In this document: one piece after another, positions 1-64,000 of the stretch | Layout: every line of letters begins with the position of its first letter | How positions within the stretch are numbered: position 1 is the stretch's first letter | Origin: an archaeon | GTDB lineage: Archaea; Nanobdellota; Nanobdellia; SCGC-AAA011-G17; PNOQ01 | DNA: 64,000 bases | Direction: 5' to 3' | Assembly (NCBI GenBank): GCA_018671245.1 | Contig: JABHIB010000008.1 | Location: 111,756 to 175,755 of the forward strand | Made by a program: the position numbers and the translations under genes | The notes under the pieces: model-generated | Database searches by the model: none | The model's input: only the letters and a program-made list of their open reading frames with translations | What the model was told of the DNA's origin: nothing

Positions 1-165
1 AAAAAGAAACTTTATTTGTAACGTATTCTTTTTTAAATTGGTCATACTCTTTAGAAAACTCAGAACTCGGTTCAAAATTTTCAACCTCTTCATTGATTAC
101 ATTGCTATCAAGTTTAGATTTATACTTATTCAGTATATCTTGGATTTCTTTATCAGATACAGGCA
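1..165 (-). CDS. hypothetical protein, N-terminal fragment (gene continues past window start); 5 bp downstream of secretion ATPase, likely same operon
   Basis: Reverse complement of 1-165 reads MPVSDKEIQDILNKYKSKLDSNVINEEVENFEPSSEFSKEYDQFKKEYVTNKVS... from an ATG at 163-165 with no stop before the window edge. Not in the ORF track because it is truncated. Confidence 0.3.
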
Positions 166-170
166 TTCAT

Positions 171-2483
171 TCACCCCTCAATTTTTGTCTCTTTTTTTAG
201 CCACTCATTCCATTGGAAATAGATTTTATCGCTATCTAATTTTCCAACTTTTCTTAAAACTCTATCGGAAATTTTATGAAATTGATCATTTGAATCAATA
301 ACAAACTCTGCTTCTAACAAACTAGGTCTTCCAATTTTATTTGAATAATCGACCAACCTCTGTTTTATTTTTGCTCTAAGTTCAATATTACTCCAAACCG
401 CATCCCAGTCACCTACCCACTCCCTAACTGTACTAGCTATTCCCTTTATAACTTCAGAATCTCCATTTATTAAATTATCTGTAGGCTCAAGCTGATCACT
501 CTCAACATTATACTTCATTAAATCAACAAAAGCTCCTTCTCTCAGCGGATCTTCTTCCCAATCTTTTCTAACCTCAGTTATACTAAGAACTCTTTTAATC
601 TTATGTAGTCCATCTGGAGATTTTATAGGATTAGCAACAATAATTAAATCTGTTGCCTTAAAACTTGTACGAGGGACACCTAGATCATTAACAACCCTAT
701 CAAAGACAGAATATGGACTTCCACCATGAATAGTTCCTGCAACAACATTTGCCAAAGCACCAACCCTCATAGCCTCATACAATGCAAGGGCTTCCTTACT
801 TCTAACCTCTCCAATTATTAAACTACTATCTCCCAATCTTAAACTAGTTCTTATCCCCTCTTCTGCAGACATTTCAGATCCACCTTCTGATAAAGCTGCC
901 CTAACTTTCAAAGGTTGAATATTATAACCTAATTCTCGCATAGACCTTATTGGTAATTCTAAAGTATCTTCAATTGTAATGATCCTATACTTTCTCATTA
1001 TCTCAACCAAACAAGAACCTAACAATGAAGTCTTTCCACTACTTCTGGTTCCTGCAATTAACATAGTTCTACCTCCATCAATTGCAAAACTCAATAATGC
1101 TGCACCAAGAGAATTGATCATTTTATTATTAATGAACAAAGGGAGAGTCCACGGATGTTCCCTATGTCGCCTAAAGGCATAACCATAACCTAAAGGATTC
1201 AAAGGTTTAGAAATAATTGCCACCCTTGCTTGACCACCAGGAACAAATAACTGAGTATCTAAAACAGGATTAGCTTCATCTAATGGCCTACCACTAATCA
1301 TTCTAAATTTGGTAGCCCAACTCTCACCATCTTCTCGGCTAGGAATTATATTGGTAACACATTCACCATGATCTTGATGCACAATATAAATCGGAGTTTC
1401 TCCAATAGGGCCATTTATTACAATATCTTGAATTTTGCTATCCATCAATAAAATTTCAATTAATCCAAATCCTACAGTATATCTGACCAGAATATTTGCT
1501 AAATCTTCTACTTCATTATAATCTAAATCATAACCTTTGTGTTCAACTAAATCTAATAATAGGTCTCTTCCAACATTATAAAAAGTCTGCCTCATTTTAT
1601 CTGGATCAACAAACTCTTCAGTACGAGGTTTATGTTCTGCCAGTACAGATCTAGCAAGATCTAATAATTCTGATTTATCATTAGATAAATTAAATTCTGG
1701 AGGATTTAAATGATATAGTAATTTTATATCTTTAGGAGTTTCAAAGATAACAACATTACTCTCCTTATCCAAACTATAGGCATCAACTTCAATTCCATCT
1801 AATGGAACATCAGACATTAAACGAGTGAACATAAAATTAGGAGAGATTAATGGTCTGAATACTGATTTGTATAGGGCCCTATCTCCAATTTCATGACCAT
1901 CCACATAAGTTCTTACTGCAGAAATTAATTTAGTCCCATTTAATAAATCAAATATATCAGTCAATATTCCAAGATAAATTGTTTCATCTCTAGCTAACTC
2001 CTTAAAACGAATTTTAGATAATCTAAGTTTTTGCTCTCTTATCAATCGTTTTAATTCGACATATGCACCAATAGGATCACTCTTTATAAGATTAGTCACA
2101 ACATATTGCAAATCAGAAAATCTTGAACTATATGCCTGAACATATTCTAAAGTCAGTCCGCTAGTAGCAAAACTTAAAACTTTTTTTTGCTTTACAATAT
2201 ATACATAGAGATTTGCTATCTCTCTCAAAATCGAAATATGTTCAGAACTGTATTGATAATTCTTTTCTGCAGAAAGGATTATCCTATCTACACTAGGAAC
2301 ACCAATTATCTTGTTTATAACATTCAACATACAGAGATTACTATCTTCAATAGATGGAGGATAGGAGGTCCCAATGCAATTTATTTTCATTACATCAACT
2401 TGACCTTCTTGGATAATCTCATACTCACCCGGTTCAATTTTTTTCTTATATACACCCATATTACCACTCAACGAAAATAACAT
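171..2483 (-). CDS. FlaI/GspE/VirB11-superfamily secretion ATPase (type IV pilus / archaellum-type assembly ATPase) with ~250-aa N-terminal extension
   Basis: Walker A GTRSSGKTS, Asp-box ITIEDTLEL, His-box TIHGGS, and pre-Walker motif VLDTQLFVPGGQARVAII typical of FlaI/TadA ATPases. Walker A sits near residue 485 of 770, so the N-terminal region is much longer than canonical FlaI. Confidence 0.8.
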   Translation of the reverse strand: MLFSLSGNMGVYKKKIEPGEYEIIQEGQVDVMKINCIGTSYPPSIEDSNLCMLNVINKIIGVPSVDRIILSAEKNYQYSSEHISILREIANLYVYIVKQKKVLSFATSGLTLEYVQAYSSRFSDLQYVVTNLIKSDPIGAYVELKRLIREQKLRLSKIRFKELARDETIYLGILTDIFDLLNGTKLISAVRTYVDGHEIGDRALYKSVFRPLISPNFMFTRLMSDVPLDGIEVDAYSLDKESNVVIFETPKDIKLLYHLNPPEFNLSNDKSELLDLARSVLAEHKPRTEEFVDPDKMRQTFYNVGRDLLLDLVEHKGYDLDYNEVEDLANILVRYTVGFGLIEILLMDSKIQDIVINGPIGETPIYIVHQDHGECVTNIIPSREDGESWATKFRMISGRPLDEANPVLDTQLFVPGGQARVAIISKPLNPLGYGYAFRRHREHPWTLPLFINNKMINSLGAALLSFAIDGGRTMLIAGTRSSGKTSLLGSCLVEIMRKYRIITIEDTLELPIRSMRELGYNIQPLKVRAALSEGGSEMSAEEGIRTSLRLGDSSLIIGEVRSKEALALYEAMRVGALANVVAGTIHGGSPYSVFDRVVNDLGVPRTSFKATDLIIVANPIKSPDGLHKIKRVLSITEVRKDWEEDPLREGAFVDLMKYNVESDQLEPTDNLINGDSEVIKGIASTVREWVGDWDAVWSNIELRAKIKQRLVDYSNKIGRPSLLEAEFVIDSNDQFHKISDRVLRKVGKLDSDKIYFQWNEWLKKETKIEG

Positions 2484-2546
2484 AACTTTTATTACTAATT
2501 AAACCTATAACTTCTTAAATTAAAATAGTTTTCGCTTCAATAGAAA

Positions 2547-2966
2547 ATGGATCAACCACAAAATCAACCACAACAACCTCAAAATCCATATAATGCACTT
2601 ATGGAATTAACCAATAGGTTAAGGATTTTAGAGGGACGTTATGGTTCAACAAGAGAAAGAATGTTTGTAATGAATCAAAATATGATAGACCATTATAAAC
2701 GAACAAATGTTGAACTAAAAACTTTGAATGAAGATATAAGAGATATGAAAGAAGACATATTTACTGTAAAAGAAACAGTCAGACATTTAGTACAAGAAAT
2801 GGGAAATTTTGTACGAAAAGAGCAATTGAAAGTTTTAGAAAAATATATTAATCTGTGGGACCCATTTAACTTTGTAACACTAGAAGAAGTTGAAGAACTT
2901 ATTGAAAAAAAGAGGATAAAGAATGTTGAACCAAAAAGAAAACGTAAAAAAAGTTCCAGTAAATGA
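2547..2966 (+). CDS. hypothetical coiled-coil protein (Q/P-rich N-terminus, lysine-rich C-terminus)
   Basis: ORF with N-terminal QPQNQPQQPQNPYN, heptad-like charged middle and C-terminal KRKRKKSSSK. Divergent from the ATPase gene. No recognisable catalytic motif. Confidence 0.35.
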   Translation: MDQPQNQPQQPQNPYNALMELTNRLRILEGRYGSTRERMFVMNQNMIDHYKRTNVELKTLNEDIRDMKEDIFTVKETVRHLVQEMGNFVRKEQLKVLEKYINLWDPFNFVTLEEVEELIEKKRIKNVEPKRKRKKSSSK

Positions 2967-3621
2967 AGTTGCAGAAATGAAAAAATCTGGATTAACAAAC
3001 GAACAGATAATAGGAAGACTAAAAGACAAAGCTTATACTCATGAACAGATTTCTGGAGCAATAGATCAAACAAATATTAAACAGGAAGCAATTTCTACAA
3101 ATCCAGGTATGGGAATACCTTCTCAAACACCTATGGCACCGCCTGAAACAAGAGGAGTCCCATTAGGATTAGCAAGCGCACCAAGTCCAACACCTTCAAC
3201 ACAAGAAGCACCCATTCAACTTCCTCAAGAAAATCTCATGCCTTCCACACAACAAACAATGGCACCTCAAGCTCAACCTATAGAACGAGCTAGTTACGAA
3301 ATGGTTGAAGAAATTGCAGAATCTGTTGTAAAAGAAAAGTGGGACGAACTACTACAAAATATTGGTGATATTCATAAATGGAAAGAAAAAACAAACACTG
3401 ATGTTCATTCTATAAAACAAGAGGTACTAAGAACTCAACAAAGATTCGATAATCTTCAGACTGCAGTTATGGGTAAAGTGAATGAATATGGAGAAGGTAT
3501 AAAAGATGTTGGAGCAGAAATGCAAGCAATAGAAAAAGTATTAGAAAAAATTATTGCACCTATGACAAGAAACATCAAGGAACTTTCAAAAATAACTGAA
3601 GAACTAAAAAAGAAAAAATAA
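2923..3621 (+). CDS. hypothetical coiled-coil protein
   Basis: 232-aa ORF overlapping the previous one by 44 nt in another frame. It has a P/Q/T-rich low-complexity centre and a coiled-coil C-terminus ending KKKK. Confidence 0.35.
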   Translation: MLNQKENVKKVPVNEVAEMKKSGLTNEQIIGRLKDKAYTHEQISGAIDQTNIKQEAISTNPGMGIPSQTPMAPPETRGVPLGLASAPSPTPSTQEAPIQLPQENLMPSTQQTMAPQAQPIERASYEMVEEIAESVVKEKWDELLQNIGDIHKWKEKTNTDVHSIKQEVLRTQQRFDNLQTAVMGKVNEYGEGIKDVGAEMQAIEKVLEKIIAPMTRNIKELSKITEELKKKK

Positions 3622-3624
3622 CTC

Positions 3625-4119
3625 TTAGACATTCTCTGAGATATTTTTTATTAGTAAAGATGCAATTAATAGTATGAAGAATGCACCAATAACTCTTGGA
3701 TGAAAAATTGTTCTAAATACATTACTAGTTCCTTCTGCAGCATAAGGTGTAAAAACTGGGCCGAATACTTTTGTTATACTCACAATTAAAGCAATTATCA
3801 TAACAATAAATATAGTAGTCTGTCCTCCAACTTTAGGCCATACATCTTTCTCATTGACACCAAAAAACATAAACAAGGTAAATAATAACAATAAGAAAAA
3901 CATCAAAAATATATACCAAGGTAAAACTGCTAAAATTAATTCTGTGGAACTACCAGAAAACATAGATATTACTGCAATACATAAACTAACAAGAAAATTA
4001 AATCTACTACTATTTCCAAGAAGTTTAGTCTTTTCGAGAATAGCATATAAGAAAACGAATATTAAAACGAATACGAATAATGGTAAAAAATTATTTAACA
4101 TAAACATATCTGTTGCCAT
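3625..4119 (-). CDS. polytopic membrane protein, member of a tandem three-paralog family
   Basis: Four to five predicted TM helices. Shares the N-terminal motif (F/L)LP(L/F)F(V/L)xxIFxxLxxILEKT with the next two genes. Confidence 0.5.
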   Translation of the reverse strand: MATDMFMLNNFLPLFVFVLIFVFLYAILEKTKLLGNSSRFNFLVSLCIAVISMFSGSSTELILAVLPWYIFLMFFLLLLFTLFMFFGVNEKDVWPKVGGQTTIFIVMIIALIVSITKVFGPVFTPYAAEGTSNVFRTIFHPRVIGAFFILLIASLLIKNISENV

Positions 4120-4200
4120 TTTCTATAATAAAACTATTTTCTTTTCTTTATAATATTATCTAAATTTGAATAATTAACACAACGGCAACTATTAGAATTA

Positions 4201-4752
4201 TTAAAATCCGCTAGTAGAACTCTTCCTAACATAATAGATTAGTCCAACTACAAGTGCTAAACCTGTAAATGCAACATAAGTATCAGTACCAATATAAAAC
4301 CAATTAGAGAAACCAAACATACTTCCATATTGATAAGGTACTAATGACCACATTGCTGCAAGTATTGCAATAATTGCTGCGGCAGTAAGTGGAAGATTTT
4401 GATGAGATCCACTCAATAGTCCAACTGCAAGCATACATACCAAAGCAAGTACCATTACAAGTCCCATTTTAGAAACATAATTATTAATTATTCCAACTAT
4501 CTCAGTATTTGCTATAACTATCAAAGATAATACTAGTGAAAAAACCATATTCATATCAGTTTTAGGATATTTAACCTCAATATGAGCAGGAGGAGGAGTA
4601 GGATTTGGTTGCATCTCAGTCTTTTTAACTCCAAGTATGAATGTTTTCTCAAGAACAGAAAAAATGATAATGAAAATTAATAAGAAAGGTAAAAGGTATT
4701 CGAACATTCCTGAACTTTGTAATTGATAATAAATTTGATGGAAATTAACCAT
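4201..4752 (-). CDS. polytopic membrane protein, paralog
   Basis: MFEYLLPFLLIFIIIFSVLEKT N-terminal motif shared with 4753-5313 and 3625-4119. Five hydrophobic segments. Confidence 0.5.
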   Translation of the reverse strand: MVNFHQIYYQLQSSGMFEYLLPFLLIFIIIFSVLEKTFILGVKKTEMQPNPTPPPAHIEVKYPKTDMNMVFSLVLSLIVIANTEIVGIINNYVSKMGLVMVLALVCMLAVGLLSGSHQNLPLTAAAIIAILAAMWSLVPYQYGSMFGFSNWFYIGTDTYVAFTGLALVVGLIYYVRKSSTSGF

Positions 4753-5313
4753 TTAGCTACCACCTTCTCCAGGACTAGCAGAATCTCTTACAACAAGATA
4801 AATAGTCCCGACAACTATTAATAAAAATACCATAGGGGCTATAACTGATGTACCAATTGCCCCGCCAATCCATGAAAAGAATCTATCAAGTATACTAACA
4901 CCATCAATACCTATAGCACTAGCAAATATGAATACAGTTCCTAGAAACATTAAAAATAAAACAAACATGAACCATTTTTTAGATTTTTCAGCTAAATCAA
5001 ACTCTCCAGTTTTTAAAAACATACCAACAAGTAATAAAAATGAAATTGAAACAACTCCCAAAAGAACTATATTTGGTAAAGCCTCATTAATAACACTAAC
5101 AACTTGATTCGTTGCCACAGTTATCAAAGCCATGACAAGAGCGACAATTGCATTTAGGTTTTTCTTTGTTCCAGAATTTCCCTCTTTTCCAAGAATCATA
5201 GTCTTTTCTAAAACTGCGAAAACAATTGCAAAAACCAGTAAGAACGGAAGTACTACATCAAACATTCCAAAGTCCTTAAGGAATTCAATTGATTGTTGTA
5301 AAGTTGATACCAT
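4753..5313 (-). CDS. polytopic membrane protein, paralog
   Basis: MFDVVLPFLLVFAIVFAVLEKT motif. Five TM segments. Stop/start abuts 4201-4752. Confidence 0.5.
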   Translation of the reverse strand: MVSTLQQSIEFLKDFGMFDVVLPFLLVFAIVFAVLEKTMILGKEGNSGTKKNLNAIVALVMALITVATNQVVSVINEALPNIVLLGVVSISFLLLVGMFLKTGEFDLAEKSKKWFMFVLFLMFLGTVFIFASAIGIDGVSILDRFFSWIGGAIGTSVIAPMVFLLIVVGTIYLVVRDSASPGEGGS

Positions 5314-5357
5314 TGGATAGATAAAGAAATTAAAAGTATTTAAACGTTATGGTTTTC

Positions 5358-5636
5358 CTATACTTCTTCAAGCTGACTTTCTTCTTCATGAACTGGTACT
5401 GCAGCCTTACTAATTATGACTATATCTCCTATCGCCTTAACTAATTGATGAGGTATGATTACTCCTTTAGCTCCACCAAGTATTTTTGAAAGATATGACC
5501 TTTTAGTCGCTTTAACTCTCCATCCAAAAATTTTATTAGTTGTCAAAATAGATTCTTCAATATCTCCGAAATAGTCTCCCGAATCAGTATAAACTTCCAT
5601 ATCATAAATATCATTTATTTGTTTAGTTTTTAACAT
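5358..5636 (-). CDS. PRC-barrel domain protein
   Basis: 92 aa with the pattern GW/V..D..G..lG.v.D...D..tg.i..l.v (KILGGAKGVIIPHQLVKAIGDIVIIS), typical of stand-alone archaeal PRC barrels. Confidence 0.5.
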   Translation of the reverse strand: MLKTKQINDIYDMEVYTDSGDYFGDIEESILTTNKIFGWRVKATKRSYLSKILGGAKGVIIPHQLVKAIGDIVIISKAAVPVHEEESQLEEV

Positions 5637-5699
5637 ATTAACCCCTCCTTCTAGAGTATCAAACAGAAGTCTTTTAAACTTTATATATCTTTCTACTAC

Positions 5700-6374
5700 A
5701 TGTTAAAAATTGAAAATTTATTTTTGATAGGATCCTCACATATAGCAAAAGAGAGTGTGAACGAAGTAAAAACTGCATTTTCGGAAATAGAACCAGACAT
5801 AGTTGCACTTGAACTAGACCAAATAAGATTATACTTAATTCTCAATCCTAAAAAAAGGAAAAACTCATTAAAGGATATAAGGAGTATTGGTCTGACTGGA
5901 TATATCTTCAATATAATCGGTGCAATAACTGAAAAAAAGATGGGAAAACTGGTTGGAATGGAACCAGGTGCAGAAATGAAAGAGGCACTCAAACTAGCAA
6001 AGCAAAATAATACTAAAATAAGTTTAATAGATCAAGATATAAGAATCACACTAAAAAGACTATCAGAAGAACTAACAATTAAAGAAAAAATGAGATTTGC
6101 AATAGATATATTTGGTGTAGGTCTATTCAAAAAACAAATAAAAGAAATAGATCTAACAAAGGTGCCAGATAAAAAATTCATTAAAAAATTAACAAATATT
6201 GTAAAAAAACGATATCCTTCAATATATAAAGTACTTATTAAAGAGAGAGATAAAATACTGGCAAAAAATTTAAATACATTAATTACTAATTATCCAGATA
6301 AGAAGATCTTAGCAATAGTTGGTGCAGGTCATGAAGACAGCATAATAAAATACATAAAAAATGTTAAAAAATAA
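5700..6374 (+). CDS. TraB/PrgY/GumN-family protein
   Basis: N-terminal LIGSSHIAKESVNEV...PDIVALELD and C-terminal LAIVGAGHED match TraB family signatures (GTAHVS...VELD ... VVGAGH). Confidence 0.6.
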   Translation: MLKIENLFLIGSSHIAKESVNEVKTAFSEIEPDIVALELDQIRLYLILNPKKRKNSLKDIRSIGLTGYIFNIIGAITEKKMGKLVGMEPGAEMKEALKLAKQNNTKISLIDQDIRITLKRLSEELTIKEKMRFAIDIFGVGLFKKQIKEIDLTKVPDKKFIKKLTNIVKKRYPSIYKVLIKERDKILAKNLNTLITNYPDKKILAIVGAGHEDSIIKYIKNVKK

Positions 6375-7107
6375 ATTTTTCAAAAAAACTGAAATAAAAC
6401 ACATGTTTATATCAACTTTGATAATTGGATTTATCTTCTCTTATAATAATTTTACAATAGTAAACTGGCTAAGACTAACTATCCTTGCAGCATTAGCCCT
6501 TATCATTGGAGAATCTATAAGAAAAATTATAGCAAAAAGGAAAGGTTGCGAAACAGAATATCAGCTGTGGCAAATTAAAAAATATGGAATTACGAAAAGT
6601 GCCAAATTTCCGATAAAAATATTCAATAAAAGGATAAAATCCCTTTACATAGGAATAGTATTACCCTTAATTACAATATTTCTATCTATAGGTCACATAA
6701 AATTTATGATAACTGGAACTTCGCAAGCAAAAGAAATAATTCTAAAAAGAGTTGGGAAAAAATATGCAAAGATTACAGAATTTGAAACTGCGATAATTGC
6801 ATTGGCAGGCCCCTTGACCTACATATTACTAGCATTAGTCTTCAAGGCCCTTTCACTTCCAGGATTTGAACAATTCATAGAAATGACCTATCTCCTTGCA
6901 CTTTACTCTATGATCCCTCTGTCAAAATTAGATGGTGCAAAAATATTTTTTGGATCACTTCCACTATACATCTTTTCTGCAATATTTATTATAGTTTCAA
7001 CAGTATTAATAAACTCGCCAGATATAACTCTGATGAGCACAATATTTTTGGCATTATTAACTTCGATAACAATTTTTATAGGATATATATACAAAACAAA
7101 TTCTTAA
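6361..7107 (+). CDS. integral membrane protein, overlaps and is probably co-transcribed with the TraB-family gene
   Basis: 248 aa with about 6 hydrophobic helices. No catalytic motif recognised. Confidence 0.35.
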   Translation: MLKNKFFKKTEIKHMFISTLIIGFIFSYNNFTIVNWLRLTILAALALIIGESIRKIIAKRKGCETEYQLWQIKKYGITKSAKFPIKIFNKRIKSLYIGIVLPLITIFLSIGHIKFMITGTSQAKEIILKRVGKKYAKITEFETAIIALAGPLTYILLALVFKALSLPGFEQFIEMTYLLALYSMIPLSKLDGAKIFFGSLPLYIFSAIFIIVSTVLINSPDITLMSTIFLALLTSITIFIGYIYKTNS

Positions 7108-7159
7108 TTTTGTCATACATGGCACAATAATTTATAAAGAAATAATAAATATCAAAGTT

Positions 7160-9361
7160 ATGAATCAACATTCTATAAAAAATTTCGAACCGAGATTATA
7201 CCAAGAAACAATACTGGGAAGTTGTTCAGATAAAAACACATTAGTCGCATTGCCTACAGGAATGGGGAAAACCAAAACTGCAATTTTAGTGGCAATAAAT
7301 AGATTAAACCTCCATAAAGAATCAAATATACTATTCTTAACTCCAACAAAACCCTTGGCAAATCAGATTTATGAAGAGTTTAAAGAATGTACAAATATTG
7401 AAGATATATTTTTATTTACAGGAGCAATTGCTCCACAAAAAAGAGAAGAAATCTCAAAAAAAGCAAAAATAATCATAAGTACTCCGCAAACTATAGAAAA
7501 TGATATAATAAATAATACATTTAATTTTAAGAATACCTCATTATTAGTAATTGATGAAGCTCATAGGGCAGTACAAAATTATTCATATACTTGGTTAGCA
7601 AAAAGATATGTAAGAGAATCAAAAAATACAAGAATTATAGGATTGACTGCATCACCAGGATCAGATTTAGAGAAAATAAAAGAGGTGTGTAAAAACCTAT
7701 TCATAAAAGAAATAGAGGTAAGAACAGAGAATGATCCTGATGTAAAGAAATATATTCAAGAAGTAGATACAGAATGGATAAAAGTTAACCTACCTGAAAA
7801 TTTTAAAGAAATAAAACTATTTTTAGAAAACGCATACACTCAAAGATTGGAAGAATTGAAAAAATTTGGATATATCCGAACTACAACAAAATTATCAAAA
7901 AAAGAATTATTAGGGGTAATGTCTTCATTGCAAGGAGAAATAGCGAGAGGACAAAGAGATTTTGAAGTATTCAAATCAATAAGTTGTTCGGCAGAAGCAA
8001 TAAAAATTGGACATGCTATTGAATTGATAGAAACTCAAGGTGCAGAATCCTTATACACCTATCTCAAATCCATATTTGATGGGACTGGGAAAAACAAAAC
8101 AAAATCTGCAAAAAATCTCACTAAAGATCTGAATATAAAATCTGCATTCATCCTATCTAAAAAGATGTGTGATTCTGGAATAGAACACCCTAAAGAAATA
8201 GAATTGAAAAATATAATAAAAAAAGAATTAAAAGATAATCCTGAAACTAGAATTATAATTTTTAACCAATACAGAGATTCTGCAAAAAAGATTGAAAAGG
8301 AATTAGAAAAAATAGATGGACTAAATCCTAAATTATTTGTTGGCCAACTAAAAAAAAGAGGTACTGGACTAACACAAAAAGAACAAGTAAAAATAATAAA
8401 AGACTTTGAAAATAATATACATAACTGTTTAATCTCAACATCTATAGGTGAAGAAGGTTTGGATATTCCAAAAGTAGAATTAGTAATATTCTATGAACCT
8501 GTCCCTTCTGCAATAAGAAGCATTCAACGTAGAGGACGTACTGCAAGATTAGAAAAAGGTAAAGTCAAAATATTAATAACAAAAAACACAAGAGATGAAG
8601 TGTATCATTGGGCATCAATACACAAAGAAAAAAGAATGTATAAGGCATTAAAAGAATTGAGAGGAAATTTAAATCTTACAGAACAAAAAAAACTAGAACC
8701 TTATACAAAAAAAGAAGATATTAAGATTTATGCAGATTCCCGAGAACAAGGATCTAGTATACTCAAGGAATTATCAGAATTGGGATTAGACCTCACTGTA
8801 AAATCCCTTAAAAGTGCAGATTTCATAGTTTCAAACAGAGTAGGTATAGAAAGAAAAACTTCTGAAGATTTTGTTAATTCAATAATTGATAAAAGATTAT
8901 TATTACAATTAAAAGATTTGAAGGAAAATTTTGAAAGACCAATCTTAATAATTGAAGGAAATGAAGATATATACTCTATAAGAAACATACATCCAAATGC
9001 AATAAGAGGTATGTTAGCAACAATTGCAGTATCCTATAGGATACCTATAATTCACACACAAAATTTTAGAGAAACTGCAGAATTAATAAGAACCATAGCA
9101 AAAAGAGAACAGCAAACTAGTAGTACTTCATTTGGAACTAGAATTGAGAAAAAACCCGTAATGACAAAAGAACAACAAGAGTTTATTGTAGAATCATTGC
9201 CAGGAATCGGACCAATGTTAGCAAAATCAATCCTTAGAAAATTTAAGACTATCAATAAAATAATGAATTCATCTAAAGAAGAATTAGAATCGGTTGAGAA
9301 ATTAGGGCCAAAAAAAGCAAAGAATATACGAGAAATTTTAGATGAGATTTATGAAGATTAA
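7160..9361 (+). CDS. hef: Hef helicase-nuclease (archaeal XPF/FANCM homolog)
   Basis: DEAH helicase motifs LPTGMGKT and VIDEAHRA, a helicase C domain, an ERCC4 nuclease motif (ADSREQGS...SADFIV...ERK) and a C-terminal HhH2 (LPGIGPMLAKSILRKF). Confidence 0.85.
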   Translation: MNQHSIKNFEPRLYQETILGSCSDKNTLVALPTGMGKTKTAILVAINRLNLHKESNILFLTPTKPLANQIYEEFKECTNIEDIFLFTGAIAPQKREEISKKAKIIISTPQTIENDIINNTFNFKNTSLLVIDEAHRAVQNYSYTWLAKRYVRESKNTRIIGLTASPGSDLEKIKEVCKNLFIKEIEVRTENDPDVKKYIQEVDTEWIKVNLPENFKEIKLFLENAYTQRLEELKKFGYIRTTTKLSKKELLGVMSSLQGEIARGQRDFEVFKSISCSAEAIKIGHAIELIETQGAESLYTYLKSIFDGTGKNKTKSAKNLTKDLNIKSAFILSKKMCDSGIEHPKEIELKNIIKKELKDNPETRIIIFNQYRDSAKKIEKELEKIDGLNPKLFVGQLKKRGTGLTQKEQVKIIKDFENNIHNCLISTSIGEEGLDIPKVELVIFYEPVPSAIRSIQRRGRTARLEKGKVKILITKNTRDEVYHWASIHKEKRMYKALKELRGNLNLTEQKKLEPYTKKEDIKIYADSREQGSSILKELSELGLDLTVKSLKSADFIVSNRVGIERKTSEDFVNSIIDKRLLLQLKDLKENFERPILIIEGNEDIYSIRNIHPNAIRGMLATIAVSYRIPIIHTQNFRETAELIRTIAKREQQTSSTSFGTRIEKKPVMTKEQQEFIVESLPGIGPMLAKSILRKFKTINKIMNSSKEELESVEKLGPKKAKNIREILDEIYED

Positions 9362-10569
9362 GAAACTGAAGGGATAGTTATGTCCCCTCCAGGACCAGGC
9401 ATAGAAGAAATACCATTTACCTCATAATTATACGAACTTATTAAATCGCCATCTTCACCATATAATTCAATATCGACAATCTCTCCCTCATTTCCTGGAT
9501 TTTTTATAATATATGTTTCTTTAAAATCAAAAATATGTAAAATTCCAAATTCTTTTGTTTCTGTAAAAAGTTTAGTAGAATCTCCAACTTTAACTCTACT
9601 CTCTCCCTTGCTGCCATTAACAACAAGTTTCAACAAATCACTATCCTCAACAAGACTATTGTCCCCATCAGAAAAACCATAGCTCTCTTCAACACTATCA
9701 ATTGTACAATTCTCACCTTCACAACTAATATCTACAATCAAAACAGATCCTGGTTCAATTGGATTATTTTCCAAGGTAGGACCTGTACTACTTAATAAAA
9801 ATTGTTCCAGAATATATTCATCAAATACACCGTAAGTTTTTCCGCCCCTAATCCAATAATCTCTCATAATTCCTTCTTTTGTAGCTCTAGAATACTGAAA
9901 ATTTGTACAACCTTGTATACAATCTGTACCTTCGACTCCCTCAAACTTAGGACAAAGTTCAAGTTTAGAATCACAGTTAGGTGCATCCCACCAGATTTTT
10001 GAACCTTCTTCAGTATATTCTTCTGCAAAATCTCCAAACGCATGTCCTGCCTCATGAGCTAAAACTAACTTATCATCTGCAGTATTTATTGCCATAACTT
10101 TTTGATAATAACTAGACCTTAGCCAGTATGCCAAAGTTTCTTTCCCTTCAATATCTGTCAAAACGACAAAATAATCATGGGGACAGATTGAAGAAGCCCT
10201 CATGACCTTTCCAGTATTACAAAGAATATATCCTTCATTCCATTCGCAACCGTAATCACCAAAGGTTTCTACTCTGAAAAAATTAAATCGGCCAGTATAA
10301 CTTGAATAAGGTTCTACTGACATTAACGCATCAGACCACACATAAGTATCACTAATGAATTCATCAACAGAATCATAATTTGCACCAAGGAAAACAATAT
10401 CTATAGAGTTATCAGAATCACCATTGTCATTCACAACAACACACCCAGGCATAGGTTCTGTAGGTGCGCGAACAAGGCCCCCCCTGTCCCAAAACATAAA
10501 GAAAGTTAAAGTGAGTATACAAATAACTAAAATGACAAATAACCACATATAGGATTTATGTTTAAACAT
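9358..10569 (-). CDS. membrane-anchored secreted zinc metallopeptidase (HExxH)
   Basis: N-terminal TM/signal anchor and a Cys-rich extracellular region. The only HExxH is LAHEAGHAFGDFAEEY. Confidence 0.5.
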   Translation of the reverse strand: MFKHKSYMWLFVILVICILTLTFFMFWDRGGLVRAPTEPMPGCVVVNDNGDSDNSIDIVFLGANYDSVDEFISDTYVWSDALMSVEPYSSYTGRFNFFRVETFGDYGCEWNEGYILCNTGKVMRASSICPHDYFVVLTDIEGKETLAYWLRSSYYQKVMAINTADDKLVLAHEAGHAFGDFAEEYTEEGSKIWWDAPNCDSKLELCPKFEGVEGTDCIQGCTNFQYSRATKEGIMRDYWIRGGKTYGVFDEYILEQFLLSSTGPTLENNPIEPGSVLIVDISCEGENCTIDSVEESYGFSDGDNSLVEDSDLLKLVVNGSKGESRVKVGDSTKLFTETKEFGILHIFDFKETYIIKNPGNEGEIVDIELYGEDGDLISSYNYEVNGISSMPGPGGDITIPSVS

Positions 10570-10601
10570 AATTCAAAACATAAGATTACACATATATAAA
10601 T

Positions 10602-11129
10602 TTATTTATTAAATTTCTCAATAATAGAATAAATTGGACCATCCTTAGTTAATTTGCTTTCCATTAGTCTGAATTGTTTGATCTCAAATTTGAAGGGCCA
10701 TACATTTACATTTTTCAAAAAATCCATAAACTCTTTTTCTTTTTTAACAAGTTTTACCCTACCCAGAGTTATATGTGATGAAAACTTTTGATCACTATCA
10801 AATAGATCTAACAACTCTTCATCCACTTTTTGTTGTAACCCTACTACTTTGTCCATGGGAGAAATACCACACAATAAACTTTTTGAATTATTAGAAATTT
10901 CGAAACCTGATAAATTTGCACTAAACTGTTCAAAATTTACAGATTTTAATCTATCTTTAATTTTTTTGAGATCTTCGACCTCTACCTCTCCGAGAAATTT
11001 TAAACTTAAATGTAAATTTTTTTTACTAACCCATTTAATTTTAGCAAGATTTGGACTAAAACTTTTTTGTAACTTATATAATTCATCCCTTATCTCTTGA
11101 GGCAAATCTACAGCAACAAACAATCTCAT
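10602..11129 (-). CDS. thpR: RNA 2',3'-cyclic phosphodiesterase / 2'-5' RNA ligase (2H phosphoesterase)
   Basis: Two HxT/S motifs, HLSLKFLG and HITLGRV, in a 175-aa protein starting MRLFVAVDLP. Confidence 0.7.
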   Translation of the reverse strand: MRLFVAVDLPQEIRDELYKLQKSFSPNLAKIKWVSKKNLHLSLKFLGEVEVEDLKKIKDRLKSVNFEQFSANLSGFEISNNSKSLLCGISPMDKVVGLQQKVDEELLDLFDSDQKFSSHITLGRVKLVKKEKEFMDFLKNVNVWPFKFEIKQFRLMESKLTKDGPIYSIIEKFNK

Positions 11130-11227
11130 TTTTTAAATTGATCCCGATACTTACTCTCTCCAAACAAAACCCAGTAAAGTGCAAATAATCCTATAATAGA
11201 CAAAAGGAACAATAAACCGTCACTCAT

Positions 11228-12340
11228 TTAACCTACCATCCCTAAATGTGCACTACTATCATCCATTTGGACTAATTTGTCTACAGCCATTAAAAAATCT
11301 TCTTGTTTTACATATTTTCTCTTTTCTCGAATAGCAAAATAACCTGCCTCAGTACATAAGGATTTAATTTCAGCACCAGAAAAACCCTCTATCATTTTAT
11401 CTATATCTTCATAATATACTTTTTTTAATTTCATATTTTTAGAATGAATATTGAAGATTTCAGATCTTCCAAATTTATCAGGTAATGGAACTTCAATTAA
11501 TCTATCGAATCTTCCAGGTCTCAAAATTGCAGGATCTAAAATATCAAATCTATTTGTTGCACCTATAATCTTAACATCTCCAAGATTATCAAATCCATCT
11601 ATCTCAGCCAATAACTGCATAAGAGTTCTCTGAACCTCTCTTTCTCCAGACATTCCACTATCTAGTCTTTCTGAAGCAATTGCATCTATCTCATCAATAA
11701 AGATGATAGAAGGACTTCTTTCTTTGGCCAACTTAAACATATCTCTAACTAACTTGGCACCATCACCTATAAATTTCTGAACCAGTTCAGACCCTACCAC
11801 TTCAATGAAACTTGAATTAGTACTAGAAGCTATAGCTTTTGCAAGAAGAGTTTTGCCAGTACCACTAGAACCATATAATAATACTCCTTTTGGAGGAACT
11901 ATTCCGATATCATTAAACAATTTTGGATTTTTAAGTGGGAGTTCGACAACCTCTTGTATTTCTCTAATTTGTTCATTCAATCCACCAATCTTACTCCACA
12001 AAATATTAGGACTTTCGATCTTGATAAAATCTTCAACAGCAAAATGTTTAGAACTGCCAACCTTTTCAACTATATTCAAAGTTTTTTGTTCTGCCAACAC
12101 ACTATCTCCAGGTTTAAGAGTTCCCCTAACACTACTAAAAACATTTACTAAAAATTTATTTCCATTAGATAATCTAATTACTACCTTATCCCCCATGATA
12201 TTTACCACATCACAGATTAATAACGGAGGATTTCTGAATTTATTTAACTCAGATCTTAAATGAACAACAGTTTCACGCAACTTATGATTATCGTCAGTCA
12301 AAGAACTATCTAACACCCTCTTTTTTTTAGAAAATTTCAT
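11228..12340 (-). CDS. pan: proteasome-activating nucleotidase (PAN, AAA ATPase)
   Basis: N-terminal coiled coil, an OB segment, Walker A GSSGTGKT, Walker [11 protein letters not shown], and a C-terminal hydrophobic tail. Confidence 0.8.
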   Translation of the reverse strand: MKFSKKKRVLDSSLTDDNHKLRETVVHLRSELNKFRNPPLLICDVVNIMGDKVVIRLSNGNKFLVNVFSSVRGTLKPGDSVLAEQKTLNIVEKVGSSKHFAVEDFIKIESPNILWSKIGGLNEQIREIQEVVELPLKNPKLFNDIGIVPPKGVLLYGSSGTGKTLLAKAIASSTNSSFIEVVGSELVQKFIGDGAKLVRDMFKLAKERSPSIIFIDEIDAIASERLDSGMSGEREVQRTLMQLLAEIDGFDNLGDVKIIGATNRFDILDPAILRPGRFDRLIEVPLPDKFGRSEIFNIHSKNMKLKKVYYEDIDKMIEGFSGAEIKSLCTEAGYFAIREKRKYVKQEDFLMAVDKLVQMDDSSAHLGMVG

Positions 12341-12393
12341 TAGATATGTGAAATTAAAATACTTTATAAATTTTTATCTTCTAACAAAAGTAT

Positions 12394-12741
12394 ATGGAAG
12401 AAAAAACTTTACTTAAACTATCAATAATTTGTACAATTGTAGGCATTTTCTTAATAATGTTTATATCTGAAAGAGTCGATATTTCTGAATCTAATATTTC
12501 AGATATTTCAAAAAAAGATATAGATAAAAAAATAAAAGTTAAGGGAGAAGTTTATTCTGTAACAAACACGCCAGGATTATTAATTCTTGGTTTAAAGGAC
12601 ACTACTGGGAACATTACAATAATTGCATTTAAAGAAGAAGATATAGAATTAAAAAAAGGTAGTATTATAGAGGTTTATGGAACTATAATGGAATATAAAA
12701 ATATGTTAGAGATTGAAGCAGAACTCATAAAATTATTTTAG
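12394..12741 (+). CDS. membrane-anchored OB-fold domain protein
   Basis: One N-terminal TM followed by an OB-like segment (KVKGEVYSV...GNITIIAFKEE...IEVYGTIMEY). Confidence 0.45.
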   Translation: MEEKTLLKLSIICTIVGIFLIMFISERVDISESNISDISKKDIDKKIKVKGEVYSVTNTPGLLILGLKDTTGNITIIAFKEEDIELKKGSIIEVYGTIMEYKNMLEIEAELIKLF

Positions 12742-12750
12742 GCCTTAATA

Positions 12751-13134
12751 TTAAAAAATACCTAAAAACTTTTTATTCTCTACTTTTTTTCTCAACTCAG
12801 TTTCATTCAATAGCTTCTGTTCTAAAACACCAAGACTATCTCTTAAACTTGAAACTGTAGAATCCAATCCTTCAATAGTAGATTCATATTCTTTTAATTT
12901 TATAGAATATTCAATTGAACTTTCTTCAAAATCTTGTTTGAGAATACTATATTCAGCATTACAATCTTTTAATTCAGTTTGTCCTGCAGCATATGACTCC
13001 ATTAATTCCAGATAATCAGAATAAGGTTCAACATTTGCAGAATTATCAAGTTTAGTACCTGCAATAAGAGGTAATGCTATCCCTCCAGCTATAATATAAG
13101 GTATAATTGTTTTTGTTATTGTTTTAAATTTCAT
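12751..13134 (-). CDS. hypothetical signal-anchored coiled-coil protein
   Basis: N-terminal hydrophobic segment followed by an E/L-rich coiled coil. Confidence 0.3.
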   Translation of the reverse strand: MKFKTITKTIIPYIIAGGIALPLIAGTKLDNSANVEPYSDYLELMESYAAGQTELKDCNAEYSILKQDFEESSIEYSIKLKEYESTIEGLDSTVSSLRDSLGVLEQKLLNETELRKKVENKKFLGIF

Positions 13135-13268
13135 TTGTATTTCCCCCGACTCACATCAGTGTTCAGTCAAATCACTACTAAATGGTGATTAAGGTGATAT
13201 ATAAAGCTTATCATTAGATATATTATAGTTCAATTACCTTTTTATTTCCATATATATCTCCAGATTAT

Positions 13269-14474
13269 ATGTTAATAGAAATAATATTAGTAATATTAAT
13301 AGGTATCCTTGCAGGAATATTCACAGGTCTTATTCCCGGGATACATATAAACTTGATTGCCTTATTAATTCTAAGTTCAGCTCCAGCATTACTATCAGTT
13401 ACTTCACCCTTAATGATATCAATTTTTATTATTTCTATGTCAATCACTCATACATTTCTTGACACGATACCCTCAGTGTTTTTAGGAGCTCCAGAATCAA
13501 GCACTGCACTATCTGTACTGCCAGGACACAAATTATTACTTCAAGGAAAAGGTTATGAAGCAGTAATGTTGACATTAATTGGAAGTTTTTTGGCATTAAT
13601 TTTGGCAATATGTTTGGCCCCATTAATATCAATAATCATTTTAACAATATATTCGACTCTAAAAAAATGGATGGCACTAATTCTGATAACTTCATCAGCA
13701 TTCTTGATATTGAAAGAAAGAAAATCAAAAATGTGGGCACTAATCATATTTTTAACATCAGGTGTATTAGGTATAACTACCTTAAATTTTGCAAACTTAA
13801 CAAACCCCTTATTTCCTTTATTATCTGGATTATTTGGAACAAGTACATTAATAATAAGTTTATCTGAAAAAACAAAGATACCTATTCAAAAAATAACCTT
13901 TCCAATCATCAGTAAGAATGAATTATCAAAAGTAATGAGTTGTTCACTGCTTGCAGGAGGATTATGTTCTTTTCTTCCAGGACTAGGGCCTGCACAAGCA
14001 GCAATAATTGGATCATCTTTCTACAAGAAGATAACAGATAGAGGATTTTTAATATTGGTAGGAAGTTTGAATACGTTGAATATGGTACTAAGTTTTTTAG
14101 CACTATACATAATAGATAAAGCGAGAAATGGTGCAGTAATAACAATTTCAAAAATAATGGAGAAGATCACCATAAATGAATTAATCATCTTTTTTGGAGT
14201 CTCACTTGTAGTTGGTAGCATTGCAACAGTATTAACAATAAAGATAGCAAAAATATTTGCAAACATCATGTCAAAAATAAATTATCAAAAATTGATAATT
14301 TCAGTCATCTCACTAATTGTATTGATGGTATTTATTATATCTAGCCAGTTTACTGGATTATTAATACTATTAATTTCTACGTTTACTGGAATGTTACCTG
14401 TTAAATTAGGAATAGGAAGAAATCATTTAATGGGATGTTTATTATTGCCAGTAATTCTTTATTTCATACTCTGA
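13269..14474 (+). CDS. TctA/DUF112-like polytopic membrane protein
   Basis: 401 aa with about 10 TM helices. The N-terminal GILAGIFTGLIPGIH is reminiscent of TctA-family N-termini. Confidence 0.4.
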   Translation: MLIEIILVILIGILAGIFTGLIPGIHINLIALLILSSAPALLSVTSPLMISIFIISMSITHTFLDTIPSVFLGAPESSTALSVLPGHKLLLQGKGYEAVMLTLIGSFLALILAICLAPLISIIILTIYSTLKKWMALILITSSAFLILKERKSKMWALIIFLTSGVLGITTLNFANLTNPLFPLLSGLFGTSTLIISLSEKTKIPIQKITFPIISKNELSKVMSCSLLAGGLCSFLPGLGPAQAAIIGSSFYKKITDRGFLILVGSLNTLNMVLSFLALYIIDKARNGAVITISKIMEKITINELIIFFGVSLVVGSIATVLTIKIAKIFANIMSKINYQKLIISVISLIVLMVFIISSQFTGLLILLISTFTGMLPVKLGIGRNHLMGCLLLPVILYFIL

Positions 14475-14476
14475 TT

Positions 14477-17400
14477 TTAAGTTTCAAACCATGTACTAAG
14501 GCCTTCTTGTTTTTCTGGATCTTTCCCAAAAACACTATCTATTCTATTCTTTGTTAGATTTAATGTTTGTTTTAAATAATCGGGTAAATTATATTTTTCT
14601 GCCAATCCTAAAGAAGGTGCTAAATACTTCTTAACAGAACCTTCCGAAATAGTGAAAATTATTTTACCACCACATTTAGAACATTTTCCAATCAGAGGAG
14701 GTCTCCTATATTTCTCATTGCATCCAACACATCTAAATTTTTGCATAGAAAATTTCCTAAGATTACCCTTTATATCTCTAATAAAATGTTTTTCTATTAC
14801 TAATCCAGCAACATCTGATGCCTTGACAGCTCTTATCTTTTCAGCCAGAAACATCTGACCAAGAACTTTATCTTGCATAGTAGGCAATGATTTGTAAGCA
14901 CTGAAAACCACACCATTATTTATTGAAGAAGTATTATGAGTGTACCAATATTTTTCAAACTGTTTTTCAGTTTCAAGATTATCTGCAAGTTGTTCTATTT
15001 TTATTTCATGTGGCATTTTATAATTCATGCAAGCTTCATAAAACTCAAGCGGATATTCAGAAACCATATCCATATCAAAAACCATATCATCTACTTCAGT
15101 TGGAATTAATTTTGAAGTCAATACTAATGGTGCATCTTGAGTAGAACCTCTTCTTTGAGGTAAAAAATGTTTGGAGAAATTAATTAATCCATCCATCAAC
15201 AGCATTACTCCATTCTCATCGCCATCACAATCTCTTCTTTGAGCACTATGCCATAAAGGATGTGCATAACATCCTAAAGTATTAGAAAACCCAATTATTC
15301 TTCCAACAATTCCTGCAGAAGTATGAGGTGCAAGACTTATAATGAGGTGACCGACTAAGTCTTCTTTAGATTTTAAATTATAGAATTTATCACAATCATA
15401 AAATTTTTCTAACAAATCGTCTATGAAATTAGCAATTCTAAAAAATACAACATCTGCACATTCTTCAGAAGAAACATCACAAGCAGGAAGAATCACATCT
15501 TGAGGTTTTATCTCAATAATCTGTTCATGATCGTTCAATTGATCGCCATATATATCGACATCATAACCTATTTCTTTTAATTTTTCAATACTAGTGCCTA
15601 TCTCTGAAGGTTTGAAATGAGTTATCGGAAGTTCAGTCATATCATATCTGATAGTACCATCCTTATTTACAAATAGATTATGGATGGATCTCAAAATACC
15701 TTTAGTTAAATTCTCAGGAATACAAGTATTAGTCGATAATTCGCGAACACCCTTTACCAAAGAAGGCATAGAATTTAATGATAGTTTTTTTCTAACCTCT
15801 CCATAATATTCGTGTATATTTATTTTCTTTTTTTGATAAGCTTTTAATGGGATTTCATGAGCCTTGCAAAACTCAGAATCATAAAGTTTATCACATTGCC
15901 AACAATAATATTTTTTTTCAGTTTTTGAACCACATTTATGACAATTCAAATAAACAGATTCAGAATTACAAGTAGTACAAAAAAAAGATGGAAATTTAGA
16001 TTTGATACTTCCTATTTCTAAAGCAGACTCAAAACTTTTTAATCTGCCACCTTCTTCTCCGACAGGAAATAATACATGGGGACTTCCAAGCATTTTACGC
16101 ATTTTTGCTTTTTCTGGCCTCCCCATCCTAGCACCTATGATCATACCAGTTTTATCTCTTAATTTAATACTAATGATATTATTTAATATTTCAAGAATAT
16201 TTTTCGTTCCAGAAACTTTTTCAATAAGTTTTTTTAAACTATCTTCATTTTCTTCAAGACCTAAACTAACTAAAAAAGAAACTGCCCAATCTCCTTCAAT
16301 GACTATATGTTCTTTAGTTACATATTTATGAGGAACACCTAAAATTTCTAGTATACCTTTAGCATCAAATTCATCTTCAACATTAAACACAGGAAATATT
16401 ATTTTTTTATCTGCCCTATTAATTACAGATTTTGTAAGCCAATCTAATAAATATAAAAATTGTTTTTGATCTAAATCATTCCAATGAAATGTATATTTTG
16501 GATGAAGAGGTATATTCAAAGTTTTGGATAATTTTATCGCATCAGATGCATCTATTTTAGATTTTATAGGATCATTAAATAATCTTTTTATAAGAGGAAT
16601 ATCTACACCAGATATTTCAGATATCTTTTCGGAACTAATTTCTTTTTTTCGTAATTCTTTTACCCACCATTCCTCACAATATCCTGGAGGGACCAAAGGG
16701 TGTGCCCTATTAAAAAAATCACCATAACTAATTAGGATATCTCCAAGAAAAAGAATTTTATCTATATCTTTTTTAAATTTATCAAAATCTTCAAGAGTTT
16801 CTAAAAAAAGGACCTCCCCACTTTTCAACTTAACAATTGGACCTTCAATACTATCACAAGATCCTAGGGCAGTCCCCTTCCCAGGACGTTCCATCTTTAA
16901 TTGGGTTCCAACACCTATAAAATCATCCAGAACTTTCATAGTCACAGGATGTATTGCTGCAGAACTTAGTCCAGTATTTCTTCCACGACCATATCTTAAT
17001 CTAAATCCACCATACTGTCCAGGATAAGTTAAAACTGGTCTCCCTGCAGCAAGATCTTTAATAAAAGTATAATCTGCAGAAATAATAGAATCTCCTTTAC
17101 TATCTTCTTTTTTACCAGATTTAATCTTTTTTTGTAATTTGACAAATTCATAAATGAACTCCCAGTCATCCATCTCAAAATCTTTACCCCACCTAGAGAG
17201 TTGTGCAGAAACTTTTGCAGCTTTTTGAGCTAAACATTCGCCCATAACCAAACAAAAACCTCCCCTAACTCTATTTGTTTCTATTCTAGGCAAATCCTTA
17301 TAATTTGAAACTTCTATTTCTTCAGTTGGATCCCCATCTATCTGTATAGGTATTTTACTTGCAAAAAACTCAGTTTCTTCGGCAGAAGGAAAATATTGAA

Positions 17401-18028
17401 GATTAGTTACCCTTTCATGATAATCTCTTAATTCTGTAGAAGCCCTTTTTATTTCATTTGCACTAGGATCATAAGTAGAATATCCTAATTTTTTTCGAAT
17501 ATAATCTGCAAGCAGAACACATACAGATGCAGCAGTACCTCCTGCACTCCTAACAGGTCCAGAAAAATGTAAACAAAAATACTCTTTCGAATCATCTTTT
17601 CTTTTATTCAAAGTTAATTCTGTGAATCCCTCTACTGGACTAGCAACAACACCAACAGTAACATAAGCAAAACCGATCCTTATCCCTGTTTCAATAGCTT
17701 TGATTTTATTTTCAAATTTACAAAATTTTTCTTCAGCAACTTCCAAAGAGATAGAAAATGCGACTCTCCAATCCAATTTACCATACTCTTTTTCAAGTTC
17801 GAGTATCCTCTCAGGGATACCCTTATTTATTATTTCAGGAGCAAGAATACTAACTAACTTCTCTACCCTCTCAGCCAGATTCTTAGCAACAGGTATTTCA
17901 ACAATATTAGTTGGATCATATCCTCTTTTTTTTGCTTTTCCAGCAAGATCATATGCATGATGGAGATATTTATCAATATATTCAAAATATTGTTTTATAC
18001 TATCACTTTTTGCAAGTTCATTCCCCAA
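14477..18028 (-). CDS. dp2: DNA polymerase II (PolD) large subunit DP2
   Basis: 1183 aa. The N-terminus (YFEYIDKYL...GYDPTNIVEIPVAKNLAERVE) matches conserved DP2 starts. Internal Cys clusters and a C-terminal zinc finger (CVGCNEKY...CSKCGG) are present. It overlaps DP1 by 11 nt. Confidence 0.9.
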   Translation of the reverse strand: MGNELAKSDSIKQYFEYIDKYLHHAYDLAGKAKKRGYDPTNIVEIPVAKNLAERVEKLVSILAPEIINKGIPERILELEKEYGKLDWRVAFSISLEVAEEKFCKFENKIKAIETGIRIGFAYVTVGVVASPVEGFTELTLNKRKDDSKEYFCLHFSGPVRSAGGTAASVCVLLADYIRKKLGYSTYDPSANEIKRASTELRDYHERVTNLQYFPSAEETEFFASKIPIQIDGDPTEEIEVSNYKDLPRIETNRVRGGFCLVMGECLAQKAAKVSAQLSRWGKDFEMDDWEFIYEFVKLQKKIKSGKKEDSKGDSIISADYTFIKDLAAGRPVLTYPGQYGGFRLRYGRGRNTGLSSAAIHPVTMKVLDDFIGVGTQLKMERPGKGTALGSCDSIEGPIVKLKSGEVLFLETLEDFDKFKKDIDKILFLGDILISYGDFFNRAHPLVPPGYCEEWWVKELRKKEISSEKISEISGVDIPLIKRLFNDPIKSKIDASDAIKLSKTLNIPLHPKYTFHWNDLDQKQFLYLLDWLTKSVINRADKKIIFPVFNVEDEFDAKGILEILGVPHKYVTKEHIVIEGDWAVSFLVSLGLEENEDSLKKLIEKVSGTKNILEILNNIISIKLRDKTGMIIGARMGRPEKAKMRKMLGSPHVLFPVGEEGGRLKSFESALEIGSIKSKFPSFFCTTCNSESVYLNCHKCGSKTEKKYYCWQCDKLYDSEFCKAHEIPLKAYQKKKINIHEYYGEVRKKLSLNSMPSLVKGVRELSTNTCIPENLTKGILRSIHNLFVNKDGTIRYDMTELPITHFKPSEIGTSIEKLKEIGYDVDIYGDQLNDHEQIIEIKPQDVILPACDVSSEECADVVFFRIANFIDDLLEKFYDCDKFYNLKSKEDLVGHLIISLAPHTSAGIVGRIIGFSNTLGCYAHPLWHSAQRRDCDGDENGVMLLMDGLINFSKHFLPQRRGSTQDAPLVLTSKLIPTEVDDMVFDMDMVSEYPLEFYEACMNYKMPHEIKIEQLADNLETEKQFEKYWYTHNTSSINNGVVFSAYKSLPTMQDKVLGQMFLAEKIRAVKASDVAGLVIEKHFIRDIKGNLRKFSMQKFRCVGCNEKYRRPPLIGKCSKCGGKIIFTISEGSVKKYLAPSLGLAEKYNLPDYLKQTLNLTKNRIDSVFGKDPEKQEGLSTWFET

Positions 18029-19511
18029 AATTCATCACCTTTATTTCTCTTGTTTTCAAATTAACCAATTGTACTTTAGAAGGTTCTGGTTTATGACCTA
18101 CTTTTTCTTGAAAAGGAGTTTTAGATTGCCAACAGCTACCACAAATATTAGTAACCTTGCCATATTGATTAATAGCAGGTTTATGGACATGTCCAGCAAG
18201 AAAGAAATCTGGGACTTTAGTTATAGTTAAAAAATCATCATCTGGATCAGGAATAAATAAAGTTGAACCATGAGATGGTGCCAAATGCCTCTTTTGTAAA
18301 AGATATTTCATAACGAGGTCAGGTCGATCATATCCCCCATTATTTCTTATAATTCCAACATTGTTGATATAATAATCAAAACTATATCCATGATATAATA
18401 ATACATCAAAACCTTCAAAACCTTCTGATGCGTGAATATTGACAAAAGAAGGATTTGTAACAGATATAACATTAGGTAATTTTAATATAGTTTTTATGTA
18501 ATCTTTATCCAATATAGGTTGAGGTTCTGCAATCCTAACGGCATCGTGATTTCCAGGACAAATAATAATTTTAACATCTTTTCTTATCATACTTATTAAT
18601 TCTCCAAACTTGTCATATTGTTTGAATATGTCTTTTATATTTAATTCGTCATCTTGATTAGGATATATCCCTACACCATCCACAAGATCTCCGACAACAA
18701 ATAAGTATTTTACCTTTAAAGCAACATTTTTTTGTTCTGAATTACCTACGGTGCCATTAATCCATTTGATAAATTTTAAAAAATCATTTTCTAAAAACAT
18801 AGTAGACCCTACATGAACATCAGAGATTACCGCAAGATATATCTCTTCATCACATTTTTTCAAAACATCATTTTTTGGTACATCTGGAAAGTATAAATCA
18901 TCAGCAAAAACTACTTTATTGCCAGTAGAACCATTTATCCCTATTATTTCATCCAGACATAAATTGTTTGCATCTTCAAATAAAGGAATTTTATCTTTAG
19001 TAATTATTACTTTGATTGATCCTGTAAGGTCTTCAAGAGTTAGTATCATATTTTTATTTTTAGTTATATTTTTACTAGAAACATACCCTATCAAAGAAAC
19101 AGATTCTCTCTGCCTTTTATTTAAAATTTTATGAATAGAAATTGAATTTTCTAAACCTCTTTTAGATTGTAAGATTTTGCTGATTAAATTGAATCTTTTC
19201 TTATAATGTTGAGTAAAATCACTAACTTCTTTCTTTTTTGTAACTTCTGCATATTCTTTAGTGATAACAACAGGATAATCAGAATTATCAATATTTGGAA
19301 TAATAAGATCTTCTTCTTTTTCTAGATATAAAGATTTGTAAATTGAATTATTTAAGATTAATGAATTAGTCGAATATTTAGAAAAATCTTCAAAAAGATT
19401 ATTCAATTCTTCCATATTTTCACTATCTAAATTTTCCGATAAATCAGGATTCAATAAAATTCCTTTTTTCAGAAAAAAGTGAACAGTTTCTGATTTCATA
19501 AATTTAACCAA
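18018..19511 (-). CDS. dp1: DNA polymerase II (PolD) small subunit DP1 (calcineurin-like phosphoesterase)
   Basis: Phosphoesterase motifs ISDVHVGS, GDLVD and GNHD. 497 aa. Overlaps cdc6 by 16 nt. Confidence 0.9.
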   Translation of the reverse strand: MVKFMKSETVHFFLKKGILLNPDLSENLDSENMEELNNLFEDFSKYSTNSLILNNSIYKSLYLEKEEDLIIPNIDNSDYPVVITKEYAEVTKKKEVSDFTQHYKKRFNLISKILQSKRGLENSISIHKILNKRQRESVSLIGYVSSKNITKNKNMILTLEDLTGSIKVIITKDKIPLFEDANNLCLDEIIGINGSTGNKVVFADDLYFPDVPKNDVLKKCDEEIYLAVISDVHVGSTMFLENDFLKFIKWINGTVGNSEQKNVALKVKYLFVVGDLVDGVGIYPNQDDELNIKDIFKQYDKFGELISMIRKDVKIIICPGNHDAVRIAEPQPILDKDYIKTILKLPNVISVTNPSFVNIHASEGFEGFDVLLYHGYSFDYYINNVGIIRNNGGYDRPDLVMKYLLQKRHLAPSHGSTLFIPDPDDDFLTITKVPDFFLAGHVHKPAINQYGKVTNICGSCWQSKTPFQEKVGHKPEPSKVQLVNLKTREIKVMNFGE

Positions 19512-20686
19512 TTTTTTAATTTTTCAATTATATTTGAAATACTAGTAGAAGGGAGATTCATCACAATTTCTTTTTTCCTACCATATCTACCTTTACTAAT
19601 AACCTTTGTTCTTATAATTCCTAACATATCTAATTCTTCAATTAAATCTGATAATCTCCTATGAGTTAGAGGTTTTAATCCACATTTATTACAAATATCT
19701 TGATATTCTTCCGAAACATCACTGGTGTAAAATTTATCACTTTTTTTAAACAAATTAAAAATAGCTAGAAGAGTTATTTGTGATTGTTTTGGTAATGTCT
19801 TTATAGCATCAACAACTATTTCTTTATCTATTTTTTCTTCAGCATCATCAACATGTTTTAATAAAACTTTAGAGGCATCTTCCCTTTCTGCAAGTTCACC
19901 AGAGATTCTTAATAAATCTAAAGCCCTTCTAGCATCTCCATGTTCTCTAGCTGCTAGAGCAGCACATTTCTCAACAACACCATTACCCAGACACCCTTCT
20001 TTAAATGCAAATTTTGATCTTTGTTCTAAAATATCCTTTAATTGAATCGCATTATAGGGTGGAAAGTTCATTTCTTCTTCTGTTAATGAAGATTTAACTC
20101 TAGGATCAAGATCACTAGTAAACCTAAGATCGTTAGAGATACCAACAAAACAAACTTGAGCATTTTCTAATTCCTGATTGATTCTAGTTAGATTATATAA
20201 TAATTCGTCACCTTGTTTTTTCACTATTTGATCAATTTCGTCAAGAAGGAGTATAATTAACCTTTCTTTTGTATCTATCCTATTGAATAATTTTTTATAA
20301 ATCTCATTTCTAGGTAATCCTGTAAATGGAACATCTTCACCCAATTCTCTAGCTAAATGTGCTACCAAACGATATTCTGTATCTGCAACATTTTTTAATT
20401 TACAATTAACATAGAATATATCTAAAGGTACATTTTTAATTTCTGCAACTTTTTTAAGATCTTGGGCTACATTTAATGCAGATAAAGTTTTTCCAGTACC
20501 AGTTTTACCATATAAAAATATATTTGAAGGTTTTTCCAACCTAAGAGCAGGTGCTAATATTCGAGATAATTCTTGTATTTGTTCTTCTCTATGAGGTATA
20601 TTATTAGGAGTATGATTGATTTGTAATATATTCTTTTTGTCAAATAATCTTTCTTTATCAAGATACGATTCAAAATAATTTTTCAT
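19496..20686 (-). CDS. cdc6: Orc1/Cdc6 replication initiator
   Basis: AAA+ Walker A LYGKTGTGKT, Walker B LLLDEID and a C-terminal winged helix. First gene of the cdc6-dp1-dp2 operon. Confidence 0.9.
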   Translation of the reverse strand: MKNYFESYLDKERLFDKKNILQINHTPNNIPHREEQIQELSRILAPALRLEKPSNIFLYGKTGTGKTLSALNVAQDLKKVAEIKNVPLDIFYVNCKLKNVADTEYRLVAHLARELGEDVPFTGLPRNEIYKKLFNRIDTKERLIILLLDEIDQIVKKQGDELLYNLTRINQELENAQVCFVGISNDLRFTSDLDPRVKSSLTEEEMNFPPYNAIQLKDILEQRSKFAFKEGCLGNGVVEKCAALAAREHGDARRALDLLRISGELAEREDASKVLLKHVDDAEEKIDKEIVVDAIKTLPKQSQITLLAIFNLFKKSDKFYTSDVSEEYQDICNKCGLKPLTHRRLSDLIEELDMLGIIRTKVISKGRYGRKKEIVMNLPSTSISNIIEKLKNWLNL

Positions 20687-20771
20687 ATTATATTAACCTC
20701 ATTTTTTATTACACAATCAAACAAGTTATTTAAAGATTATTATAATAAAATATTCACACCAGGACCCTTAT

Positions 20772-20805
20772 TTCCAATGGAATGAATTTTAATTTTGATT
20801 TAGGG
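20772..20805 (+). promoter_or_regulatory. ORB-like element 1 (mini-ORB palindrome TTCCAATGGAA plus downstream G-string)
   Basis: Sequence tttccaatggaatgaattttaattttgatttaggg. Confidence 0.45.
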
Positions 20806-21103
20806 TTTTTCGATTATCAAAAATTAACAAATTTTGTAGAAACTTTAGAATGATAACAAAAAATAAAATAAACTATATTATATATATTATATAATAAAAA
20901 AACTTAAAAAATAAAAAATAAAAAATAAAATCGAATTCTTGATTATTGTTAACCTACAAATACCTCTACTATCAAAATTATAAAATATTATTATTTTATT
21001 AAAATTATAAAATTATAAAATAAAAATATACAAAATAAAGTAAATATAATTGAAAATATTATTAAAACTCAACACGATAGTATACAGATAACAAAAAATA
21101 AAT

Positions 21104-21130
21104 TTCCATAAGAAAAAGGGGTCAGAGGGT
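21104..21130 (+). promoter_or_regulatory. ORB-like element 2 (TTCCA...GAAA...GGGGT...GGGT)
   Basis: Sequence ttccataagaaaaaggggtcagagggt. It is G-rich within an otherwise AT-only tract. Confidence 0.45.
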
Positions 21131-21191
21131 ATAACAAAATAAATAAAATTCAATAAATAATTTTATATACTAGTATAATCAAATTAATCAT

Positions 21192-21500
21192 ATGAATCTA
21201 ACATTATTATTAATATCTTTACTAGCTACAATATTTGTTTTTGAATTTACAAAACATTTCATAACAAAAACTATGTTTAAAGTAGTTTTAATAACAGTAT
21301 TAGTATCGATAGTATTTTTTATTATGATAGAAGGATTATCTGATGATGATGAATTCAAAAATAGTAATGCTATTCTTAAAACAGGATCAGTAATAGTTGA
21401 TACTGTAAAAGATCAAGAAGTAATGGAAGATTTTTCAATAAAAGAGTTCTGGCCTATAAAGAAAATAAAAAATTTTTTCATTAATGAAGAAGAATGGTAA
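21192..21500 (+). CDS. small membrane protein; stop codon TAA lies inside the 9-bp direct repeat flanking the transposon
   Basis: 102 aa with 2 TM helices and an acidic C-terminus. The stop is at 21498-21500. Confidence 0.3.
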   Translation: MNLTLLLISLLATIFVFEFTKHFITKTMFKVVLITVLVSIVFFIMIEGLSDDDEFKNSNAILKTGSVIVDTVKDQEVMEDFSIKEFWPIKKIKNFFINEEEW

Positions 21501-21505
21501 TGTAG
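21497..21505. repeat. 9-bp direct repeat GTAATGTAG (left copy; putative target-site duplication)
   Basis: Identical 9-mer at 29229-29237. Each copy abuts the outer end of a terminal inverted repeat. Confidence 0.6.
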
Positions 21506-21530
21506 TTCATTGGTGCATTAAAGGTTGGTA
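21506..21530. repeat. left terminal inverted repeat TTCATTGGTGCATTAAAGGTTGGTA
   Basis: The reverse complement of 29204-29228 is TTCATTGGTGCATAAACGGTTGGTA, identical at 23 of 25 positions. Confidence 0.6.
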
Positions 21531-21582
21531 GAATAAATTGAGTTAATATAATCTATTCTTTGCTTATTTTTTATTGAAGAAA

Positions 21583-21792
21583 CTATGTCTTTCTTCCTTT
21601 AACTATTTTAATCTTATTCTTCAAACTAAGAATCTCTTTTTCTTTTCTAATTTTAACTCTAACCTTTTCTTTATCTTTCATAAGTTTTGCTTTTTCTTTC
21701 TCTAAATAATTCTCTGCCCTCTCAAGTTTTACTAAATCTTTCTCTAACTTTTTCAATTTGGGACTAGATAATTCCCTTTTTTCTGTTTTCAT
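21583..21792 (-). CDS. small lysine-rich coiled-coil protein (transposon cargo)
   Basis: 69 aa, all K/E/L heptads. Last gene of the cargo operon. Confidence 0.3.
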   Translation of the reverse strand: MKTEKRELSSPKLKKLEKDLVKLERAENYLEKEKAKLMKDKEKVRVKIRKEKEILSLKNKIKIVKGRKT

Positions 21793-21833
21793 CCTCTTTT
21801 TATATTTTTACAATGAATTCCTTACTTATATAC

Positions 21834-23216
21834 TTAACTCTCCAACTTTTCTAAAATATTCTCATCAACAATCACAATATGTCCAATGCTTTTAACATTC
21901 TTGTATTTAACAATAATTCCCTTAGTTTTAAGATTTTGTTTTTTATCTAATCTAATTCTTAAACTATCAATCTTATTTTCTCCCAAGAGAACTTCATCAA
22001 CCTTTCCAATATAATTCCCTTCCCCACAATAAACTTCCCTTTTAATCAAACCTTTGATGCTATTCTTAGGATGTTTATTTATTCTATTAATTTCAATTTT
22101 TTCTATAATCTTTTTTTTATAAACAAAAGCCATTAATCCAAACAATCCGATTATTAGAAGAAATCCGAGAACATTCCAATTGTTATTAACTATACTTGAG
22201 CCACCAACAACAAAACCAGTCATAGTATTTCTTCCGATAAACAAAATTCCTACTAACATAAATCCAACAAGAATTATTAAGAAAGTTTTACCCTTAATTC
22301 TTTTCAAATTTTTCTTAATCTTGCTTTTGTATTCCTTATGTGTCTTTGGCTTTCCTACTTTTTTCTTTATTATTTTAAATTTAGATTTAAATAATCTAAT
22401 GATTAGCAAAATCAATAATACTGCAACTACACCTATAATTCCATAAACCAAATACATCCAATTAAAATTTTTTACAGGGAGTAAAGCACATTCTTCTTGA
22501 GATAAAACTTCAAAGGTTTCTCCTGCAACAGCAGTTTTATTCCCACTATAAGCAATTTCAGCATATAACCTGTATGTTCCTTGAGAAGCTGAATCTGGAA
22601 CTTTTAGTTCTATGTTGAAGCTTGTTTCTTTTTCAACAGCTCTTGTGTCCTTGTATTCAGTAATTAATTTATTATTTTTATCAATAATCCAATAAGTCAT
22701 AAAAGCATCAAGAAGTTCTACTTTAGCATAATTTTCCAATTTTACATTTGCTTTAATCTTTTTTCCAGAACAAATCTCTTTATATCCATCTTCTAAATTT
22801 AAATAAATATCAAATAAAGGTTCTGATGGGCCAAGATATTCACAAATTTGTGTTTGATTTGGCATTCCTTTTGTTCCAGTGCAATCTCCTTTATTTGCAC
22901 AAATTCTTTCTTGTATCCCTGATTCTGGGCAGATAGATGGAAACCACTCTGTACATTGCCAGTCATAAGTACACTTGCTTCCTCCAGAACTTCCTCCTCC
23001 AGGATTTGGAGTTGTGGGACAAGCTCCGCAATCTCCTGGGCAAGTTGAACAGCTTTCTCCATTATTGCAAATTCCATCTCCGCAATATAAAGACGGTGTT
23101 GAAATTTCAGAGTAATTTCCAGAACCATAAATCCCTTCTCCATAGTTACCTGCAGAAACTAATGGAATTAGAACTAATATTAATGCAAAAAAAATAAGTT
23201 TTTTTTTGATTATCAT
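21834..23216 (-). CDS. signal-peptide, Cys-rich extracellular domain, TM, C-terminal PRC-barrel-like protein
   Basis: Signal peptide MIIKKKLIFFALILVLIPLVSA and Cys cluster CGDGICNNGESCSTCPGDCGACP. TM helices near residues 255-275 and 300-360. The C-terminal 70 aa (YCGEGNYIGKVDEVLLGENKIDSLRIRL...IVIVDENIL) resemble a PRC barrel. Confidence 0.45.
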   Translation of the reverse strand: MIIKKKLIFFALILVLIPLVSAGNYGEGIYGSGNYSEISTPSLYCGDGICNNGESCSTCPGDCGACPTTPNPGGGSSGGSKCTYDWQCTEWFPSICPESGIQERICANKGDCTGTKGMPNQTQICEYLGPSEPLFDIYLNLEDGYKEICSGKKIKANVKLENYAKVELLDAFMTYWIIDKNNKLITEYKDTRAVEKETSFNIELKVPDSASQGTYRLYAEIAYSGNKTAVAGETFEVLSQEECALLPVKNFNWMYLVYGIIGVVAVLLILLIIRLFKSKFKIIKKKVGKPKTHKEYKSKIKKNLKRIKGKTFLIILVGFMLVGILFIGRNTMTGFVVGGSSIVNNNWNVLGFLLIIGLFGLMAFVYKKKIIEKIEINRINKHPKNSIKGLIKREVYCGEGNYIGKVDEVLLGENKIDSLRIRLDKKQNLKTKGIIVKYKNVKSIGHIVIVDENILEKLES

Positions 23217-25642
23217 CTTATACTCCCTCCTGGATTAATTACAAATTTACATCCATCTTCTTTATAAATTTCCCAATGAGAACTAGTAAAACTCATATTC
23301 GCATTCCAAGTTAGAGTTCCAGAACCAGTAATTGTAATATTATTTGGGACTATAAAATTAGTATCCCAAACACAATTATCAGAACATGTAATTGCCCAGT
23401 TTCCAGAATCTGGGGCTGTGCAAGTATTGAGAGCTATTGTGATTTTTCTTGTCTTAGTAATATTTAAATTTCCCCCGGTATCAATTGCATAAGCAGTATA
23501 ATTATAATTTCCAAGATTTAAATCTGTGAAATTGTTATGTAAATTATATAATCCATTATCATAAGAGGCGTTGATCTCTTCTGGACTTAATGCTCTTGAA
23601 TATATTTTGACTTCATCAATATCTCCCTTAAATAAATAACCTGCACTATTTCCTGATGCTCCTATTCTTGTAACTGCAGCACCCTTGGTTGCGGTTAATG
23701 CCTTAAAATTAGCAGAAGTTAAAGGATAATCCATTATTTCTACACCATTTACATAAACTGTTGCGGTTGTTCCATCCCAAGAGTTAACAACATGATACCA
23801 TGTATCTAATTCTGCAACAATACTTGTACCTCCAGATTGATAAGTCGGTCCACTAGCACCTGCACCTATTGTTGCAGTTATGTGGTGTGAAGTTGCTTCT
23901 AACCCAATAAAAAAAACAGAACTACCAACACTGGTTCCATCATTTCTATGAAGTGGGGTTCGCCATCCACTAGGTAAGTCTGCTGTTCGTCTTATCCAAG
24001 CTTCAACAGTCATAGCATCATAATTTCCATCAGCAGTACTTCCAAGATTAATATAATCGTCTACCCCATCGAATTCCAAAGAATATCCATATTTTCCAGT
24101 TACTAAACTTTCTTCTCCAAAATCCGCCCCAGTAAAAATTCCAAAATTATCATAACTTGAATTATCATAAACACCTGATGCATTTGTATTTTCAAAATTC
24201 CAATATCCTAACAAAGAATAATTCCAATCAAAAAATGCTGAAGTATCTAATCCGTCTGTTATTGTTGTATTTAAATAAACAAAATTTTCACTTTTTGTAT
24301 CTCCATCTGTAGGTGTGGGAGGTTCCCAAATTACTACTGGAGGATCTTGATCCACAATTGTTAAATCACTTGAATTTCCCCATTCACTATATGCTCCATC
24401 ATATAATCTCATACCACATTTCCAGACATCCCCTGAACTAGTATTTCCAGAATCTAAAACTGCATTAAATTCATAATTATTAGGATAACTTTCATTATAA
24501 TCAACAGTTAAATTCAAAACACCATCTTTATACCATCTTACTGTAACATTCATAGCATCTTCATCAATATCTAAGAGTGTATCATAACAATTTAAATCTT
24601 GATTATTTAAATTACTTCCATCAGTTGAATTAATTTCAGGAGTTGGTGTCTCTGGAGGGCCACTTACAGCAACAGTAACATTTCTTGAATCTATATTTAA
24701 ATTACCTTCTTCATCCAGAACATAAGCAGAATAATTATAAATTCCATTTTCAAGAGAAGAAAAATTATGATAAAGTCTATTTGCAGTATTATTATATAAT
24801 GCACCAATTTCTTCTGCACTTAATGCACGTTCCACAATCAATACTTCATCTACCTTACCTTTATATTGATAATTAGCACCATTACTGGATGCACCAATTC
24901 TTGTGGGAGTTGTTAAAGTATTATATGTTGCTAAAGCATATTCTTTGTTATATTCACCATTTAGATAAACTACAACATCAGTCCCATTCCAAACAGCAGC
25001 TATGTGCCACCATTCCCCATAAGTTGCAAGTTGTGTAGTTCTTCCTGCATACCAACCACCAGGGGCACCTGAATTAGCTCCAATAGTAGCAGTTAATAAA
25101 TTATCATTACTAACACCTAACCAATATGAACTTGAACCAATCGTTGTCGAAGTTGCATGATGTAAAGCACATTCATAAGAAGGGCCATCAGCAGTTTTGT
25201 AAAGCCAAGAAGCAATCGTAAGTTCGGTAGGATTACTAACAACAACATTATCTGTTTTAATATAGTCATTCACTCCATCAAATTCTAAAGCATTTCCATA
25301 TTTTCCGGTGGTTATATTTGAAGTAGTTGGTCCTCTTCCACCAAAAGTCATGAAGTTATCATAACTTGAATTATCAAAAACTCCTGTTGAATTTGTATTT
25401 TCAAAATTCCAATATCCTAACAAAGAATAATCCCAGTCAAAAAAAGCAGAAGTTTCATTATCATCGGTTATAGTTGTATTAAGATAAACCCAAGCATTTT
25501 CAGTTATATCTCCATCTGGAGGGGTTGGGGGTTCCCAAGTTATAGTTGGAGTATCAGCACTAACTAAAGCCAGAGAAAAACTAAATAATAAAAATATAAA
25601 AAAGGTTAAAATTATCTTTTTTTTTAATAATCTTTGTTTCAT
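23213..25642 (-). CDS. secreted protein with two tandem LamG/ConA-like lectin-type domains (internal duplication)
   Basis: Signal peptide. Two about 400-aa repeats each begin (T/V)(I/V)TWEPPTPxDGD...YLNTTITD...SAFFDW(D/N)YSLLGYWNFENTN. They contain LEFDGV(N/D)DYI...WYHxxxxWNGT...VYxNGE blocks characteristic of the LamG/pentraxin fold. Many N-x-S/T sequons. Confidence 0.6.
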   Translation of the reverse strand: MKQRLLKKKIILTFFIFLLFSFSLALVSADTPTITWEPPTPPDGDITENAWVYLNTTITDDNETSAFFDWDYSLLGYWNFENTNSTGVFDNSSYDNFMTFGGRGPTTSNITTGKYGNALEFDGVNDYIKTDNVVVSNPTELTIASWLYKTADGPSYECALHHATSTTIGSSSYWLGVSNDNLLTATIGANSGAPGGWYAGRTTQLATYGEWWHIAAVWNGTDVVVYLNGEYNKEYALATYNTLTTPTRIGASSNGANYQYKGKVDEVLIVERALSAEEIGALYNNTANRLYHNFSSLENGIYNYSAYVLDEEGNLNIDSRNVTVAVSGPPETPTPEINSTDGSNLNNQDLNCYDTLLDIDEDAMNVTVRWYKDGVLNLTVDYNESYPNNYEFNAVLDSGNTSSGDVWKCGMRLYDGAYSEWGNSSDLTIVDQDPPVVIWEPPTPTDGDTKSENFVYLNTTITDGLDTSAFFDWNYSLLGYWNFENTNASGVYDNSSYDNFGIFTGADFGEESLVTGKYGYSLEFDGVDDYINLGSTADGNYDAMTVEAWIRRTADLPSGWRTPLHRNDGTSVGSSVFFIGLEATSHHITATIGAGASGPTYQSGGTSIVAELDTWYHVVNSWDGTTATVYVNGVEIMDYPLTSANFKALTATKGAAVTRIGASGNSAGYLFKGDIDEVKIYSRALSPEEINASYDNGLYNLHNNFTDLNLGNYNYTAYAIDTGGNLNITKTRKITIALNTCTAPDSGNWAITCSDNCVWDTNFIVPNNITITGSGTLTWNANMSFTSSHWEIYKEDGCKFVINPGGSIR

Positions 25643-25643
25643 T

Positions 25644-27554
25644 TTAACTCTGGATTATTATTCCACTCCCATTATGATACATTTTAGCTGAGCAGTCTGC
25701 GGTGAAACAAAAAGTATCTGTTGTTGTAATATTTCCAGTTGCATTAATATCCCCCGCAACATCTAAATTTCCAGTCATAGCATCTCCACTAACATTAACA
25801 AATGCATTATCAGCATCACTTGCGGTTATGGCATTTTCCACACACCCAGTTATTTCAGAACACTCATCTTGTCCTGCAAGAGCACTATCGATTTCTGATT
25901 CTGTATAAAATAAACTTGTTAACCAACTCACCAAAATACTCAAAGTTCCATCATTATTCTCCATTTGAGTTTCATTAATAGTATTCAGGTTATCCCAATA
26001 ATCTGATGAATTAACATTTAAATCAGATTCCTCACCATCATCTATCCAATCATCTTGATTAATATCCATATAAAGTGTATCAGCTAATGATTGATTCCAA
26101 CTTGAGTTATCTCCTGTAACACTTATGCTTGCATACAAAGTGTCAGCATAAGTTTTGTTCCAATCATCTCCATAATTCACCGGAGCATAATTGTCATCAA
26201 GCAAAGTTGTCAAATCTGATTCTTCATCATAAAATATTGTTCTTGCATAACTTTCATTCCAGGATGAATTATCTCCTGCAACTCCAGAAATCTGATTATC
26301 AACATAATCTTTCATTGAATCATTAAAGATAACATCTTGTGTATCTGCATAAGCATTAGCTGGAATTGTTTGGTTGTAAGCCCAAGTGTCATAAGTTGCA
26401 TTGTATGTTGAAAGCCAGCTAGCTTCTTGTGAAGTTATATAATCAAACACAGGTGTAGATTGATTGTAATCCCATTCAATTCCTGCATAAAGTGTATCAG
26501 CTAATGATTGATTCCAACTTGAGTTATCTCCTGTAACACTTATGCTTGCATACAAAGTGTCAGCATAAGTTTTGTTCCAATCATCTCCATAATTCACCGG
26601 AGCATATAAAGTGTCTGTCAAAGATTGATTAAAAGAGGAGTTTCCTCCAGAAATTCCATCAATCCTTGTGCTCAAAGAAGAATTAACTGAATTAATTAAA
26701 TCTGTTTCATTATAATTATCTGCTATATTATCAATTGTATTATTTAACTTAGTTTCATTAAAGTAAATGGTGGTGGTATCATTATATAAATAATTTCCAT
26801 CTGCTGTTTTTTGTGTGTCTATTCCTCCCCCCCAACGAGAATCCCCTGTGTTGTTAAATATCTCATCCCATATTGTTGGAATTTCTGGTTTGTTTGTCAA
26901 GTCATTATAATCTTTATCCCATGCAGAATAAATAGGATCAGATTCACTTGTTAAATAACTCTGCAAATCACTTATCTGCGATTCTTCAATTGTAACATTG
27001 CTCCAGTCATCTGAATAAACTTTTGAAGCATAAATATTAGTAACATACAAATTCGCCCATTTTAACAATGAACTTCCTAAATTAAATAAATTATTAATCT
27101 CTGGAAGAAAAGAGCCATTTAAATATTGATTAGTTACAGTCGCATTAAGATAGCTTCCGATTAAAGATAAATTACCATTGATTATTACATTTCCATCAAT
27201 TGTTCCCCCTTCATCTTTGTCAAGATAATTAGCATCATTTGTGAACTTGCTGATTGTAACTTCTGTTAGATCTATCTTGCTTGAATTAATAGAATCATCA
27301 GCTAAATCTTCGGCACTAAGAGTTCCATCTAAAATATGGGAAGTATTTATGGAGGAAGAATAAATATTTGTCCCGTTCACCATTGTTTCATTTAATTTAA
27401 CTCCATCACTACCTGCAATTTTTGATAAAAAATCATTAAGGACCGTTCCCCAATCATTTTCATCTCCTCCTATAGTTGGAAGACGAGATGCGGATACCAA
27501 ACTCATCATCAATAAAATAAATATTCCAATTAAAAATAATTTACTTGCCCTCAT
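25644..27554 (-). CDS. secreted sequon-rich surface (S-layer-like) protein with internal near-identical repeat
   Basis: Signal peptide MRASKLFLIGIFILLMMSLVSA and more than 30 N-x-S/T sequons. The peptide block LTDTLYAPVNYGDDWNKTYADTLYASISVTGDNSSWNQSLADTLY occurs twice, encoded by about 120-bp identical DNA copies at 26068-26188 and 26486-26606. Confidence 0.5.
   Translation of the reverse strand: MRASKLFLIGIFILLMMSLVSASRLPTIGGDENDWGTVLNDFLSKIAGSDGVKLNETMVNGTNIYSSSINTSHILDGTLSAEDLADDSINSSKIDLTEVTISKFTNDANYLDKDEGGTIDGNVIINGNLSLIGSYLNATVTNQYLNGSFLPEINNLFNLGSSLLKWANLYVTNIYASKVYSDDWSNVTIEESQISDLQSYLTSESDPIYSAWDKDYNDLTNKPEIPTIWDEIFNNTGDSRWGGGIDTQKTADGNYLYNDTTTIYFNETKLNNTIDNIADNYNETDLINSVNSSLSTRIDGISGGNSSFNQSLTDTLYAPVNYGDDWNKTYADTLYASISVTGDNSSWNQSLADTLYAGIEWDYNQSTPVFDYITSQEASWLSTYNATYDTWAYNQTIPANAYADTQDVIFNDSMKDYVDNQISGVAGDNSSWNESYARTIFYDEESDLTTLLDDNYAPVNYGDDWNKTYADTLYASISVTGDNSSWNQSLADTLYMDINQDDWIDDGEESDLNVNSSDYWDNLNTINETQMENNDGTLSILVSWLTSLFYTESEIDSALAGQDECSEITGCVENAITASDADNAFVNVSGDAMTGNLDVAGDINATGNITTTDTFCFTADCSAKMYHNGSGIIIQS
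26068..26606. repeat. two about 120-bp identical direct repeats (period about 418 bp) inside the surface-protein gene
   Basis: cataaagtgtatcagctaatgattgattccaacttgagttatctcctgtaacacttatgcttgcatacaaagtgtcagcataagttttgttccaatcatctccataattcaccggagcata is present at both positions. Confidence 0.7.
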
Positions 27555-27723
27555 TTTTACTTCCCTCTTTTTTTACTGCAAGCCAATTCATCACAATAGC
27601 ACGAACAATCTCCGCATCACTCTCACCAAAGATATCTTGATATTCTCTCATAATTTCCATTTGTTTTTTAGTGAATGTTACCTGAACTTTTACAACTTCT
27701 TTCTTCTCTATCTTAGTTCCCAT
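27541..27723 (-). CDS. small ribbon-helix-helix-like protein, first gene overlapping the cargo operon
   Basis: 60 aa. A beta-strand segment VKVQVTFTKKQ is followed by two helices (MEIMREYQDIF, AEIVRAIVMNWL), the CopG/Arc-type arrangement. Its stop overlaps the start of 25644-27554 by 14 nt. Confidence 0.35.
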   Translation of the reverse strand: MGTKIEKKEVVKVQVTFTKKQMEIMREYQDIFGESDAEIVRAIVMNWLAVKKEGSKNEGK

Positions 27724-27897
27724 ACATAGAGGAATGTTTTAAGAGTATTTAAAGATTTCTATTATAATCTAATTAGAATGTTATTAGAATATATTAAGAT
27801 GTCTCAGAAATTTGACTGGCTCCGAAATCTGCTCCGCTTGATTTCTCCGCTAAAAAATCTATTAATGTAAAAAGAATTCTTAAGTTGGAGGTCAATT

Positions 27898-28038
27898 ATT
27901 ACTTCTTCTTGGGTTTATTCCAGTATGGGCTTTTACACTTAGGGCAAATAATTGGCTTTTCCTTTTTATTTCTTGGTGCCCATTCATGTCCACATCTCTC
28001 ACATTTGTAACCCTTAATCTTAATTGTTATTTCTGCCA
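27898..28038 (-). CDS. unannotated 46-aa zinc-ribbon protein with lysine tail
   Basis: Reverse complement reads MAEITIKIKGYKCERCGHEWAPRNKKEKPIICPKCKSPYWNKPKKK. The CxxC...CPxC pattern is the same as in the C-terminus of 38142-38543. Below the ORF-track length cutoff. Confidence 0.35.
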
Positions 28039-28213
28039 TAATTAGAATTAGGATAATGTATATATAAATCTTACCTTTTAGGGTATTACCTATATAGTAA
28101 TAACTTTATAGCCGAAACATTTAAATAGTTTACTTACCTTAATAAGTTATACCTAATTAGGTAAATATAAAGAGGGCTCCGAAGAGCCCTAGATTCCATC
28201 CAACGCAAATCAA

Positions 28214-29140
28214 ATGAAATCTAACAATGTAAAAAAGAGCAAGTATAAAAAACTTTCTTGTCCTAATTGCAAATCAAAAAATATAATCAAATGGACAAAA
28301 AGAAAAACAGAAAATAGAGGATTAATTCAGAGATATAAATGCAATGATTGTGATAAAACATTTACAATAAATGATGGTTTCTTTAGAATGAGAAATCATC
28401 CCAAAAAAATAACTTGTGCTTTAGATTTATTTTATAGAGGAGTTTCAACAAGAAAAGTTCAAGAACATTTTAAGGCATTTTATCCTCATAATGCAGATCA
28501 TACTTCTGTTTTAAGATGGCTTAGAAAATATTCAATAATGATTTCAAAATTCACAGATAATCTTTATCTTAATATCGGACAAGAAATTCAAATTGATGAG
28601 ATGGAATATCACAGAAGGAAATTCTATAATAAAAAGGGTGTAGATAAAAATTGGTTCATTGATTGTATTGATAGTAGAACAAGATTTATGATTTCTTCTG
28701 AATATGTTAAAGCAAGAGAACAAAAAGAACTAAAATTTGTTTTATCAAAAGCAAAACAAAAAACAGGGGAGCAAGTTAAGATTGTAACTTCTGATGGACT
28801 TCTTGCTTATCCAAATGCTATTAAGAAAGTTTATGGATTTTCAAATAAAACTCATAAACTTAATGTTTATCATAATCAGGTTAATGCTTCAAAAGGTGAA
28901 GGGTTTAACATCATGATTGAAAGATTGCACAATTCAATAAGAGAAAGAACTAAAACTTTTAGAGGTTTTCATGGTTCTGTTGAAAGTGCAAATGCAATAA
29001 TGAAGGGTTATGAAATATTCTATAACTTCATAAGAAAACATCAGTCAATCAAAAGATGTCCTTATGAACTTGCTATCCCAAAATTGAAACTTAATTCTGA
29101 AAATAAATGGATGGAGTTGATTAAAATGGCAAACGAATAA
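28214..29140 (+). CDS. IS6-family transposase (DDE) with N-terminal zinc-ribbon extension
   Basis: N-terminal CPNCKS...CNDCDK zinc ribbon. HTH block GVSTRKVQEHF...DHTSVLRWLRKY aligns with IS26 TnpA (GISYRELQEML...DHSTIYRWVQRY). DDE blocks IQIDEMEY...W.IDSRTR, VTSDGLLAYPNAI and IERLHNSIRERTK match IS26 HMDETYV, TDKAPAY and IECDHGKLKR. Confidence 0.85.
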   Translation: MKSNNVKKSKYKKLSCPNCKSKNIIKWTKRKTENRGLIQRYKCNDCDKTFTINDGFFRMRNHPKKITCALDLFYRGVSTRKVQEHFKAFYPHNADHTSVLRWLRKYSIMISKFTDNLYLNIGQEIQIDEMEYHRRKFYNKKGVDKNWFIDCIDSRTRFMISSEYVKAREQKELKFVLSKAKQKTGEQVKIVTSDGLLAYPNAIKKVYGFSNKTHKLNVYHNQVNASKGEGFNIMIERLHNSIRERTKTFRGFHGSVESANAIMKGYEIFYNFIRKHQSIKRCPYELAIPKLKLNSENKWMELIKMANE

Positions 29141-29203
29141 TAAAATAAAAAACCCACAATGGAAACTTCGGTTAAAATTTCAAAGATGGAATTATATTGA
29201 AAT

Positions 29204-29228
29204 TACCAACCGTTTATGCACCAATGAA
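29204..29228. repeat. right terminal inverted repeat TACCAACCGTTTATGCACCAATGAA
   Basis: Reverse-complementary to 21506-21530 (23/25). Followed by the 9-bp direct repeat at 29229-29237. Confidence 0.6.
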
Positions 29229-29237
29229 GTAATGTAG
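29229..29237. repeat. 9-bp direct repeat GTAATGTAG (right copy)
   Basis: Exact copy of 21497-21505. Confidence 0.6.
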
Positions 29238-29274
29238 AAAGTTTTATATAATCTATCTCATTTATTAATTTAAA

Positions 29275-29553
29275 TTGGAGGAATCCACAATGGCTAATGA
29301 AGATAAAAAATATTCAAAACAAATTTTAGGTAAGGTAATTGTCAGTAAAGCTGGAAAGAGGTTTGGAGAAGTAGGAAATATAGTTTTTGAAACTAGAACT
29401 GGAGAATTAATCCAATTAGTATTGAAAAACCCTACAGGATTTACTGAAGGAATGGATTTAGATCGAGATAAAGATAATAATCTTTTAGTACCTTACAGTG
29501 CAGTAATAGCAATAGGTGATTTTGTTGTTGTTGCAGAAGAGGACATAATATAA
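29275..29553 (+). CDS. PRC-barrel domain protein
   Basis: 92 aa (ILGKVIVSKAGKRFGEVGNIVFETRTGELIQLVLKN...VVVAEEDI), same fold pattern as 5358-5636. Confidence 0.5.
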   Translation: MEESTMANEDKKYSKQILGKVIVSKAGKRFGEVGNIVFETRTGELIQLVLKNPTGFTEGMDLDRDKDNNLLVPYSAVIAIGDFVVVAEEDII

Positions 29554-29588
29554 ATATAATTTCTTATTTTTTCTTTTTCTAATTAAAT

Positions 29589-31439
29589 ATGGCTATAAAT
29601 TATAAAACTACCAAGGATATAAAAGTTCCAAAAAAGCTCATCAATCAAGTAATTGGGCAAGAAAATGCTATAAAAATAATAAAAAGAGTAGCAAAACAAA
29701 GAAGGCATCTTCTATTAATAGGTGAACCTGGAACTGGAAAAAGTATGATAGGTCAAGCTTTAGCAAATTTATTACCTAATGAAAATTTACAAGATGTTAT
29801 AACTATACATAATTCTGAAGAAGAAAATTTACCTCTTATCAAATCTTTTCCTAAGGGTATGGGGAAAGATTTCGTTTTCAAATCAAGATTGAATTCAAAA
29901 GGAAAATTCAAAGGACAGACCATTTTTCTTTTTTTTATGATTATTTTTGCCAGCCTAATGCCTTGGTGGATAAGAAGGCAATATGGTGATATAATTGCAG
30001 CAGCATCTCTAATAAGTAGTATGATGTTCATAATGATTTTAATTTTACTAGTTAATTTAGGTAAAAGGACAAAGATTAGGGAAAATCCCTTACCAAAATT
30101 AATAATGGGATATCATTCTTCAAAAAAAGCACCGTTCATAGATGCAACTGGTGCACATTCTGGTGCACTATTGGGTGATGTATTGCATGACCCCTTTCAA
30201 AGCGGCGGACTTGGAACTCCTCCTCATGAAAGAGTAATTCCAGGTATGATTCATAGGGCAAATAAAGGTGTATTATTCATAGATGAAGTATCGACACTTA
30301 AACCAGAAACTCAACAAGAATTATTAACTTCATTACAAGAAAAAAAATACTCCATTACTGGACAATCTGAAAAATCTGCAGGTGCAATGGTAAGGACAGA
30401 ACCTGTTCCTTGTGATTTTATATTAGTTGCTGCAGGAAATACTGAAACTGTGAAAAATATGCACCCTGCACTAAGATCTAGGATAAGAGGTTATGGATAT
30501 GAAATCTATATGAATAATAATATGGAAGATAATGAAGAAAATAGGGACAAACTTGTTTATTTTGTAGCACAAGAAGTAATTAATGATAAGAAAATACCTC
30601 ATTTTACAAAAGAGTCAGTCGAGATGATAATAAATGAAGCTAGAAAAAAATCGGGAAAGGCAAATCGATTAACCTTACACTTAAGGGAATTGGGTGGACT
30701 AATAAGGGCTGCAGGAGATGTAGCAAAAGAAAAGAACTCAGAATATGTTGAACCTATCCATATCGATCTGGCAAAAGAATACTCTAGAACTTTAGAGCAA
30801 CAGATGGCAGATAAATATATCAAAACTAAAAAAGAATATGATGTCATAATAACTGAAGGTACAAAAATTGGAAGAGTCAATGGTATGGCAGTTATAGGAT
30901 CAAATAATGCATTTTCTGGTATTATTTTACCTATAGAGTCTGAAGTAACTCCTGGTGGAAAAAAAACAGAATTTATAGCAACAGGAAATTTAGGAGATAT
31001 AGCAAAAGAGGCAATAAAAAATGTATCTGCAACTATTATGAAATATTTTGGAGAAGATATAAAAGAAAAACACGACATATATGTGCAATTTCTTCAGACC
31101 CATGAAGGTGTAGAGGGAGATTCTGCATCTATAGCTGTAGCAACAGCAATTATTTCAGCACTTAAAAAAATACCAATAAAACAAAACACTGCAATGACTG
31201 GATCTCTTTCTGTAAGGGGTGATGTTTTGGCAGTAGGTGGAGTAAATTCTAAAGTGGAGGCTGCAATTGATGCAGGTATAAAAAACATAATAGTACCTAA
31301 AGCAAATGAGAAAGATATATTAATACCAAAAAACAAAATGAAAGGTATAACTATAATTCCTGTTAAAGATATAAATGATGTATTAAAAGAGGCTTTAGAT
31401 TGGAAAGGAAAAACAAACATATTGAAGAAGTTAAAATAA
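29589..31439 (+). CDS. lonB: archaeal membrane-bound Lon protease (LonB)
   Basis: AAA+ Walker [10 protein letters not shown] two-helix TM insertion ([16 protein letters not shown]...[12 protein letters not shown]) interrupts the ATPase domain. C-terminal Lon protease domain with catalytic Ser block [16 protein letters not shown] and a Lys-containing partner region. Confidence 0.85.
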
Positions 31440-31589
31440 GAAAAGCAAAAGTAACAGATATTTCTAAAATGAACGAGATTTATGTTGAATGTATATTCGA
31501 TGAATTAAAGTTACAATTTCCAAAAACAACAAATTTAAGCTTAATAAGAAAATTAAATAAATATAAAAAAATAGGCAAAAAACACTAAA

Positions 31590-33281
31590 ATGAACTTCGA
31601 AAAAGAAATTAAAAAATTATTACTAAAGGAATTCAATCTGAAAGATGTTCAACTAAGTGTTCCTCCAAACCAAGATATGGGAGATTATTCATTTCCATGT
31701 TTTTCACTCTCAAAGAAATTAAAAAAATCTCCAAATGAAATAGCTATAGAGTTTCAAAATAAATTAAAGACTACCAAAAATATAAAACAAATTAAAGCTA
31801 TAGGACCTTATCTAAATTTTTATGTAAATAATTCATTACTGGCAGAAGAAGTATTAATCGAAATACACAAACAAAAGAAAAAATATGGCAGTTCTCATTC
31901 TGGAAAAGGAAAAAAGGCACTAATTGAACATACTAGTATAAATCCCAATGCTTCACCCCATGTAGGAAGGGCAAGAAATGCAATAATTGGAGATAGTATA
32001 ACTAGGATCTTAAAATTTGAGGATTACAAAACAAAATCTCATTATTATGTAAATGATATCGGGAAACAAATTTCTATGTTATCTATTGCTTCAGAAGGGA
32101 AAAAAATAACTTTTGAAAATTTATTGGATATGTATGTGGATTTTAACAAAAAATTAAAAGATAATCCTGATCTAGAAAAAGAAATACTTGCAAATTTAAA
32201 AAAATTGGAAGATGGTGATAAAAAAATAAAGAAAGGGTTTAAACAAATTGTAGATGTATGTATAAGGGGACAATCAAGACTCTTTTCAGAATTAGGAATA
32301 ACTTATGATGCATTTGATTATGAATCTCAATATCTATGGAATAATAAAACAAAAGATATACTAAACAAATTAAAGAAAACAAAAAAGTTATTCGTAGATG
32401 AACATGGCAGACAAGTTTTAGATCTAAAAGGATACAATCTACCTATGAAAGTGCCAGTATACGTTTTAACCAGAGGGGATGGAACTTCTCTATATTCATT
32501 AAGGGATTTAGCATATACTATAGATAAATTAAAGAAAACCAGAAAAAATAATTTTGTGGTTTTGGGCGAAGATCATAAGTTATATTTCAATCAAATGAAA
32601 ACAACTCTTTCATTATTGAATTTACCTTCTCCAAAAATGATACCTTATTCATTTGTATTACTAAAAGGAGAAGACACGATAGGAAAGATGGCAACCAGAA
32701 AAGGTACAGTAGTTTTATTATCTGATTTAATGAGGGAAGCCAAAGAAAAGGCAATTAAGGCAATAAAAGAAAAAAGAGGAGATAATTACTCAAAGAAAAA
32801 AATAGAACAGTTATCGAAAGATATAGCCTATGGTGCGATAAAATTTTCAATGCTCAAGGTATCAAATGAAAAAAATGTTATATTCGATTGGAATTCTGCA
32901 TTAAATTTTGAAGGGGAATCTGCACCTTATCTGCAATACACTCATGCAAGAGCGAGTAGTATATTAAGAAAGGCAAATAAAAGAATTAATACAAAAAATA
33001 TCTCATTCGAATTTAAAACAGAAGAAGAGAATAAATTAATAAAATCTCTAAAACAGTTTAAAGAGATAGTAAAGAAATCAATAGATGAACAAAAACCAAA
33101 TTATATTGCAAATTATTTAGTTTCACTGTCTCAAGAGTTCAATGAATTCTATCATAAACATCAAGTTATTGTGGAAGATGCAAAAATAATGGAACAAAGA
33201 ATAATTTTAGTTGATTCAGTTAGACAAGTTTTAGAAAATGGACTAAATCTTTTAGGAATAAACGCCCCTTGCGAGATGTAG
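31590..33281 (+). CDS. argS: arginyl-tRNA synthetase
   Basis: Class I signature NPNASPHVGRARNAIIGD (HIGH-type) and a C-terminal DALR-like anticodon-binding domain. 563 aa. Confidence 0.85.
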   Translation: MNFEKEIKKLLLKEFNLKDVQLSVPPNQDMGDYSFPCFSLSKKLKKSPNEIAIEFQNKLKTTKNIKQIKAIGPYLNFYVNNSLLAEEVLIEIHKQKKKYGSSHSGKGKKALIEHTSINPNASPHVGRARNAIIGDSITRILKFEDYKTKSHYYVNDIGKQISMLSIASEGKKITFENLLDMYVDFNKKLKDNPDLEKEILANLKKLEDGDKKIKKGFKQIVDVCIRGQSRLFSELGITYDAFDYESQYLWNNKTKDILNKLKKTKKLFVDEHGRQVLDLKGYNLPMKVPVYVLTRGDGTSLYSLRDLAYTIDKLKKTRKNNFVVLGEDHKLYFNQMKTTLSLLNLPSPKMIPYSFVLLKGEDTIGKMATRKGTVVLLSDLMREAKEKAIKAIKEKRGDNYSKKKIEQLSKDIAYGAIKFSMLKVSNEKNVIFDWNSALNFEGESAPYLQYTHARASSILRKANKRINTKNISFEFKTEEENKLIKSLKQFKEIVKKSIDEQKPNYIANYLVSLSQEFNEFYHKHQVIVEDAKIMEQRIILVDSVRQVLENGLNLLGINAPCEM

Positions 33282-33327
33282 AAAGTTTTATAAACAATTC
33301 ATAAAGTCTATTTATAGGTGAACAAAT

Positions 33328-33741
33328 ATGCCAATTATAGGATTTAATTTCGATAGAATAATAGTAGAAAGATTAGACAAGATAAAAAAAGGAATGAAGA
33401 TAAAAAGTGACCTATCTATAAAAAGTCTAGAAAAAGAAGAACTAGACGTAGGTACTGCTGGAAATGTTATTAAAGTGAATTTTGATTTTTCAGTATCTTA
33501 CGATCCAAATATGGGTAACATCTCATTACAAGGCCATGTATTATTTATGGAAGATCAAGCTAAAATAGATATGATCTTAAATGAATGGGAAAAATCCAAA
33601 GGATTGGAAAAAGAAATAGCTCCAATCTTGTTAAATACTATTTTAGCTAGATGTAATATCAAAGCATTAGCAATGACGCAAGAAGTAAATCTTCCGCCTC
33701 ATATAAGGTTGCCAATGGTAAAACCTGGAACTAAAAAATAG
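33328..33741 (+). CDS. hypothetical protein
   Basis: 137-aa ORF with no motif recognised. Confidence 0.3.
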   Translation: MPIIGFNFDRIIVERLDKIKKGMKIKSDLSIKSLEKEELDVGTAGNVIKVNFDFSVSYDPNMGNISLQGHVLFMEDQAKIDMILNEWEKSKGLEKEIAPILLNTILARCNIKALAMTQEVNLPPHIRLPMVKPGTKK

Positions 33742-34041
33742 TTAAAAAAAATCTTTTAAATTTTTTCTTTCTTTTTCTCTTTTTGTCGCTTCTTCCCAAT
33801 CACATCTCTCGCTTCTCATAATCTCGACAATCTTAATTTCTTTATTCATATTACTATCTTTGATTAATTCATTTATATATATTTTTTAGTTCCATTATAT
33901 TGTTTGGCACATATAGTTTATATCCCGATACTACACAAAAGTTAACAATTGAATTCGTCTAAATATCTAGGATAAAAAATTATTATACTTGTGACAAAAA
34001 ACAAAAATATTTAAATAACAAATCTAAAATATAATGAGGAG

Positions 34042-34230
34042 GTGGGAGATTTGCCAAAAAAGAAAGTTAACCAAGGTTATGCAAAATTTTTAATATTTCT
34101 CGGAGGAGTGATATCTATACTATTTGCTTATTTATTATGGTATGAGATAATAACTCTTGCACAAGTATTTGCAATATTGTTTTTCATTGCAGGTATCGGA
34201 AAAGTATTATTTAGTTTAATCAGTAAATAG
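34042..34230 (+). CDS. small two-TM membrane protein (true start may be TTG at 34051 behind GGAGGTGGG Shine-Dalgarno)
   Basis: AGGAGG at 34036-34041. The hydrophobic 60-aa product ends 5 bp before the left 26-bp direct repeat. Confidence 0.3.
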   Translation: MGDLPKKKVNQGYAKFLIFLGGVISILFAYLLWYEIITLAQVFAILFFIAGIGKVLFSLISK

Positions 34231-34234
34231 AAAA

Positions 34235-34260
34235 ACGTTTAACCGAACAAGTCGTATACA
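34235..34260 (+). repeat. left copy of imperfect 26-bp direct repeat CGTTTAACCGAACAAGTCGTATACAC (candidate att site)
   Basis: Matches 38732-38760 (CGTTTAACCGAAAAAGTCATAGATATACA): 12/12, then 1 mismatch, 5/5, 1 mismatch, TA, 2-nt indel, TACA. Both copies are intergenic. Confidence 0.4.
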
Positions 34261-34278
34261 CGCAGGATAATAAAGAAT

Positions 34279-34557
34279 ATGCCTATAATTAGTGATAAAA
34301 ACAAACAGAAGATAAAGGAACAGATCTTATTAGTCCTGTATGAAAACAATTTAAGACCCTTATTTACCTCATCCATAGCAAGTGAATTAGCAAGGGATGA
34401 GGAGTTTATTTTATATCTATTAAATGATCTAAATTCTGGAGGATTTGTTAAGAAAATAACCAAAAACTCCGACGGTAAAATCTATTTAGCGAGAAAGAGG
34501 TGGCTCCTTCATCCGAAAGTATATAAGGAATATAATAGGCTGTCAGAGATCAATTAA
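34279..34557 (+). CDS. small winged-helix DNA-binding protein
   Basis: 92 aa. Helix-turn-helix pattern ...EQILLVLYENNLRPLFTSSIASELARDEEFILYLLNDLNSGGFVKK. Confidence 0.35.
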   Translation: MPIISDKNKQKIKEQILLVLYENNLRPLFTSSIASELARDEEFILYLLNDLNSGGFVKKITKNSDGKIYLARKRWLLHPKVYKEYNRLSEIN

Positions 34558-34576
34558 TCTAGTTTATTCATTCGTT

Positions 34577-34646
34577 ATTCACTCATTAAGCACTTACTAA
34601 TCACTCATTAACCCTCATTATTCACTCATTAAGCACTTACTAATCA
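34577..34646 (+). repeat. two copies of 26-bp direct repeat TTCACTCATTAAGCACTTACTAATCA separated by 18 bp, within a CACTCATT-motif-rich tract (34565-34775)
   Basis: Exact copies at 34577-34602 and 34621-34646. Additional CTCATT(A/C) half-sites extend to 34770. Lies upstream of the wHTH paralog gene at 34816. Confidence 0.6.
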
Positions 34647-34815
34647 ATATATATCATATTATCTGTATTATATCTACATATTATGCCATAAAATCCTATA
34701 TTTTCCTGTAAAAACTCACTATTTACTAGTATTTTTTACTAATCCCTCATTCACTAAACACTCACTATACAAAATAAGCATACAGTTTTATAAATATTAG
34801 TCTATTTCTCAAATT

Positions 34816-35427
34816 ATGTCTGAAAAAAACATAAAAAAGTCATTTTCAAAGGTCAAGGCAGATGTATCCTTGCTTTCTACTAAGATTTTGTCTATGGAAT
34901 CCAAATTAGATCGAATTCTTACTATAATTAATGAAAAAGAGTCAAAAAATGAAGAAATTAAGGCTTTTAAGGTGCCTTTTACCCGAATTTGTGCTAATTC
35001 CACTGGAAATAAGGGGGTTCAATCAATCAATCAATCACTAAACAATCATTCAACAGTCAATCATTCATTAAGCGATCAATCACTAAATATTCAATCTTTA
35101 AGAAAAGATATAGAATCTAGATTTGTAACTTTAACAAATAAGGAGTTTTTAGTATTTTTAACAGTATATCAGCTAGAGGAAGACCTTGAAAGAGGAATAA
35201 CTTACTATGATCTGTCTTCTAAGATTGGTCTCACTGCAGGATGTATAAGGGGGTATGTGAGTGCAATACTGCGCAAAGGATTACCTTTAATTAAGAGAAA
35301 AATTAACAATAGAACCATAACCTTACACATAGAATCTGAGTTTAGGAAGTTAGATGCAAAAGAAACTCTCACTACACTCTTTTATCACAATGATCCTAAC
35401 CAAAAGAGGCTTATTTCTCGAGATTAA
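34816..35427 (+). CDS. coiled-coil / repeat / C-terminal winged-HTH protein (paralog A)
   Basis: N-terminal coiled coil. A middle block (VQSINQSLNNHSTVNHSLSDQSLNIQSL) is encoded by CAATCA-type microsatellite DNA at 35020-35100. The C-terminal HTH LTNKEFLVFLTVYQLEEDLERGITYYDLSSKIGLTAGCIRGYVSAILRKGLPLI aligns with the C-terminus of 35488-36042. Confidence 0.45.
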   Translation: MSEKNIKKSFSKVKADVSLLSTKILSMESKLDRILTIINEKESKNEEIKAFKVPFTRICANSTGNKGVQSINQSLNNHSTVNHSLSDQSLNIQSLRKDIESRFVTLTNKEFLVFLTVYQLEEDLERGITYYDLSSKIGLTAGCIRGYVSAILRKGLPLIKRKINNRTITLHIESEFRKLDAKETLTTLFYHNDPNQKRLISRD

Positions 35428-35487
35428 TCGCTCACTTTCGCGATAAAACTCACCAATCTAGTTAATATAACTAATATTTTACAATAA

Positions 35488-36042
35488 TTAACTCTCACTA
35501 GTCTTCAAAATACTATTTCTCACACTATCTTCCACAAAAAATACCTTTCTTCTACTCTTCACACTAACTCTCTCTTTGATCTCAAATCCTGCCCTTTTTA
35601 TGTCATTTATGTGTCTTCTAACTGTAACTATATTTATCTTCAATTTGTTAGAAATATTGTTATAACTTAGGGGTTCTTCTGAATAAACTAATAATCCTAC
35701 CACTTGTTTTTGTGCAGGTGTTAGTTCATCTATCTTTTGAACGTTCATGATTGGTTGAACTGAACGATTGAACGATTGAACGCGTTCAATTTTTGAATGA
35801 TTCTCTTCGATAGGTATATGATTCTGTTCAATCAATTTACTTTCAAGTATCTTCAATCTATGGTCAAGTTCATTCAATCTTTTGTTGTGGTTGTCTTTAT
35901 GGTCATCAAGATGTTCAATCCATTTCCCGACTTTTTCCATATCTGTTTTAACTCTCGAAAAAGAACTATCTAAAACTGTATGAATCTCAGAAAACCTTTC
36001 TTCAACTACCTCTTTTTTTTTAAAAAAATTAATCAAACTCAT
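35488..36042 (-). CDS. coiled-coil / repeat / C-terminal winged-HTH protein (paralog B, convergent)
   Basis: Same three-part architecture. The repeat peptide VQSFNRSVQPIMNVQ is encoded by GAACGATTGAAC repeats at 35750-35800. The C-terminal HTH reads LTPAQKQVVGLLVYSEEPLSYNNISNKLKINIVTVRRHINDIKRAGFEI. Confidence 0.45.
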   Translation of the reverse strand: MSLINFFKKKEVVEERFSEIHTVLDSSFSRVKTDMEKVGKWIEHLDDHKDNHNKRLNELDHRLKILESKLIEQNHIPIEENHSKIERVQSFNRSVQPIMNVQKIDELTPAQKQVVGLLVYSEEPLSYNNISNKLKINIVTVRRHINDIKRAGFEIKERVSVKSRRKVFFVEDSVRNSILKTSES

Positions 36043-36240
36043 AATAAATTAATGGAAGTATTCCTTCTTAAATCTTTTGTTTATATTTCTGGTTTCAAAT
36101 GTTCAAAATTTGAATGTTAATAATTTGATCAATAATAAAATTGAAGATAGAAACTGGCAAAATCTTTAAAAAATATTATATAGCAAATTTTATATACTAA
36201 CAAATTCAAATTTAAACCTATAAAATTAAGGGGTGGTAAA

Positions 36241-36471
36241 ATGCCAACAAAGAAGAAAAAATTAGTAAAAAAATTAGTAAAAAAATTAGAAAGAGATGAT
36301 GAAATGAAATACAACGTTTTTTGCATAAGGCATCCAGTGAATATGGTATTACACATCATGGGACTGATAATCTTCATTTACTCATTATGGTTCCATAAAC
36401 TTCAATGGGTTCCTGTAGGTATGATTCCTATATTAGTGGGACATATATATCAATATAAAAAATGGCAATAA
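36241..36471 (+). CDS. small membrane protein with lysine-rich N-terminus
   Basis: 76 aa beginning MPTKKKKLVKKLVKKLERDD, followed by two TM helices. Confidence 0.3.
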   Translation: MPTKKKKLVKKLVKKLERDDEMKYNVFCIRHPVNMVLHIMGLIIFIYSLWFHKLQWVPVGMIPILVGHIYQYKKWQ

Positions 36472-37179
36472 AAAAAAGAGTGCTTGAATGGAAATGGGTA
36501 AAGAAAAATTTCTGGAATGTAGTCATGGTGATTATCCTTTGGCAGATAATGGTCTATGCAATATATTCTATTTTGAGATTATTCATTAATCTACCTCCAC
36601 TAGCATAAAATTAAAGATATAATCGAAAACTTATATGTTATTGATAGTTAGTATATTCGTTGTAAAATTTTACAATATAATATATGTTAAAAACATTTAA
36701 GCATTGATTAAAAATATTTCAAACAACCTATTTTTATTTTTTTTATTGATCATTTACTTGAACAGCCACTACTAACTGTTCACAACCTCTATGATTTTCA
36801 GAAATAGAAATTCTTTTCAAATCTTACAATATTATATGATTCAAATCTTACCATAATTTTTTCTAAAAATATTTATAAATAAAATATTTTATCTTTGGAT
36901 AGATATCCCAAACAACTATAGTTATTCAGAGCAGGTTGTCTAAATTCAAAGTAAGAATCATAAGCTATCTTTTATTTCTAAAATAAATCAAAATATATTC
37001 AAAAATATAAATAAAATTCTAATTTTAATAAAAATTTACAAAAAATAAGATTTATACTCAAATTATCCATAAACACCATACTTCTACCAATTCTATGGCG
37101 GAAATAGGCCATAATCACAATGTTTATAAAGAATTATTGCGTTTTTTAGGAATCTTGGAAAGAAAATAAGAGGCAATAA

Positions 37180-37794
37180 ATGATACAAAAAAAACTAAAA
37201 CCAAAAAAAACTTACAACATCTACTATCTTTCCATGGATGAATTAAATAAATTAATTGAGTCAACAAAATCCTTGAGAGATCAAATAGTTCTAAAGATTC
37301 TGGCAAGAACAGGTATGAGGAGATTCGAATTATGCAACTTAAGGGTCATGGATGTAGATTTTACTAAGAGGAGAATATTCATTCCAAAGGCGAAAGGTGG
37401 CAAATTTAGAACAGTTCCTGTAGATCGAGACACATTACAATCAATTAAATTTTACATAGGTTCAAGGCAGAATGGTAAGCTTATACAGAGTAACAAAAAA
37501 GATAATGATGGGATAGACGAAAGTAGGATCAATGCAATAGTAAAAAATACTGCGATAAGGGCCGAAATTCCCCATCCTGACCCTACAAAAAGGAATATGA
37601 ACCCTCATATACTAAGACACAGTTTTATACGTCATATGCTAAAGATTGGAGTTCCACCAAATTATGTACAACAGTTAGCAGGCCATTCAGACATCAGAAC
37701 AACATTACAAATGTATGGTATTCCTAGTTTTACAGATGTTCAAGAAAAGTACGATGAGATCTCAAACACATTTTATGGTGATAAAAATATTTAA
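37180..37794 (+). CDS. tyrosine recombinase / integrase, catalytic domain only (204 aa)
   Basis: Catalytic blocks are ARTGMRRFELCNL (Arg I), HILRHSFIRHML (H-x-x-R) and GHSDIRTTLQMYG (nucleophile Tyr). There is no N-terminal core-binding domain. A 25-codon out-of-frame ORF (MAEIGHNHNVYKELLRFLGILERK, starting at 37095) lies just upstream. Confidence 0.75.
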   Translation: MIQKKLKPKKTYNIYYLSMDELNKLIESTKSLRDQIVLKILARTGMRRFELCNLRVMDVDFTKRRIFIPKAKGGKFRTVPVDRDTLQSIKFYIGSRQNGKLIQSNKKDNDGIDESRINAIVKNTAIRAEIPHPDPTKRNMNPHILRHSFIRHMLKIGVPPNYVQQLAGHSDIRTTLQMYGIPSFTDVQEKYDEISNTFYGDKNI

Positions 37795-37982
37795 GCAAAA
37801 CCTATAATATTTGACCATTAAAACTTATAAGAATTGATTAAAACTTTTATCCAAATAAACAATTAAAATATTTAAGCAAAACCTAAAAATAACAGCGTTT
37901 TCAAATCCTCGTCGGAAAAACAACATTTATATACTAGTAAATCTAAAAATAGTTATTATAAAACTTAAAAAAGGAGGTGCAA

Positions 37983-38120
37983 AATGGGAAAAATTATTGT
38001 AAAAAACGTCATTGAAAGAAAGCCTGGTTTCTTATACTACGTTGATGGAAAAGGGAACGTTTGTGAGGCAAAAATGGCTAGAGGCGGAAAGAAAAAGAAG
38101 AAAAAAGCCAAGAAAAAATA
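37983..38120 (+). CDS. unannotated 45-aa basic protein behind a strong Shine-Dalgarno (AAGGAGGTG)
   Basis: MGKIIVKNVIERKPGFLYYVDGKGNVCEAKMARGGKKKKKKAKKK. The SD ends 4 nt before the ATG. SH3-like beta-rich pattern with a poly-Lys tail. Confidence 0.35.
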
Positions 38121-38141
38121 GGCCATTTTTATTTTTTTATT

Positions 38142-38543
38142 TTATATTTTGAAAAACTTAGTGAGTTCTCTATTTGTTTGTTTTGGGGTAGATTGTAATT
38201 TTCTCCAACCAATTAATTCTAATTTAGACTTATTTCCACAGTTTGGACATTTTGTAGGAGACTCTATACCTGATGTATTAGACATCCATTCCCAATTACA
38301 GGAATGACATAGCATAATATACATAATCTTTTCACCTTTTTTCAGGTTATTTGGTAGATCATAGCCTTTTTGGAACTTTTTTACTATCACAAGGAAAAGA
38401 ATGATGAAAAGTGAGAGTATAATTGAAATAAAAAATAAATCTGATACAATTTTCTTAATTAGGAAGAAAGAGTAGATTAAAATGAGCCCAAAAAAATAGA
38501 TAATAGTTGAACGTAATGAAATCTTTTTAATAAGTGAGTTCAT
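38142..38543 (-). CDS. two-TM membrane protein with C-terminal zinc ribbon
   Basis: N-terminal TM helices. C-terminal CHSCNWEWMS...PTKCPNCGNKSK is homologous in pattern to the 46-aa zinc ribbon at 27898-28038 (CERCGHEWAP...PIICPKCKSP). Confidence 0.4.
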   Translation of the reverse strand: MNSLIKKISLRSTIIYFFGLILIYSFFLIKKIVSDLFFISIILSLFIILFLVIVKKFQKGYDLPNNLKKGEKIMYIMLCHSCNWEWMSNTSGIESPTKCPNCGNKSKLELIGWRKLQSTPKQTNRELTKFFKI

Positions 38544-38731
38544 AGATATAGGGGAAGTAGAAAAAATATATAAAATTACCTATTTAAGTTTGAGAGTTAA
38601 TACTCTCCAATATATACACATTAAACAAGATCTAACAAAACTATCTTCTATCTAATTATGGGATCAAATAAATCGCTACTTTACTCAAAACTGCATATAT
38701 CTACTTGTTTGTTGCCAAATAGTGAGCTAAG

Positions 38732-38760
38732 CGTTTAACCGAAAAAGTCATAGATATACA
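38732..38760 (+). repeat. right copy of imperfect direct repeat CGTTTAACCGAAAAAGTCATAGATATACA (candidate att site)
   Basis: See 34235-34260. Confidence 0.4.
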
Positions 38761-38797
38761 ATATGCTGTTCAAGTAGACTATATAATTAAAAATAAA

Positions 38798-38826
38798 AAG
38801 AAATTTCACTAAAATAAATTAGTGAA
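38798..38826 (-). terminator. hairpin (9-bp stem TTTCACTAA/TTAGTGAAA, AATAAA loop) immediately 3' of the PAC2-family gene
   Basis: Inverted repeat atttcactaaaataaattagtgaaag, 4 bp beyond the stop at 38831. It sits in an AT-rich context. Confidence 0.3.
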
Positions 38827-38830
38827 AGCT

Positions 38831-39535
38831 TTAACCTAAATAACTAGTCTCTTTTTTTGTTTTCAAATCACTAACATTTTTGGTATTTTTCAAAAGTGAC
38901 TTTATCTTATCTTCAACCTCTTCGGCTTGTTTGAGTAGAGGTTTATAATCAACTTTCAAATCAAGATATTTGTCTAATACCTTTACAACATTAGCAGCAG
39001 CCCTACTATCTGGTAATTTAGATTTAGTTTCAGCGAAGATACAGGATATAGGTACATCCTTCATTCTCAAAATTAGTGCTGCAGTTATTCCTACCACAAT
39101 GCCTTCTTCTAAAGGTGGAATTTCAAGATTCTCAAACTTTTTCCAATTCTTAGGACTGTAAAAATATACTCCATCTTTGTCATTTTTCCCTAATAATCCC
39201 ACTCCTTCTAAGCTAACTATTTCTCTCGCATTAATTTGTTTAGCAAGGTCTCCTATAGCCGAGGCGAGCTTCCACTCTATACCTTTAACTTCTGTGATCG
39301 CATGAACTATAATTAGATTATATTTTTTAGAATAAAATAATCCTATAGGTTCTATAATGTCTTTCCCATGTACTGCTACTACTGGATCCATTTCACTTAA
39401 CCAGATCGATCCAATTCTTTCAGCATTAAGGTGATCTATTAAAAATTCAGTAGTGATTGTTCCAACAAGTCCAAAACCAGGAAATCCCTCGATGATAGTT
39501 GCATTCTTGGGCCTCTTTTTCAATTCAATTTCCAT
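38831..39535 (-). CDS. PAC2-family proteasome assembly chaperone (COG1938, ATP-grasp-like)
   Basis: N-terminal IIEGFPGFGLVGTITTEFLIDHL matches the PAC2 signature (GFPGvGlVG). 234 aa. Confidence 0.55.
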   Translation of the reverse strand: MEIELKKRPKNATIIEGFPGFGLVGTITTEFLIDHLNAERIGSIWLSEMDPVVAVHGKDIIEPIGLFYSKKYNLIIVHAITEVKGIEWKLASAIGDLAKQINAREIVSLEGVGLLGKNDKDGVYFYSPKNWKKFENLEIPPLEEGIVVGITAALILRMKDVPISCIFAETKSKLPDSRAAANVVKVLDKYLDLKVDYKPLLKQAEEVEDKIKSLLKNTKNVSDLKTKKETSYLG

Positions 39536-39624
39536 TTTAACAAATCTTAGTTACTTTAATTTAAATAATTTTCTATAATTAAAATAAGAAATTATATAAA
39601 TGAGAAATTTCAAATATAGAATTA

Positions 39625-40419
39625 ATGGTTGACATAAAACTTCTTAATTTCATAAAGGATGGGTTGAACAAAGGTTACAATCATGATGAGTTAAGAGATA
39701 TTCTAAAGAAGAATAATTGGGAAGATTCAGAAATTCAAGAAGCTTTAGAAACAATTAAAAAACCAACAGAAGCTCATGCTAAACCTATTCCTATTCAATC
39801 AAAACCAAAGAGGGATGTTCTTACAAAATTCATAAAAGTTTCATTAGCAAAAGGTGCAAGAGAGCATGAGATTAGATTGGCATTACTATCAAAAGGTTGG
39901 CCTGTAGAAAAGATTAACAGATCTTTTGATAAATTAAACAAATATAAATCAACTAAACCCATTTTGAAAAAACAAGAGTATGTTGGTTATGGGGCTCCTA
40001 ATGAAGGGGCAAAAAAAGAGCCAGCTTCTACTGAAGCGTCTCCTAAGGAAGAAGTAAAGAATAAAGAGCCTTCAAAAATCAATTCAAAATCAATTTTATT
40101 ATACATTCTAAGTTTCATACTAGTTGCAGGAGTGATACTAGGAACTATGATGGTATTTTATTTCATGTGGGGTGTAAATCAATTTGATGGTACCTGTCCT
40201 GACATAGGTATCTGTCAAGAGATGAAAGACTCCGCAATAGAATATGCGTCTGGCAATTTATTAGTCTCTCTTATTATTAGTTTAGTGCTTGCTTTTGCAG
40301 TAGTACTAACTCATGCATTTGTACCAAATAAAGAGATACTATTGTGGATAGTAAATCTAATCTATCTATCATTTGTTTTATTTATAGCTTATCTCTGGAT
40401 AAAGTTCGTAACAGCATAA
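39625..40419 (+). CDS. hypothetical protein with duplicated small helical N-terminal domain and C-terminal TM region
   Basis: Two about 45-aa repeats (GYNHDELRDILKKNNWEDSEIQEAL / GAREHEIRLALLSKGWPVEKINRSF). K/E linker and three C-terminal TM helices. Confidence 0.3.
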   Translation: MVDIKLLNFIKDGLNKGYNHDELRDILKKNNWEDSEIQEALETIKKPTEAHAKPIPIQSKPKRDVLTKFIKVSLAKGAREHEIRLALLSKGWPVEKINRSFDKLNKYKSTKPILKKQEYVGYGAPNEGAKKEPASTEASPKEEVKNKEPSKINSKSILLYILSFILVAGVILGTMMVFYFMWGVNQFDGTCPDIGICQEMKDSAIEYASGNLLVSLIISLVLAFAVVLTHAFVPNKEILLWIVNLIYLSFVLFIAYLWIKFVTA

Positions 40420-40470
40420 ACAAAAGATTTTTAAGTTTAAGATTAGCAATTCTATTCCTATTTTAAATGT

Positions 40471-40545
40471 GGGCTCATAACTCAGCCTGGTCAGAGTGCT
40501 TGGCTCTTAACCATGAAGTCGCGGGTTCAAATCCCGTTGGGCCCA
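40471..40545 (+). tRNA. tRNA, probably tRNA-Lys (anticodon CUU); no encoded CCA
   Basis: GGGCTCA acceptor pairs with TGGGCCC. D-stem ACTC/GAGT. Anticodon arm CTTGG-CTCTTAA-CCATG (one U-U mismatch). T-arm GCGGG-TTCAAAT-CCCGT. Discriminator A. Confidence 0.6.
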
Positions 40546-40624
40546 TTTTCTTTTTATCGAGAATAGGAATATTTAAATAAGACCATATCAACAATCTATA
40601 TTATATTAAAAGGGTGAATAAAAA

Positions 40625-43600
40625 ATGGTGAAAAAAATAAAATTTTCTTTAACTATGTTGCTAGCATTTATCGTTATTTTTTCTGCAATCAATTCTGATA
40701 CTGTAGAAGCTAGACCTGTTACAAAAGAGTGGACAAATGTATATTGTGGAAAAGAAAGTTGCGGTTTCGATAGTTGCGAATCTAATGAGATGTGTCAAAT
40801 AAGACAGCGAGAGCTCTTTCCAAATATCTTTCCGGTAATTCACCCTTCCGGAGAGGGACCTCTGAAAGCTCCAATAAATTCACCAATTAAAATAAGAAGT
40901 GTTGCAGAAACACCTTCAATTTCACCAACCTCAGAATTTAGAAAAGATGAAACTCGAAGTTTTTTTGAAAAAACTAAACAGTGGTTATCTATTCAATCAA
41001 GATGTACTCCTTCTAATTTATGTGTTAATTCCTGTGATGATGGGATAGATAATGATGGAGATAGAAATTTTGATTCAAAAACAATACAAAATTTTGCAGC
41101 AGAAGGAATTTCAGTTAGTAGACAAGAATCTGCATGTGATTCAAAAGTTCAAGATCAAAGAACAGGTGAAAGTAATTGCATGCTTTATTTCACTGAGAAT
41201 ATGAATAATCCGAACTTCATAGCAGAAGGTATTGGGCTATGTAATACAGAAAGTACAAGTGGATTGAAAGCAATATTGAGACCTTATACAGAAAATTGTG
41301 ATCCAAATTTTAACAGAGTATCAATTTCAAATCTCGAACATATGGTTGATGGTGCAGTATTAGATAACAATGAACTTTGTGGATCATATTTTGATTGGTG
41401 CTGTGTTGACCTTGGAAGCGATGTCTATGATCCCAGTGGCACATTAGGTAGTGTAAATAATTTCAGATATCTTGGAGACGGACTTTGCCAAGGATGGTTA
41501 GATGATGAAGACCCTATGCAAGTTTGTAGGGGAGAGTATAATGCTAATCCTAGTACTAACTGTACACTCGACGTTGATGGTGGTTGGACAATATGGAACT
41601 CAGAACTATACTATAATTCTCTTTGGACAGATTCCTCAGGGACACCTCAATCTGACTGTCTTTTGACTGAAGTTGATTGTGATTGGACTGTATGGCCATT
41701 TGGTGCAGCAGAAAACTGTGAATCTGGAGATACTGCAGAAATTCCTGAAGTGGGTTTGGTAGTAATTGATTGGGAAGAAGGGTCAACCTGTTCATATGGT
41801 CAACACACAAGACAGTGTTCATCAGGTAGTTATACTTGGAGTGAATGGGGTACTTGTGATGGTGCTGTTCCTGGAGAGTATGCCCAAGAACTATCTTGTA
41901 ATGATGGCGAAGATAATGATTGTGATGGATTAATTGATAGTTACGATGATGATTGTGGAATCTGTACAGTAGGAGCTGCAATAACTCAATCTTGTGGATA
42001 TAATGCTATAGGGATTTGTACTATCGGAACAGAAAATGCAGACTGTGAGTATAATGCTGGAACAGGATTATGGGAATTCAATGATTGGCACAGTTGCGAT
42101 GCAATAATGCCAACTACAGAAGATTGTAATGATGCGAGTTTATTAGATGAAGATTGTGATGGGACTTCAAATAGTGGAGATACTGAATGTGGAACCTGTA
42201 CAGAAGGGGATGCAATAACTCAATCTTGTGGATATAATGCTATAGGGATTTGTACTATCGGAACAGAAAATGCAGACTGTGAGTATAGTGGTGGGCAATG
42301 GAACTTTGGAGATTGGCACAGTTGCGATGCAATAATGCCAACTACAGAAGATTGTAATGATGGTGAAGATAATGATTGTGATGGATTCATAGATAGTGAT
42401 GAATTAAATAATCCTGATGAGACTAATGAATGTGGTGAATGTATAAGCTCTTCTCAAGACACACAAGCATGTGGTTATGATTATAATGGGGAATCTGGAG
42501 GAATAAATTATGGAATAGGTGAATGTACTGAAGGTACAACTTACTCTGATTGTGAATTTGTTGCAAATCTTTGGCAATGGTCAGAATTTCATAATGGTTT
42601 AGGTATATCTGATAATCCTACAACTTTATTAGTAAATGAAGGTTGTGGGGGATCATATTTGGGACCAGAAGAAGAATACTGTGATGACGGTTTAGATCAA
42701 AACTGTAATGAAGAAGCAGATGAAGGATGTTATGATTCTTTTAGAACATTCTTTGTTACAAATCCTTTAGATTTCCAGAACTATGATCTAGCTGAAGAAA
42801 GTTCAATAGCTTTTGATTCAACTATGGTAAATGAAGATGGTACAGGTTCTGCAATAATGGTTTACAGATCAGGAACAATAAATAAGGCCTTAAATTTTGC
42901 AAAATATGTTGGTCCTGCTGCTGCAACTTATGAGATGCCTGGTTCTGGAAGTTGTGGATATAATGAATTTGGTCAAAGGTTAGGTACATTTGAATGTTCA
43001 ATAGTGGATGGATCGGATGATACTGATGGGGATGAAAATTCAATTGTTATAGATACAACTGGAAAGATACATGTTACATACACTCATAAATCAACAGGAA
43101 ATATAGGTATAAAATATGCCTCCTCTATCGATGATGGACAAACTTGGACAATATCTGTTGTAGATCCTTCAGTGATGGGAACAGATTATGCCTATCCTGA
43201 GATATTTTTAGTTGGAAACATACCTCATATGATTTATACTAGAGTTTCTAAAAACACTCCTGTACCATTTGGAGAAACAGATGAAGTTTATCACGCTTGG
43301 TTAGAGGGTACTACTTGGAATAAGGAAACTATTGCAAGTGCGCCAACTTATTATGGTATGTATCCTGGTGACATGTATAGGTCCTCAGTAGATTATGATT
43401 CGACAACAGATACAATTCATGTGATCTATAAATCTCATGAATGCACCCTACCAAACTGTCCAAGGAATATATTCTACACACAAAAAGTAGGAGCTGGAAC
43501 TTGGAGCAATCCTCAGAATATCCTAACAGTCAATGACGAAATATATAGGACCAGATTATCAATAAAAGTTGGAGGGGACGGAAACCTACACATAGTACAC

Positions 43601-43975
43601 CCTCATAAAGATGTATCTGGAGATATAAGGTCTCTAAAATATGCAACCTCTACAAACGGTGGTACTTCTTGGACATACGAAGATTTGAGTACTTGTGCAG
43701 CTTACAACCCTCAATTAACTATAACTGTGGAAGGGTTACCAAGATTAACGGCATGGTCTTGGGCATGTGGTGGAGATGACTATGATCAATGGTTCTTTTA
43801 CTATCTTTCAGAATCTGGATGGAATTCAGAGAGAGTAGAAGAAGGAACAAACACTGCATTATTTAATGGAGAAACTGGATCAATAACAATTGATAATACA
43901 AATAAGGTCCATACAAGTTATTTGTTTACTTCCAATGTTGGTGTAGATACCTTAAGATATGCACATATATTATAG
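40625..43975 (+). CDS. giant secreted cysteine-rich repeat protein with C-terminal BNR/Asp-box beta-propeller
   Basis: Sec signal MVKKIKFSLTMLLAFIVIFSAINSDTVEA. Repeated CxDGxDNDCDG(L/F)ID motifs (CNDGEDNDCDGLIDSYDDDC, CNDGEDNDCDGFIDSDE, CDDGIDNDGD). Asp-box motifs SIDDGQTW and STNGGTSW. Blade-like strands IHVTYTH, IHVIYKSH and LHIVHPH in the last 350 aa. Confidence 0.6.
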   Translation: MVKKIKFSLTMLLAFIVIFSAINSDTVEARPVTKEWTNVYCGKESCGFDSCESNEMCQIRQRELFPNIFPVIHPSGEGPLKAPINSPIKIRSVAETPSISPTSEFRKDETRSFFEKTKQWLSIQSRCTPSNLCVNSCDDGIDNDGDRNFDSKTIQNFAAEGISVSRQESACDSKVQDQRTGESNCMLYFTENMNNPNFIAEGIGLCNTESTSGLKAILRPYTENCDPNFNRVSISNLEHMVDGAVLDNNELCGSYFDWCCVDLGSDVYDPSGTLGSVNNFRYLGDGLCQGWLDDEDPMQVCRGEYNANPSTNCTLDVDGGWTIWNSELYYNSLWTDSSGTPQSDCLLTEVDCDWTVWPFGAAENCESGDTAEIPEVGLVVIDWEEGSTCSYGQHTRQCSSGSYTWSEWGTCDGAVPGEYAQELSCNDGEDNDCDGLIDSYDDDCGICTVGAAITQSCGYNAIGICTIGTENADCEYNAGTGLWEFNDWHSCDAIMPTTEDCNDASLLDEDCDGTSNSGDTECGTCTEGDAITQSCGYNAIGICTIGTENADCEYSGGQWNFGDWHSCDAIMPTTEDCNDGEDNDCDGFIDSDELNNPDETNECGECISSSQDTQACGYDYNGESGGINYGIGECTEGTTYSDCEFVANLWQWSEFHNGLGISDNPTTLLVNEGCGGSYLGPEEEYCDDGLDQNCNEEADEGCYDSFRTFFVTNPLDFQNYDLAEESSIAFDSTMVNEDGTGSAIMVYRSGTINKALNFAKYVGPAAATYEMPGSGSCGYNEFGQRLGTFECSIVDGSDDTDGDENSIVIDTTGKIHVTYTHKSTGNIGIKYASSIDDGQTWTISVVDPSVMGTDYAYPEIFLVGNIPHMIYTRVSKNTPVPFGETDEVYHAWLEGTTWNKETIASAPTYYGMYPGDMYRSSVDYDSTTDTIHVIYKSHECTLPNCPRNIFYTQKVGAGTWSNPQNILTVNDEIYRTRLSIKVGGDGNLHIVHPHKDVSGDIRSLKYATSTNGGTSWTYEDLSTCAAYNPQLTITVEGLPRLTAWSWACGGDDYDQWFFYYLSESGWNSERVEEGTNTALFNGETGSITIDNTNKVHTSYLFTSNVGVDTLRYAHIL
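41963..42430 (+). repeat. tandem 234-bp (78-aa) duplication inside the giant secreted-protein gene with about 120 bp of 100% identity
   Basis: gcaataactcaatcttgtggatataatgctatagggatttgtactatcggaacagaaaatgcagactgtgagtata and agttgcgatgcaataatgccaactacagaagattgtaatgatg are identical between copies starting at 41963 and 42197. Confidence 0.7.
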
Positions 43976-44005
43976 GATCTAACCACTTTTTATTTATTAT
44001 AGGAT

Positions 44006-45394
44006 ATGAATATGAAACATGAAAATATCAAAAAATACCTTTTCATAAGCTCACTAATAATCATGTTACTTCTTTTAAATTTTAATTCTATCCATTTTTC
44101 TAAAACTAGGGATATGAGTGAGCCTGTTTGGATAGAACAAGGTTGCGGACTAACTGTTTGCGGAATGAATTCTTGTGGGCATGATGAAATGTGCCAATCA
44201 TCAATCTCAGAAAAAATTCCTGACTATCAAATCTATCTTCCTCCTCAAATCCCTCTCTCTCCATTGAAAGTAGAAAAAGTTTCGACTAGTAAAATTGTTC
44301 CAGATTATTTAGAGCCAAGATCTTTTTTTGTTGATAGAAAATATAGGTGTCATCAAACTCTTGATTGTATAGATACTTGCAATGATGAGGTAGATAATGA
44401 TGCAGATGCAATGGAAGATTCTTCGGATCCCAGCTGTTCAGGTACAAAAGGTTCGGATAGGACTGCTCCTAGAGCTTGTCGAACTCTCTTCGACGGCAGA
44501 ATTTCAGATCCAGACTTCATAGCAGAAGGTTCTGGTCAATGTCTTGATGATTTTAATCAAGAATCCTGTTTAGCACTAAATATTGGGAATGAAAAATGGA
44601 CAGATATAATAAATTTGGAGTATTTGCATGCGGGTGGAGCATTAAATAATAATGGTCTTTGTAATAGTTGGTTCACAAGTTGCTGTGTACAAATAAAAGA
44701 TGAAGGTGGTCAACCTACTCCTATATATAATCCTACAGGAACTATATACAGTGAAGCGGATGAAAATTATATTGATCATTTCAAATACTGTGGAGACAGT
44801 TATTGTCAAGGGTGGAATGCAGTTCAAACAATAAAGCTTCCTGACTGGTTTATTGAATCTGGAACTATTTTTATGGGCGAAACTTTTAATTCGTGTCACT
44901 GGACTAATATTGCAGGAACTCCTGATGATTCTTCTGATGATTTTGTTGAATCTGATTGCAACATAGAACCCTATAGTTGCACTGTAACTGATAATCCTGA
45001 AGGGATGCTACAATACTTTCCTCCAATAGGGAATCTATATCTAAGCAATATTACAAATGCTCATGTAGCGACTTCAGCAGGAAGTTATGATTACAGAGTC
45101 TATTGTTCTTATGCATACTATTTCATGTCTTCTTCTCAGGAATTTGATTTTTTAAGAATAGAATCGACTGGAGAAAATGCCCATATCGAGTCTACAGATC
45201 ATTCAAGTTATGGATATACAGATTACAAAATAAACACAGAAGGGGATTGTTTTGTTTATGATCAACCAGGTGATTGCCCTGCAGATACGGAAACTCAATC
45301 ATTCTGCGTGATCGCACTATCTGATGTAACAAATGCCCATGTGGCAGATTGTTCAGAAGAAACATATGACTATAAATTATGTTGTAACTATTAA
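44006..45394 (+). CDS. secreted cysteine-rich protein, paralog of the N-terminal module of 40625-43975
   Basis: Sec signal. Shares ordered motifs CG..CG...SCG.DEMCQ, RSFF, C..C(N/D)D..DND.D and FIAEG.G.C with the preceding gene. The C-terminus has three TNAH(V/I) repeats. Confidence 0.5.
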   Translation: MNMKHENIKKYLFISSLIIMLLLLNFNSIHFSKTRDMSEPVWIEQGCGLTVCGMNSCGHDEMCQSSISEKIPDYQIYLPPQIPLSPLKVEKVSTSKIVPDYLEPRSFFVDRKYRCHQTLDCIDTCNDEVDNDADAMEDSSDPSCSGTKGSDRTAPRACRTLFDGRISDPDFIAEGSGQCLDDFNQESCLALNIGNEKWTDIINLEYLHAGGALNNNGLCNSWFTSCCVQIKDEGGQPTPIYNPTGTIYSEADENYIDHFKYCGDSYCQGWNAVQTIKLPDWFIESGTIFMGETFNSCHWTNIAGTPDDSSDDFVESDCNIEPYSCTVTDNPEGMLQYFPPIGNLYLSNITNAHVATSAGSYDYRVYCSYAYYFMSSSQEFDFLRIESTGENAHIESTDHSSYGYTDYKINTEGDCFVYDQPGDCPADTETQSFCVIALSDVTNAHVADCSEETYDYKLCCNY

Positions 45395-45440
45395 TATTCA
45401 TTAGAAAATTATTTAAACAAAAGAAACGAATTTAGAAACA

Positions 45441-46622
45441 ATGAAAAAAAGAGGTATATCTCCACTAATAGCTACAGTTCTGATAGTCGGGTTTACTATA
45501 CTCCTAGCAGTAATAATTATTTCTTTTATAGGTTCTGAAGCAGATTCACAAATTAATCAAACTCAAACCACCATAAATATTCATACCACTAATTTAGATT
45601 TTGATTTTGAATGTACAAATATAATCAATGTAACAAGTGGTGAAAATAATACAGAACTCTTAGTAATAAATGATTATAATGGTAATTTGGATTCAGTTGT
45701 TATATTATTTGGAGATGGATCAATATATCATAATGCTGTTAACCTCTCTGCCTTTGAAAATAAATTAATAAATTATACAAACATTTCTAGCTCAGAAATT
45801 GAGATTATTCCTCAAGTTATTATTGATGGAGTTTTACAAGGTTTAGAGTGGGAAGCGAAAACAAAAACTTGTTCAGAGAGTATTCTACTCTCTACTCCAA
45901 AATGTAATGATACTATAGATAATGATGATGATGGATATGGCGATGAGGATGATCCTGACTGTTTAGATCCTCTAACTGGAGTATATAATTCTAGTTTAGA
46001 TAATGAGTGGATAACAAGGTCATGTGATAGCTGTGCTGATTGTGAAAGTGATATGAAAACTCCATCACTTTGGTCAAGTTATGATACTAATGAAGTAGTT
46101 TTGATGAATGATGATTCAGTTGAGAATGCTTGTATTACTCTAACTATAAATGAAAGTAATTCTGTAATAAATTGTAATGGAAAAACTATCTCTGATGGGA
46201 CAGTAGGACTAAATCTATTAGGAACTACAAATGTAACTGTAAAGAATTGTTCAATCAATGATTTTGAAAGTGGCGCTATAATGGTGACTGGCGCAATAGA
46301 TACTACACTAGAGGATATAATAATAATTGACAATATTGCAGGGTTAACTTCTCAGATTCTAGTATCTAATAATCCTGGCGGATATTTAAAATTAAATAAT
46401 ATTGAATCCCTAAACTCTTACCCTATATTAATTTGGTTTAGTTCTCTCGGATCAATAACTAATCTAGAACTAACAAATGTGAACTCCTGTACTGCTACAT
46501 ACTCTGATTTATTATGCTCTAGTCCTATAGATCCAACTATCTTAACTGCTGATACATCAAACTATTTTGCAGACATAGGTACTTGCGGACTTACAGCAGG
46601 CGAACATTATACTACATGCTAA
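45441..46622 (+). CDS. class III (type IV pilin-like) signal peptide protein with parallel beta-helix-like domain
   Basis: MKKRGISPLIATVLIVGFTILLAVIII is the archaeal prepilin-type N-terminus (KRG|ISPLIATVLL), processed by PibD/FlaK-type peptidases. The C-terminal NCNGKTISDG...VKNCSINDFESGAIMVTGAIDTTLEDIIIIDN resembles right-handed beta-helix repeats. Confidence 0.65.
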   Translation: MKKRGISPLIATVLIVGFTILLAVIIISFIGSEADSQINQTQTTINIHTTNLDFDFECTNIINVTSGENNTELLVINDYNGNLDSVVILFGDGSIYHNAVNLSAFENKLINYTNISSSEIEIIPQVIIDGVLQGLEWEAKTKTCSESILLSTPKCNDTIDNDDDGYGDEDDPDCLDPLTGVYNSSLDNEWITRSCDSCADCESDMKTPSLWSSYDTNEVVLMNDDSVENACITLTINESNSVINCNGKTISDGTVGLNLLGTTNVTVKNCSINDFESGAIMVTGAIDTTLEDIIIIDNIAGLTSQILVSNNPGGYLKLNNIESLNSYPILIWFSSLGSITNLELTNVNSCTATYSDLLCSSPIDPTILTADTSNYFADIGTCGLTAGEHYTTC

Positions 46623-46663
46623 TCTTAATAATATAAATAAAAAATTTCTAAAAAGAATTAAAA

Positions 46664-46945
46664 TTATAACTTATCTCTTATACGTTCTATATGTCCTGCA
46701 ATTTCTTCACCAGAGTCAGTCAACTTAATTGTTTTGATTCTACCTTCCTTAACGAAAGATACAAGTTTATTCTTTTCCATCTCTTGAAGAATCTTAACAG
46801 CATGGGAGTAAGTACAATCTACTTCCTTAGCAATTACAGATCCATAACGATTTCGATTACTAGTTTTCAAAGCTAGCAGTATCATTGCTGGCTTTTTCCT
46901 AAAAAATACTTCAAAAATTTCTTTCTTTTTCATTAATAATCCCAC
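46664..46945 (-). CDS. small winged-helix transcriptional regulator
   Basis: 93 aa. HTH YGSVIAKEVDCTYSHAVKILQEMEKNKLVSF plus a wing. Confidence 0.4.
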   Translation of the reverse strand: MGLLMKKKEIFEVFFRKKPAMILLALKTSNRNRYGSVIAKEVDCTYSHAVKILQEMEKNKLVSFVKEGRIKTIKLTDSGEEIAGHIERIRDKL

Positions 46946-47077
46946 CTATGATAGTAACAGTCACAAATATATTTTAAAGGTTTACCTTTTTGAAAATACC
47001 TTTTGCAGTATATACTTTTAATCATCTAAAAGGGGTATAACAAAAGCTTTATATAACTATTTTTTTATGCATAAATT

Positions 47078-48346
47078 ATGCTTGACATAAATACTATAAG
47101 ATCTAGTCCAGACATAGTAAAAGACTCGCTAAAAAAGAGAGGACAGGAAGAAAAAATAGAGTGGGTCGATTTAGTTCTAAAGAATGATAAAAAATGGAGA
47201 CAATTAAAACAAAAAGCAGATCGTCTTCGAGAAAAAAGGAATAAAGTTGCAGAATCAATTAACAAATTAAAGAAACAAAAGAAATCTGCAGAAGAAGCAA
47301 TAAAAGAAGCTAGAGAACTTCCTCCTAAAATAACAGAGATAGAAAATGAGATGGATGAAATAAAAAGTGAACTAACTTCTTATCTATACAGGATACCAAA
47401 TATTCTTCATGAGTCAGTTCCTATAGGGAAAGATGGGGAAGAAAATGTCCCTTTTAGATTCCATAAAGAACCAAAGGTGCCAAATTTCGAGTTAAAACCT
47501 CACGGCCAATTAGCAGAAGAAAGGGGCTTAGCAGATTTCAAAAAGGCCTCAAAAGTTGCAGGTGCAGGATTCAATTACCTAAAAGGAGATTTAGCACTAT
47601 TAGATTTAGCACTACAAAAGTTTGCAATAGACGAACTAATAAAAAAAGGATACAAATTAATCACGCCACCCCTTATGTTAAATAAAGAATCATATGAAGG
47701 CACTACAGATTTAGCAGATTTTGAAAAAGTAATGTATAAAATAGATAAAGAAGAATTATATTTAATAGCAACATCAGAACATCCACTACTTGCATTACAT
47801 TCTAATGAAGTGATCGATGAAAAAGATTTACCTCTTAAATATATTAGCCTATCTCAATGTTTCAGAAAAGAAATAGGTAGTAGAGGAGTAGATACAAAAG
47901 GTTTATTCAGAATGCATCAATTCAATAAAGTTGAGCAAGTAATAATATGTAAACCTGAAGATTCTTTGAAATATCATGAAGAGTTAGAAAAGAATTCAGA
48001 AGAATTATACAAAAAGATGGGAATCCCATTCAGAGTAGTAAATGTTTGTACTGGAGATATGGGCATAGTTGCTGCAAAGAAATACGATATAGAGGCATGG
48101 TATCCAAGAGAAGAAAAATATGGGGAAGTAGGTTCCTGTTCAAACTGTACAGATTATCAAGCAGTAAGAGGGAATATAAAATACCAAGATGGTCAAGATA
48201 GAAAATATGTACACACATTAAATAATACTGCAATTGCAACATCCAGAGCAATGAGAGCAATTTTGGAGAATTTCCAAAATCAAGATGGATCAATTTCAGT
48301 ACCTAAACCATTAAGAAAATATATGGGAAAGAAAAAGAAAATATGA
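47078..48346 (+). CDS. serS: seryl-tRNA synthetase
   Basis: N-terminal MLDINTIRSSPDIVKDSLKKRG and coiled-coil arm. Class II motifs FRKEIGSRGVDTKGLFRMHQFNKVEQ and GAGFNYLKGD. Confidence 0.85.
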   Translation: MLDINTIRSSPDIVKDSLKKRGQEEKIEWVDLVLKNDKKWRQLKQKADRLREKRNKVAESINKLKKQKKSAEEAIKEARELPPKITEIENEMDEIKSELTSYLYRIPNILHESVPIGKDGEENVPFRFHKEPKVPNFELKPHGQLAEERGLADFKKASKVAGAGFNYLKGDLALLDLALQKFAIDELIKKGYKLITPPLMLNKESYEGTTDLADFEKVMYKIDKEELYLIATSEHPLLALHSNEVIDEKDLPLKYISLSQCFRKEIGSRGVDTKGLFRMHQFNKVEQVIICKPEDSLKYHEELEKNSEELYKKMGIPFRVVNVCTGDMGIVAAKKYDIEAWYPREEKYGEVGSCSNCTDYQAVRGNIKYQDGQDRKYVHTLNNTAIATSRAMRAILENFQNQDGSISVPKPLRKYMGKKKKI

Positions 48347-48359
48347 GGGGAAATTAAGA

Positions 48360-48611
48360 ATGGATGAAACAAAAGAACAAAACTTGTATGGGGAAAAAGG
48401 GAGAGAAGAAGCTGGAGATGGTGATGAAATTAATGAAGCTGAAGAAGGTTTCATGAAAGGTTATGATGAGGAATCAAATCCTTCAGAATGTGCTAACTGT
48501 CACACTATTTTGGAAGATGAGTTCGTAGAAGAAGATTTCGAAGGTTCGACCTATCGATTCTGTTCCGAAGAATGTGCAAGAAAGTTTGAGATTAAAAAAG
48601 AGCACATTTAA
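48360..48611 (+). CDS. small acidic protein with C-terminal CxxC...FCSxxC (TRASH/zinc-ribbon-like) motif
   Basis: CANCHTIL...YRFCSEECARKF. Confidence 0.3.
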   Translation: MDETKEQNLYGEKGREEAGDGDEINEAEEGFMKGYDEESNPSECANCHTILEDEFVEEDFEGSTYRFCSEECARKFEIKKEHI

Positions 48612-48662
48612 TTTTTTTATTTCCAAAACATTTTTAAAACTAGTTTCCAAGAGTTTCTTTTA

Positions 48663-50822
48663 ATGGTAGAGCTAATCATCACTGAGAAACCTGCACAAGC
48701 ACAAAAAATAGCAACAGCTTTAGCAGATACAAAAGCAATAAAAACTACGAAGAATAAAGTTAGTTATTACGAATTAAAACATAAAGGTAAGAACATTCTT
48801 GTTGGCTGTGCAGTAGGTCATTTATTTGGTTTGGCAAAATCTAAAAATGCAAAGAAAGGTTATCCTACATTCGATATCGAGTGGAAACCAAAATATGAAA
48901 TCGACAAAGGTGCAGATTATACAAGGAAATATGTTAAAGTTCTAGAACAATTATCAAAAAAGGCCGATAAATTTATTGTAGCTACAGACTATGATGTAGA
49001 AGGTTCAGTCATAGGGTATAATATACTAAAATATATTTGCAAGCAAAAGGATGGGAAAAGGATGAAGTTCTCCACTCTAACTAAAGATGAATTAATAGAG
49101 TCCTACAAAAAAGCAACCAAACATTTGGACTTCCCTCAAATTCATGCAGGTCAAACTAGACATACATTAGATTGGTTTTACGGAATCAACATAAGTAATG
49201 CACTAATGACTTCTATAAAAAATGCAACAAAAAGATTTAGATTGATGTCTACGGGCCGTGTTCAGGGGCCGACACTAAAAATCATAGTAAAGAGAGAAGC
49301 AGAGATAAGCAAATTCAAACCCAAGAAATATTGGGAGATCCATTTAGAAGGTAAACTAAACAAAACAAAAATTTCTGCAAAACACAAAAAAGGAAAGTTC
49401 ACAAAAGAGGCAGAAGCAAAAAAGGCTTTAAAGAATACAAAAGGAAAAAAGGCAATAGTAGAAAGTATAAAATCTAGTGAAAGATTAATACAACCACCAA
49501 TTCCTTTTGATCTAACTTCATTACAGATTGAAGCATATGGAAAGATAAACATCACACCTAAAGAAACTTCAAAGATTGCTCAGGATTTATACACTTCTGG
49601 ATTAATATCATATCCTAGAACAAGCTCACAAAAATTGCCAACTTCAATAGGTTATAAAAAAATTCTAAAAAAACTTTCAAAGAAAAAAGCATTCACAAAA
49701 CATTGTGAAGATCTTTTAAAAAAGAAACAGCTTATACCAAATGAGGGAAAGAAAGAAGATTCTGCACACCCTGCCATCTATCCTACAGGTGATCTAGCAA
49801 ATCTTTCGGGAAAATCTCTAAAATTATATTCCTTAATCACTAGAAGATTTCTATCAGTATTCGGAGATCCTGCAAAGAAAGAGATTACAACTGTCACAAT
49901 AGATGTAAATGATGAAAAATTCAAACTATCTGGTTCAAGAATACTGGAGCAAGGATGGTATGAACTATATGGTGAGTTCTCGAAATCAAAAGAACAACTT
50001 CTTCCTAAAATAGAAAAAGATGATGAAATAAAACCAAAAACTATCAAATCAGAAGAAAAGGAAACCTTGCCTCCGAAAAGATATACTCAGGCATCAATAA
50101 TCAAAGAGATGGAAAATTTAGGTTTAGGAACAAAAGCTACTAGGGCTATGATGGTTGACGCATTATATCAAAGAAAATACATTGACGGAACAAAGCTAGA
50201 AGCAACACCATTAGGAATAACTCTAATTCACACTCTAGAAAAATACTCTCCAGAAATAATTGACGAACATCTAACAAGAGAGATAGAAGATGATATGCAG
50301 GCAATAAGGGAAAAGAAAAATACTAGAGACAAAGTAATAGCTAAAACCAAGAAATCACTAATAAAAATTCTAAAGAACTTTAAAGATCATGAAATGAAAG
50401 TTGGGAAGGCGCTCTCAAAATCTACAGAAGGAGAAGATATAATTGGAGACTGTCCAAAGTGTAAAAAGGGGAAGTTAAGATTACGGTTTGGGAGATTTGG
50501 TCCATTTATCGCATGTGATAGGTACAAGGAAGGTTGTAAAAATACTTTCGGAGTCCCAAGAGGAAATTTAGTTAAGAAAACTGACAAAATTTGTGAAGAG
50601 TGCAAACATCCAAAAATATTACTAATAAGAAAAGGTAAGAGGCCACAAGAACTTTGCATAAATAAAGAATGCCCTACCAAAAAACCTTCTGTAAACCTAG
50701 AAGGTGAAAAATGTCCTAAGTGCGAAGACGGTAAATTAATCCTCAAAAAAGGGATTTATGGATCTTTCTTTGCATGCGAAAATTATCCTAAGTGCAAACA
50801 TATAGCAAATCAAGAAAAATAA
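48663..50822 (+). CDS. topA: type IA DNA topoisomerase with C-terminal zinc ribbons
   Basis: Toprim start MVELIITEKPAQAQKIATAL. Active-site block LISYPRTSSQKL. Three C-terminal Cys4 ribbons (CPKCKKG...CDRYKEGC; CEECKHP...; CPKCEDG...CENYPKC). Confidence 0.85.
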   Translation: MVELIITEKPAQAQKIATALADTKAIKTTKNKVSYYELKHKGKNILVGCAVGHLFGLAKSKNAKKGYPTFDIEWKPKYEIDKGADYTRKYVKVLEQLSKKADKFIVATDYDVEGSVIGYNILKYICKQKDGKRMKFSTLTKDELIESYKKATKHLDFPQIHAGQTRHTLDWFYGINISNALMTSIKNATKRFRLMSTGRVQGPTLKIIVKREAEISKFKPKKYWEIHLEGKLNKTKISAKHKKGKFTKEAEAKKALKNTKGKKAIVESIKSSERLIQPPIPFDLTSLQIEAYGKINITPKETSKIAQDLYTSGLISYPRTSSQKLPTSIGYKKILKKLSKKKAFTKHCEDLLKKKQLIPNEGKKEDSAHPAIYPTGDLANLSGKSLKLYSLITRRFLSVFGDPAKKEITTVTIDVNDEKFKLSGSRILEQGWYELYGEFSKSKEQLLPKIEKDDEIKPKTIKSEEKETLPPKRYTQASIIKEMENLGLGTKATRAMMVDALYQRKYIDGTKLEATPLGITLIHTLEKYSPEIIDEHLTREIEDDMQAIREKKNTRDKVIAKTKKSLIKILKNFKDHEMKVGKALSKSTEGEDIIGDCPKCKKGKLRLRFGRFGPFIACDRYKEGCKNTFGVPRGNLVKKTDKICEECKHPKILLIRKGKRPQELCINKECPTKKPSVNLEGEKCPKCEDGKLILKKGIYGSFFACENYPKCKHIANQEK

Positions 50823-51962
50823 TTATTTCTCTATTTTAGGAATTATCAAAGACTCAATAATTGCATCAAGAAGAGTTTCATTCCCGTCTTGATACTCAAA
50901 TGGACCTAAGGGTATACTAGCACCAGCTTCATCATATCTTCCTCCACCACCAAATTTTCCTGCGATAGTTTGAGCGTTTAATTTACTAGCCTCTCTAGCT
51001 TTTATGGAAATTGCAATCCTATCTTCAATTATAGCAAAAGCTATTCCTGCCTCAACACCCTCTTCAGCCATTAACTCTCTAGCAAGAACTGATATAGTGT
51101 CTCTATTACTCTCAAGAAGATGGCCTGCACAACTTATACTATACACTCCAATCCTCTTTCTATTAGATAGTCCTCTCCCTATACCTGATTGCATCTCTCC
51201 AGAACGAGAAGGCCTCATAATTTCGTCCAGAGTATTTCTATTAACACAACTATGGATTTTTGCAAGAGCAAGATAATCTTTAGTTGTGGCCTTTTTCAAA
51301 TTATTAGTATCAATTAAGATTCCATGCTTCAAAGCAGTTGCAAGAATCTCATCGCTAGGTTCATCCTTATCAAAATTTAAACCATATGCCTCAAGATATT
51401 CTATAGTCATTGTAGAAGTAGATCCAACCTCATTAGAAGGTCTAACATCAGCAAAATCATAATTAGAAAAATCCTCTTCTAGACTAGGATCAAAATGATG
51501 ATCTATAGCAAAGTTAACTTTTTTATTATCTGGTATAGTCAAGTGCCTACCTTTTATTGAAGCATCAAGAACAAATATTTTCTTATAATCATCAAACTTC
51601 ACACTATCAAACGGAATTATTCTAGATTCATAAACCGAATCTAATTTCTTAAGAAGTGAAACATTCTCATGATGGCTAATCGCTCCACTATAGAATATAT
51701 CTGATTCAATACCAAATCTCTCTTTCAATATTTTTTCTTTCCATACATAAGAGCTAGCAATCGCATCCCCACAAGGATAGTCATGTGCACCAATTAAGAT
51801 TTTACCATTAAATTTACTAAGAATTCCTTCTAATTTTGTAGTCTTCTCAGAATCAAAAAATAATTCCTTCTTTTCTTCTTCTATATTAATATTCATTTTT
51901 GGTTTTCCCTTCTTTCTTAAACCTACAAACTCTCCAATTTTATCGCCAAATCGATCATACAT
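50823..51962 (-). CDS. DHH/DHHA1 phosphoesterase (NrnA-like; RecJ/GAN-type cannot be excluded)
   Basis: Motif I GAHDYPCGDAIASS, DHH motif AIDHHFD, DHHA1 GGGRYDEAGAS. 379 aa. Confidence 0.7.
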   Translation of the reverse strand: MYDRFGDKIGEFVGLRKKGKPKMNINIEEEKKELFFDSEKTTKLEGILSKFNGKILIGAHDYPCGDAIASSYVWKEKILKERFGIESDIFYSGAISHHENVSLLKKLDSVYESRIIPFDSVKFDDYKKIFVLDASIKGRHLTIPDNKKVNFAIDHHFDPSLEEDFSNYDFADVRPSNEVGSTSTMTIEYLEAYGLNFDKDEPSDEILATALKHGILIDTNNLKKATTKDYLALAKIHSCVNRNTLDEIMRPSRSGEMQSGIGRGLSNRKRIGVYSISCAGHLLESNRDTISVLARELMAEEGVEAGIAFAIIEDRIAISIKAREASKLNAQTIAGKFGGGGRYDEAGASIPLGPFEYQDGNETLLDAIIESLIIPKIEK

Positions 51963-51999
51963 CTTACTTTTAGAACAAGAAAAAGAATTATAAAGCTTT

Positions 52000-52665
52000 T
52001 CAAATATGGGATTCTATACCTTTTTCAACTATTTTATAGGAAAAGTTCCCTTCTTTCGCAGGTTTGAGACGTTTTAGAGTAATATGTTTAGTTTCAGAGA
52101 CATCTAATCTAATTATATTATTAGACCAATGATTTACTATCTCTCCTCCAGCCATCTGGATTATCCCACTTTTAAAATTTTCAAAAACATCATTCGTAAT
52201 GATTACAGGAACTCTTTCAGAAATCTCTTTCAAAACTCTAAGCTGACTATTCATCATTTTTCTAGCTAGATCAGATTTACTACTTGATAAAGTTCTATAA
52301 TAAAAATTAAAACCATCTACAACAATCAAAGAAAACTTCTTTTTTTCAATAATTCTCAATAAGTCTTTGACTTTTTTTTGTTGATGAGTGAAACTCTTAA
52401 TTTTCAAAACAAAAAGATTATCTAAATGGTTTTGTAAACTCTCTCCATTAATCTGTTCTAATCTAGAGAGATTGAAATCATTCTTAACATCAAAAAAGAA
52501 TACATTCTTTTCATCCTTTAACTGTTTTAGAACAGCCATTAGGCTCAAACAGCTTTTTCCAGAGGTGGGAAGTCCATATATTGAGCTAATGCCTGAGTAT
52601 CCACCTTCAAGAAATTCATCAAGTTTAGAGTTACCACTTCTTATTTTCATAAATTCATAAAACAA
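52000..52665 (-). CDS. radB: RadB-like RecA-superfamily ATPase
   Basis: LDEFLEGGYSGISSIYGLPTSGKS Walker A in RadB context. 221 aa, the size typical of RadB rather than RadA. Confidence 0.55.
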   Translation of the reverse strand: MFYEFMKIRSGNSKLDEFLEGGYSGISSIYGLPTSGKSCLSLMAVLKQLKDEKNVFFFDVKNDFNLSRLEQINGESLQNHLDNLFVLKIKSFTHQQKKVKDLLRIIEKKKFSLIVVDGFNFYYRTLSSSKSDLARKMMNSQLRVLKEISERVPVIITNDVFENFKSGIIQMAGGEIVNHWSNNIIRLDVSETKHITLKRLKPAKEGNFSYKIVEKGIESHI

Positions 52666-52731
52666 CCAAAATTTAAAAGATTATTGAATAATCTAAAATT
52701 ATAAAAACTATAAGCAACTCCTACTTTTAAA

Positions 52732-53040
52732 ATGGGAAAGGCAGTAAGAGAAATGTTAGAACACGACAGAAGATTAACAGACATTCTAAATTCTGAAATA
52801 AGACATGAGATTCCAGGGATTCAAACAATATCCAAAGAGACCCAGTTTTGGAGAGAAGGCAAATTAGTAGCAGAACCAGATGGATTAATCTGGGACGGTA
52901 ACACCCTATATATCTTGGAGTACAAATGTAGTGAGAAAGGGTTAAGAAAGGCACAAAGGCAAGTAGAAACCGCTCACGATTATATTAAGAATGACTTGGG
53001 AATATTCGTTCCTTGCGAATACCTAATCAAATACGGCTAA
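52732..53040 (+). CDS. small PD-(D/E)xK nuclease-fold protein (possibly Hjc-like)
   Basis: AEPDGLIWDGNTLYILEYK supplies a literal P-D...E-x-K. N-terminal Glu residues as in Hjc. 102 aa. Confidence 0.3.
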   Translation: MGKAVREMLEHDRRLTDILNSEIRHEIPGIQTISKETQFWREGKLVAEPDGLIWDGNTLYILEYKCSEKGLRKAQRQVETAHDYIKNDLGIFVPCEYLIKYG

Positions 53041-53089
53041 GATTATAGAAACTTTTATATATCTTCTGTATATACACGATGTATATACA

Positions 53090-53449
53090 ATGAAAACTAT
53101 ATCACATGCAAAAGTTCTATGTCCAGAATGTGACAAAGAAACAGTAAAGAGGTTTGAAGTAAGGCAGGGGTTCAAATTAAACTTTTTTGAATGCCCTAAT
53201 TGTTCTGAGAGATTTTATGATTCTTCAGAGATTAAGGAATTTGAAGAGTTTAAAAAATTAAGAGAAAGAAGATTTGATGTAAAACTTCGAATGGTGGGTA
53301 ATTCATTTTCAGTAACTATACCTAGAGAGATAATTGAATTTGAAGAAAAATTTGCACAGATGGAAAAAGAAATGGACACTATGATGAGGTTAAGTTTAGA
53401 TGAGCCTGGTAAAATAAGATTGAGGTTTAGAAGATTATTGGAGAAATAA
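53090..53449 (+). CDS. zinc-ribbon / AbrB-SpoVT swapped-hairpin fusion protein
   Basis: CPECDKE...CPNCSERF followed by LRMVGNSFSVTIPREIIEFEE (SpoVT/AbrB-type VGNSlavTIPkei). Its stop overlaps the cdc48 start. Confidence 0.45.
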   Translation: MKTISHAKVLCPECDKETVKRFEVRQGFKLNFFECPNCSERFYDSSEIKEFEEFKKLRERRFDVKLRMVGNSFSVTIPREIIEFEEKFAQMEKEMDTMMRLSLDEPGKIRLRFRRLLEK

Positions 53450-53450
53450 A

Positions 53451-55739
53451 ATGGCGAAAGAAAAAATATCAAAATTAAGAGTAATGGAAGCACTACAAGA
53501 AGAAGCTTACAAAGGAATTGTTAGAGTAGATTCATCAATGATGAAACAGGTAGGAGTAAGACCTGGTGATGTCATAGAAATAATAGGTAAGAAAAAAACT
53601 GTAGGTATTGTAGACAGGGCATACCCTTCAGATGTCGGTGAGGCAATAATTCGAATGGATGGTATCCTTAGAAGAAATGCTGGAACAGGTATCGGAGAAT
53701 TAGTCCATATAGTTAAGGCAGAAATAAAAGAAGCTAAAAAAATCACGATAGCTCCTGCACAACAAGGACTTATGGTTCAAGCAGATCCAAATATGTTCAA
53801 ACAGAGCTTACTGGGTAGGGCAATAATCAAAGGAGATATAATATCCTTAGGTGGGGCAAAAAGAAGGAGAACAACTTTCTCTGGCAGTCCTTTCGAAGAC
53901 ATTTTTGATTCTGTATTCCAAGGTATGATGCTTGGTAACTTAGGAAGTTTAAAATTTGTAGTTGCAGAAACAAATCCAAATGGTCCAGTAATAATAACAG
54001 AAAATACAGAACTTAAATTGAGCCAAAAAGCTATAGAAGTTTCTGAAGATGGAAGTTCATTAGTCCCGGATGTAACTTATGAAGATATCGGAGGTCTATC
54101 TGAAGAGATAAAGAAAGTGAGAGAGTTAGTAGAATTACCTATGAAACATCCAGAACTTTTTGAGAGATTAGGTATAAATCCTCCAGCAGGTGTTTTAATG
54201 CACGGTCCTCCTGGAACTGGTAAAACTCTTCTAGCAAGAGCTGTTGCAAACGAATCTGAAGCAAATTTTGTTGTAATAAATGGTCCAGAAATAATGAATA
54301 AATTCTATGGTGAGTCAGAGAAGAAAATAAGAAAGATTTTCGAAGACGCTGCAGAAAAAGAACCTTCAATAATTTTTATTGATGAAATTGATGCTATTGC
54401 TCCAAAACGAGAAGACACTAAGGGAGAGGTAGAGAGAAGAGTTGTAGCACAACTTCTAGCAATGATGGATGGATTGAATAAGAGGGGAAAAGTTGTAGTA
54501 ATTGGTGCAACAAACCGTCCAAATGCAATTGATCCTGCACTAAGAAGGCCTGGAAGATTTGACAGAGAATTAGTATTTGGAGTTCCAGATGCAAAAGGTA
54601 GATTGGAAGTACTAAAAATCCACACAAGAAATATGCCAATTACAAAATCTGTAGATCTAGAAGAATTAGCAAGATCAACCCACGGATTTGTTGGGGCAGA
54701 TCTAGAATCTTTAGCAAAAGAGGCTGCAATGAATGTATTAAGAAGAAATATTCAAGATTTCAATTTAGAAGAGGGCAAGGAGATCCCTCGTGAGGTTTTG
54801 GAAAAACTAAAGATTACTGGGGAAGATTTCAAAGAAGCAATAAAGGTAGTCAGACCTTCGGCAATGAGAGAAGTCTTAATTGAAACACCTAATATTAAAT
54901 GGGAAGATATAGGTGGCCTAGAAAAAATAAAGGCCGAATTAAAAGAAACTGTAGAATGGCCAATAAAACACGCGAGTTCATTTGAAAGATTAGGAATCAA
55001 ACCTCCAAAGGGTATATTAATTTATGGACCTCCTGGAACAGGTAAAACTCTTCTAGCAAAAGCTGTTGCAAATGAAGCAGAAGCTAATTTTATCTCAATA
55101 AAAGGTCCAGAATTAATATCTATGTGGGCAGGAGAATCTGAAAAAGGAATCAGAAAAATATTCGAAAAAGCCAGACAGGCTTCTCCTACAGTTGTATTCT
55201 TTGATGAGATAGATTCAATTGCAGGCAGAAGAGGAAATGAATCAGGTTCTAAAGTAACAGAAAGAATGGTCAATCAATTACTGTCTGAAATGGACGGTTT
55301 AGAAGAAATGAATGATGTTGTAGTAATAGCGGCAACAAATAGGCCTGATATTTTGGATCCTGCACTACTGAGACCTGGAAGATTTGATAGGATAGTTATG
55401 GCCCAGATACCTGATGAAAAAGCTAGAGAAGAGATTTTTAAAGTTCACACAGGAACTATGCCTCTTTCAGAAGATGTAGATATTAAAACACTTGCAGCAG
55501 AAACAAAAGGATATACTGGTTCAGATATAGAATCTATTTGTAGGGAAGCAGGAATGTTAACTCTAAGGGAAGATCTTTTTGCAAAAGAAATCTCTATGAA
55601 AAAATTTAATGAAGCCTTGAAAAAAGTAAATCCTTCCATAACTGAAAGAGATATAAAAACTTATGAGGAAATAGAGAGTAATTATCTAAGAACTGCAAGA
55701 GGTGCAGCAATTAGAGATGCCCAACAATATATGGGTTAA
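53451..55739 (+). CDS. cdc48: CDC48/VCP-type AAA ATPase (two AAA domains)
   Basis: N-domain, two Walker A GPPGTGKT and two Walker [11 protein letters not shown] / [10 protein letters not shown]. 762 aa. Confidence 0.9.
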
Positions 55740-56641
55740 ATCTCTATTTTTTTTATTTCTTCTATTTTTTTTGTTTTATTTATTTCCTCTCTTAATCTTG
55801 CACTATTTTTTAGACCTTTAGTAAATTGCACCACATGATTCTTAATATAACTAAATTTAATATCGTATTTCTTAGCCAATTTTAAGTATTCAGAAACAAT
55901 TTCCACTTTATTGGATTCATCATAACTTCCTTTCTTAAAATAATCAACACACTGCCTGAAAATATATGGATTCTTGATAGCCTCTCTGCCAATCATAACA
56001 TAATCACAACCACTCTCTGTGATCATTCTATCTACATCCTTAGGAGAACTAATATCTCCATTACCTATCACAGGTATATTAACTGCGTCCTTAACTTTTT
56101 TAATCAAATCCCAATCAGAATCTCCACTTCTAACCTGGGATCTAGTTCTGGCATGAATGGTTATCATACTAGCGCCCTCTTCCTCAATTATCTTAGCAAT
56201 TTCAACAGCATTGATATTATTTTTATCCCAACCCGATCGAATCTTGATAGAGACAGGTTTCTTACTATTTTTGACCAATGTCCTAACAATTTCTCTAACT
56301 TTTTCAGGATCTTTCAATAGGGCAGAACCTGCACCAGCATCTACAATTTTGCTCATCGGACAACCCATATTAAAATCTATAATGTCCACTTTATCTTGAA
56401 CAACTTTGACAGCCTTTTTTATCTCATCAATTTTAGTTCCGAATAATTGGATTGCAATAGGTTTCTCACACTTCTGAATATCAAATAGCTTCAAAGTATT
56501 CGCATTTCCTCTAATTAATGCTGCACATGAAATCATCTCAGTATAAGTTAAACCAGCACCATAATTTGAACAGAGAATTCTAAATGCCGAATCATTTATT
56601 TCAGCCATTGGTGCAAGAAAAACTTTAGTTTTAAACTTCAT
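55736..56641 (-). CDS. dus: tRNA-dihydrouridine synthase
   Basis: LAPMAEINDSAFR, catalytic FNMGCP and a TIM-barrel length of 301 aa. Confidence 0.75.
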   Translation of the reverse strand: MKFKTKVFLAPMAEINDSAFRILCSNYGAGLTYTEMISCAALIRGNANTLKLFDIQKCEKPIAIQLFGTKIDEIKKAVKVVQDKVDIIDFNMGCPMSKIVDAGAGSALLKDPEKVREIVRTLVKNSKKPVSIKIRSGWDKNNINAVEIAKIIEEEGASMITIHARTRSQVRSGDSDWDLIKKVKDAVNIPVIGNGDISSPKDVDRMITESGCDYVMIGREAIKNPYIFRQCVDYFKKGSYDESNKVEIVSEYLKLAKKYDIKFSYIKNHVVQFTKGLKNSARLREEINKTKKIEEIKKIEI

Positions 56642-57540
56642 TTTGTAGTAACGCTCTCGCCAACAATCAAACTATGTTCTGTTTGGGCAACCATTCCTCT
56701 TTTCCTTTCAACTAATCTAGGATATTGGTAAATCGCACCAGCCCTCTCAAGAAGGGTAAAAGCCATATTTACTCCTCTGAATTTTTTTGTAAGCCATCTC
56801 TTAGCAAAGGGAAGGCCATTATATTCAGTTTCAATATATGTAAGTATCTTTCTAGAATTCATATCTCTAACAGGTTTTTTACCTTTAAATAAATAAATTT
56901 CTGAACCTGCTCCTTCAACAACAGTCCCTTCTCCGTCAGTTGCAAAAGGTTCAATTGCAATATGTTCTCCAGCTTTTAGTTTTGTAGTATCACCATTATT
57001 AAAATTAGGTATTGAAGGTGAAGTGTGTACAGAATATGGTGCCAATCCATGACCTCCAAGATTTTTAATAGGACTAAATCCTGCAGCTCGAATTGTTTTA
57101 CTAATTGCATCACCTATCTCTCTAACTTCTACTCCAGGTTTAGCTAATTCAATTGCTGCAGCCAAAGCATCTTCTGAGGCCTTAACCAATTCACTATTAT
57201 TTCCAAGATCAATAGTGCAGGCAGTATCACCAATAGCACCATTAACATGGACTCCTACATCTAACTTAATCAGATCGCCTTCTTTAAATTCAGTTTCATC
57301 ACCAACTGTTGCATTATAATGTGCTGCAGTACTATTAATTGAAAGTTGCGCAGGGAATGCAGGTTTTCCACCAAGTTCAAAGATTTTATCTTCAATTTTT
57401 TCAGTAACTTCTAATAGGTTAGCTCCAACTACCACTAGACTTCTCCCATACTCTCTAGCCCCTTTAGCTATCTCTCCTGCTTTAATCCAGTCATTCATAT
57501 ATCTTTCAGGAGAGTAAACCTTTAAAAATATAACTACCAA
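56638..57540 (-). CDS. map: methionine aminopeptidase, archaeal type 2
   Basis: Metal ligands in DLIKLDVGVHVNGAIGDTA, GHGLAPYSVHTSP and the EPF block. 300 aa. Confidence 0.8.
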   Translation of the reverse strand: MVVIFLKVYSPERYMNDWIKAGEIAKGAREYGRSLVVVGANLLEVTEKIEDKIFELGGKPAFPAQLSINSTAAHYNATVGDETEFKEGDLIKLDVGVHVNGAIGDTACTIDLGNNSELVKASEDALAAAIELAKPGVEVREIGDAISKTIRAAGFSPIKNLGGHGLAPYSVHTSPSIPNFNNGDTTKLKAGEHIAIEPFATDGEGTVVEGAGSEIYLFKGKKPVRDMNSRKILTYIETEYNGLPFAKRWLTKKFRGVNMAFTLLERAGAIYQYPRLVERKRGMVAQTEHSLIVGESVTTK

Positions 57541-57549
57541 AAGAATACT

Positions 57550-59859
57550 ATGAAAGGTTTCATAATATATCCTGGTTCTAGAGTTATTGAAGGGGTGCCA
57601 TGTGTTTTGTTATACGGTCGTTTAGAAAATGGTCAATCCTTTCTAACTATAAATAAGTTTAAACCATATTTCTTCATAGAGTCTAAAAATCTTAAAAAAG
57701 CGAAAAAATTAGGAGATTTTGAAGTAGAAGAAACAGATCTAACAAACTTCAAAAAAGAAAAAGTAACAAAATTAATTTTAAATCATCCAAAAGATATCTC
57801 TGAATTAAAATCAATATTAGAATCTGAGAAAATAATTACTTATGAAGCAGATATAAGGTATCCTATAAAATTTTTGATAGATAACAAAATTCAAGGTTCT
57901 TTAGAAATTGATGGAGATTATGAAACTTCGGATACAATAGATAGAATCTACAAAAATCCAGATATTTCTAAAACTGAATATGTGCCAAAGAATCTAAAGA
58001 TACTCTCTTTTGATATAGAAACGGACAAAAAAGCAAAAACATTATACTGTATCTCTTCTTACTCAAAAGATCATAAAAAATCTTTCATAATCTCAAAAAA
58101 TAAAGTTGAAGGTGCAGAAATATTCAAGGATGAAGAAGATTTATTAGAAGCATTCCAACAAGATATAATAGATTTTGATCCAGATATAATTACTGGATGG
58201 AATGTAGTAGATTTTGATTTTAAATTTTTAAGAGACAAATTTAAGAAATACAATATTCCCTTTATCTTAGGGAGAGATAATTCTATTTCAAAATTAAGAT
58301 TAGAATCAAGTTTTTTTAGAACAAGTAAGGCAGAAATAGCAGGAAGAGTTGTTTTAGATGGCCTTGACCTAACAAGATCATCATTTGTAAAATTAGAAAA
58401 CTATAAACTAGATACTGCTGCAAAAACTCTTTTAGGAAAAGGCAAGTTAATAGATTCGACAGGAAAACAAAAGTATCAAGAAATAGATAGGTTGTTCAAA
58501 GAAGATAAAAAGAATTTAATAAAGTATAATCTACTTGATTCAGAATTAGCATATAGGGTAATCACGGAGGCAGATTTAGTTGATTTAGCAATCCAACGTT
58601 CTATTTTAACTGGAATGTCTTTAGAGAGAGTAAATGCATCTATAGCCTCACTAGACTTCTTATACTTACAGAGAGCAAGAGATAAAAAATTAGTTTGTCC
58701 TACTTCGGCGAATGGAGAGAGGGGAGAAAGAATAAAGGGAGGTTATGTAATGGAATCACTTCCCGGAATTTATGATAACATAATTGTACTGGATTTCAAA
58801 TCTCTATATCCTTCAATTGTTAAAACATTCAATATAGATCCATCTAGCTATCATGAGAAAGAGCAAAAGGGAGATATAGAATCTCCAAATAAAGCACATT
58901 TTGCAAATGAAGATGGAATCCTACCAAATATAATTCAAGAGTTGTGGATAGAAAGAGAAAAATCGAGAAAAAGCAAAAACGAACTATCTAGATATGCAAT
59001 AAAGATTTTAATGAATAGTTTTTTTGGAGTTTTAGCAAATCCTTCCTGTAGGTTTTATAATATTAATTTAGCAAATGCAATAACCAACTTTGGTCAAGAT
59101 TTGATAAAGAAGACTGCAGAACAAATAGAAGAGAGAGGATACAAGGTAATTTATTCAGATACAGATTCAGTATTCATAGATACAAAATTAGATTCTTACA
59201 AACAATCAGAAAAAATAGGAAAAGAATTAGAAAGATCTGTCAATGAGTTTCATGATAAACGAATAAAAAGAAAATACAAGCGTGAGAGCTCACTAGAATT
59301 AGAATATGAAAAATGTTATTCGAGATTCCTTATGCCAAAATTAAGAGGGAAGGAAACAGGAGCAAAAAAGAGGTATGCTGGCCTAATCATAAAAGATGGA
59401 AAAGAAGAGGTACAATTTGTAGGATTAGAAACTGTGAGGAGCGATTGGACGAATGCTGCAAAGAACTTCCAAAAAAAACTATATGATAAAATCTTTCATA
59501 AAGAAGATCCTACTCCCTTCATAAAAAAGTATGTCGAAGAAATACTATCTGGAAATCAAGATAAAAATCTAGTCTACAGAAAATCGATAAGAAAGGATTT
59601 GAAAGAATATACCAAAATTACTCCTCAACACATAAGGGCGGCAAGAAAATTGAAAAAGTTAGAATCTAATATAATAGAGTATTACATAACTACAGATGGG
59701 CCAGAACCTATACAAATTTTAAAACACGATATTGATTATGATCACTACATTAAGAAACAAATAAAACCTATTGCTGACTCAATTCTACAATTCTTTGATA
59801 TAGATTTTGAAGAAATAATAAGTGGGAATAAACAAACTACATTATTTGGGTTTTCATAA
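57550..59859 (+). CDS. polB: family B DNA polymerase
   Basis: Exo I LSFDIETD, Exo II ITGWNVVDFDFKFL, motif A LDFKSLYPSI, motif C YSDTDSVF and KKRYAG. Confidence 0.85.
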   Translation: MKGFIIYPGSRVIEGVPCVLLYGRLENGQSFLTINKFKPYFFIESKNLKKAKKLGDFEVEETDLTNFKKEKVTKLILNHPKDISELKSILESEKIITYEADIRYPIKFLIDNKIQGSLEIDGDYETSDTIDRIYKNPDISKTEYVPKNLKILSFDIETDKKAKTLYCISSYSKDHKKSFIISKNKVEGAEIFKDEEDLLEAFQQDIIDFDPDIITGWNVVDFDFKFLRDKFKKYNIPFILGRDNSISKLRLESSFFRTSKAEIAGRVVLDGLDLTRSSFVKLENYKLDTAAKTLLGKGKLIDSTGKQKYQEIDRLFKEDKKNLIKYNLLDSELAYRVITEADLVDLAIQRSILTGMSLERVNASIASLDFLYLQRARDKKLVCPTSANGERGERIKGGYVMESLPGIYDNIIVLDFKSLYPSIVKTFNIDPSSYHEKEQKGDIESPNKAHFANEDGILPNIIQELWIEREKSRKSKNELSRYAIKILMNSFFGVLANPSCRFYNINLANAITNFGQDLIKKTAEQIEERGYKVIYSDTDSVFIDTKLDSYKQSEKIGKELERSVNEFHDKRIKRKYKRESSLELEYEKCYSRFLMPKLRGKETGAKKRYAGLIIKDGKEEVQFVGLETVRSDWTNAAKNFQKKLYDKIFHKEDPTPFIKKYVEEILSGNQDKNLVYRKSIRKDLKEYTKITPQHIRAARKLKKLESNIIEYYITTDGPEPIQILKHDIDYDHYIKKQIKPIADSILQFFDIDFEEIISGNKQTTLFGFS

Positions 59860-59890
59860 CTTTTATATAATTTGAATATTAATCCTTTTT

Positions 59891-60889
59891 ATGGGAGTAG
59901 CAATTTCAGAATTAATAAAAAAGGATGAGATTTCTTTTGATCAGTTAAAGGGAAAAAAACTATCAGTAGATGCATCCAATGTAATCTATCAATTTCTAGC
60001 ATCAATCAGACAGATGGATGGAACTCCTCTAATGGATTCTAATAATAATGTGACTTCTCATATAATGGGCCTTTCAACAAGGATACCTAACCTGATGGAG
60101 AAAGGAATAAAATTATGTTTCGTTTTTGATGGCGAACCTCCCGAATTAAAGGCTGCAGAAAGTAAAAGAAGGAGAGATCTAAAAGCTGTTGCTGCAGAAA
60201 AATTAGAGAAGGCAAAAAAAGAGAAAGATATAGAAGCTATGTCAAAATATAGCAGACAAACAATCAAATTAACTAAAGACATTAAAGATGAATCAATGGA
60301 GTTCATAAGGGCTCTAGGTTTACCAGTCATTCAAGCACCTTCAGAGGCAGAAGCACAAGCAGCATATATGGCAGAAAAAGGAGATGTTTGGGGAACTCTG
60401 TCTCAAGATGTGGATGCATTACTCTATTCAACTCCAAGATTGATAAGGAATTTAACAGTTTCACAAAAACGAAAAGTTCGTGGAAATTATATCAAAGTAC
60501 TTCCAGAAATAATCAACCTAAAAGATACTCTTGATAGTTTAGGAATAAATAATGAACAGCTATTAACTCTATCAATATTAGTTGGAACAGATTATAATAT
60601 CGGAGGGGTAAAGGGTATAGGTCCAAAAACTGGACTAAAATTAGTAAAAGAACATAAAACTATAGAAAAAGTCTTTGAGAACGTAAATGCAGATTTTGAT
60701 TGGAAAGATATATACAATACTTTCAAAGAGATGAAAATAAAAAAAGATTATAAGATAGAATGGAAATCTCCGGATCAAAATAAGATCAGAGAAATCCTAT
60801 CAAAACATGATTTTTCTGAAGAGAGAATAAATAGATTATTAGAAAAATTAAAACCAAAAAAACAAAAGAATTTAGACAATTGGTTCTAA
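59891..60889 (+). CDS. fen: flap endonuclease FEN-1
   Basis: N-terminal MGVAISELI...LSVDASNVIYQFL. Internal nuclease domain, H3TH GIGPKTGLKLV. C-terminal PIP-like QKNLDNWF. Confidence 0.9.
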   Translation: MGVAISELIKKDEISFDQLKGKKLSVDASNVIYQFLASIRQMDGTPLMDSNNNVTSHIMGLSTRIPNLMEKGIKLCFVFDGEPPELKAAESKRRRDLKAVAAEKLEKAKKEKDIEAMSKYSRQTIKLTKDIKDESMEFIRALGLPVIQAPSEAEAQAAYMAEKGDVWGTLSQDVDALLYSTPRLIRNLTVSQKRKVRGNYIKVLPEIINLKDTLDSLGINNEQLLTLSILVGTDYNIGGVKGIGPKTGLKLVKEHKTIEKVFENVNADFDWKDIYNTFKEMKIKKDYKIEWKSPDQNKIREILSKHDFSEERINRLLEKLKPKKQKNLDNWF

Positions 60890-62290
60890 TGCTTTATCTC
60901 TTATTACAAGTAAAAATTCTTTATAGCTTCTAGCATTTTTAATAATATTATCCCATTCATCCATACTAACTTCATAAGGTTTTTTGGCGTTTAGGAAACT
61001 TACTATCTGATCTATATTACTTAGGTACGCATTAAAATCATCACCATATCCTAAGTTAGATACGGCCTTAACTAGTTTATTATCTATACCTTTCCTAATA
61101 TCTTTTATGTAATTTTTAGCTTTTTTTGGATGTTTTGCCAGGTTTACATTAAACAAAGGATTGATCTTTTTAATTTTTTCATCTAGTAATTTCACAACAA
61201 TCTCATTTTCCTTTCTTCGTTTTTCTTTTACAGATTCAGCACTAGATTTTTCTCTTTCTTTATCTCTTTCAAATCCTATCTTTCTTCGTTTTTCTTCCTC
61301 TTGGATCTCTTCATACTCTGCATCCTCTATCTCTTCCTTTTTTCCTGCAGCAATTTGTTTTCTATCTTCGCCCTCTCGAACTACTGATTCTTGTTCTTCT
61401 GCTTTAGCTTCTTCATAATCATGAGCTATGTTTGCAAATAATTTTGCCATGAATTTTTTATTTCTCTTCCATTTTTTAAGTGCCTCATTAACTTGAGAAA
61501 GCGCGTCACCTTTCTCTCCAGCACGCAAATGAACTCCTGCAAGTTGAAGTTTTTCACGAATATAATTAAGAATATCTTTCATCTTTCTAGATTCTCTAGA
61601 ATGAGTAGCTCTCCTAAGTTTTTTAACATCTCTAAAACTTTTATCTATTAAATTATAAATCGAATCTAAATCGTCTGTAACGTTTGCGACATCTGTTCTA
61701 TCCAATCTATCTCTATCATCTCTCTTTTTATCTTCTCTAATCTTTTTGATATCTCTTTTAGCATTGATTAGTTCTCTCTTTATTTTTTTCCACAGCTTAT
61801 TTTCTTTTCGTCTAAGTTTACCAACTCTCTTAAATATGCTCCCTAGGTCTCTTCGTTCACTTCCAAGCTCTGAGGCAGTGTCTGAAATATTTCCCTTAAG
61901 TTCTGCATATCCTGCAAAAAGGACTGCAATTATTGCAAAGAATATTAGGGTCCATCCTCCAACATTTAAAACTGTCCAAGTGAATGCAGTAGTTATAGGT
62001 GATGAAGTTACAACAATAAGACTAAATACAATGGAGAATAAGTTTGCAATTTTTTCTTGATCATTAAAAAATGGAACCTTTGTAGTTGCCAAAAATATAA
62101 TACAAAATACAATCAAGAAACTCAACATAATCACCCAGAATTCTCCCTTAAGATTGTAAAGCTCTAATTCATAAGTTAATACATCATTAAGCGAAGTACT
62201 ACTCTGTGCCCTAGCAGCCGCAATTTTAACCATACTAAATAACATTAATAGTAACATAAACAGTTTATTTTTCATTTTTATTGCCTCCAA
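60872..62290 (-). CDS. hypothetical membrane protein with long charged coiled-coil domain
   Basis: Signal peptide, three TM helices, then about 300 aa of K/R/E/D-rich coiled coil. Confidence 0.3.
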   Translation of the reverse strand: MEAIKMKNKLFMLLLMLFSMVKIAAARAQSSTSLNDVLTYELELYNLKGEFWVIMLSFLIVFCIIFLATTKVPFFNDQEKIANLFSIVFSLIVVTSSPITTAFTWTVLNVGGWTLIFFAIIAVLFAGYAELKGNISDTASELGSERRDLGSIFKRVGKLRRKENKLWKKIKRELINAKRDIKKIREDKKRDDRDRLDRTDVANVTDDLDSIYNLIDKSFRDVKKLRRATHSRESRKMKDILNYIREKLQLAGVHLRAGEKGDALSQVNEALKKWKRNKKFMAKLFANIAHDYEEAKAEEQESVVREGEDRKQIAAGKKEEIEDAEYEEIQEEEKRRKIGFERDKEREKSSAESVKEKRRKENEIVVKLLDEKIKKINPLFNVNLAKHPKKAKNYIKDIRKGIDNKLVKAVSNLGYGDDFNAYLSNIDQIVSFLNAKKPYEVSMDEWDNIIKNARSYKEFLLVIRDKALEPIV

Positions 62291-62670
62291 GCACCAACAA
62301 ATAAGTATGCTGCATAAATTATCAGAATTATTTGAAGTATTATTTCATTTAATGAGAAAGAAAATGGTACCCAACTAGCGCCAATATACATGGAAAATAA
62401 ATATACACCAATTGCAGCAAACAATAATCCGATAACTATTTTTCCTATTTTACCAGAATTATCTATAGATTCCATTGTGAATGATTCTATAAAAATTATA
62501 ATCCCTGCTATTGCAATAAATGCTCTAAGTAACATTCCACCAACTTCAAACTCGAATGGAAATTTATTAAAGAAAGGCATCAAACTAATATATAAAAATA
62601 TTAATCCTCCAAAAAAATACAACCAACTACCATGTGTATTATCCCAATCACCCTTTTTATTCAATAACAT
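62278..62670 (-). CDS. small four-TM membrane protein
   Basis: 130 aa, hydrophobic, overlapping the previous gene. Confidence 0.3.
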   Translation of the reverse strand: MLLNKKGDWDNTHGSWLYFFGGLIFLYISLMPFFNKFPFEFEVGGMLLRAFIAIAGIIIFIESFTMESIDNSGKIGKIVIGLLFAAIGVYLFSMYIGASWVPFSFSLNEIILQIILIIYAAYLFVGAWRQ

Positions 62671-62927
62671 TAATCATATTAACCAAATAATAATATTTAA
62701 ACCTATCGGAACCCTTTTCCTCCAGAAAGATTTAAATACAAACAAAATCAATAAAGATTATGAAAAAATTACTAAAATCAAAAGGGAAAGCACCATCTTG
62801 GATGGTAAATCTATTATGGTTCATTGGCGGTGCAATTTTGATGGCTCTGATTCTTATAGGTTCACTTAATTGGGGATTAGATAGTATTATAGTACTTTCT
62901 CCGCCATCCTAATTTCAAATAAATAAA

Positions 62928-63719
62928 ATGTGGAAAAAAAATTCTAGTTTAACCAGAGGGGATATTAAAAAAATTCCTAAATCGTTTGATGTAGTTGGAG
63001 ACATAATAATTTTTTCAGAATTTCCAGAATATCTAGAAAAAAAAGAAAAGTTAGTTGGAAGATATCTAATAAACATGTTTAAGAATATAAAAACTGTAAC
63101 AAAAAAAACAAAATTTTATTCTGGAAAATATAGGACTCCAAAACTTAAAGTGCTTGCAGGAGATAAAAGTAAAGAAACTGTCCACAAAGAAAATGGAGTT
63201 TTACTAAAAGTAAATCCTGAGAAGGCCTACTTCTCTCCAAGACAGGGTTCAGAAAGATTAAGAGTTGCAAAATTGATAAAAAAAGGAGAATCTGTATTAA
63301 CCATGTTCTCAGGGATTGCACCGTTCCCATTAACCATTTCAAGACATTCTGAAGCAAAGGAGATTTACGGAGTAGAAATAAATCCTAAGGCTCATGATTA
63401 TGCTGAAGAGAATATCAAACTAAATAAGATAAAAAATATAAAATTATTCAAGGGAGATGTGGCAAAAGTTCTTCCAACTATCAATAAAAAATTCGATAGG
63501 ATCCTAATGCCCTTACCAAAATCTTCGGAAGAATTTTTAGATTTAGCATTATCAAAATTAAAATTAAATGGGACAATATACCTTTACCTATTTGAAAAAG
63601 AAGAGAATCTAAGCGAATTAAAAAAGAAATATTCTAAAAAATTCAAGATAAACTCAATAAAAGCGGGATCTCCCTCGCCTGGTACATATAGATACTGTTT
63701 AGAAATGAAAAAATTATAA
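62928..63719 (+). CDS. Trm5/Taw2 (Met-10+)-family tRNA methyltransferase
   Basis: LTMFSGIAPFP (SAM motif I), EINPKAHDYAEENIKLNK (NPxA...LN) and DRILMPLP match Trm5/TYW2 blocks. A length of 263 aa favours Taw2/Trm5b. Confidence 0.65.
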   Translation: MWKKNSSLTRGDIKKIPKSFDVVGDIIIFSEFPEYLEKKEKLVGRYLINMFKNIKTVTKKTKFYSGKYRTPKLKVLAGDKSKETVHKENGVLLKVNPEKAYFSPRQGSERLRVAKLIKKGESVLTMFSGIAPFPLTISRHSEAKEIYGVEINPKAHDYAEENIKLNKIKNIKLFKGDVAKVLPTINKKFDRILMPLPKSSEEFLDLALSKLKLNGTIYLYLFEKEENLSELKKKYSKKFKINSIKAGSPSPGTYRYCLEMKKL

Positions 63720-64000
63720 TCCTAAATCTAAAAGCCCTTTCTTCTTCAGAGGAACTGCAATAGGAGCTTCTCCACCATGCCATGTTGTTCTAGGTCGCAT
63801 TTGCATAGGATAAATTCTTTCAGAATTGTCATCTAATATTATTGCACTACCTTTTAATCTTGGAAGATTATTAATATATTTTTGAATATCTGAAAGCAAG
63901 TAGGTCTGCATCATGTCATTTAAGGCATCAACATCTTTTTTAGCAGTAATTCTATGGCTCAGAACTATATCTGACTGGGTAATAACATCTTTATGGATCT
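63714..64000 (-). CDS. hypothetical protein, C-terminal fragment (open to window end)
   Basis: The reading frame stays open from the window edge (IHKDVITQSDIVLSHRITAKKDVDALNDMMQTYLL...RPRTTWHGGEAPIAVPLKKKGLLDLGL). The ORF track shows only the Met-initiated part. Confidence 0.3.
   Translation of the reverse strand, partial: IHKDVITQSDIVLSHRITAKKDVDALNDMMQTYLLSDIQKYINNLPRLKGSAIILDDNSERIYPMQMRPRTTWHGGEAPIAVPLKKKGLLDLGL

What the first reader, a model, noticed from the sequence alone, without database searches (positions are those of the whole stretch)
34565..36042. Convergent paralogous wHTH regulators whose middle domains are encoded by CAATCA/GATTGAAC microsatellites, next to a CACTCATTAAGCACTTACTAATCA direct-repeat array
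The genes at 34816-35427 (+) and 35488-36042 (-) share an N-terminal coiled coil, a (V/I)QS(I/F)N(Q/R)S repeat block and a C-terminal winged HTH. In both, the repeat block is written in simple-sequence DNA: caatcaatcaatcaatcactaaacaatcattcaac... on one strand and gaacgattgaacgattgaacgcgttcaat on the other. Such tracts are prone to slipped-strand expansion or contraction, usually in frame since the unit is 6-12 nt. That would tune linker length of a DNA-binding protein. Just upstream lie two exact 26-bp repeats and several CTCATT(A/C) half-sites, plausible operator sites for these regulators. I do not recognise this architecture as a named family.
Basis: seen in the sequence. Interest (0 to 1): 0.55.

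Follow-up and report, generated by a model that had tools for sequence, protein, structure and literature searches.

The report
Origin-recognition box inside a regulator gene
The "microsatellite-encoded middle domain" of this archaeal DNA-binding protein is a disordered linker whose DNA carries a conserved replication-initiator (Orc1/Cdc6) binding site plus short repeats that match repeats upstream of the gene's own promoter, so DNA signals rather than the peptide explain its conservation.

Summary
Two convergent, weakly paralogous genes encode a coiled coil, a linker and a winged HTH. Both linkers are written in simple-sequence DNA, and a direct-repeat array lies upstream of gene 1.

The interpretation, slippage tuning linker length, misses the main point. 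In 21 relatives (35-87% aa identity) the start of the gene-1 linker keeps invariant synonymous sites, using codons that are rare in this genome. The conserved DNA is TCCAnnGGAAATnnnGGGGTC (window 34999-35019). This is the archaeal origin recognition box (ORB):
- It flanks the AT-rich origin next to orc1/cdc6 in this window.
- It lies upstream of orc1 in about 30 unrelated metagenome contigs.
- In three relatives it sits in a different reading frame of the gene.

After the ORB each lineage has its own (CANN)n-derived repeat. The same repeat flavour recurs upstream of that lineage's promoter, and a recognition-helix residue tracks the repeat type. Gene 2's linker holds a conserved octanucleotide repeat and a 16-bp palindrome.

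Most likely reading: an origin-proximal cis-acting platform for Orc1 and the locus's own wHTH proteins, overlaid on linker-coding DNA. Binding and function are inferred, not shown. It lacks the anatomy of a second origin. No strain-level length polymorphism data could be obtained.

The parts
34561..34646 (+). Upstream direct-repeat array (U array). It has eight units of about 11 nt (TnAnTAAnCAC) and includes two exact 29-nt copies at 34575-34603 and 34618-34646. It begins right after the stop codon of the upstream 92-aa gene.
   Evidence: Arrays of the same flavour as each species' coding repeat lie upstream of the TATA box in nearly all 22 loci. They share 13.2 7-mers with their own coding repeat, against 3-3.6 in controls. 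Self-pairing exceeded all 10000 permutations.
34738..34771 (+). Second, promoter-proximal repeat cluster (TAATCCCTCATTCACTAAACACTCACTATACA). It resembles both the U array and the coding repeat, and it contains a CTCACT motif.
   Evidence: Repeat families D1 and D2; CTCAC positions.
34786..34799 (+). TATA-like box (TTTTATAAATATTA) about 24 nt upstream of the ATG. This implies a leaderless or near-leaderless gene-1 mRNA. It is inferred from the sequence and was not tested.
   Evidence: Sequence. Comparable ATAAAA/TATAAA boxes stand at the same place in the homologous loci.
34816..35427 (+). Gene 1 (203 aa): N-terminal long helix (coiled coil), disordered linker and C-terminal MarR/ArsR-like winged HTH. 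It belongs to a large DPANN (Woesearchaeota/Nanoarchaeota) family.
   Evidence: The profile search found 919 clusters at 50% identity with E<=1e-3. Gene order around it is conserved.
34999..35019 (+). Origin recognition box (ORB) TCCACTGGAAATAAGGGGGTT: the dyad TCCAnnGGA plus a G-string. It lies in frame and encodes S-T-G-N-K-G-V.
   Evidence: Synonymous sites are invariant across 21 relatives: TCC 21/21, GGA 20/20, AAT 20/20, GGG 21/21, GTC 15/20. In this window TCC, GGG and GTC make up 4%, 12% and 8% of their codon families. The same motif occurs in another reading frame in L032, L040 and L130. The same motif flanks the orc1-adjacent origin of this window. It also lies upstream of orc1 in about 30 metagenome loci. 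The core TCCAGTGGAAATGAA of several relatives (L005, L006, L008-L010, L012) equals Pyrococcus ORB1 (PMC1904270); the window's own copy reads TCCACTGGAAATAAG.
35020..35096 (+). Coding repeat (D array): a perfect (CAAT)4.5 followed by five degenerate 15-nt units (CAATCAwTCAnTAAr). It encodes the low-confidence linker QSINQSLNNHSTVNHSLSDQSLNIQSL.
   Evidence: Other lineages have (CATT)n, (CACT)n, (CAAA)n, (CAGA)n, (GCAA)n or (CACG)n at the same place.
35431..35499 (+). CTCAC(T) motifs in the convergent intergenic region: CGCTCACTTT at 35429-35438, ACTCACC starting at 35448, and AACTCTCACT at 35490-35499, which overlaps the 3' end of gene 2. ACTCTCACTTT follows the gene-1 stop codon in about 18 of 22 loci.
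   Evidence: CTCAC occurs 8 times on the + strand of 34560-35520, against 0.36 expected.
35488..36042 (-). Gene 2 (184 aa), a convergent paralogue: coiled coil, linker and an HTH_11 / sigma-70 region 4-like HTH. It has no ORB.
   Evidence: It is a conserved neighbour of gene 1 in most loci.
35738..35790 (.). DNA elements inside the gene-2 linker: the palindrome TGAACGTTCA (35738-35747), TGAACGAT x2.8 (35761-35782) and the 16-nt perfect palindrome ATTGAACGCGTTCAAT (35775-35790). The family peptide ERSIVHERVQSFNRSNQSFMNVQS is an octanucleotide (GTTCAATC)n read in three frames.
   Evidence: The rare codons CGC, CGT and TCG are conserved across six loci at 46-92% aa identity. They make up about 0%, 5% and 4% of their codon families in this window.
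36094..36128 (.). TTGAAC/GTTCAA-type half-sites upstream of the gene-2 promoter (TTCAAATGTTCAAAATTTGAATGTTAAT). Similar half-sites occur in L001, L002, L004 and L021.
   Evidence: This is a visual match only; the k-mer test was inconclusive.
34279..34557 (+). A 92-aa small protein that looks like a winged helix by eye. It is the conserved upstream neighbour in the same orientation. Whether it takes part in the system is unknown.
   Evidence: Synteny. It has no Pfam or NCBIfam hit.
20687..21191 (.). Context: the canonical oriC of this contig. It is an 86-88% AT stretch between inverted ORBs at 20763-20781 (-) and 21105-21123 (+). It lies next to orc1/cdc6 (19496-20686, -) and the PolD DP1/DP2 genes.

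Best explanation
The middle "domain" of gene 1 is a disordered linker. Its DNA doubles as a cis-acting platform close to the chromosomal replication origin.

The platform has three kinds of element:
1. A canonical Orc1/Cdc6 origin recognition box at +184 of the gene.
2. Immediately after it, a lineage-specific array derived from a non-triplet (CANN) repeat. The same repeat flavour forms an array with an ~11-bp period just upstream of the gene's own promoter.
3. Directional CTCAC(T) motifs at the promoter and after the stop codon.

Proposed mechanism (inferred):
- Orc1/Cdc6 occupies the intragenic ORB.
- The coiled-coil wHTH protein encoded by the gene binds the two arrays that bracket its promoter and 5' coding region, about 250-330 bp apart.
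- Expression of the regulator pair is thereby autoregulated and coupled to Orc1 occupancy, and hence to replication or the cell cycle.
- Equivalently, the site could act as a satellite Orc1-binding or titration site beside oriC.

Gene 2 follows the same design without an ORB. Its linker DNA is an octanucleotide repeat with a palindromic, operator-like site, and related half-sites lie upstream of its promoter.

What is shown and what is inferred:
- Shown: DNA-level rather than peptide-level conservation; identity of the motif with orc1-adjacent ORBs; locus-specific matching of the upstream and coding arrays; disorder of the linker; the wHTH fold.
- Inferred: binding by Orc1, binding by the wHTH proteins, looping, and the regulatory outcome.
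For: Evidence that the ORB is a DNA element, not a peptide motif:
- Synonymous sites are invariant only in codons 62-74. Other conserved columns vary freely.
- The codons used are rare in this genome.
- The motif is read in a second frame (PTEIKGS, PLEIEGS, PQEIMGS) in L040, L130 and L032.
- Of 167 family proteins, 147 carry the frame-A motif and 6 the frame-B motif.
- Tandem copies occur in some members.

Evidence that the motif is the ORB:
- Inverted copies flank the 86-88% AT origin next to orc1 in this window.
- Of about 109 non-family metagenome loci with an exact match, 38 carry orc1. In about 30 of them the motif lies less than 600 bp upstream of the orc1 start.
- In several relatives the 15-nt core TCCAGTGGAAATGAA is identical to Pyrococcus ORB1, which Cdc6 binds in vitro (PMC1904270).

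Evidence for origin proximity: oriC lies 14 kb away in the window and about 3.7 kb away in L008, L009, L014 and L016. Gene order is conserved.

Evidence on the arrays:
- Each upstream array shares 13.2 7-mers with its own coding repeat, against 3-3.6 in controls and 1.6 on the opposite strand.
- The self-pairing sum was 291 against 170 +/- 19. None of 10000 permutations reached it.
- The longest shared strings are 20-26 nt.

Evidence that the wHTH reads the arrays:
- Residue 146, next to the invariant R145 in the predicted recognition helix, tracks repeat type: CAAT goes with G, S or A; CATT with T (22/24); CACT with S (5/6); CAGA with D (5/6).
- At 50-60% C-terminal identity, residue 146 agrees in 76% of same-type pairs and in 11% of different-type pairs.

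Evidence on the protein: the linker has pLDDT below 50 and the wHTH above 90, with MarR-type fold matches.

Precedent: a Cdc6-bound ORB cluster lies inside the dp1 coding sequence in Thermococcales.
Against: - No binding data exist for Orc1 or for the wHTH proteins, so the mechanism is inference.
- A single mini-ORB was not enough for stable Cdc6 binding in vivo in Pyrococcus (PMC1904270). That paper did find that single full ORBs bind well in vitro.
- The link between residue 146 and repeat type was controlled only by matching overall identity, not by a phylogenetic method.
- The similarity of the upstream and coding arrays could come from gene conversion or a shared slippage process rather than a shared binding protein.
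- For gene 2, the k-mer test of upstream against linker DNA was inconclusive, and its second subfamily shows no matching upstream sites.
- The conserved CTCAC motif may be the true site of the largely conserved recognition helix. That would leave the arrays to another factor.
Confidence: 0.6

Rival explanations
1. The non-triplet microsatellites are contingency tracts. Slipped-strand mispairing changes linker length (3-unit slips) or switches the regulators on and off (1-unit slips), giving phase or length variation of a DNA-binding protein.
For: - The perfect units are 4 nt in gene 1 and 8 nt in gene 2.
- Every lineage keeps a (CANN)n-type tract even though the unit differs.
- Some relatives have 6-9 units: L024 (CAAA)6, L076 (GCAA)6 and L130 (CAGA)7.
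- Linker length varies by 0-45 aa between species.
- L017 is frameshifted exactly in its (TCAT)n run, and adding one 4-nt unit restores the frame.
- L142 breaks right after the tract.
Against: - The window's tract has only 4.5 perfect units and is otherwise degenerate.
- The window and L001 (87% aa identity) differ only by point changes in the tract, with no length change.
- Only 1 of about 33 loci is out of frame, and that case could be an assembly error or a pseudogene.
- The model explains neither the invariant ORB, nor the matching upstream arrays, nor gene 2's conserved palindrome and rare codons.
Confidence: 0.15
2. The locus is a second, unconventional replication origin or a centromere-like site. 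The ORB recruits Orc1 and MCM, and the iteron-like arrays are bound by the locus-encoded wHTH proteins acting as origin-specific or partition factors. Comparable cases are WhiP at Sulfolobus oriC3, or parS lying inside spo0J.
For: - The ORB in gene 1 matches the consensus better than the ORBs at the canonical oriC: 0-1 mismatch against 2-3.
- Direct repeats with an ~11-bp period stand beside the gene for a DNA-binding protein.
- Tandem ORBs occur in some family members.
- The position is origin-proximal and conserved.
Against: - ORBs occur in one orientation only, with no inverted partner in any of 22 loci.
- There is no AT-rich unwinding element: AT is 0.68-0.76 here, against 0.86-0.88 at oriC.
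- In many loci the upstream intergenic region is only about 80 nt long.
- A complete canonical origin lies 3.7-14 kb away.
Confidence: 0.12
3. The conservation is at the protein level. S-x-G-N-x-G-V plus the Q/N/S/H-rich repeats would form a functional peptide module, for example for metal binding, modification or protein interaction. On this view the DNA repeats are only its encoding.
For: The peptide motif is present in 147 of 167 family members, and gene 2 shares VQS(F/I)N(R/Q)S.
Against: - Synonymous positions are invariant and use rare codons.
- The same DNA motif is read in another frame, giving unrelated peptides.
- The repeat peptides differ completely between lineages (QSIN, HSFI, HSLT, QTNK, QTDR) while the DNA keeps a CANN period.
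- The region is predicted to be disordered.
Confidence: 0.03

Closest known systems
Archaeal origin recognition boxes (ORB and mini-ORB) bound by Orc1/Cdc6, in particular the ORB3 and mini-ORB cluster inside the dp1 coding sequence of Pyrococcus and Thermococcus (Matsunaga et al. 2007, PMC1904270)
   Same: The motif has the same form, a TTCCAnnGGAAA dyad plus a G-string. In several relatives its 15-nt core is identical to Pyrococcus ORB1. It lies inside a coding sequence a few kb from the orc1-adjacent origin, and it is conserved across related genomes.
   Different: - Here there is a single full ORB (rarely two in tandem).
- It lies in the linker of a wHTH gene, not in a polymerase gene.
- Synonymous sites are conserved across a very broad DPANN family (919 clusters).
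- It always abuts a lineage-specific non-triplet repeat that is mirrored upstream of the promoter.
- Orc1 binding has not been shown.
Cis-sites embedded near or in the gene of the protein that binds them: parS within spo0J of Bacillus subtilis, the parC iterons flanking the parMR promoter of plasmid R1, and the datA and DnaA-box clusters near bacterial origins (all cited from memory, not checked here)
   Same: Helically phased direct repeats stand at the promoter of a gene for a DNA-binding protein. Binding-site-like DNA lies inside the coding sequence. The position is origin-proximal, and the site might serve for titration or autoregulation.
   Different: The domain of life and the proteins are different. 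No ParA/ParM-type partner is seen in the locus. Binding is untested. The sites are built from non-triplet microsatellites read in all three frames.
Tetranucleotide contingency loci, for example the (CAAT)n tracts in Haemophilus influenzae lic genes (cited from memory)
   Same: A (CAAT)n repeat lies within an ORF, so single-unit slippage would shift the reading frame.
   Different: The tract is short (4.5 units) and mostly degenerate. No population polymorphism has been shown. The gene encodes a cytoplasmic regulator in an archaeon, and the tract is attached to an ORB.
MarR/ArsR-type winged helix-turn-helix regulators
   Same: The predicted fold of residues 89-192 matches MexR, MepR, HsmR and SmtB (Foldseek probability 1.0).
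   Different: There is no Pfam or NCBIfam sequence match for gene 1. An N-terminal coiled coil and a long disordered linker replace the MarR dimerisation helices. TM-scores are modest (0.3-0.36 over the query) because only the C-terminal half aligns.

Membership tests
Archaeal ORB (Orc1/Cdc6 recognition element) | Sequence: a dyad TTCCAnnGGAAA followed at a fixed spacing by a G-string | tested here: met
   34999-35019 matches TCCANNGGAAANNNNGGGG with 0 mismatches. Twenty of 21 family loci also have the preceding T. The core of several relatives is identical to Pyrococcus ORB1.
Archaeal ORB (Orc1/Cdc6 recognition element) | The same motif marks orc1/cdc6-adjacent origins | tested here: met
   In the window, inverted copies at 20763-20781 and 21105-21123 flank the AT-rich region next to orc1. 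Among the metagenome loci with an exact match, 38 carry orc1, and in about 30 the motif lies less than 600 bp upstream of it.
Archaeal ORB (Orc1/Cdc6 recognition element) | Bound by Orc1/Cdc6 | not testable with these tools
   This needs EMSA, footprinting or ChIP with the cognate Orc1 (window 19496-20686).
Archaeal replication origin (oriC) | At least two ORBs in inverted orientation flanking an AT-rich duplex unwinding element, usually beside an initiator gene | tested here: not met
   Only + strand ORBs are found in or near gene 1 in 22 loci. AT content is 0.68-0.76 around gene 1, against 0.86-0.88 at oriC. No initiator gene lies next to it.
Phase-variable contingency locus (simple-sequence repeat in an ORF) | A non-triplet repeat unit inside the reading frame | tested here: met
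   (CAAT)4.5 at 35020-35037 and (TGAACGAT)2.75 at 35761-35782.
Phase-variable contingency locus (simple-sequence repeat in an ORF) | A long perfect tract, with repeat-number polymorphism within populations and on/off frames among close relatives | tested here: inconclusive
   The tract is short. There is no length difference from L001. The exact-pattern metagenome scan gave 0 hits, so no strain data are available. One of about 33 loci is frameshifted in the tract (L017).
Winged helix-turn-helix (MarR/ArsR-like) DNA-binding domain | A helical core with H2-turn-H3 followed by a beta-hairpin wing | tested here: met
   The AF2 model has helices H108-124, H130-137 and H141-153 and strands E158-163 and E167-172, with pLDDT above 90. 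The Foldseek top hits are all MarR, MepR or SmtB. At the sequence level, gene 1 has no Pfam hit, and gene 2 hits HTH_11 at 25.3 bits against a cut-off of 25.
Iteron or centromere-like autoregulatory array (parC type) | Helically phased direct repeats at the promoter of the gene whose product binds them | tested here: inconclusive
   The 11-nt period with 5-8 units just upstream of the TATA box is met. Co-variation with the recognition helix is suggestive. Binding is not testable here.

The most novel reading that the evidence does not exclude
DPANN archaea would carry, a few kb from oriC, a conserved nucleoprotein switch whose cis-elements are written into the coding sequence of its own trans-factors. 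An Orc1/Cdc6 box is fused to a non-triplet repeat array that the encoded coiled-coil wHTH protein reads. This would couple replication initiation (Orc1 occupancy or titration, or fork passage) to expression of a cell-cycle regulator pair, or would mark the origin region for segregation. The repeat array and the recognition helix would co-evolve lineage by lineage. Occasional single-unit slippage would give a heritable off state.
Probability: 0.2. Interest if true: 0.85.

Novelty: new variant of a known kind. Interest (0 to 1): 0.68.

Why it matters
Almost nothing is known about replication control in DPANN archaea, which are uncultivated and have reduced genomes.

What the finding offers:
- A perfectly conserved Orc1/Cdc6 site inside a widespread regulator gene gives a concrete, testable handle on how these cells couple replication to gene expression or chromosome organisation.
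- It is a clean example of overlapping codes. A protein motif that looks conserved (S-x-G-N-x-G-V) is a by-product of a DNA signal.
- Non-triplet repeats are tolerated in an ORF here because they fall in a disordered linker and lack stop codons in all frames.

This matters for annotation, because the peptide motif should not be read as a functional domain. It also matters for finding archaeal cis-elements through synonymous-site constraint.

Tried and rejected
- **RNA element.** Rfam at permissive E-values on 34000-36500 gave no hit.
- **Mobile element or integrase att site.** Rejected. The tyrosine recombinase at 37180-37794 is XerA-like, and the whole neighbourhood is conserved chromosomal synteny across Woesearchaeota.
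- **Invertible shufflon swapping HTH domains.** The idea was inversion between the convergent paralogues through the inverted repeat 35017-35037 / 35761-35781, which is 21 nt and 81% complementary. None of 200 family proteins combines gene-1 and gene-2 halves.
- **Homology of the gene-1 wHTH to the Orc1 winged-helix domain.** hhalign probability was 1.6%, so there is no support.
- **Sequence search of the PDB.** Only weak LuxR/HTH hits with E above 0.03.
- **Relation to the Sulfolobus ucm/UBP system.** UBP has an unrelated beta-hairpin saddle fold.
- **Strain-level polymorphism.** The exact pattern TCCACTGGAAATAAGGGGGTYCAATC in metagenome contigs gave 0 hits.
- **Array-like k-mers at oriC or elsewhere in the window.** Uninformative, because generic AT-rich k-mers dominated the counts.
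- **K-mer test of gene-2 upstream DNA against its linker DNA.** Inconclusive.
- **Third paralogue in the window.** None found.
Full report
**Observation**

The window is a low-GC (about 30%) archaeal contig.
- Gene 1 (34816-35427, +, 203 aa) and gene 2 (35488-36042, -, 184 aa) are real ORFs.
- They are weak but significant paralogues: BLASTP 23% identity, E=2e-4, and the family HMM hits gene 2 at 4e-7.
- Simple-sequence DNA is present as described: a perfect (CAAT)4.5 at 35020-35037 inside an imperfect 15-nt-period block reaching 35096, and TGAACGAT x2.8 at 35761-35782.
- The upstream array at 34561-34646 has an 11-nt period and contains two exact 29-nt copies.
- The perfect units are 4 and 8 nt.

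**The proteins**

Gene 1 has no Pfam or NCBIfam hit. Gene 2 hits HTH_11 at the cut-off.

An AlphaFold model built on a 20-sequence alignment gives three parts:
- a long N-terminal helix (3-47);
- a low-confidence segment (44-90, pLDDT below 50) that covers exactly the repeat-encoded part;
- a confident winged HTH (89-192).

Foldseek matches MarR, MepR and SmtB-type regulators.

The family is large. A profile search found 919 clusters at 50% identity with E<=1e-3. GTDB loci come from Woesearchaeota and Nanoarchaeota MAGs.

The neighbourhood is conserved chromosomal synteny, not a mobile element. The gene order is LonB, ArgRS, a 137-aa protein, a 92-aa protein, gene 1, gene 2, a small membrane protein, a XerA-like recombinase, a Zn-ribbon protein and PAC2.

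**The key finding: a conserved DNA motif in the linker**

In a codon alignment of 21 relatives (35-87% aa identity), conserved residues elsewhere use many synonymous codons. For example L115 uses six codons. Codons 62-74 are invariant at synonymous sites:

| Residue | Codon | Count |
|---|---|---|
| S62 | TCC | 21/21 |
| G64 | GGA | 20/20 |
| N65 | AAT | 20/20 |
| G67 | GGG | 21/21 |
| V68 | GTC | 15/20 |
| S70 | TCA | 18/18 |
| I71 | ATC | 13/14 |

In this genome TCC, GGG, GTC and ATC make up 4%, 12%, 8% and 13% of their codon families.

The conserved DNA is TCCAnnGGAAATnnnGGGGTC, at window 34999-35019.

In L040, L130 and L032 the same motif lies inside family genes in another reading frame. 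It is read there as PTEIKGS, PLEIEGS and PQEIMGS. Of 167 family proteins, 147 carry the frame-A peptide and 6 the frame-B peptide. The constraint is therefore on the nucleic acid, not on the peptide.

**What the motif is**

It is the archaeal origin recognition box.
- The window contains a canonical origin. orc1/cdc6 lies at 19496-20686 (NCBIfam ORC1-type, 510 bits), followed by the PolD DP1 and DP2 genes. Upstream is a 500-bp intergenic region of 86-88% AT, flanked by inverted copies of the motif at 20763-20781 (-) and 21105-21123 (+).
- A scan of metagenome contigs for the exact 21-mer pattern returned 120 loci. Eleven matches are in family genes. Of the other loci, 38 carry an orc1 homologue, usually with the motif less than 600 bp upstream of its start, over a GC range of 0.27-0.68.
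- In several relatives the 15-nt core TCCAGTGGAAATGAA is identical to Pyrococcus ORB1. Cdc6 binds ORB1 in vitro. The same paper reports a Cdc6-bound ORB cluster inside the dp1 coding sequence (PMC1904270).

In L008, L009, L014 and L016 the orc1-adjacent origin lies only about 3.7 kb upstream of gene 1. In the window it is 14 kb away, because two large surface-protein genes sit in between.

**The repeats**

Directly after the ORB, each lineage has its own repeat derived from a tetranucleotide: (CAAT), (CATT), (CACT), (CAAA), (CAGA), (GCAA) or (CACG). These give 4-aa-period peptides such as QSIN, HSFI, HSLT, QTNK and QTDR.

The same repeat flavour forms an array with an ~11-nt period just upstream of the TATA box of the same gene.
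- Upstream and coding arrays share 13.2 7-mers on average, against 3-3.6 for control segments and 1.6 on the opposite strand.
- Self-pairing (291) exceeded all 10000 permutations (170 +/- 19).
- Residue 146, next to the invariant R145 in the predicted recognition helix, tracks repeat type: CAAT goes with G, S or A; CATT with T (22/24); CACT with S (5/6); CAGA with D (5/6).
- At 50-60% C-terminal identity, residue 146 agrees in 76% of same-type pairs and in 11% of different-type pairs.

This fits the idea that the wHTH reads the arrays. It is not a phylogenetically controlled test.

A third motif, CTCAC(T), is 22-fold enriched on the + strand of the locus (8 found, 0.36 expected). As ACTCTCACTTT it follows the gene-1 stop codon in most loci.

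**Gene 2**

Its linker peptide (ERSIVHERVQSFNRSNQSFMNVQS across the family) is an octanucleotide (GTTCAATC)n read in three frames.
- The rare codons CGC, CGT and TCG are conserved.
- It contains a perfect 16-nt palindrome, ATTGAACGCGTTCAAT, at 35775-35790.
- Related TTGAAC/GTTCAA half-sites lie upstream of its promoter in five loci, but the k-mer test was inconclusive.
- It has no ORB.

**Interpretation**

The best-supported reading is a cis-acting platform near oriC, overlaid on linker-coding DNA. Its elements are an Orc1/Cdc6 site, arrays probably read by the locus's own coiled-coil wHTH proteins, and CTCAC motifs. It would give autoregulation coupled to Orc1 occupancy, or a satellite Orc1-binding or titration site. 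Binding and outcome are inferred.

A second origin is unlikely:
- The ORBs have one orientation only, with no inverted partner.
- There is no AT-rich unwinding element.
- In many loci the upstream intergenic region is only about 80 nt long.

Slippage-driven variation remains a secondary possibility.
- L017 is frameshifted exactly in its tetranucleotide run, and one extra unit would restore the frame.
- Some relatives have 6-9 units.
- Against this, the window's tract is short, and it does not differ in length from its 87%-identical relative.
- No strain-level data could be obtained.

A purely peptide-level function is excluded by the alternative reading frames.

**Novelty**

ORBs and one intragenic ORB cluster (Thermococcales dp1) are known. 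I found nothing in the searchable literature on any of the following:
- a family-wide ORB conserved at synonymous sites in a DPANN regulator gene;
- its fusion to lineage-specific non-triplet repeats mirrored at the promoter;
- the co-varying recognition helix.

I rate it a new variant of a known kind.

Noticed in passing
window 19496-21191 (orc1/cdc6 at 19496-20686, -; intergenic region 20687-21191; PolD DP1 at 18018-19511 and DP2 at 14477-18028, -): A textbook archaeal oriC. An 86-88% AT stretch lies between inverted ORBs at 20763-20781 (-) and 21105-21123 (+), upstream of an orc1-DP1-DP2 gene string as in Thermococcales. The lowest GC of the window (0.233) is here.
   Followed up: partly
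L017 3608-4288 (Woesearchaeota MAG CBFCXS010000010.1): The gene-1 orthologue is split between two reading frames exactly in the (TCAT)n run after the ORB. Adding one 4-nt unit would restore the frame. This could be a phase-off variant, a pseudogene or an assembly error.
   Followed up: partly
L142 1-900 (ENA scaffold SUTE22-1_SAMN10231922_METAG-scaffold_59794): The sequence is 100% identical to L001 for 483 nt. It then breaks right after the coding repeat tract into unrelated DNA carrying an AbrB/SpoVT-like ORF and a TP_methylase gene, which truncates gene 1 to 116 aa. It is either a chimeric assembly at the repeat or a real rearrangement.
   Followed up: partly
window 34560-35520, + strand; also L001-L021 just after the gene-1 stop codon: A directional CTCAC(T) motif occurs 8 times where 0.36 is expected. 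ACTCTCACTTT follows the gene-1 stop codon in most loci. Inside the gene, L-T dipeptides are preferentially written CTC-ACN. The motif's function is unknown. It may be the site of the conserved recognition helix, or it may relate to termination.
   Followed up: partly
window 36256-36289: A perfect 12-nt tandem repeat (AAAAAATTAGTA x2.8) encodes KKLVKKLVKKL at the N-terminus of a 76-aa membrane protein (36241-36471). That protein is a conserved neighbour in the family loci.
   Followed up: no
window 21834-29000: Two very large secreted or surface proteins (460 and 809 aa, minus strand), plus flanking DNA, separate oriC from the PRC-barrel / LonB / ArgRS block. In L005, L008 and L009 the oriC-adjacent 102-aa gene is followed directly by the PRC-barrel gene. 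This stretch therefore looks like a lineage-specific insertion next to the origin.
   Followed up: no
L003, L005, L008, L009, L014 (about 60-110 nt after the gene-1 stop); L016 and L017: In loci where the gene-2-like gene lies on the same strand, the gene-1/gene-2 spacer carries arrays of CGTTCGnCGAACGTTCG-type palindromes. In L016 and L017 they are GTAACTTACGCGTAAGTTAC-type. These resemble the palindromes that lie inside gene 2's coding sequence in the window.
   Followed up: no
L038 964-1045, L055 1278-1359, L101, L103, L058 (metagenome loci): Exact ORB 21-mers occur as tandem pairs 61 nt apart, or as inverted pairs, next to orc1 in unrelated archaeal contigs. These could seed a cross-phylum ORB catalogue.
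   Followed up: no

Follow-up and report, generated by a model that had tools for sequence, protein, structure and literature searches.

The locus lies in the genome of an uncultured marine DPANN archaeon (Woesearchaeota) and was analysed within a 64-kb stretch of DNA, hereafter called the window. It comprises three plus-strand open reading frames, P1, P2 and P3 (together the cassette), which encode proteins of 1116, 462 and 393 amino acids (aa) and follow a tRNA-Lys(CTT) gene, as the earlier note on this DNA had described. P1 starts 78 nt downstream of the tRNA, and the co-directional genes are tightly spaced, with gaps of 30 nt (P1-P2) and 46 nt (P2-P3). The three genes are real, their dN/dS relative to the closest relative being 0.12-0.24. 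Each protein has a single hydrophobic segment, located only at the N-terminus, and all three carry export signals, in agreement with the secretion that had been claimed for them. The cysteine totals are 56 (P1), 26 (P2) and 14 (P3), every count being even. A T2SSE-family pilus/secretion ATPase is also encoded in the window; genes for a prepilin peptidase (A24) or for TadC/FlaJ were not found within the 64 kb. Regarding the organism, which had been called an episymbiotic-type archaeon, the DPANN affiliation holds, whereas its host dependence is assumed from the phylum only. The features of the locus are summarized in Table 1.

Table 1. Features of the locus, with positions in the window.
Feature	Position	Strand	Basis and remarks
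T2SSE-family ATPase	171-2483	-	
tRNA-Lys(CTT)	40470-40546	+	ARAGORN; Rfam 64.4 bits; conserved neighbour without a role as integration site
P1, exported multidomain protein	40625-43975	+	Sec-type signal, N-module, MopE-like repeats, seven-bladed propeller
P1 signal peptide, aa 1-29	40625-40711	+	MVKKIKFSLTMLLAFIVIFSAINSDTVEA; sole hydrophobic segment of P1
P1 N-module, aa 36-363	40730-41713	+	Cys-rich, common to P2; BLASTP E=1e-29; family alignments
P1 tandem repeats, about 3.5 units	41789-42730	+	76 aa and 8 Cys each; DNA direct repeats
P1 beta-propeller, aa 701-1116	42725-43972	+	seven blades, BNR/Asp-box related
P2, exported protein	44006-45394	+	signal or anchor aa 1-31; N-module aa 42-336; three C-terminal repeats aa 340-462
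P2 triple 'TNAH...YDYK.CC' repeat module	45023-45391	+	family alignment
P3, modular type IV pilin-like protein	45441-46622	+	
P3 class III signal (MKKRG|I) and hydrophobic alpha-1N helix, aa 1-31	45441-45533	+	Pilin_N, TIGR02537
P3 pilin module, aa 32-150	45534-45890	+	best-conserved portion of the family
P3 acidic disulfide-closed loop, aa 155-174	45903-45962	+	CNDTIDNDDDGYGDEDDPDC; sequence reading; NF033662 20.7 bits, sub-threshold
P3 right-handed beta-helix module	46023-46619	+	PF13229 match aa 256-345

The cysteine-rich proteins P1 and P2

P1 and P2 are strongly acidic proteins, predicted to be disulfide-rich and exported by the Sec pathway, the cleavage of the P1 signal being deduced from the layout of its n-, h- and c-regions. 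N-glycosylation sequons are strikingly depleted in both proteins and enriched in the other secreted proteins of the window; this depletion points to exposure to the glycosylation machinery, i.e., to an extracytoplasmic location. The N-module of P2 aligns to that of P1 with 29% identity (E=1e-29), and P2 is thus indeed a paralog of the N-terminal module of P1, as had been proposed. Conserved motifs of the module are CCV and [YF]xGDxxCQGW, and the P1 copy yielded no match in Pfam or in a PDB profile search. The 'TNAH' module of P2 is kept through its C-terminal CC in all members of the family; it likewise yielded no Pfam or PDB match, and AlphaFold (AF2) returned no usable fold for P2 (pLDDT 34). 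The Cys-rich N-module with [YF]xGDxxCQGW and the 'TNAH' triple repeat are two uncharacterised sequence families to which no relatives are known.

The repeat units of P1 measure 76-78 aa, and two of their DNA copies are 90-91% identical at a spacing of 228-234 nt. Each unit bears an acidic CxDGxDNDCDGxxD loop of the MopE type, which also matches an EF-hand-like DxDxDG loop. The earlier assignment to MopE-type repeats stands by homology: the P1 repeats match the homolog P0002 with 219 bits (E=3.6e-59, 41% identity), and P0002 is a true PF11617 protein (114.8 bits in 9 stretches, Pfam) which shares with P1 the loop, the unit size (74-76 aa in the comparison of the two) and the 8 Cys per unit. The direct Pfam threshold is missed, however, as the repeat region of P1 reaches 14.7 bits and its best single motif 20.2 bits against a PF11617 (Cu-binding_MopE) cut-off of 27 bits. 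Unlike PF11617 proteins such as P0002, P1 holds only about 3.5 units, placed between the novel N-module and the propeller. EF-hand profiles match the repeat motifs weakly (E=0.07-0.2). Because the loop fits the EF-hand-like consensus DxDxDGxIxxxE, Ca2+ is a more plausible ligand than Cu, and the loops probably bind Ca2+.

An AlphaFold model of the P1 C-terminus, a check that the earlier note had suggested, shows a propeller of seven blades (pTM 0.84). The blades follow the consensus 'sIAvD..G..HvvY....L.YA.S.DgG.tW', and two clear Asp-boxes are present, SIDDGQTW (aa 834) and STNGGTSW (aa 1009), so that model and sequence agree on a beta-propeller fold with Asp-box turns. Relatives of the propeller comprised 239 matches at E<=1e-3 (best 113 bits); among the top 73 of these, BNR_4 occurred in 53, BNR_2 in 29 and BNR in 14. 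P1 resembles the BNR/Asp-box propellers (BNR_4, PF15892; BNR_2, PF13088) in blade consensus and Asp-boxes, but it falls below every Pfam BNR-family cut-off (BNR_4 12.1 bits, E=0.12; 16.5 bits in the ortholog from L003) and is fused to Cys-rich modules. The propeller had been called sialidase-like, a term that goes too far. A sialidase (GH33/GH34) identity was rejected, as the model has seven blades where sialidases have six, and neither a FRIP motif nor an Arg triad signature is present; the tripeptide R-x-P occurs nowhere in P1, and sialidases superimpose on the model with a TM of only 0.44-0.52.

The modular pilin-like protein P3

P3 begins with MKKRG|ISPLIATVLIV (full stretch MKKRG|ISPLIATVLIVGFTILLAVIIISFIG), in which a short basic leader closes with Gly and a hydrophobic helix comes next, in keeping with the roughly 20-25 residues expected of class III signal proteins. 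The class III signal recognized in the earlier note is supported by Pilin_N (PF07790; 28.0 bits at full length and 30.0 bits for the N-terminal 150 aa, cut-off 25.2) and by TIGR02537 (32.5 bits, cut-off 20). The hydropathy (KD) maximum is 3.13 over aa 4-36, and the N-terminus can be aligned to those of the solved archaeal pilins 9myg and 8gi2. Over aa 1-150, P3 is 42% identical to distant homologs, and its pilin module shows a dN/dS of 0.09 versus 0.33 for the remainder of the protein. In related archaea, including Woesearchaeota, the signal and pilin module recur almost verbatim, joined there to Laminin_G_3 or GH43/GH32 modules. The acidic loop that follows is of a motif type also found in P1 and P2. 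The C-terminal beta-helix had likewise been anticipated: when aa 151-393 were scanned alone, PF13229 (Beta_helix) reached 26.7 bits, narrowly above its cut-off of 25.9, though the scan of the whole protein did not list it. Homologs support this assignment, with 35.6 bits in L012 (plus NosD at 23.1), a precomputed PF13229 match in P0011 and a match termed 'weak' in SI048_bin40.

Modular type IV pilins are documented in bacteria, e.g., PilB (vWA module) and PilC (lectin module) of Streptococcus sanguinis and ComZ (beta-solenoid module) (PMC8179133). P3 is organized alike: behind its class III signal and pilin module comes a bulky functional module, and related archaea combine the same pilin module with further modules (LamG, GH43/32). 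It differs from the bacterial modular pilins (IPR012902) in the archaeal Pilin_N-type signal (PF07790/TIGR02537), in the acidic disulfide loop with a right-handed beta-helix behind it, and in being always paired with two genes for Sec-exported Cys-rich partners; fibre assembly is only putative for P3. These findings extend the concept of the modular pilin to archaea, with one pilin module grafted to a beta-helix, LamG or GH43. In archaea, class III signals also serve surface proteins outside pili, e.g., the sugar-binding proteins of the Sulfolobus bindosome (PMC4858521), and incorporation of P3 into a pilus is therefore not implied by its signal. P3 resembles the bindosome proteins in that a class III signal would export and anchor a large putative ligand-binding domain, but it carries another kind of binding module and does not lie in an ABC transporter context. 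The present evidence would fit either a pilus or a bindosome-like mode.

Conservation and evolution of the cassette

The gene order P1-P2-P3 is identical in four lineages. Two of them share the neighbourhood of the window, namely the group formed by the window with L002, L003 and L008, and SI048_bin40; in two other lineages of Woesearchaeota MAGs (L011/L006 and L012) the full cassette lies elsewhere, with an RsmB-like gene downstream of it. Adjacent P2-like and P3-like genes occur in L007 as well and on TARA scaffold75708 (genes 72075 and 72076), and the same tRNA precedes the P1 orthologs of L003 and L010. The recombinase gene upstream of the tRNA, a PAC2 gene, a membrane protein gene, the tRNA and the cassette keep their synteny in relatives with a SerRS identity as low as 74%; the entire neighbourhood, recombinase and tRNA included, was syntenic in the two relative lineages sampled. 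At a SerRS identity of 64% or less synteny is lost altogether, so that an empty site could not be scored there.

The cassette evolves fast under purifying selection, its dN/dS values lying above those of housekeeping genes (0.02-0.05). The fastest parts are the beta-helix half of P3 (0.33) and the P1 repeats (0.30). The dS of the cassette equals that of its flanks. Between L011 and L012 the flanks are 75-82% identical, the cassette proteins 27-35%. The locus varies in sequence, being hyper-divergent, and does not appear to vary in presence or absence.

The earlier note had placed the genes in a variable genomic island, a view it would have given up had the cluster proved conserved and universally present in relatives; the cassette is found with the same flanks in L002/L003/L008 and in SI048_bin40. 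That the cassette is the cargo of a tRNA-integrated island, acquired horizontally via the upstream recombinase, is now highly improbable. The tRNA-Lys directly upstream and a tyrosine recombinase gene 2.7 kb further upstream would suit such an origin, but the tRNA shares no word of at least 11 nt with the rest of the 64-kb window (both strands), so that an att repeat is lacking; moreover, three conserved genes separate the recombinase from the tRNA, and the recombinase lies on the side away from the cassette. The raw GC of P1 and P2 is raised (0.35-0.37 versus about 0.30), yet the excess is located at codon position 2, and GC3 is native (0.19, 0.22 and 0.16 for P1, P2 and P3 versus 0.17-0.24 for housekeeping genes). 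Both the hypervariable cassette sequence and the other neighbourhood in L011 and L012 could also speak for an island; against them stand the dS equal to the flanks, the synteny down to 74% SerRS identity and the lack of relatives on viral contigs. The island reading is thus largely refuted, and judged by sequence comparison the trio appears to be a conserved, vertically inherited and very fast-evolving cell-surface binding cassette rather than a mobile island.

Candidate functions of the cassette

On balance, we slightly favor the view that the three genes form a chromosomal cassette which is inherited vertically, is specific to one group of marine Woesearchaeota and encodes an extracellular binding apparatus. 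A role in surface adhesion or binding is the most plausible reading; most likely the apparatus would be stabilised by Ca2+ and disulfides, would bind surfaces or glycans, and would be displayed via the modular pilin. The analysis established directly how the genes are built and linked, which export signals and domains they encode, how far they are conserved and how fast they evolve; to this we add, by inference, processing steps, complex formation, Ca2+ binding and a ligand. Once its class III signal had been cleaved after Gly5 by a prepilin peptidase, P3 would insert into the membrane or a type IV pilus-like fibre by its hydrophobic N-terminal helix, displaying the pilin module, the acidic disulfide-closed loop and the beta-helix. 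P1 and P2 would be exported by Sec and kept free of N-glycan sites, and their shared Cys-rich N-module may tie them to a common partner, be it P3, the envelope or one another. The distal modules set the two proteins apart, P1 contributing its 76-aa/8-Cys repeats with probable Ca2+ loops and the seven-bladed propeller, P2 the three 'TNAH' repeats. As propeller and beta-helix folds are typical of carbohydrate recognition or cleavage, the target is likely a glycan-rich surface, be it the envelope of a host cell or a polysaccharide particle, and specificity would be adjusted through the fast divergence of the exposed modules.

The same folds might instead belong to surface-anchored polysaccharide-degrading enzymes used for nutrient scavenging, with the P3 beta-helix as a tethered pectate-lyase- or glycosidase-like enzyme and the P1 propeller resembling the seven-bladed GH145, PL42 and PL24/25 enzymes; we regard this as unlikely. 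Beta-helix folds are common among polysaccharide lyases and hydrolases, the P3-type pilin signal is fused to GH43/GH32 in related Woesearchaeota, and NCBIfam BT3686 rhamnosidase matches P1 weakly (E=0.005). Among the proteins closest in structure to the propeller are GH145 BT3686 and BACINT_00347, the PL42 rhamnose-glucuronate lyase and ulvan lyases, but the identity to these GH145/PL-type enzymes is 11-14% and catalytic residues are not identifiable, while the non-catalytic lectins PLL and BP39L and the CylK C-domain match the structure equally well or better. No CAZyme family profile was matched, and for an enzyme whose substrate does not change, divergence to 27-35% identity beside flanks that retain 75-82% would be unusual.

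We consider it very unlikely that the proteins are structural envelope components (S-layer-associated or sheath proteins) which have no specific ligand and in which the Cys/Ca2+ repeats merely rigidify a lattice. P1-P3 are large, acidic, exported and conserved within the lineage, and Makarova et al. considered large secreted proteins near archaeal type IV pilus loci to be possible S-layer proteins or adhesins (PMC4858521). P1 and P2 are nevertheless poor in sequons, whereas it is the sequon-rich secreted proteins of the window that look more like glycosylated envelope proteins; a C-terminal anchor is absent, and extreme divergence with swapping of distal modules suits recognition better than lattice building.

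A bolder reading, quite doubtful at present, would make the cassette an archaeal analogue of the bacterial complex of PilY1 and minor pilins at the pilus tip (PMC7541494) and the host-specificity determinant of these episymbionts. The P1 propeller or the P1/P2 N-module would dock on P3 where a type IV pilus has its tip, and the hyper-divergent, unglycosylated distal modules, namely the Ca2+/disulfide repeats, the TNAH repeats and the beta-helix, would recognise glycans of the host envelope. The two systems share a large Sec-exported protein with a C-terminal beta-propeller next to a pilin-like gene (PMC7541494). Motifs for putative Ca2+ binding and an N-terminal part presumed to be adhesive are further common traits, the resemblance being functional only. 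The P1 propeller is related to BNR, unlike that of PilY1; Pfam gave no PilY1/PilC (PF05567) match at E<=10 on the C-terminal segment of P1, and PilY1 is absent among the top PDB structural matches of the propeller. The PilY1 propeller is also seven-bladed and binds Ca2+.

Little is known of the means by which DPANN archaea recognise their hosts and hold on to them, and to our knowledge no member of the Woesearchaeota has been cultured; no description of such a cassette was found in the literature searched. If P1-P3 were merely generic surface proteins, the locus would be of local interest, for the annotation of DPANN genomes. As a concrete candidate conserved across lineages, it shows the signature expected of a specificity determinant: a conserved architecture, divergence several-fold faster than that of the flanks and selective loss of N-glycosylation sites. 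Under the PilY1-like host-specificity proposal, alleles of the cassette would diverge in step with host switching among marine Woesearchaeota.

Source and organization of the cassette

The window belongs to a 193-kb metagenomic contig (ENA ERZ4200964 NODE_14), for which NCBI carries the protein name 'hypothetical protein HOA59_01455 [archaeon]'; the GC content of the source is ~30%. Because close relatives among the GTDB genomes bear the title 'Candidatus Woesearchaeota archaeon' and one family member comes from a TARA mesopelagic sample (0.1-0.22 μm fraction), the source is a small-celled marine DPANN archaeon.

Three co-directional ORFs, P1, P2 and P3, follow tRNA-Lys(CTT) with intergenic gaps of 30 nt and 46 nt, and the unit is bounded at its end by a convergent winged-helix gene. 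The cassette holds two uncharacterised sequence families and a notable evolutionary signature. Each protein has a single hydrophobic segment, which is N-terminal, and an even number of Cys residues (56, 26 and 14, respectively); all three are strongly acidic (D+E 14-16%, K+R 3-6%). The three co-directional, Cys-rich ORFs of exported type reported behind the tRNA in the earlier note are thereby confirmed by ORF, tRNA, cysteine and hydrophobicity data. The Rfam search yielded nothing besides the tRNA. A scan with sigma-70 promoter and terminator models, which are not applicable to archaea, showed no excess over shuffled sequences.

Features of the window, with coordinates and supporting remarks
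Feature	Position	Strand	Length	Remarks
T2SSE-family (PilB/FlaI-like) ATPase	171-2483	-	770 aa	
Second secreted-protein cluster	21834-27554	-		
Secreted protein	23213-25642			N-x-S/T sequons: observed 26, expected 14.3; enriched
Secreted protein	25644-27554			N-x-S/T sequons: observed 34, expected 14.2; enriched
ORF with DDE_Tnp_IS240 match	28214-29140	+	308 aa	
XerA-like tyrosine recombinase	37180-37794	+	204 aa	
tRNA-Lys(CTT)	40470-40546			tRNA search and Rfam
P1	40625-43975	+	1116 aa	
Two adjacent P1 repeat units	41937-42362		228-234 nt	
P2	44006-45394	+	462 aa	
P3	45441-46622	+	393 aa	

Domain architecture of P1, P2 and P3

The locus is composed of an archaeal modular pilin and partner adhesin-like proteins. 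The pilin-like protein, P3, starts with MKKRG, followed directly by ISPLIATVLIVGFTILLAVIIISFIG. It scored above the curated cut-offs for Pilin_N and TIGR02537 in the profile search, which bears out the archaeal class III signal proposed for it, and a PDB sequence search aligned its N-terminus with those of archaeal pilins of known structure. Residues 1-150 are the conserved portion of the family (42% identity with distant homologs, dN/dS 0.09) and are followed by an acidic loop, CNDTIDNDDDGYGDEDDPDC, closed by two cysteines. The predicted beta-helix also held: the C-terminal half, scanned alone, passed Beta_helix narrowly (26.7 bits, cut-off 25.9), the homolog in the distant relative L012 reached 35.6 bits, and the domain is precomputed for the database homolog P0011. 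A near-identical signal and pilin module is fused elsewhere to Laminin_G_3 or GH43/GH32 modules, with one such fusion protein annotated as Woesearchaeota. Since the same signal and pilin module carries other modules in other proteins, P3, judged by its sequence, qualifies as what has been defined in bacteria as a 'modular pilin' (PMC8179133).

P1 consists of a Sec-type signal, a Cys-rich N-module, 76-aa repeats and a C-terminal domain. The N-module (aa 36-363) is paralogous to P2 (E=1e-29), as had been claimed, and found no match in Pfam or PDB. The repeats comprise about 3.5 units, each of 76 aa with 8 Cys. Two adjacent units are 90-91% identical as DNA, indicating a recent tandem duplication; TRF at its default score reported no tandem repeat, but a direct-repeat search did detect the units. 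Repeat number probably varies between lineages, because the ortholog in another relative, SI048_bin40, measures 1253 aa versus 1116 aa in the window. A word-indexed homolog search with P1 returned only P1 itself and one MopE-repeat protein. The repeats match the database protein P0002 (1075 aa, E=3.6e-59), which scores 114.8 bits against PF11617; the assignment to MopE-type repeats therefore stands as homology to a PF11617 protein, although the motifs of P1 itself reach only 14.7-20.2 bits (cut-off 27). The copper-binding (MopE) reading was rejected, since acidic DxDxDG loops of this sort are generic. Because the loop DNDCDGFIDSDE fits the EF-hand-type pattern DxDxDGxIxxxE, a Ca2+ site is probable rather than a copper site.

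An exhaustive HMMER search with the C-terminal domain of P1 (aa 701-1116) gave 239 weak matches, among the best 73 of which BNR_4 (53/73), BNR_2 (29/73) and BNR (14/73) were represented; the consensus blade of those matches is the blade seen in P1. A PDB sequence search with the propeller found nothing. The AlphaFold model, built on an alignment with 15 of the HMMER matches (pLDDT 77, pTM 0.84), has 28 strands forming seven four-stranded blades, and its best structural matches were seven-bladed propellers; six-bladed sialidases aligned more poorly (TM 0.44-0.52). R-x-P is absent throughout P1, so there is no FRIP motif. Of the sialidase-like propeller suggested earlier, the propeller is thus retained and, as modelled, is BNR-related; a true sialidase was rejected on account of the seven blades and the absent FRIP motif.

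P2 starts with a signal or anchor, continues with the N-module and ends in three 'TNAH...YDYK.CC' repeats, which are kept in every family member. Its AlphaFold model had a mean pLDDT of 34 (7-sequence alignment), and PDB searches with P2, P3 and the P2-family profile matched only pilin N-termini. The ENA protein P0004 (438 aa), whose first half is 92% identical to P2 and whose remainder is unrelated, probably results from a frameshift or a chimeric gene call and was left out of the final alignment.

Genomic setting and evolutionary rate

The cassette had also been placed in a variable genomic island, partly on its position next to the tRNA, an explanation now essentially refuted. No tRNA-derived words of at least 11 nt occur elsewhere in the window, GC3 of P1-P3 (0.16-0.22) equals that of housekeeping genes, and dS (0.43-0.71) is alike inside and outside the cassette. 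The raw GC excess of the cassette is located at codon position 2 and therefore reflects amino-acid composition. The gene order HTH, recombinase, Zn-ribbon, PAC2, membrane protein, tRNA-Lys, P1, P2, P3, wHTH, SerRS, TopA is kept in two lineages, a close relative (housekeeping identity 95-97%) and SI048_bin40 (SerRS, TopA 74%). Between the tyrosine recombinase and the tRNA, on the side away from the cassette, lie three conserved genes; the recombinase itself has no more than the catalytic domain (NF040815 145 bits, below the cut-off of 220). Its 97% conservation in the close relative and a 225-aa counterpart at the equivalent position in SI048_bin40 make it look resident rather than a recently arrived integrase. 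An integrative element was rejected on the absent att repeat, native GC3 and conserved synteny. Viral contigs contained no relatives of P2 or P3. A metagenome scan with SerRS found relatives only at 48-64% identity, where synteny was wholly lost and no empty site scorable. As for mobile-element genes, the one clear case noted in the window is the 308-aa ORF, which has a DDE transposase domain (DDE_Tnp_IS240 32.7 bits) and an N-terminal zinc ribbon and adjoins the second secreted-protein cluster.

A search with one pattern detected 5 loci among 185,579 GTDB species. Two Woesearchaeota MAGs of greater divergence (L011/L006 and L012) also have P1, P2 and P3 in this full order, but there the cassette precedes an RsmB-like gene, its surroundings differ and tRNA-Lys is missing; P2 and P3 are likewise neighbours in the relative L007 and on a TARA scaffold. 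The trio therefore keeps together across deep divergence, with P2 identity down to 26-28% in distant lineages and P1 still alignable over its full length (24% identity, E=3e-41).

The cassette is diverging much more rapidly than the genes around it. Identity to the closest relative (L002/L003) is 72-86% in the cassette versus 95-97% in SerRS, TopA, PAC2 and the recombinase; the corresponding values against flanking or housekeeping genes are 40-45% versus 74% for SI048_bin40, and 27-35% versus 75-82% between L011 and L012. With the closest relative, dN/dS is 0.12-0.24 in the cassette versus 0.02-0.05 in flanking or housekeeping genes, and peaks in the beta-helix half of P3 (0.33) and the P1 repeats (0.30). 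Between L011 (3320-10169) and L012 (3097-10073) the architecture is conserved and the cassette sequences are hyper-divergent, which could reflect either rapid diversification or allelic replacement.

Export, proposed role and other secreted proteins

P1 and P2 are nearly free of N-x-S/T sequons: P1 contains one where 13.6 are expected (P<0.0005), with all three domains depleted. This scarcity is conserved in orthologs of P1 and P2-like proteins (observed/expected 2/12.2 in P1 of L003, 0/11.9 in P1 of L012, 1/8.5 in P2 of L011). Cytosolic proteins are neutral in sequon content, and the two secreted proteins within 23213-27554 are about 2-fold enriched. The depletion suggests that P1 and P2 are under selection to remain unglycosylated; since such selection is meaningful only with exposure to oligosaccharyltransferase, export is independently supported. 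Signal peptides with lipobox-like ends (LFISSC, LFISGC or IFISSC) were seen in the P1-like and P2-like proteins of L011 (3320-8993) and the P1-like protein of L012 (3097-6936); P1 and P2 of the window have no Cys at the equivalent position, and lineages may differ in how these proteins are anchored.

We infer that P3 would be processed at Gly5 and retained either in the membrane or within a fibre resembling a type IV pilus, displaying its beta-helix. P1 and P2 would be Sec-exported, disulfide-locked and probably Ca2+-binding; their common N-module would be the likely device for attachment to a common partner, and the distal modules (the P1 propeller and the P2 TNAH repeats) would supply ligand binding. 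The probable target would be a glycan-rich surface, because most propellers of this type, like most beta-helices, have carbohydrates as ligands or substrates. Enzymatic degradation of polysaccharides by the cassette is the main rival, and the GH145/PL42 structural neighbours and GH43-pilin fusions speak for it; a structural role in the envelope is a further one. An adhesion module, as the earlier note had it, is a reasonable candidate role. A PilY1-like tip adhesin complex determining host specificity would be a more daring version compatible with the data, although by sequence the cassette falls outside PilY1.

No prepilin peptidase was seen within the window. Near the T2SSE-family ATPase, at 3625-5313 on the minus strand, are three small paralogous membrane proteins (164, 183 and 186 aa) with similar N-termini, and the group may belong to a pilus or secretion apparatus. 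The second secreted-protein cluster encodes three co-directional signal-peptide proteins of 636, 809 and 460 aa; Laminin_G_3 occurs twice in the 809-aa protein, and the 460-aa protein combines a PRC-barrel with membrane segments.

Follow-up and report, generated by a model that had tools for sequence, protein, structure and literature searches.

Units 1 and 2, two neighbouring modules of a 1,116-residue archaeal protein, are very probably an ancient pair that has been homogenised by short-tract gene conversion. We favour this reading because orthologues share the unit-specific features of both units, and because informative sites inside two short tracts group the two units of one gene with each other while sites in the flanks group orthologues. 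The pair is old, its phylogenetic signal is mosaic, and the pattern recurs in related genomes. The window, by which we mean the whole 64-kb stretch of DNA analysed, belongs to a marine Woesearchaeota-like (DPANN) archaeon. Its lineage, W, was compared with lineages X (L003/L007) and Y (L005/P0141), three in all, and the orthologues were drawn from genome contigs, an exhaustive search of representatives and cluster listings. Besides the cluster to which the protein itself belongs, a word-indexed homologue search returned a single distant repeat protein and no other match.

The host gene and its module type

The NCBI name of the host gene is 'hypothetical protein HN841_02870 [archaeon]' and nothing more. 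Its product is a secreted or surface-type protein, with a hydrophobic signal or anchor at the N-terminus followed by a Cys-rich N-domain, four Cys-rich modules (numbered 0, 1, 2 and 3) and a C-terminal domain containing Asp-box-like SxDxGxTW motifs, two of which (SSIDDGQTW and STNGGTSW) were spotted by eye. The sequence-only reading had described a giant adhesin-like gene carrying in-frame tandem modules in a surface protein; the tandem modules and the secreted or surface-type setting hold, and at 1,116 amino acids the gene is large rather than giant. Neither homology to a characterised adhesin domain nor demonstrated binding, the grounds on which the adhesin label would stand, was found, and a surface-binding role may be supposed. 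Matches of the protein to known families fell below the respective cut-offs: NCBIfam NF033662 (acidic double-disulfide repeat) gave 15.8 bits (E 0.0086; curated cut-off 41), the NCBIfam rhamnosidase BT3686 gave 15 bits (E 0.0049) against a cut-off of 700, and BNR_4 gave 12.1 bits (E 0.12; cut-off 27.3) for the C-terminal domain, which is thus not placed in the BNR/sialidase group. An integrase-family gene upstream of the open reading frame is syntenic in all lineages.

The module is predicted to be three-stranded and rich in disulfides, and its acidic linkers are MopE-like. From 56 module sequences AlphaFold gave a usable single-module model (pLDDT 85.3), whereas a two-module model built on 8 sequences was poor (pLDDT 62.6). 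The core of about 55 residues, a β-hairpin that holds the tracts described below, matched no Pfam or NCBIfam model and no PDB fold; PF11617 (Cu-binding_MopE) covers the linker of about 30 residues alone. The linker sequence CNDGxDNDCDGxxD matches the PF11617 motif by eye and resembles that of the MopE proteins, with metal binding putative, although the window's protein scored only 11.7 bits (E 0.33, over three stretches), below the Pfam gathering cut-off of 27 bits. Five homologues (P0002, P0010, P0011, P0012 and P0013) pass that cut-off, with significant E-values of 1.9e-33 for P0002 and 4.7e-34 for P0010, both homologous at the level of the module, and 5e-8 for P0012, a full-architecture relative, and the motif thus appears to be present in diverged form in the 1,116-residue protein. 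A teneurin-4 fragment (7plp_A) gave a weak sequence match (E 0.1), and teneurins carry a related acidic Cys-rich motif (PMC3278476). Searches of the literature on DPANN archaea turned up nothing specific to this module.

Anatomy of the repeat

The features of the gene and of the repeat, all on the plus strand and numbered from the first nucleotide of the window, are as follows.

40625 to 43975, plus strand: host gene, 1,116 amino acids (open reading frame and translation)
41897 to 41962, plus strand: linker A, following module 0; CNDGEDNDCDGLIDSYDDDCGI, a MopE-like acidic double-Cys motif
41963 to 42196, plus strand: unit 1, 78 amino acids, orthologous to X1 and Yb
41969 to 41977, plus strand: unit-1 marker GTAGGAGCT
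41977 to 42053, plus strand: probable conversion tract 1, unit-1 copy, 77 bp; encodes AITQSCGYNAIGICTIGTENADCEY, which the module model shows as strands b1 and b2
42054 to 42082, plus strand: loop 1, NAGTGLWEFN, in the model the turn of the b2-b3 hairpin together with strand b3; unit-specific
42083 to 42134, plus strand: probable conversion tract 2, unit-1 copy, 52 bp; encodes DWHSCDAIMPTTEDCND
42135 to 42196, plus strand: linker B, ASLLDEDCDGTSNSGDTECGT; of unit-1 type, common to X1 and Yb
42197 to 42439, plus strand: unit 2, 81 amino acids, orthologous to X2 and Yc
42211 to 42287, plus strand: probable conversion tract 1, unit-2 copy, 77 bp, identical to 41977-42053
42288 to 42310, plus strand: loop 2, SGGQWNFG (AGTGGTGGGCAA); two codons shorter than loop 1, a gap also found in X2 and Yc
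42311 to 42362, plus strand: probable conversion tract 2, unit-2 copy, 52 bp, identical to 42083-42134
42363 to 42439, plus strand: linker A', GEDNDCDGFIDSDELNNPDETNECGE; 7-codon ELNNPDx insert, common to X2
42440 to 42724, plus strand: module 3, a longer variant module kept in W, X and Y, outside the identical repeat

The repeat was found by a repeat search and a custom offset scan; Tandem Repeats Finder reported no repeat at the locus, the 234/228-bp pair with its indels lying under the score threshold. The first exact direct run (41977-42053 and 42211-42287, 77 bp) has an offset of 234, which falls to 228 in the second (42083-42134 and 42311-42362, 52 bp) because of a 6-bp indel in the loop. 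Together the two runs amount to 129 bp of perfectly identical DNA, and exact direct repeats of at least 40 bp occur at only four places within the 64-kb window, both tracts included. Outside the tracts the units differ in their first 14 nt (12 of 15 positions identical in the first five codons), in the loop (54% identity) and in the linker after 'CND' (61% identity, two indels). The in-frame tandem repeat had been correctly located by the sequence-only reading, with unit 1 at 41963-42196 and unit 2 starting at 42197, but the natural end of the second module is 42439 instead of 42430; the 77-bp stretch was given correctly, the other measures 52 bp and not 43 bp, and divergence is not confined to the loop, given the differing first 14 nt and linker.

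Linker A and the linker after unit 2 share 90% identity over 51 nt, with a 23-bp exact run at 41909-41931. Conversion of linker A' from linker A was considered and rejected: with Y as the outgroup, the xxDNDCDG state of the unit-2 linker looks ancestral, and conservation of the motif is too strong for anything further to be decided. An RNA or antisense cause of the identity gained no support: antisense open reading frames in the repeat reach at most 57 amino acids, inverted repeats are absent, and the sole Rfam match is a tRNA-Lys upstream, with nothing in the repeat.

Both units are shared with orthologues

Both orthologues are syntenic. The X protein is 84% identical to that of W at the amino-acid level, with a gene-wide dS of 0.55, and the Y protein is 47% identical; the genes flanking the Y locus on L005 match (integrase, PAC2 and a 257-aa gene). 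Both units are present at the same position in X and in Y. The available Y DNA ends inside unit c, and the full-length Y protein P0141 also shows the two-unit layout. A 44-aa exact repeat at the c/d and d/3 junctions of Y (JGI 3300072015) may itself reflect a recent duplication. Loop length and linker type correspond unit by unit across W, X and Y. W2, X2 and Yc have the 2-codon loop gap in common, and W2 and X2 the 7-codon ELNNPDx linker insert.

These observations bear on the sequence-only reading of a very recent duplication of the 234-bp unit by unequal crossing over, on which the loop and linker would since have diverged fast. The two blocks of perfectly matching DNA (129 bp in all) and the in-frame, head-to-tail arrangement would suit such an event; however, X and Y hold both units position for position with their unit-specific indels, and the loop and linker of W1 are 80-83% identical to those of X1 (80% of nucleotides for the loop, which is thereby orthologous) and only 54-61% identical to those of W2. 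A recent duplication would also have to pack about 36 substitutions and three indels into about 100 nt and none into 129 nt. Outside the tracts, W1-W2 dS is 0.91 (pS 0.53), which exceeds the W-X dS of 0.55, and the pair is therefore older than the W-X split. With the second copy present in both X and Y and identity uneven along the unit, a very recent duplication is most improbable.

Mosaic signal within the units

In the tracts, 13 informative sites place W1 with W2 and none supports orthology, whereas the counts elsewhere are 2 and 12 (Fisher p = 6e-6). By tract, the ratio of concerted to orthology sites is 9:0 in tract 1 and 4:0 in tract 2, and the same site test against Y gave 29:0 in the tracts and 3:4 elsewhere. 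Random redistribution of the 36 mismatches among the 222 aligned sites gave runs as long as 77 and 52 in none of 100,000 trials (P < 1e-5). W1 and W2 show no synonymous difference over the 24.3 synonymous sites of the tracts; were the tracts as old as the remainder of the unit, the probability of this identity would be about 1e-8. Incongruence, long runs and erased synonymous sites, the three marks of gene conversion between paralogous repeats, were thus all found. In the inter-unit dN/dS comparison that the sequence-only reading had proposed as a check, dS is not uniformly low, at 0 in the tracts against 0.91 outside them. That reading's attribution of the identical DNA to recent homologous recombination between the units is borne out; the unequal crossing over that it invoked to make a copy gives way to a recent event that was very probably a non-reciprocal conversion of two short tracts, dated to within roughly the last 13% of the W-X divergence. 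At donor-informative sites, W resembles X1 at 5 and X2 at 4 in tract 1, and tract 2 leans to unit 1, by 6 to 2.

Could selection, without recombination, have kept the tracts identical through purifying selection on the scaffold combined with AT-biased codon usage? The tracts do code for the best-conserved part of the module, no Cys, Gly or Trp position varies among the 56 modules, the genome of the window is 31% GC, and the acidic linker motifs reach 90% nucleotide identity largely through conserved residues. Yet in the sister lineage, with the same codon bias, the same segments of X1 and X2 are only 82-84% identical (17.3 non-synonymous and 3.7 synonymous differences). The tract sequences of W and Y are lineage-specific, 65-71% identical to each other and matched between both units within each genome, and the absence of any difference at 24 synonymous sites argues further against selection, which we regard as an exceedingly improbable cause.

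Gene conversion in W may be pictured as follows. In an ancient tandem pair of six-cysteine modules of about 80 residues, joined by acidic MopE-like linkers, homologous recombination between misaligned units would copy sequence non-reciprocally from unit to unit, in two events or in one patchy event. All differences would thereby be erased in scaffold-coding segments of 77 and 52 bp, and the hairpin loop, the first five codons and the linker would keep their old unit-specific sequence. The tracts end at unit indels and at high divergence: one indel of 6 bp lies in the loop, and another of 6 bp lies in the linker, three codons past tract 2. As for the molecular route, heteroduplex formation or short-patch repair may have been blocked by heterology, or selection may have acted against loop homogenisation.

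Homogenisation in sister lineages

Yb and Yc share exact tracts of 48 and 49 bp at alignment columns 41-88 and 123-171, where the W tracts occupy columns 15-91 and 121-172; runs of 49 and 48 were obtained in 0 of 100,000 shuffles (P < 1e-5). Either a heterology barrier or selection may underlie the coinciding borders of the W and Y tracts. In X, the linker of X2 carries unit-1-type states and is identical to that of X1 at 31 of 32 positions; with Y as the outgroup, the X2 linker is the one that was converted, from X1. The two X strains differ at 5 nt in 2,799 bp, and all five differences fall within 21 bp of X2 tract 1, four of them matching X1. The L003 allele behind this cluster is without a conserved Cys, and the cluster could be an assembly or sequencing error and not a conversion polymorphism. 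The same homogenisation has very probably run independently in sister lineages, with ongoing concerted evolution of the scaffold and the loops staying distinct.

Assembly evidence and unit number

The sequence-only reading had named misassembly as the explanation that would undo its claim, and several retrieved sequences show that the locus is prone to it: the L004 contig begins inside unit 2, linker B is broken by an N10 gap in L006, the L005 contig stops in Yc, P0142 passes from the b loop via the shared tract into the d linker, and L002 shows a single chimeric unit. Nevertheless, at least 24 contigs carry the two-unit form and encode the same two-unit protein, although they stem from a variety of samples and assemblers (SPAdes, MEGAHIT k141, NCBI MAGs and JGI), and the unit region is identical at the DNA level in 5 of 5 W loci checked. 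The k-mers of MEGAHIT at k141 span each identical tract together with unique flanks, neither the reading frame nor the module architecture is disrupted, and the independent X and Y assemblies share the two-unit layout. That the identity or the duplication is an artefact, whether a mis-joined repeat or strain alleles stitched in tandem, is therefore scarcely credible. The truncation of P0008 after unit 1 was rejected as biology, since L006 is a scaffold interrupted in linker B by that N10 gap, and its contig ends are junk.

The one-unit form (P0006 on L002, ERZ508549) joins the 5' end of unit 1 to the loop and 3' end of unit 2 and corresponds to P0001 minus 78 residues. It occurs on a single SPAdes contig with a coverage of 4.2x and equals the outcome of a collapse through the 77-bp tract. 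The usual SPAdes maximum k is 55, and collapse at L002 is expected because the tract exceeds it; the form may be a genuine deletion or may have arisen by collapse during assembly.

This chimera is one ground for supposing that the identical tracts are kept for their function as recombination substrates in a contingency-type gene, which would add or remove units and reshuffle the loops of a host- or partner-facing protein. Unit number varies by lineage, from about 1 in P0012 through 2 in W and X to 4 in Y; the borders of the tracts recur between W and Y; and the units evolve faster than the remainder of the protein (dN 0.21 against 0.06-0.10). On the other side, the one-unit form is a lone 4.2x contig whose 77-bp tract is longer than k, and no polymorphism was seen among the five identical W loci and the 24 contigs encoding the same protein. 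No silent cassettes, inverted repeats or locus-tied recombinase specific to the repeat were found, and the upstream integrase-family gene keeps its place in every lineage. We consider a contingency-type gene quite unlikely. Marginally less so, and still improbable, is the proposal that the scaffold segments are recurrently kept identical, with the same borders in independent lineages, and act as built-in sites of recombination through which populations could lose, gain or recombine modules with different hairpin loops, the L002 chimera being real. If true, this would be a simple, cassette-free way for an episymbiotic archaeon to vary a partner-facing protein.

Discussion

Repeat homogenisation by conversion is a well-known and fairly ordinary process, and no new mechanism is involved here. 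Concerted evolution of tandem domain repeats is familiar from the streptococcal alpha C/Rib proteins, staphylococcal SasG/Aap and the yeast FLO genes. Spidroin repeats provide a further example (PMC3933166 and the review PMC3899988). The archaeal locus resembles such systems in its identical DNA from inter-unit recombination, in units that group by genome and in the possible loss or gain of units. It differs in having two units only, in its partial homogenisation (77 + 52 bp) with loop and linker staying orthologous, and in its DPANN-type archaeal host, and copy-number polymorphism is only a candidate here.

Ectopic or interlocus gene conversion, as detected by GENECONV-type tests, is short-tract, non-reciprocal and bounded by heterology. 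Its mosaic signal, long mismatch-free runs, erased synonymous sites and tract ends next to indels are all seen in the present pair, although donor and acceptor are here neighbouring modules of one open reading frame, 234 bp apart. In the segmental gene-conversion antigenic variation of pilE/pilS and vlsE, silent donor cassettes diversify an expression site. For such systems, see also PMC3828179. Those systems likewise place short conversion tracts in a gene for an exposed protein, but here two expressed modules were made more alike, no cassettes were found, and the variable loop is unconverted.

Perfect identity between tandem units does not date their duplication, as the orthologues make plain for this old pair. 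The locus is also one where short-read assemblers break or collapse, with five retrieved contigs affected, which is relevant to the annotation and assembly of DPANN genomes. It offers a small, clean case of concerted evolution within an archaeal gene, in which the scaffold has very probably been homogenised, the loop is unit-specific and the borders recur in two lineages. Taken together, these three features point to the loops as the functionally differentiated, and probably ligand-facing, part of this module type.

Gene setting and the repeat

The window is AT-rich (GC content 31%), with archaeal gene content that includes PolD DP2 and DP1-like subunits, Cdc6/Orc1, PAC2 and an archaeal pilin N-domain. 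The integrase-family gene and PAC2 upstream of the focal gene keep their synteny in the window lineage (W), in the orthologous lineage Y and in other W-lineage contigs. The protein identical to the focal one is named 'hypothetical protein HN841_02870 [archaeon]' at NCBI, and a MAG titled Candidatus Woesearchaeota carries an 84%-identical orthologue.

Features of the focal region
37180-37794, integrase-family gene, further upstream of the focal ORF
38831-39535, PAC2 gene, further upstream of the focal ORF
40470-40546, forward strand, tRNA-Lys(CTT) gene, 78 bp upstream of the focal ORF and the only Rfam match
40625-43975, forward strand, focal ORF, 1116 aa
41963-42196, unit 1
42197-42439, unit 2
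44006-45394, forward strand, 462-aa gene immediately downstream, a paralogue that has the Cys-rich N-domain in common with the focal protein

An offset scan confirmed the repeat proposed by the sequence-only reading: units 1 and 2 share exact runs of 77 bp (41977-42053 and 42211-42287, offset 234; tract 1) and 52 bp (42083-42134 and 42311-42362, offset 228; tract 2), 129 bp in total. The first length stood as claimed, and the second replaces a claimed 43 bp. Divergence is not confined to the loop between the tracts, as had been stated, since the units also differ over their first 14 nt and strongly in the linker, which has two indels and 61% identity, and the gene, at 1116 aa, is large rather than giant. 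When the 36 mismatches were shuffled over the 222 aligned sites, none of 100,000 trials gave runs this long. The longest antisense ORF inside the repeat was 57 aa, and no inverted repeats were found there.

Copies of the 462-aa gene lie at 2832-4220 of contig L003 and 1706-3028 of the low-coverage contig L004; the latter turns to unrelated C-terminal sequence past ~230 aa, so either its C-terminus is a variant one or the contig is chimeric.

Age of the unit pair

Lineage X has an orthologue (L003; full-length protein P0138 on L007/L008) that aligns collinearly with the window gene and includes both units. The Y orthologue (P0009 on L005 and full-length protein P0141), 47% identical to the focal protein, stands in a neighbourhood of the same order (integrase-family gene, PAC2, ~260-aa gene, focal-gene orthologue), and its units b and c are the counterparts of units 1 and 2. 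W2, X2 and Yc have a 2-codon gap in the loop that W1, X1 and Yb lack; W2 and X2 have a 7-codon ELNNPDx insert in common; and the linker reads DEDCDGTSN in W1 and Yb and takes a DNDCD form, 2 codons shorter, in W2 and Yc. Because these characters go with the unit, the units are orthologous one by one. By the Nei-Gojobori method, W1 and W2 differ outside the tracts by dS 0.91 and dN 0.45, and the whole genes of W and X by dS 0.55 and dN 0.095; given this and the unit orthology, the duplication is older than the W-X split and, judging from the Y sequences, older than the W-Y split as well. The repeat had been seen correctly and the duplication misdated as very recent, both units being present in X and Y.

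Unit number does change, on long timescales: Y has four units (a-d), and the more distant relative P0012 has, by eye, a single unit of this kind, with module 0 on one side and the module-3 type on the other. In P0141 (1253 aa), the 44-aa stretch GEWYGCTATFPQTEQCNDDLDNDCDTFTDSYDQPECGSCIEETI occurs in two exact copies, at the c/d and d/module-3 junctions, and may stem from a unit duplication in Y that is truly recent, or else from a long conversion there.

Gene conversion between units

Numbers of sites grouping W1 with W2, or grouping orthologous units
W1/W2 and X1/X2, inside the tracts: W1+W2 13, orthologues 0
W1/W2 and X1/X2, loop, linker and 5' end: W1+W2 2, orthologues 12
W1/W2 and Yb/Yc, inside the tracts: W1+W2 29, orthologues 0
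W1/W2 and Yb/Yc, elsewhere: W1+W2 3, orthologues 4

The grouping of sites differs between tract and non-tract sequence in the W-X comparison (Fisher p = 6e-6). The tracts hold no synonymous difference over 24.3 synonymous sites, for which the chance at the non-tract pS of 0.53 is ~1e-8. Codon bias and purifying selection cannot account for the W identity, because in X the two units show no more than 84% and 82% identity across these segments. The swap of an internal segment without its flanks would need a non-reciprocal or double exchange, and single unequal crossovers, the mechanism first suggested, would be unable to yield such a mosaic. The pattern argues for short-tract gene conversion between neighbouring domain repeats. 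With zero differences at ~42 effectively neutral sites, the 95% bound places the last conversion in approximately the final 13% of the divergence between W and X. The whole unit region is identical in five of five independent W loci (L001, L009-L012), and the converted state is fixed in the sampled W population.

Recurring tract borders

The exact runs between Yb and Yc, 48 and 49 bp, occupy alignment columns 41-88 and 123-171, and those of W occupy columns 15-91 and 121-172 of the same alignment, so that three of the four borders agree within 3 nt; as in W, the Y tracts spare the loop and its 6-bp indel. Since the tract sequences of W and Y are merely 65-71% identical, each lineage has homogenised its own version. 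In X, unit-1-type states appear in the unit 2 linker, whose identity to the X1 linker is 31/32. Between two X strains, 2799 bp contain just 5 nucleotide differences, and all of them fall within 21 bp of X2 tract 1 (unit 2 alleles: L007 2585-2833, L003 1016-1264). The majority allele (L006, L007 and L008; ETAECEY) matches X1 at four of the five sites, and the minority allele (L003; ESSEFEY) lacks a conserved Cys; the cluster looks like a micro-conversion polymorphism, and the L003 allele may be an error.

Each tract-ending border lies three codons ahead of an indel. Heteroduplex or repair might end at heterology and so set the borders; alternatively, selection against homogenising functionally distinct loops might set them. 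Both explanations fit equally well.

Assembly and copy number

The two-unit form was read in at least 24 contigs among 30 index blocks, from SPAdes, MEGAHIT (k141), NCBI MAGs and JGI, and is not a misassembly, because a k of 141 covers each tract with its unique flanks. The tracts do break short-read assemblies: L004 begins within unit 2, L005 stops in unit c, and scaffold L006 has an N10 gap at 1805-1814, in the linker after unit 1, with junk contig ends (~2300-2375 also affected). The 'truncated' 523-aa protein P0008 is a product of this gap and these ends and was rejected as not real. L006 later leaps from window-equivalent 42651 to 46583, through a misjoin or else because much sequence has been deleted. 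In P0142 the sequence passes from the b loop across the shared tract 2 directly into the d linker.

Protein P0006 (1038 aa, L002) equals the W protein minus exactly 78 residues, its single unit being an exact chimera of the unit 1 5' end, tract 1, and the unit 2 loop and 3' part. This form would result from a crossover in the 77-bp tract; it would also be expected from a de Bruijn assembler with k <= 55 at 4.2x, had the 157-bp cycle edge been lost. That the one-unit form is real seems rather unlikely.

Protein architecture

By eye, the protein starts with a hydrophobic signal or anchor at its N-terminus (MVKKIKFSLTMLLAFIVIFSAINS...). Next come a Cys-rich N-domain, common to the neighbouring 462-aa gene, four Cys-rich modules (0 to 3, units 1 and 2 being modules 1 and 2), each closing with an acidic CNDGxDNDCDGxxD linker, and a C-terminal domain of ~415 aa with Asp-box-like SxDxGxTW motifs. 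No curated library (Pfam, NCBIfam models) placed the focal protein: PF11617, the MopE-type putative metal-binding motif, scored 11.7 bits (cut-off 27), NF033662 15.8 bits (cut-off 41) and BNR_4 E 0.12. The top PDB sequence match was a teneurin-4 fragment (E 0.1); the teneurin Cys-rich motif has been compared to the MopE motif (PMC3278476). PF11617 was significant in the module-level homologues P0002, P0010, P0011 and P0013, and also in P0012, which has the full architecture.

An AlphaFold model of linker-unit 1-linker, with 56 module sequences as input (mean pLDDT 85.3), predicted strands b1 (aa 452-457), b2 (468-477) and b3 (482-485). By these positions, tract 1 codes for b1, the internal loop and b2; the variable loop would comprise the b2-b3 hairpin turn and b3, and tract 2 the segment running into the linker. 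The 'adhesin' label was thus a guess; the supportable description is a secreted or surface, disulfide-rich, modular protein that is probably cation-binding.

The unrelated MopE-repeat protein P0002 (ENA, 1075 aa, nine modules) likewise has, by eye, long exact peptide repeats between non-adjacent modules, one example being PGSEGEICGDGLDNDCDGK.DDADEDCWAC, which modules 6 and 8 share; modules of this class may thus commonly undergo patchy homogenisation.

Other intragenic repeats in the window

26070-26189 and 26487-26606, exact 120-bp direct repeat in ORF 25644-27554, minus strand, 636 aa
24048-24346 and 25257-25555, internal repeat in ORF 23213-25642, minus strand, 809 aa

The 120-bp copies, 417 bp apart, encode the same 40 aa (YAPVNYGDDWNKTYADTLYASISVTGDNSSWNQSLADTLY) between flanks at random-level identity, in a protein that looks secreted, is rich in N-x-S/T and has no match in Pfam; they are a further case in this genome of an intragenic copy or conversion with sharp borders. 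The 809-aa protein has two Laminin_G_3 (ConA-like) domains, and its repeat has a period of 1209 bp, ~80% identity and a 41-bp exact run (24182-24222).

Relation to known systems

Concerted evolution by gene conversion has long been known in surface-protein repeats, silk repeats (see PMC3933166 and PMC3899988) and paralogous genes, and the W case is concerted evolution of neighbouring domain repeats via short-tract gene conversion. It differs from the classic cases in that only two units are involved, homogenisation is partial, the hairpin loop stays unit-specific and the gene belongs to a DPANN-type archaeon. Nor does it resemble cassette-based antigenic variation: conversion leaves out precisely the variable part, and no donor cassettes were found. 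The main points of note are the recurring tract borders and an uncharacterised module fold.
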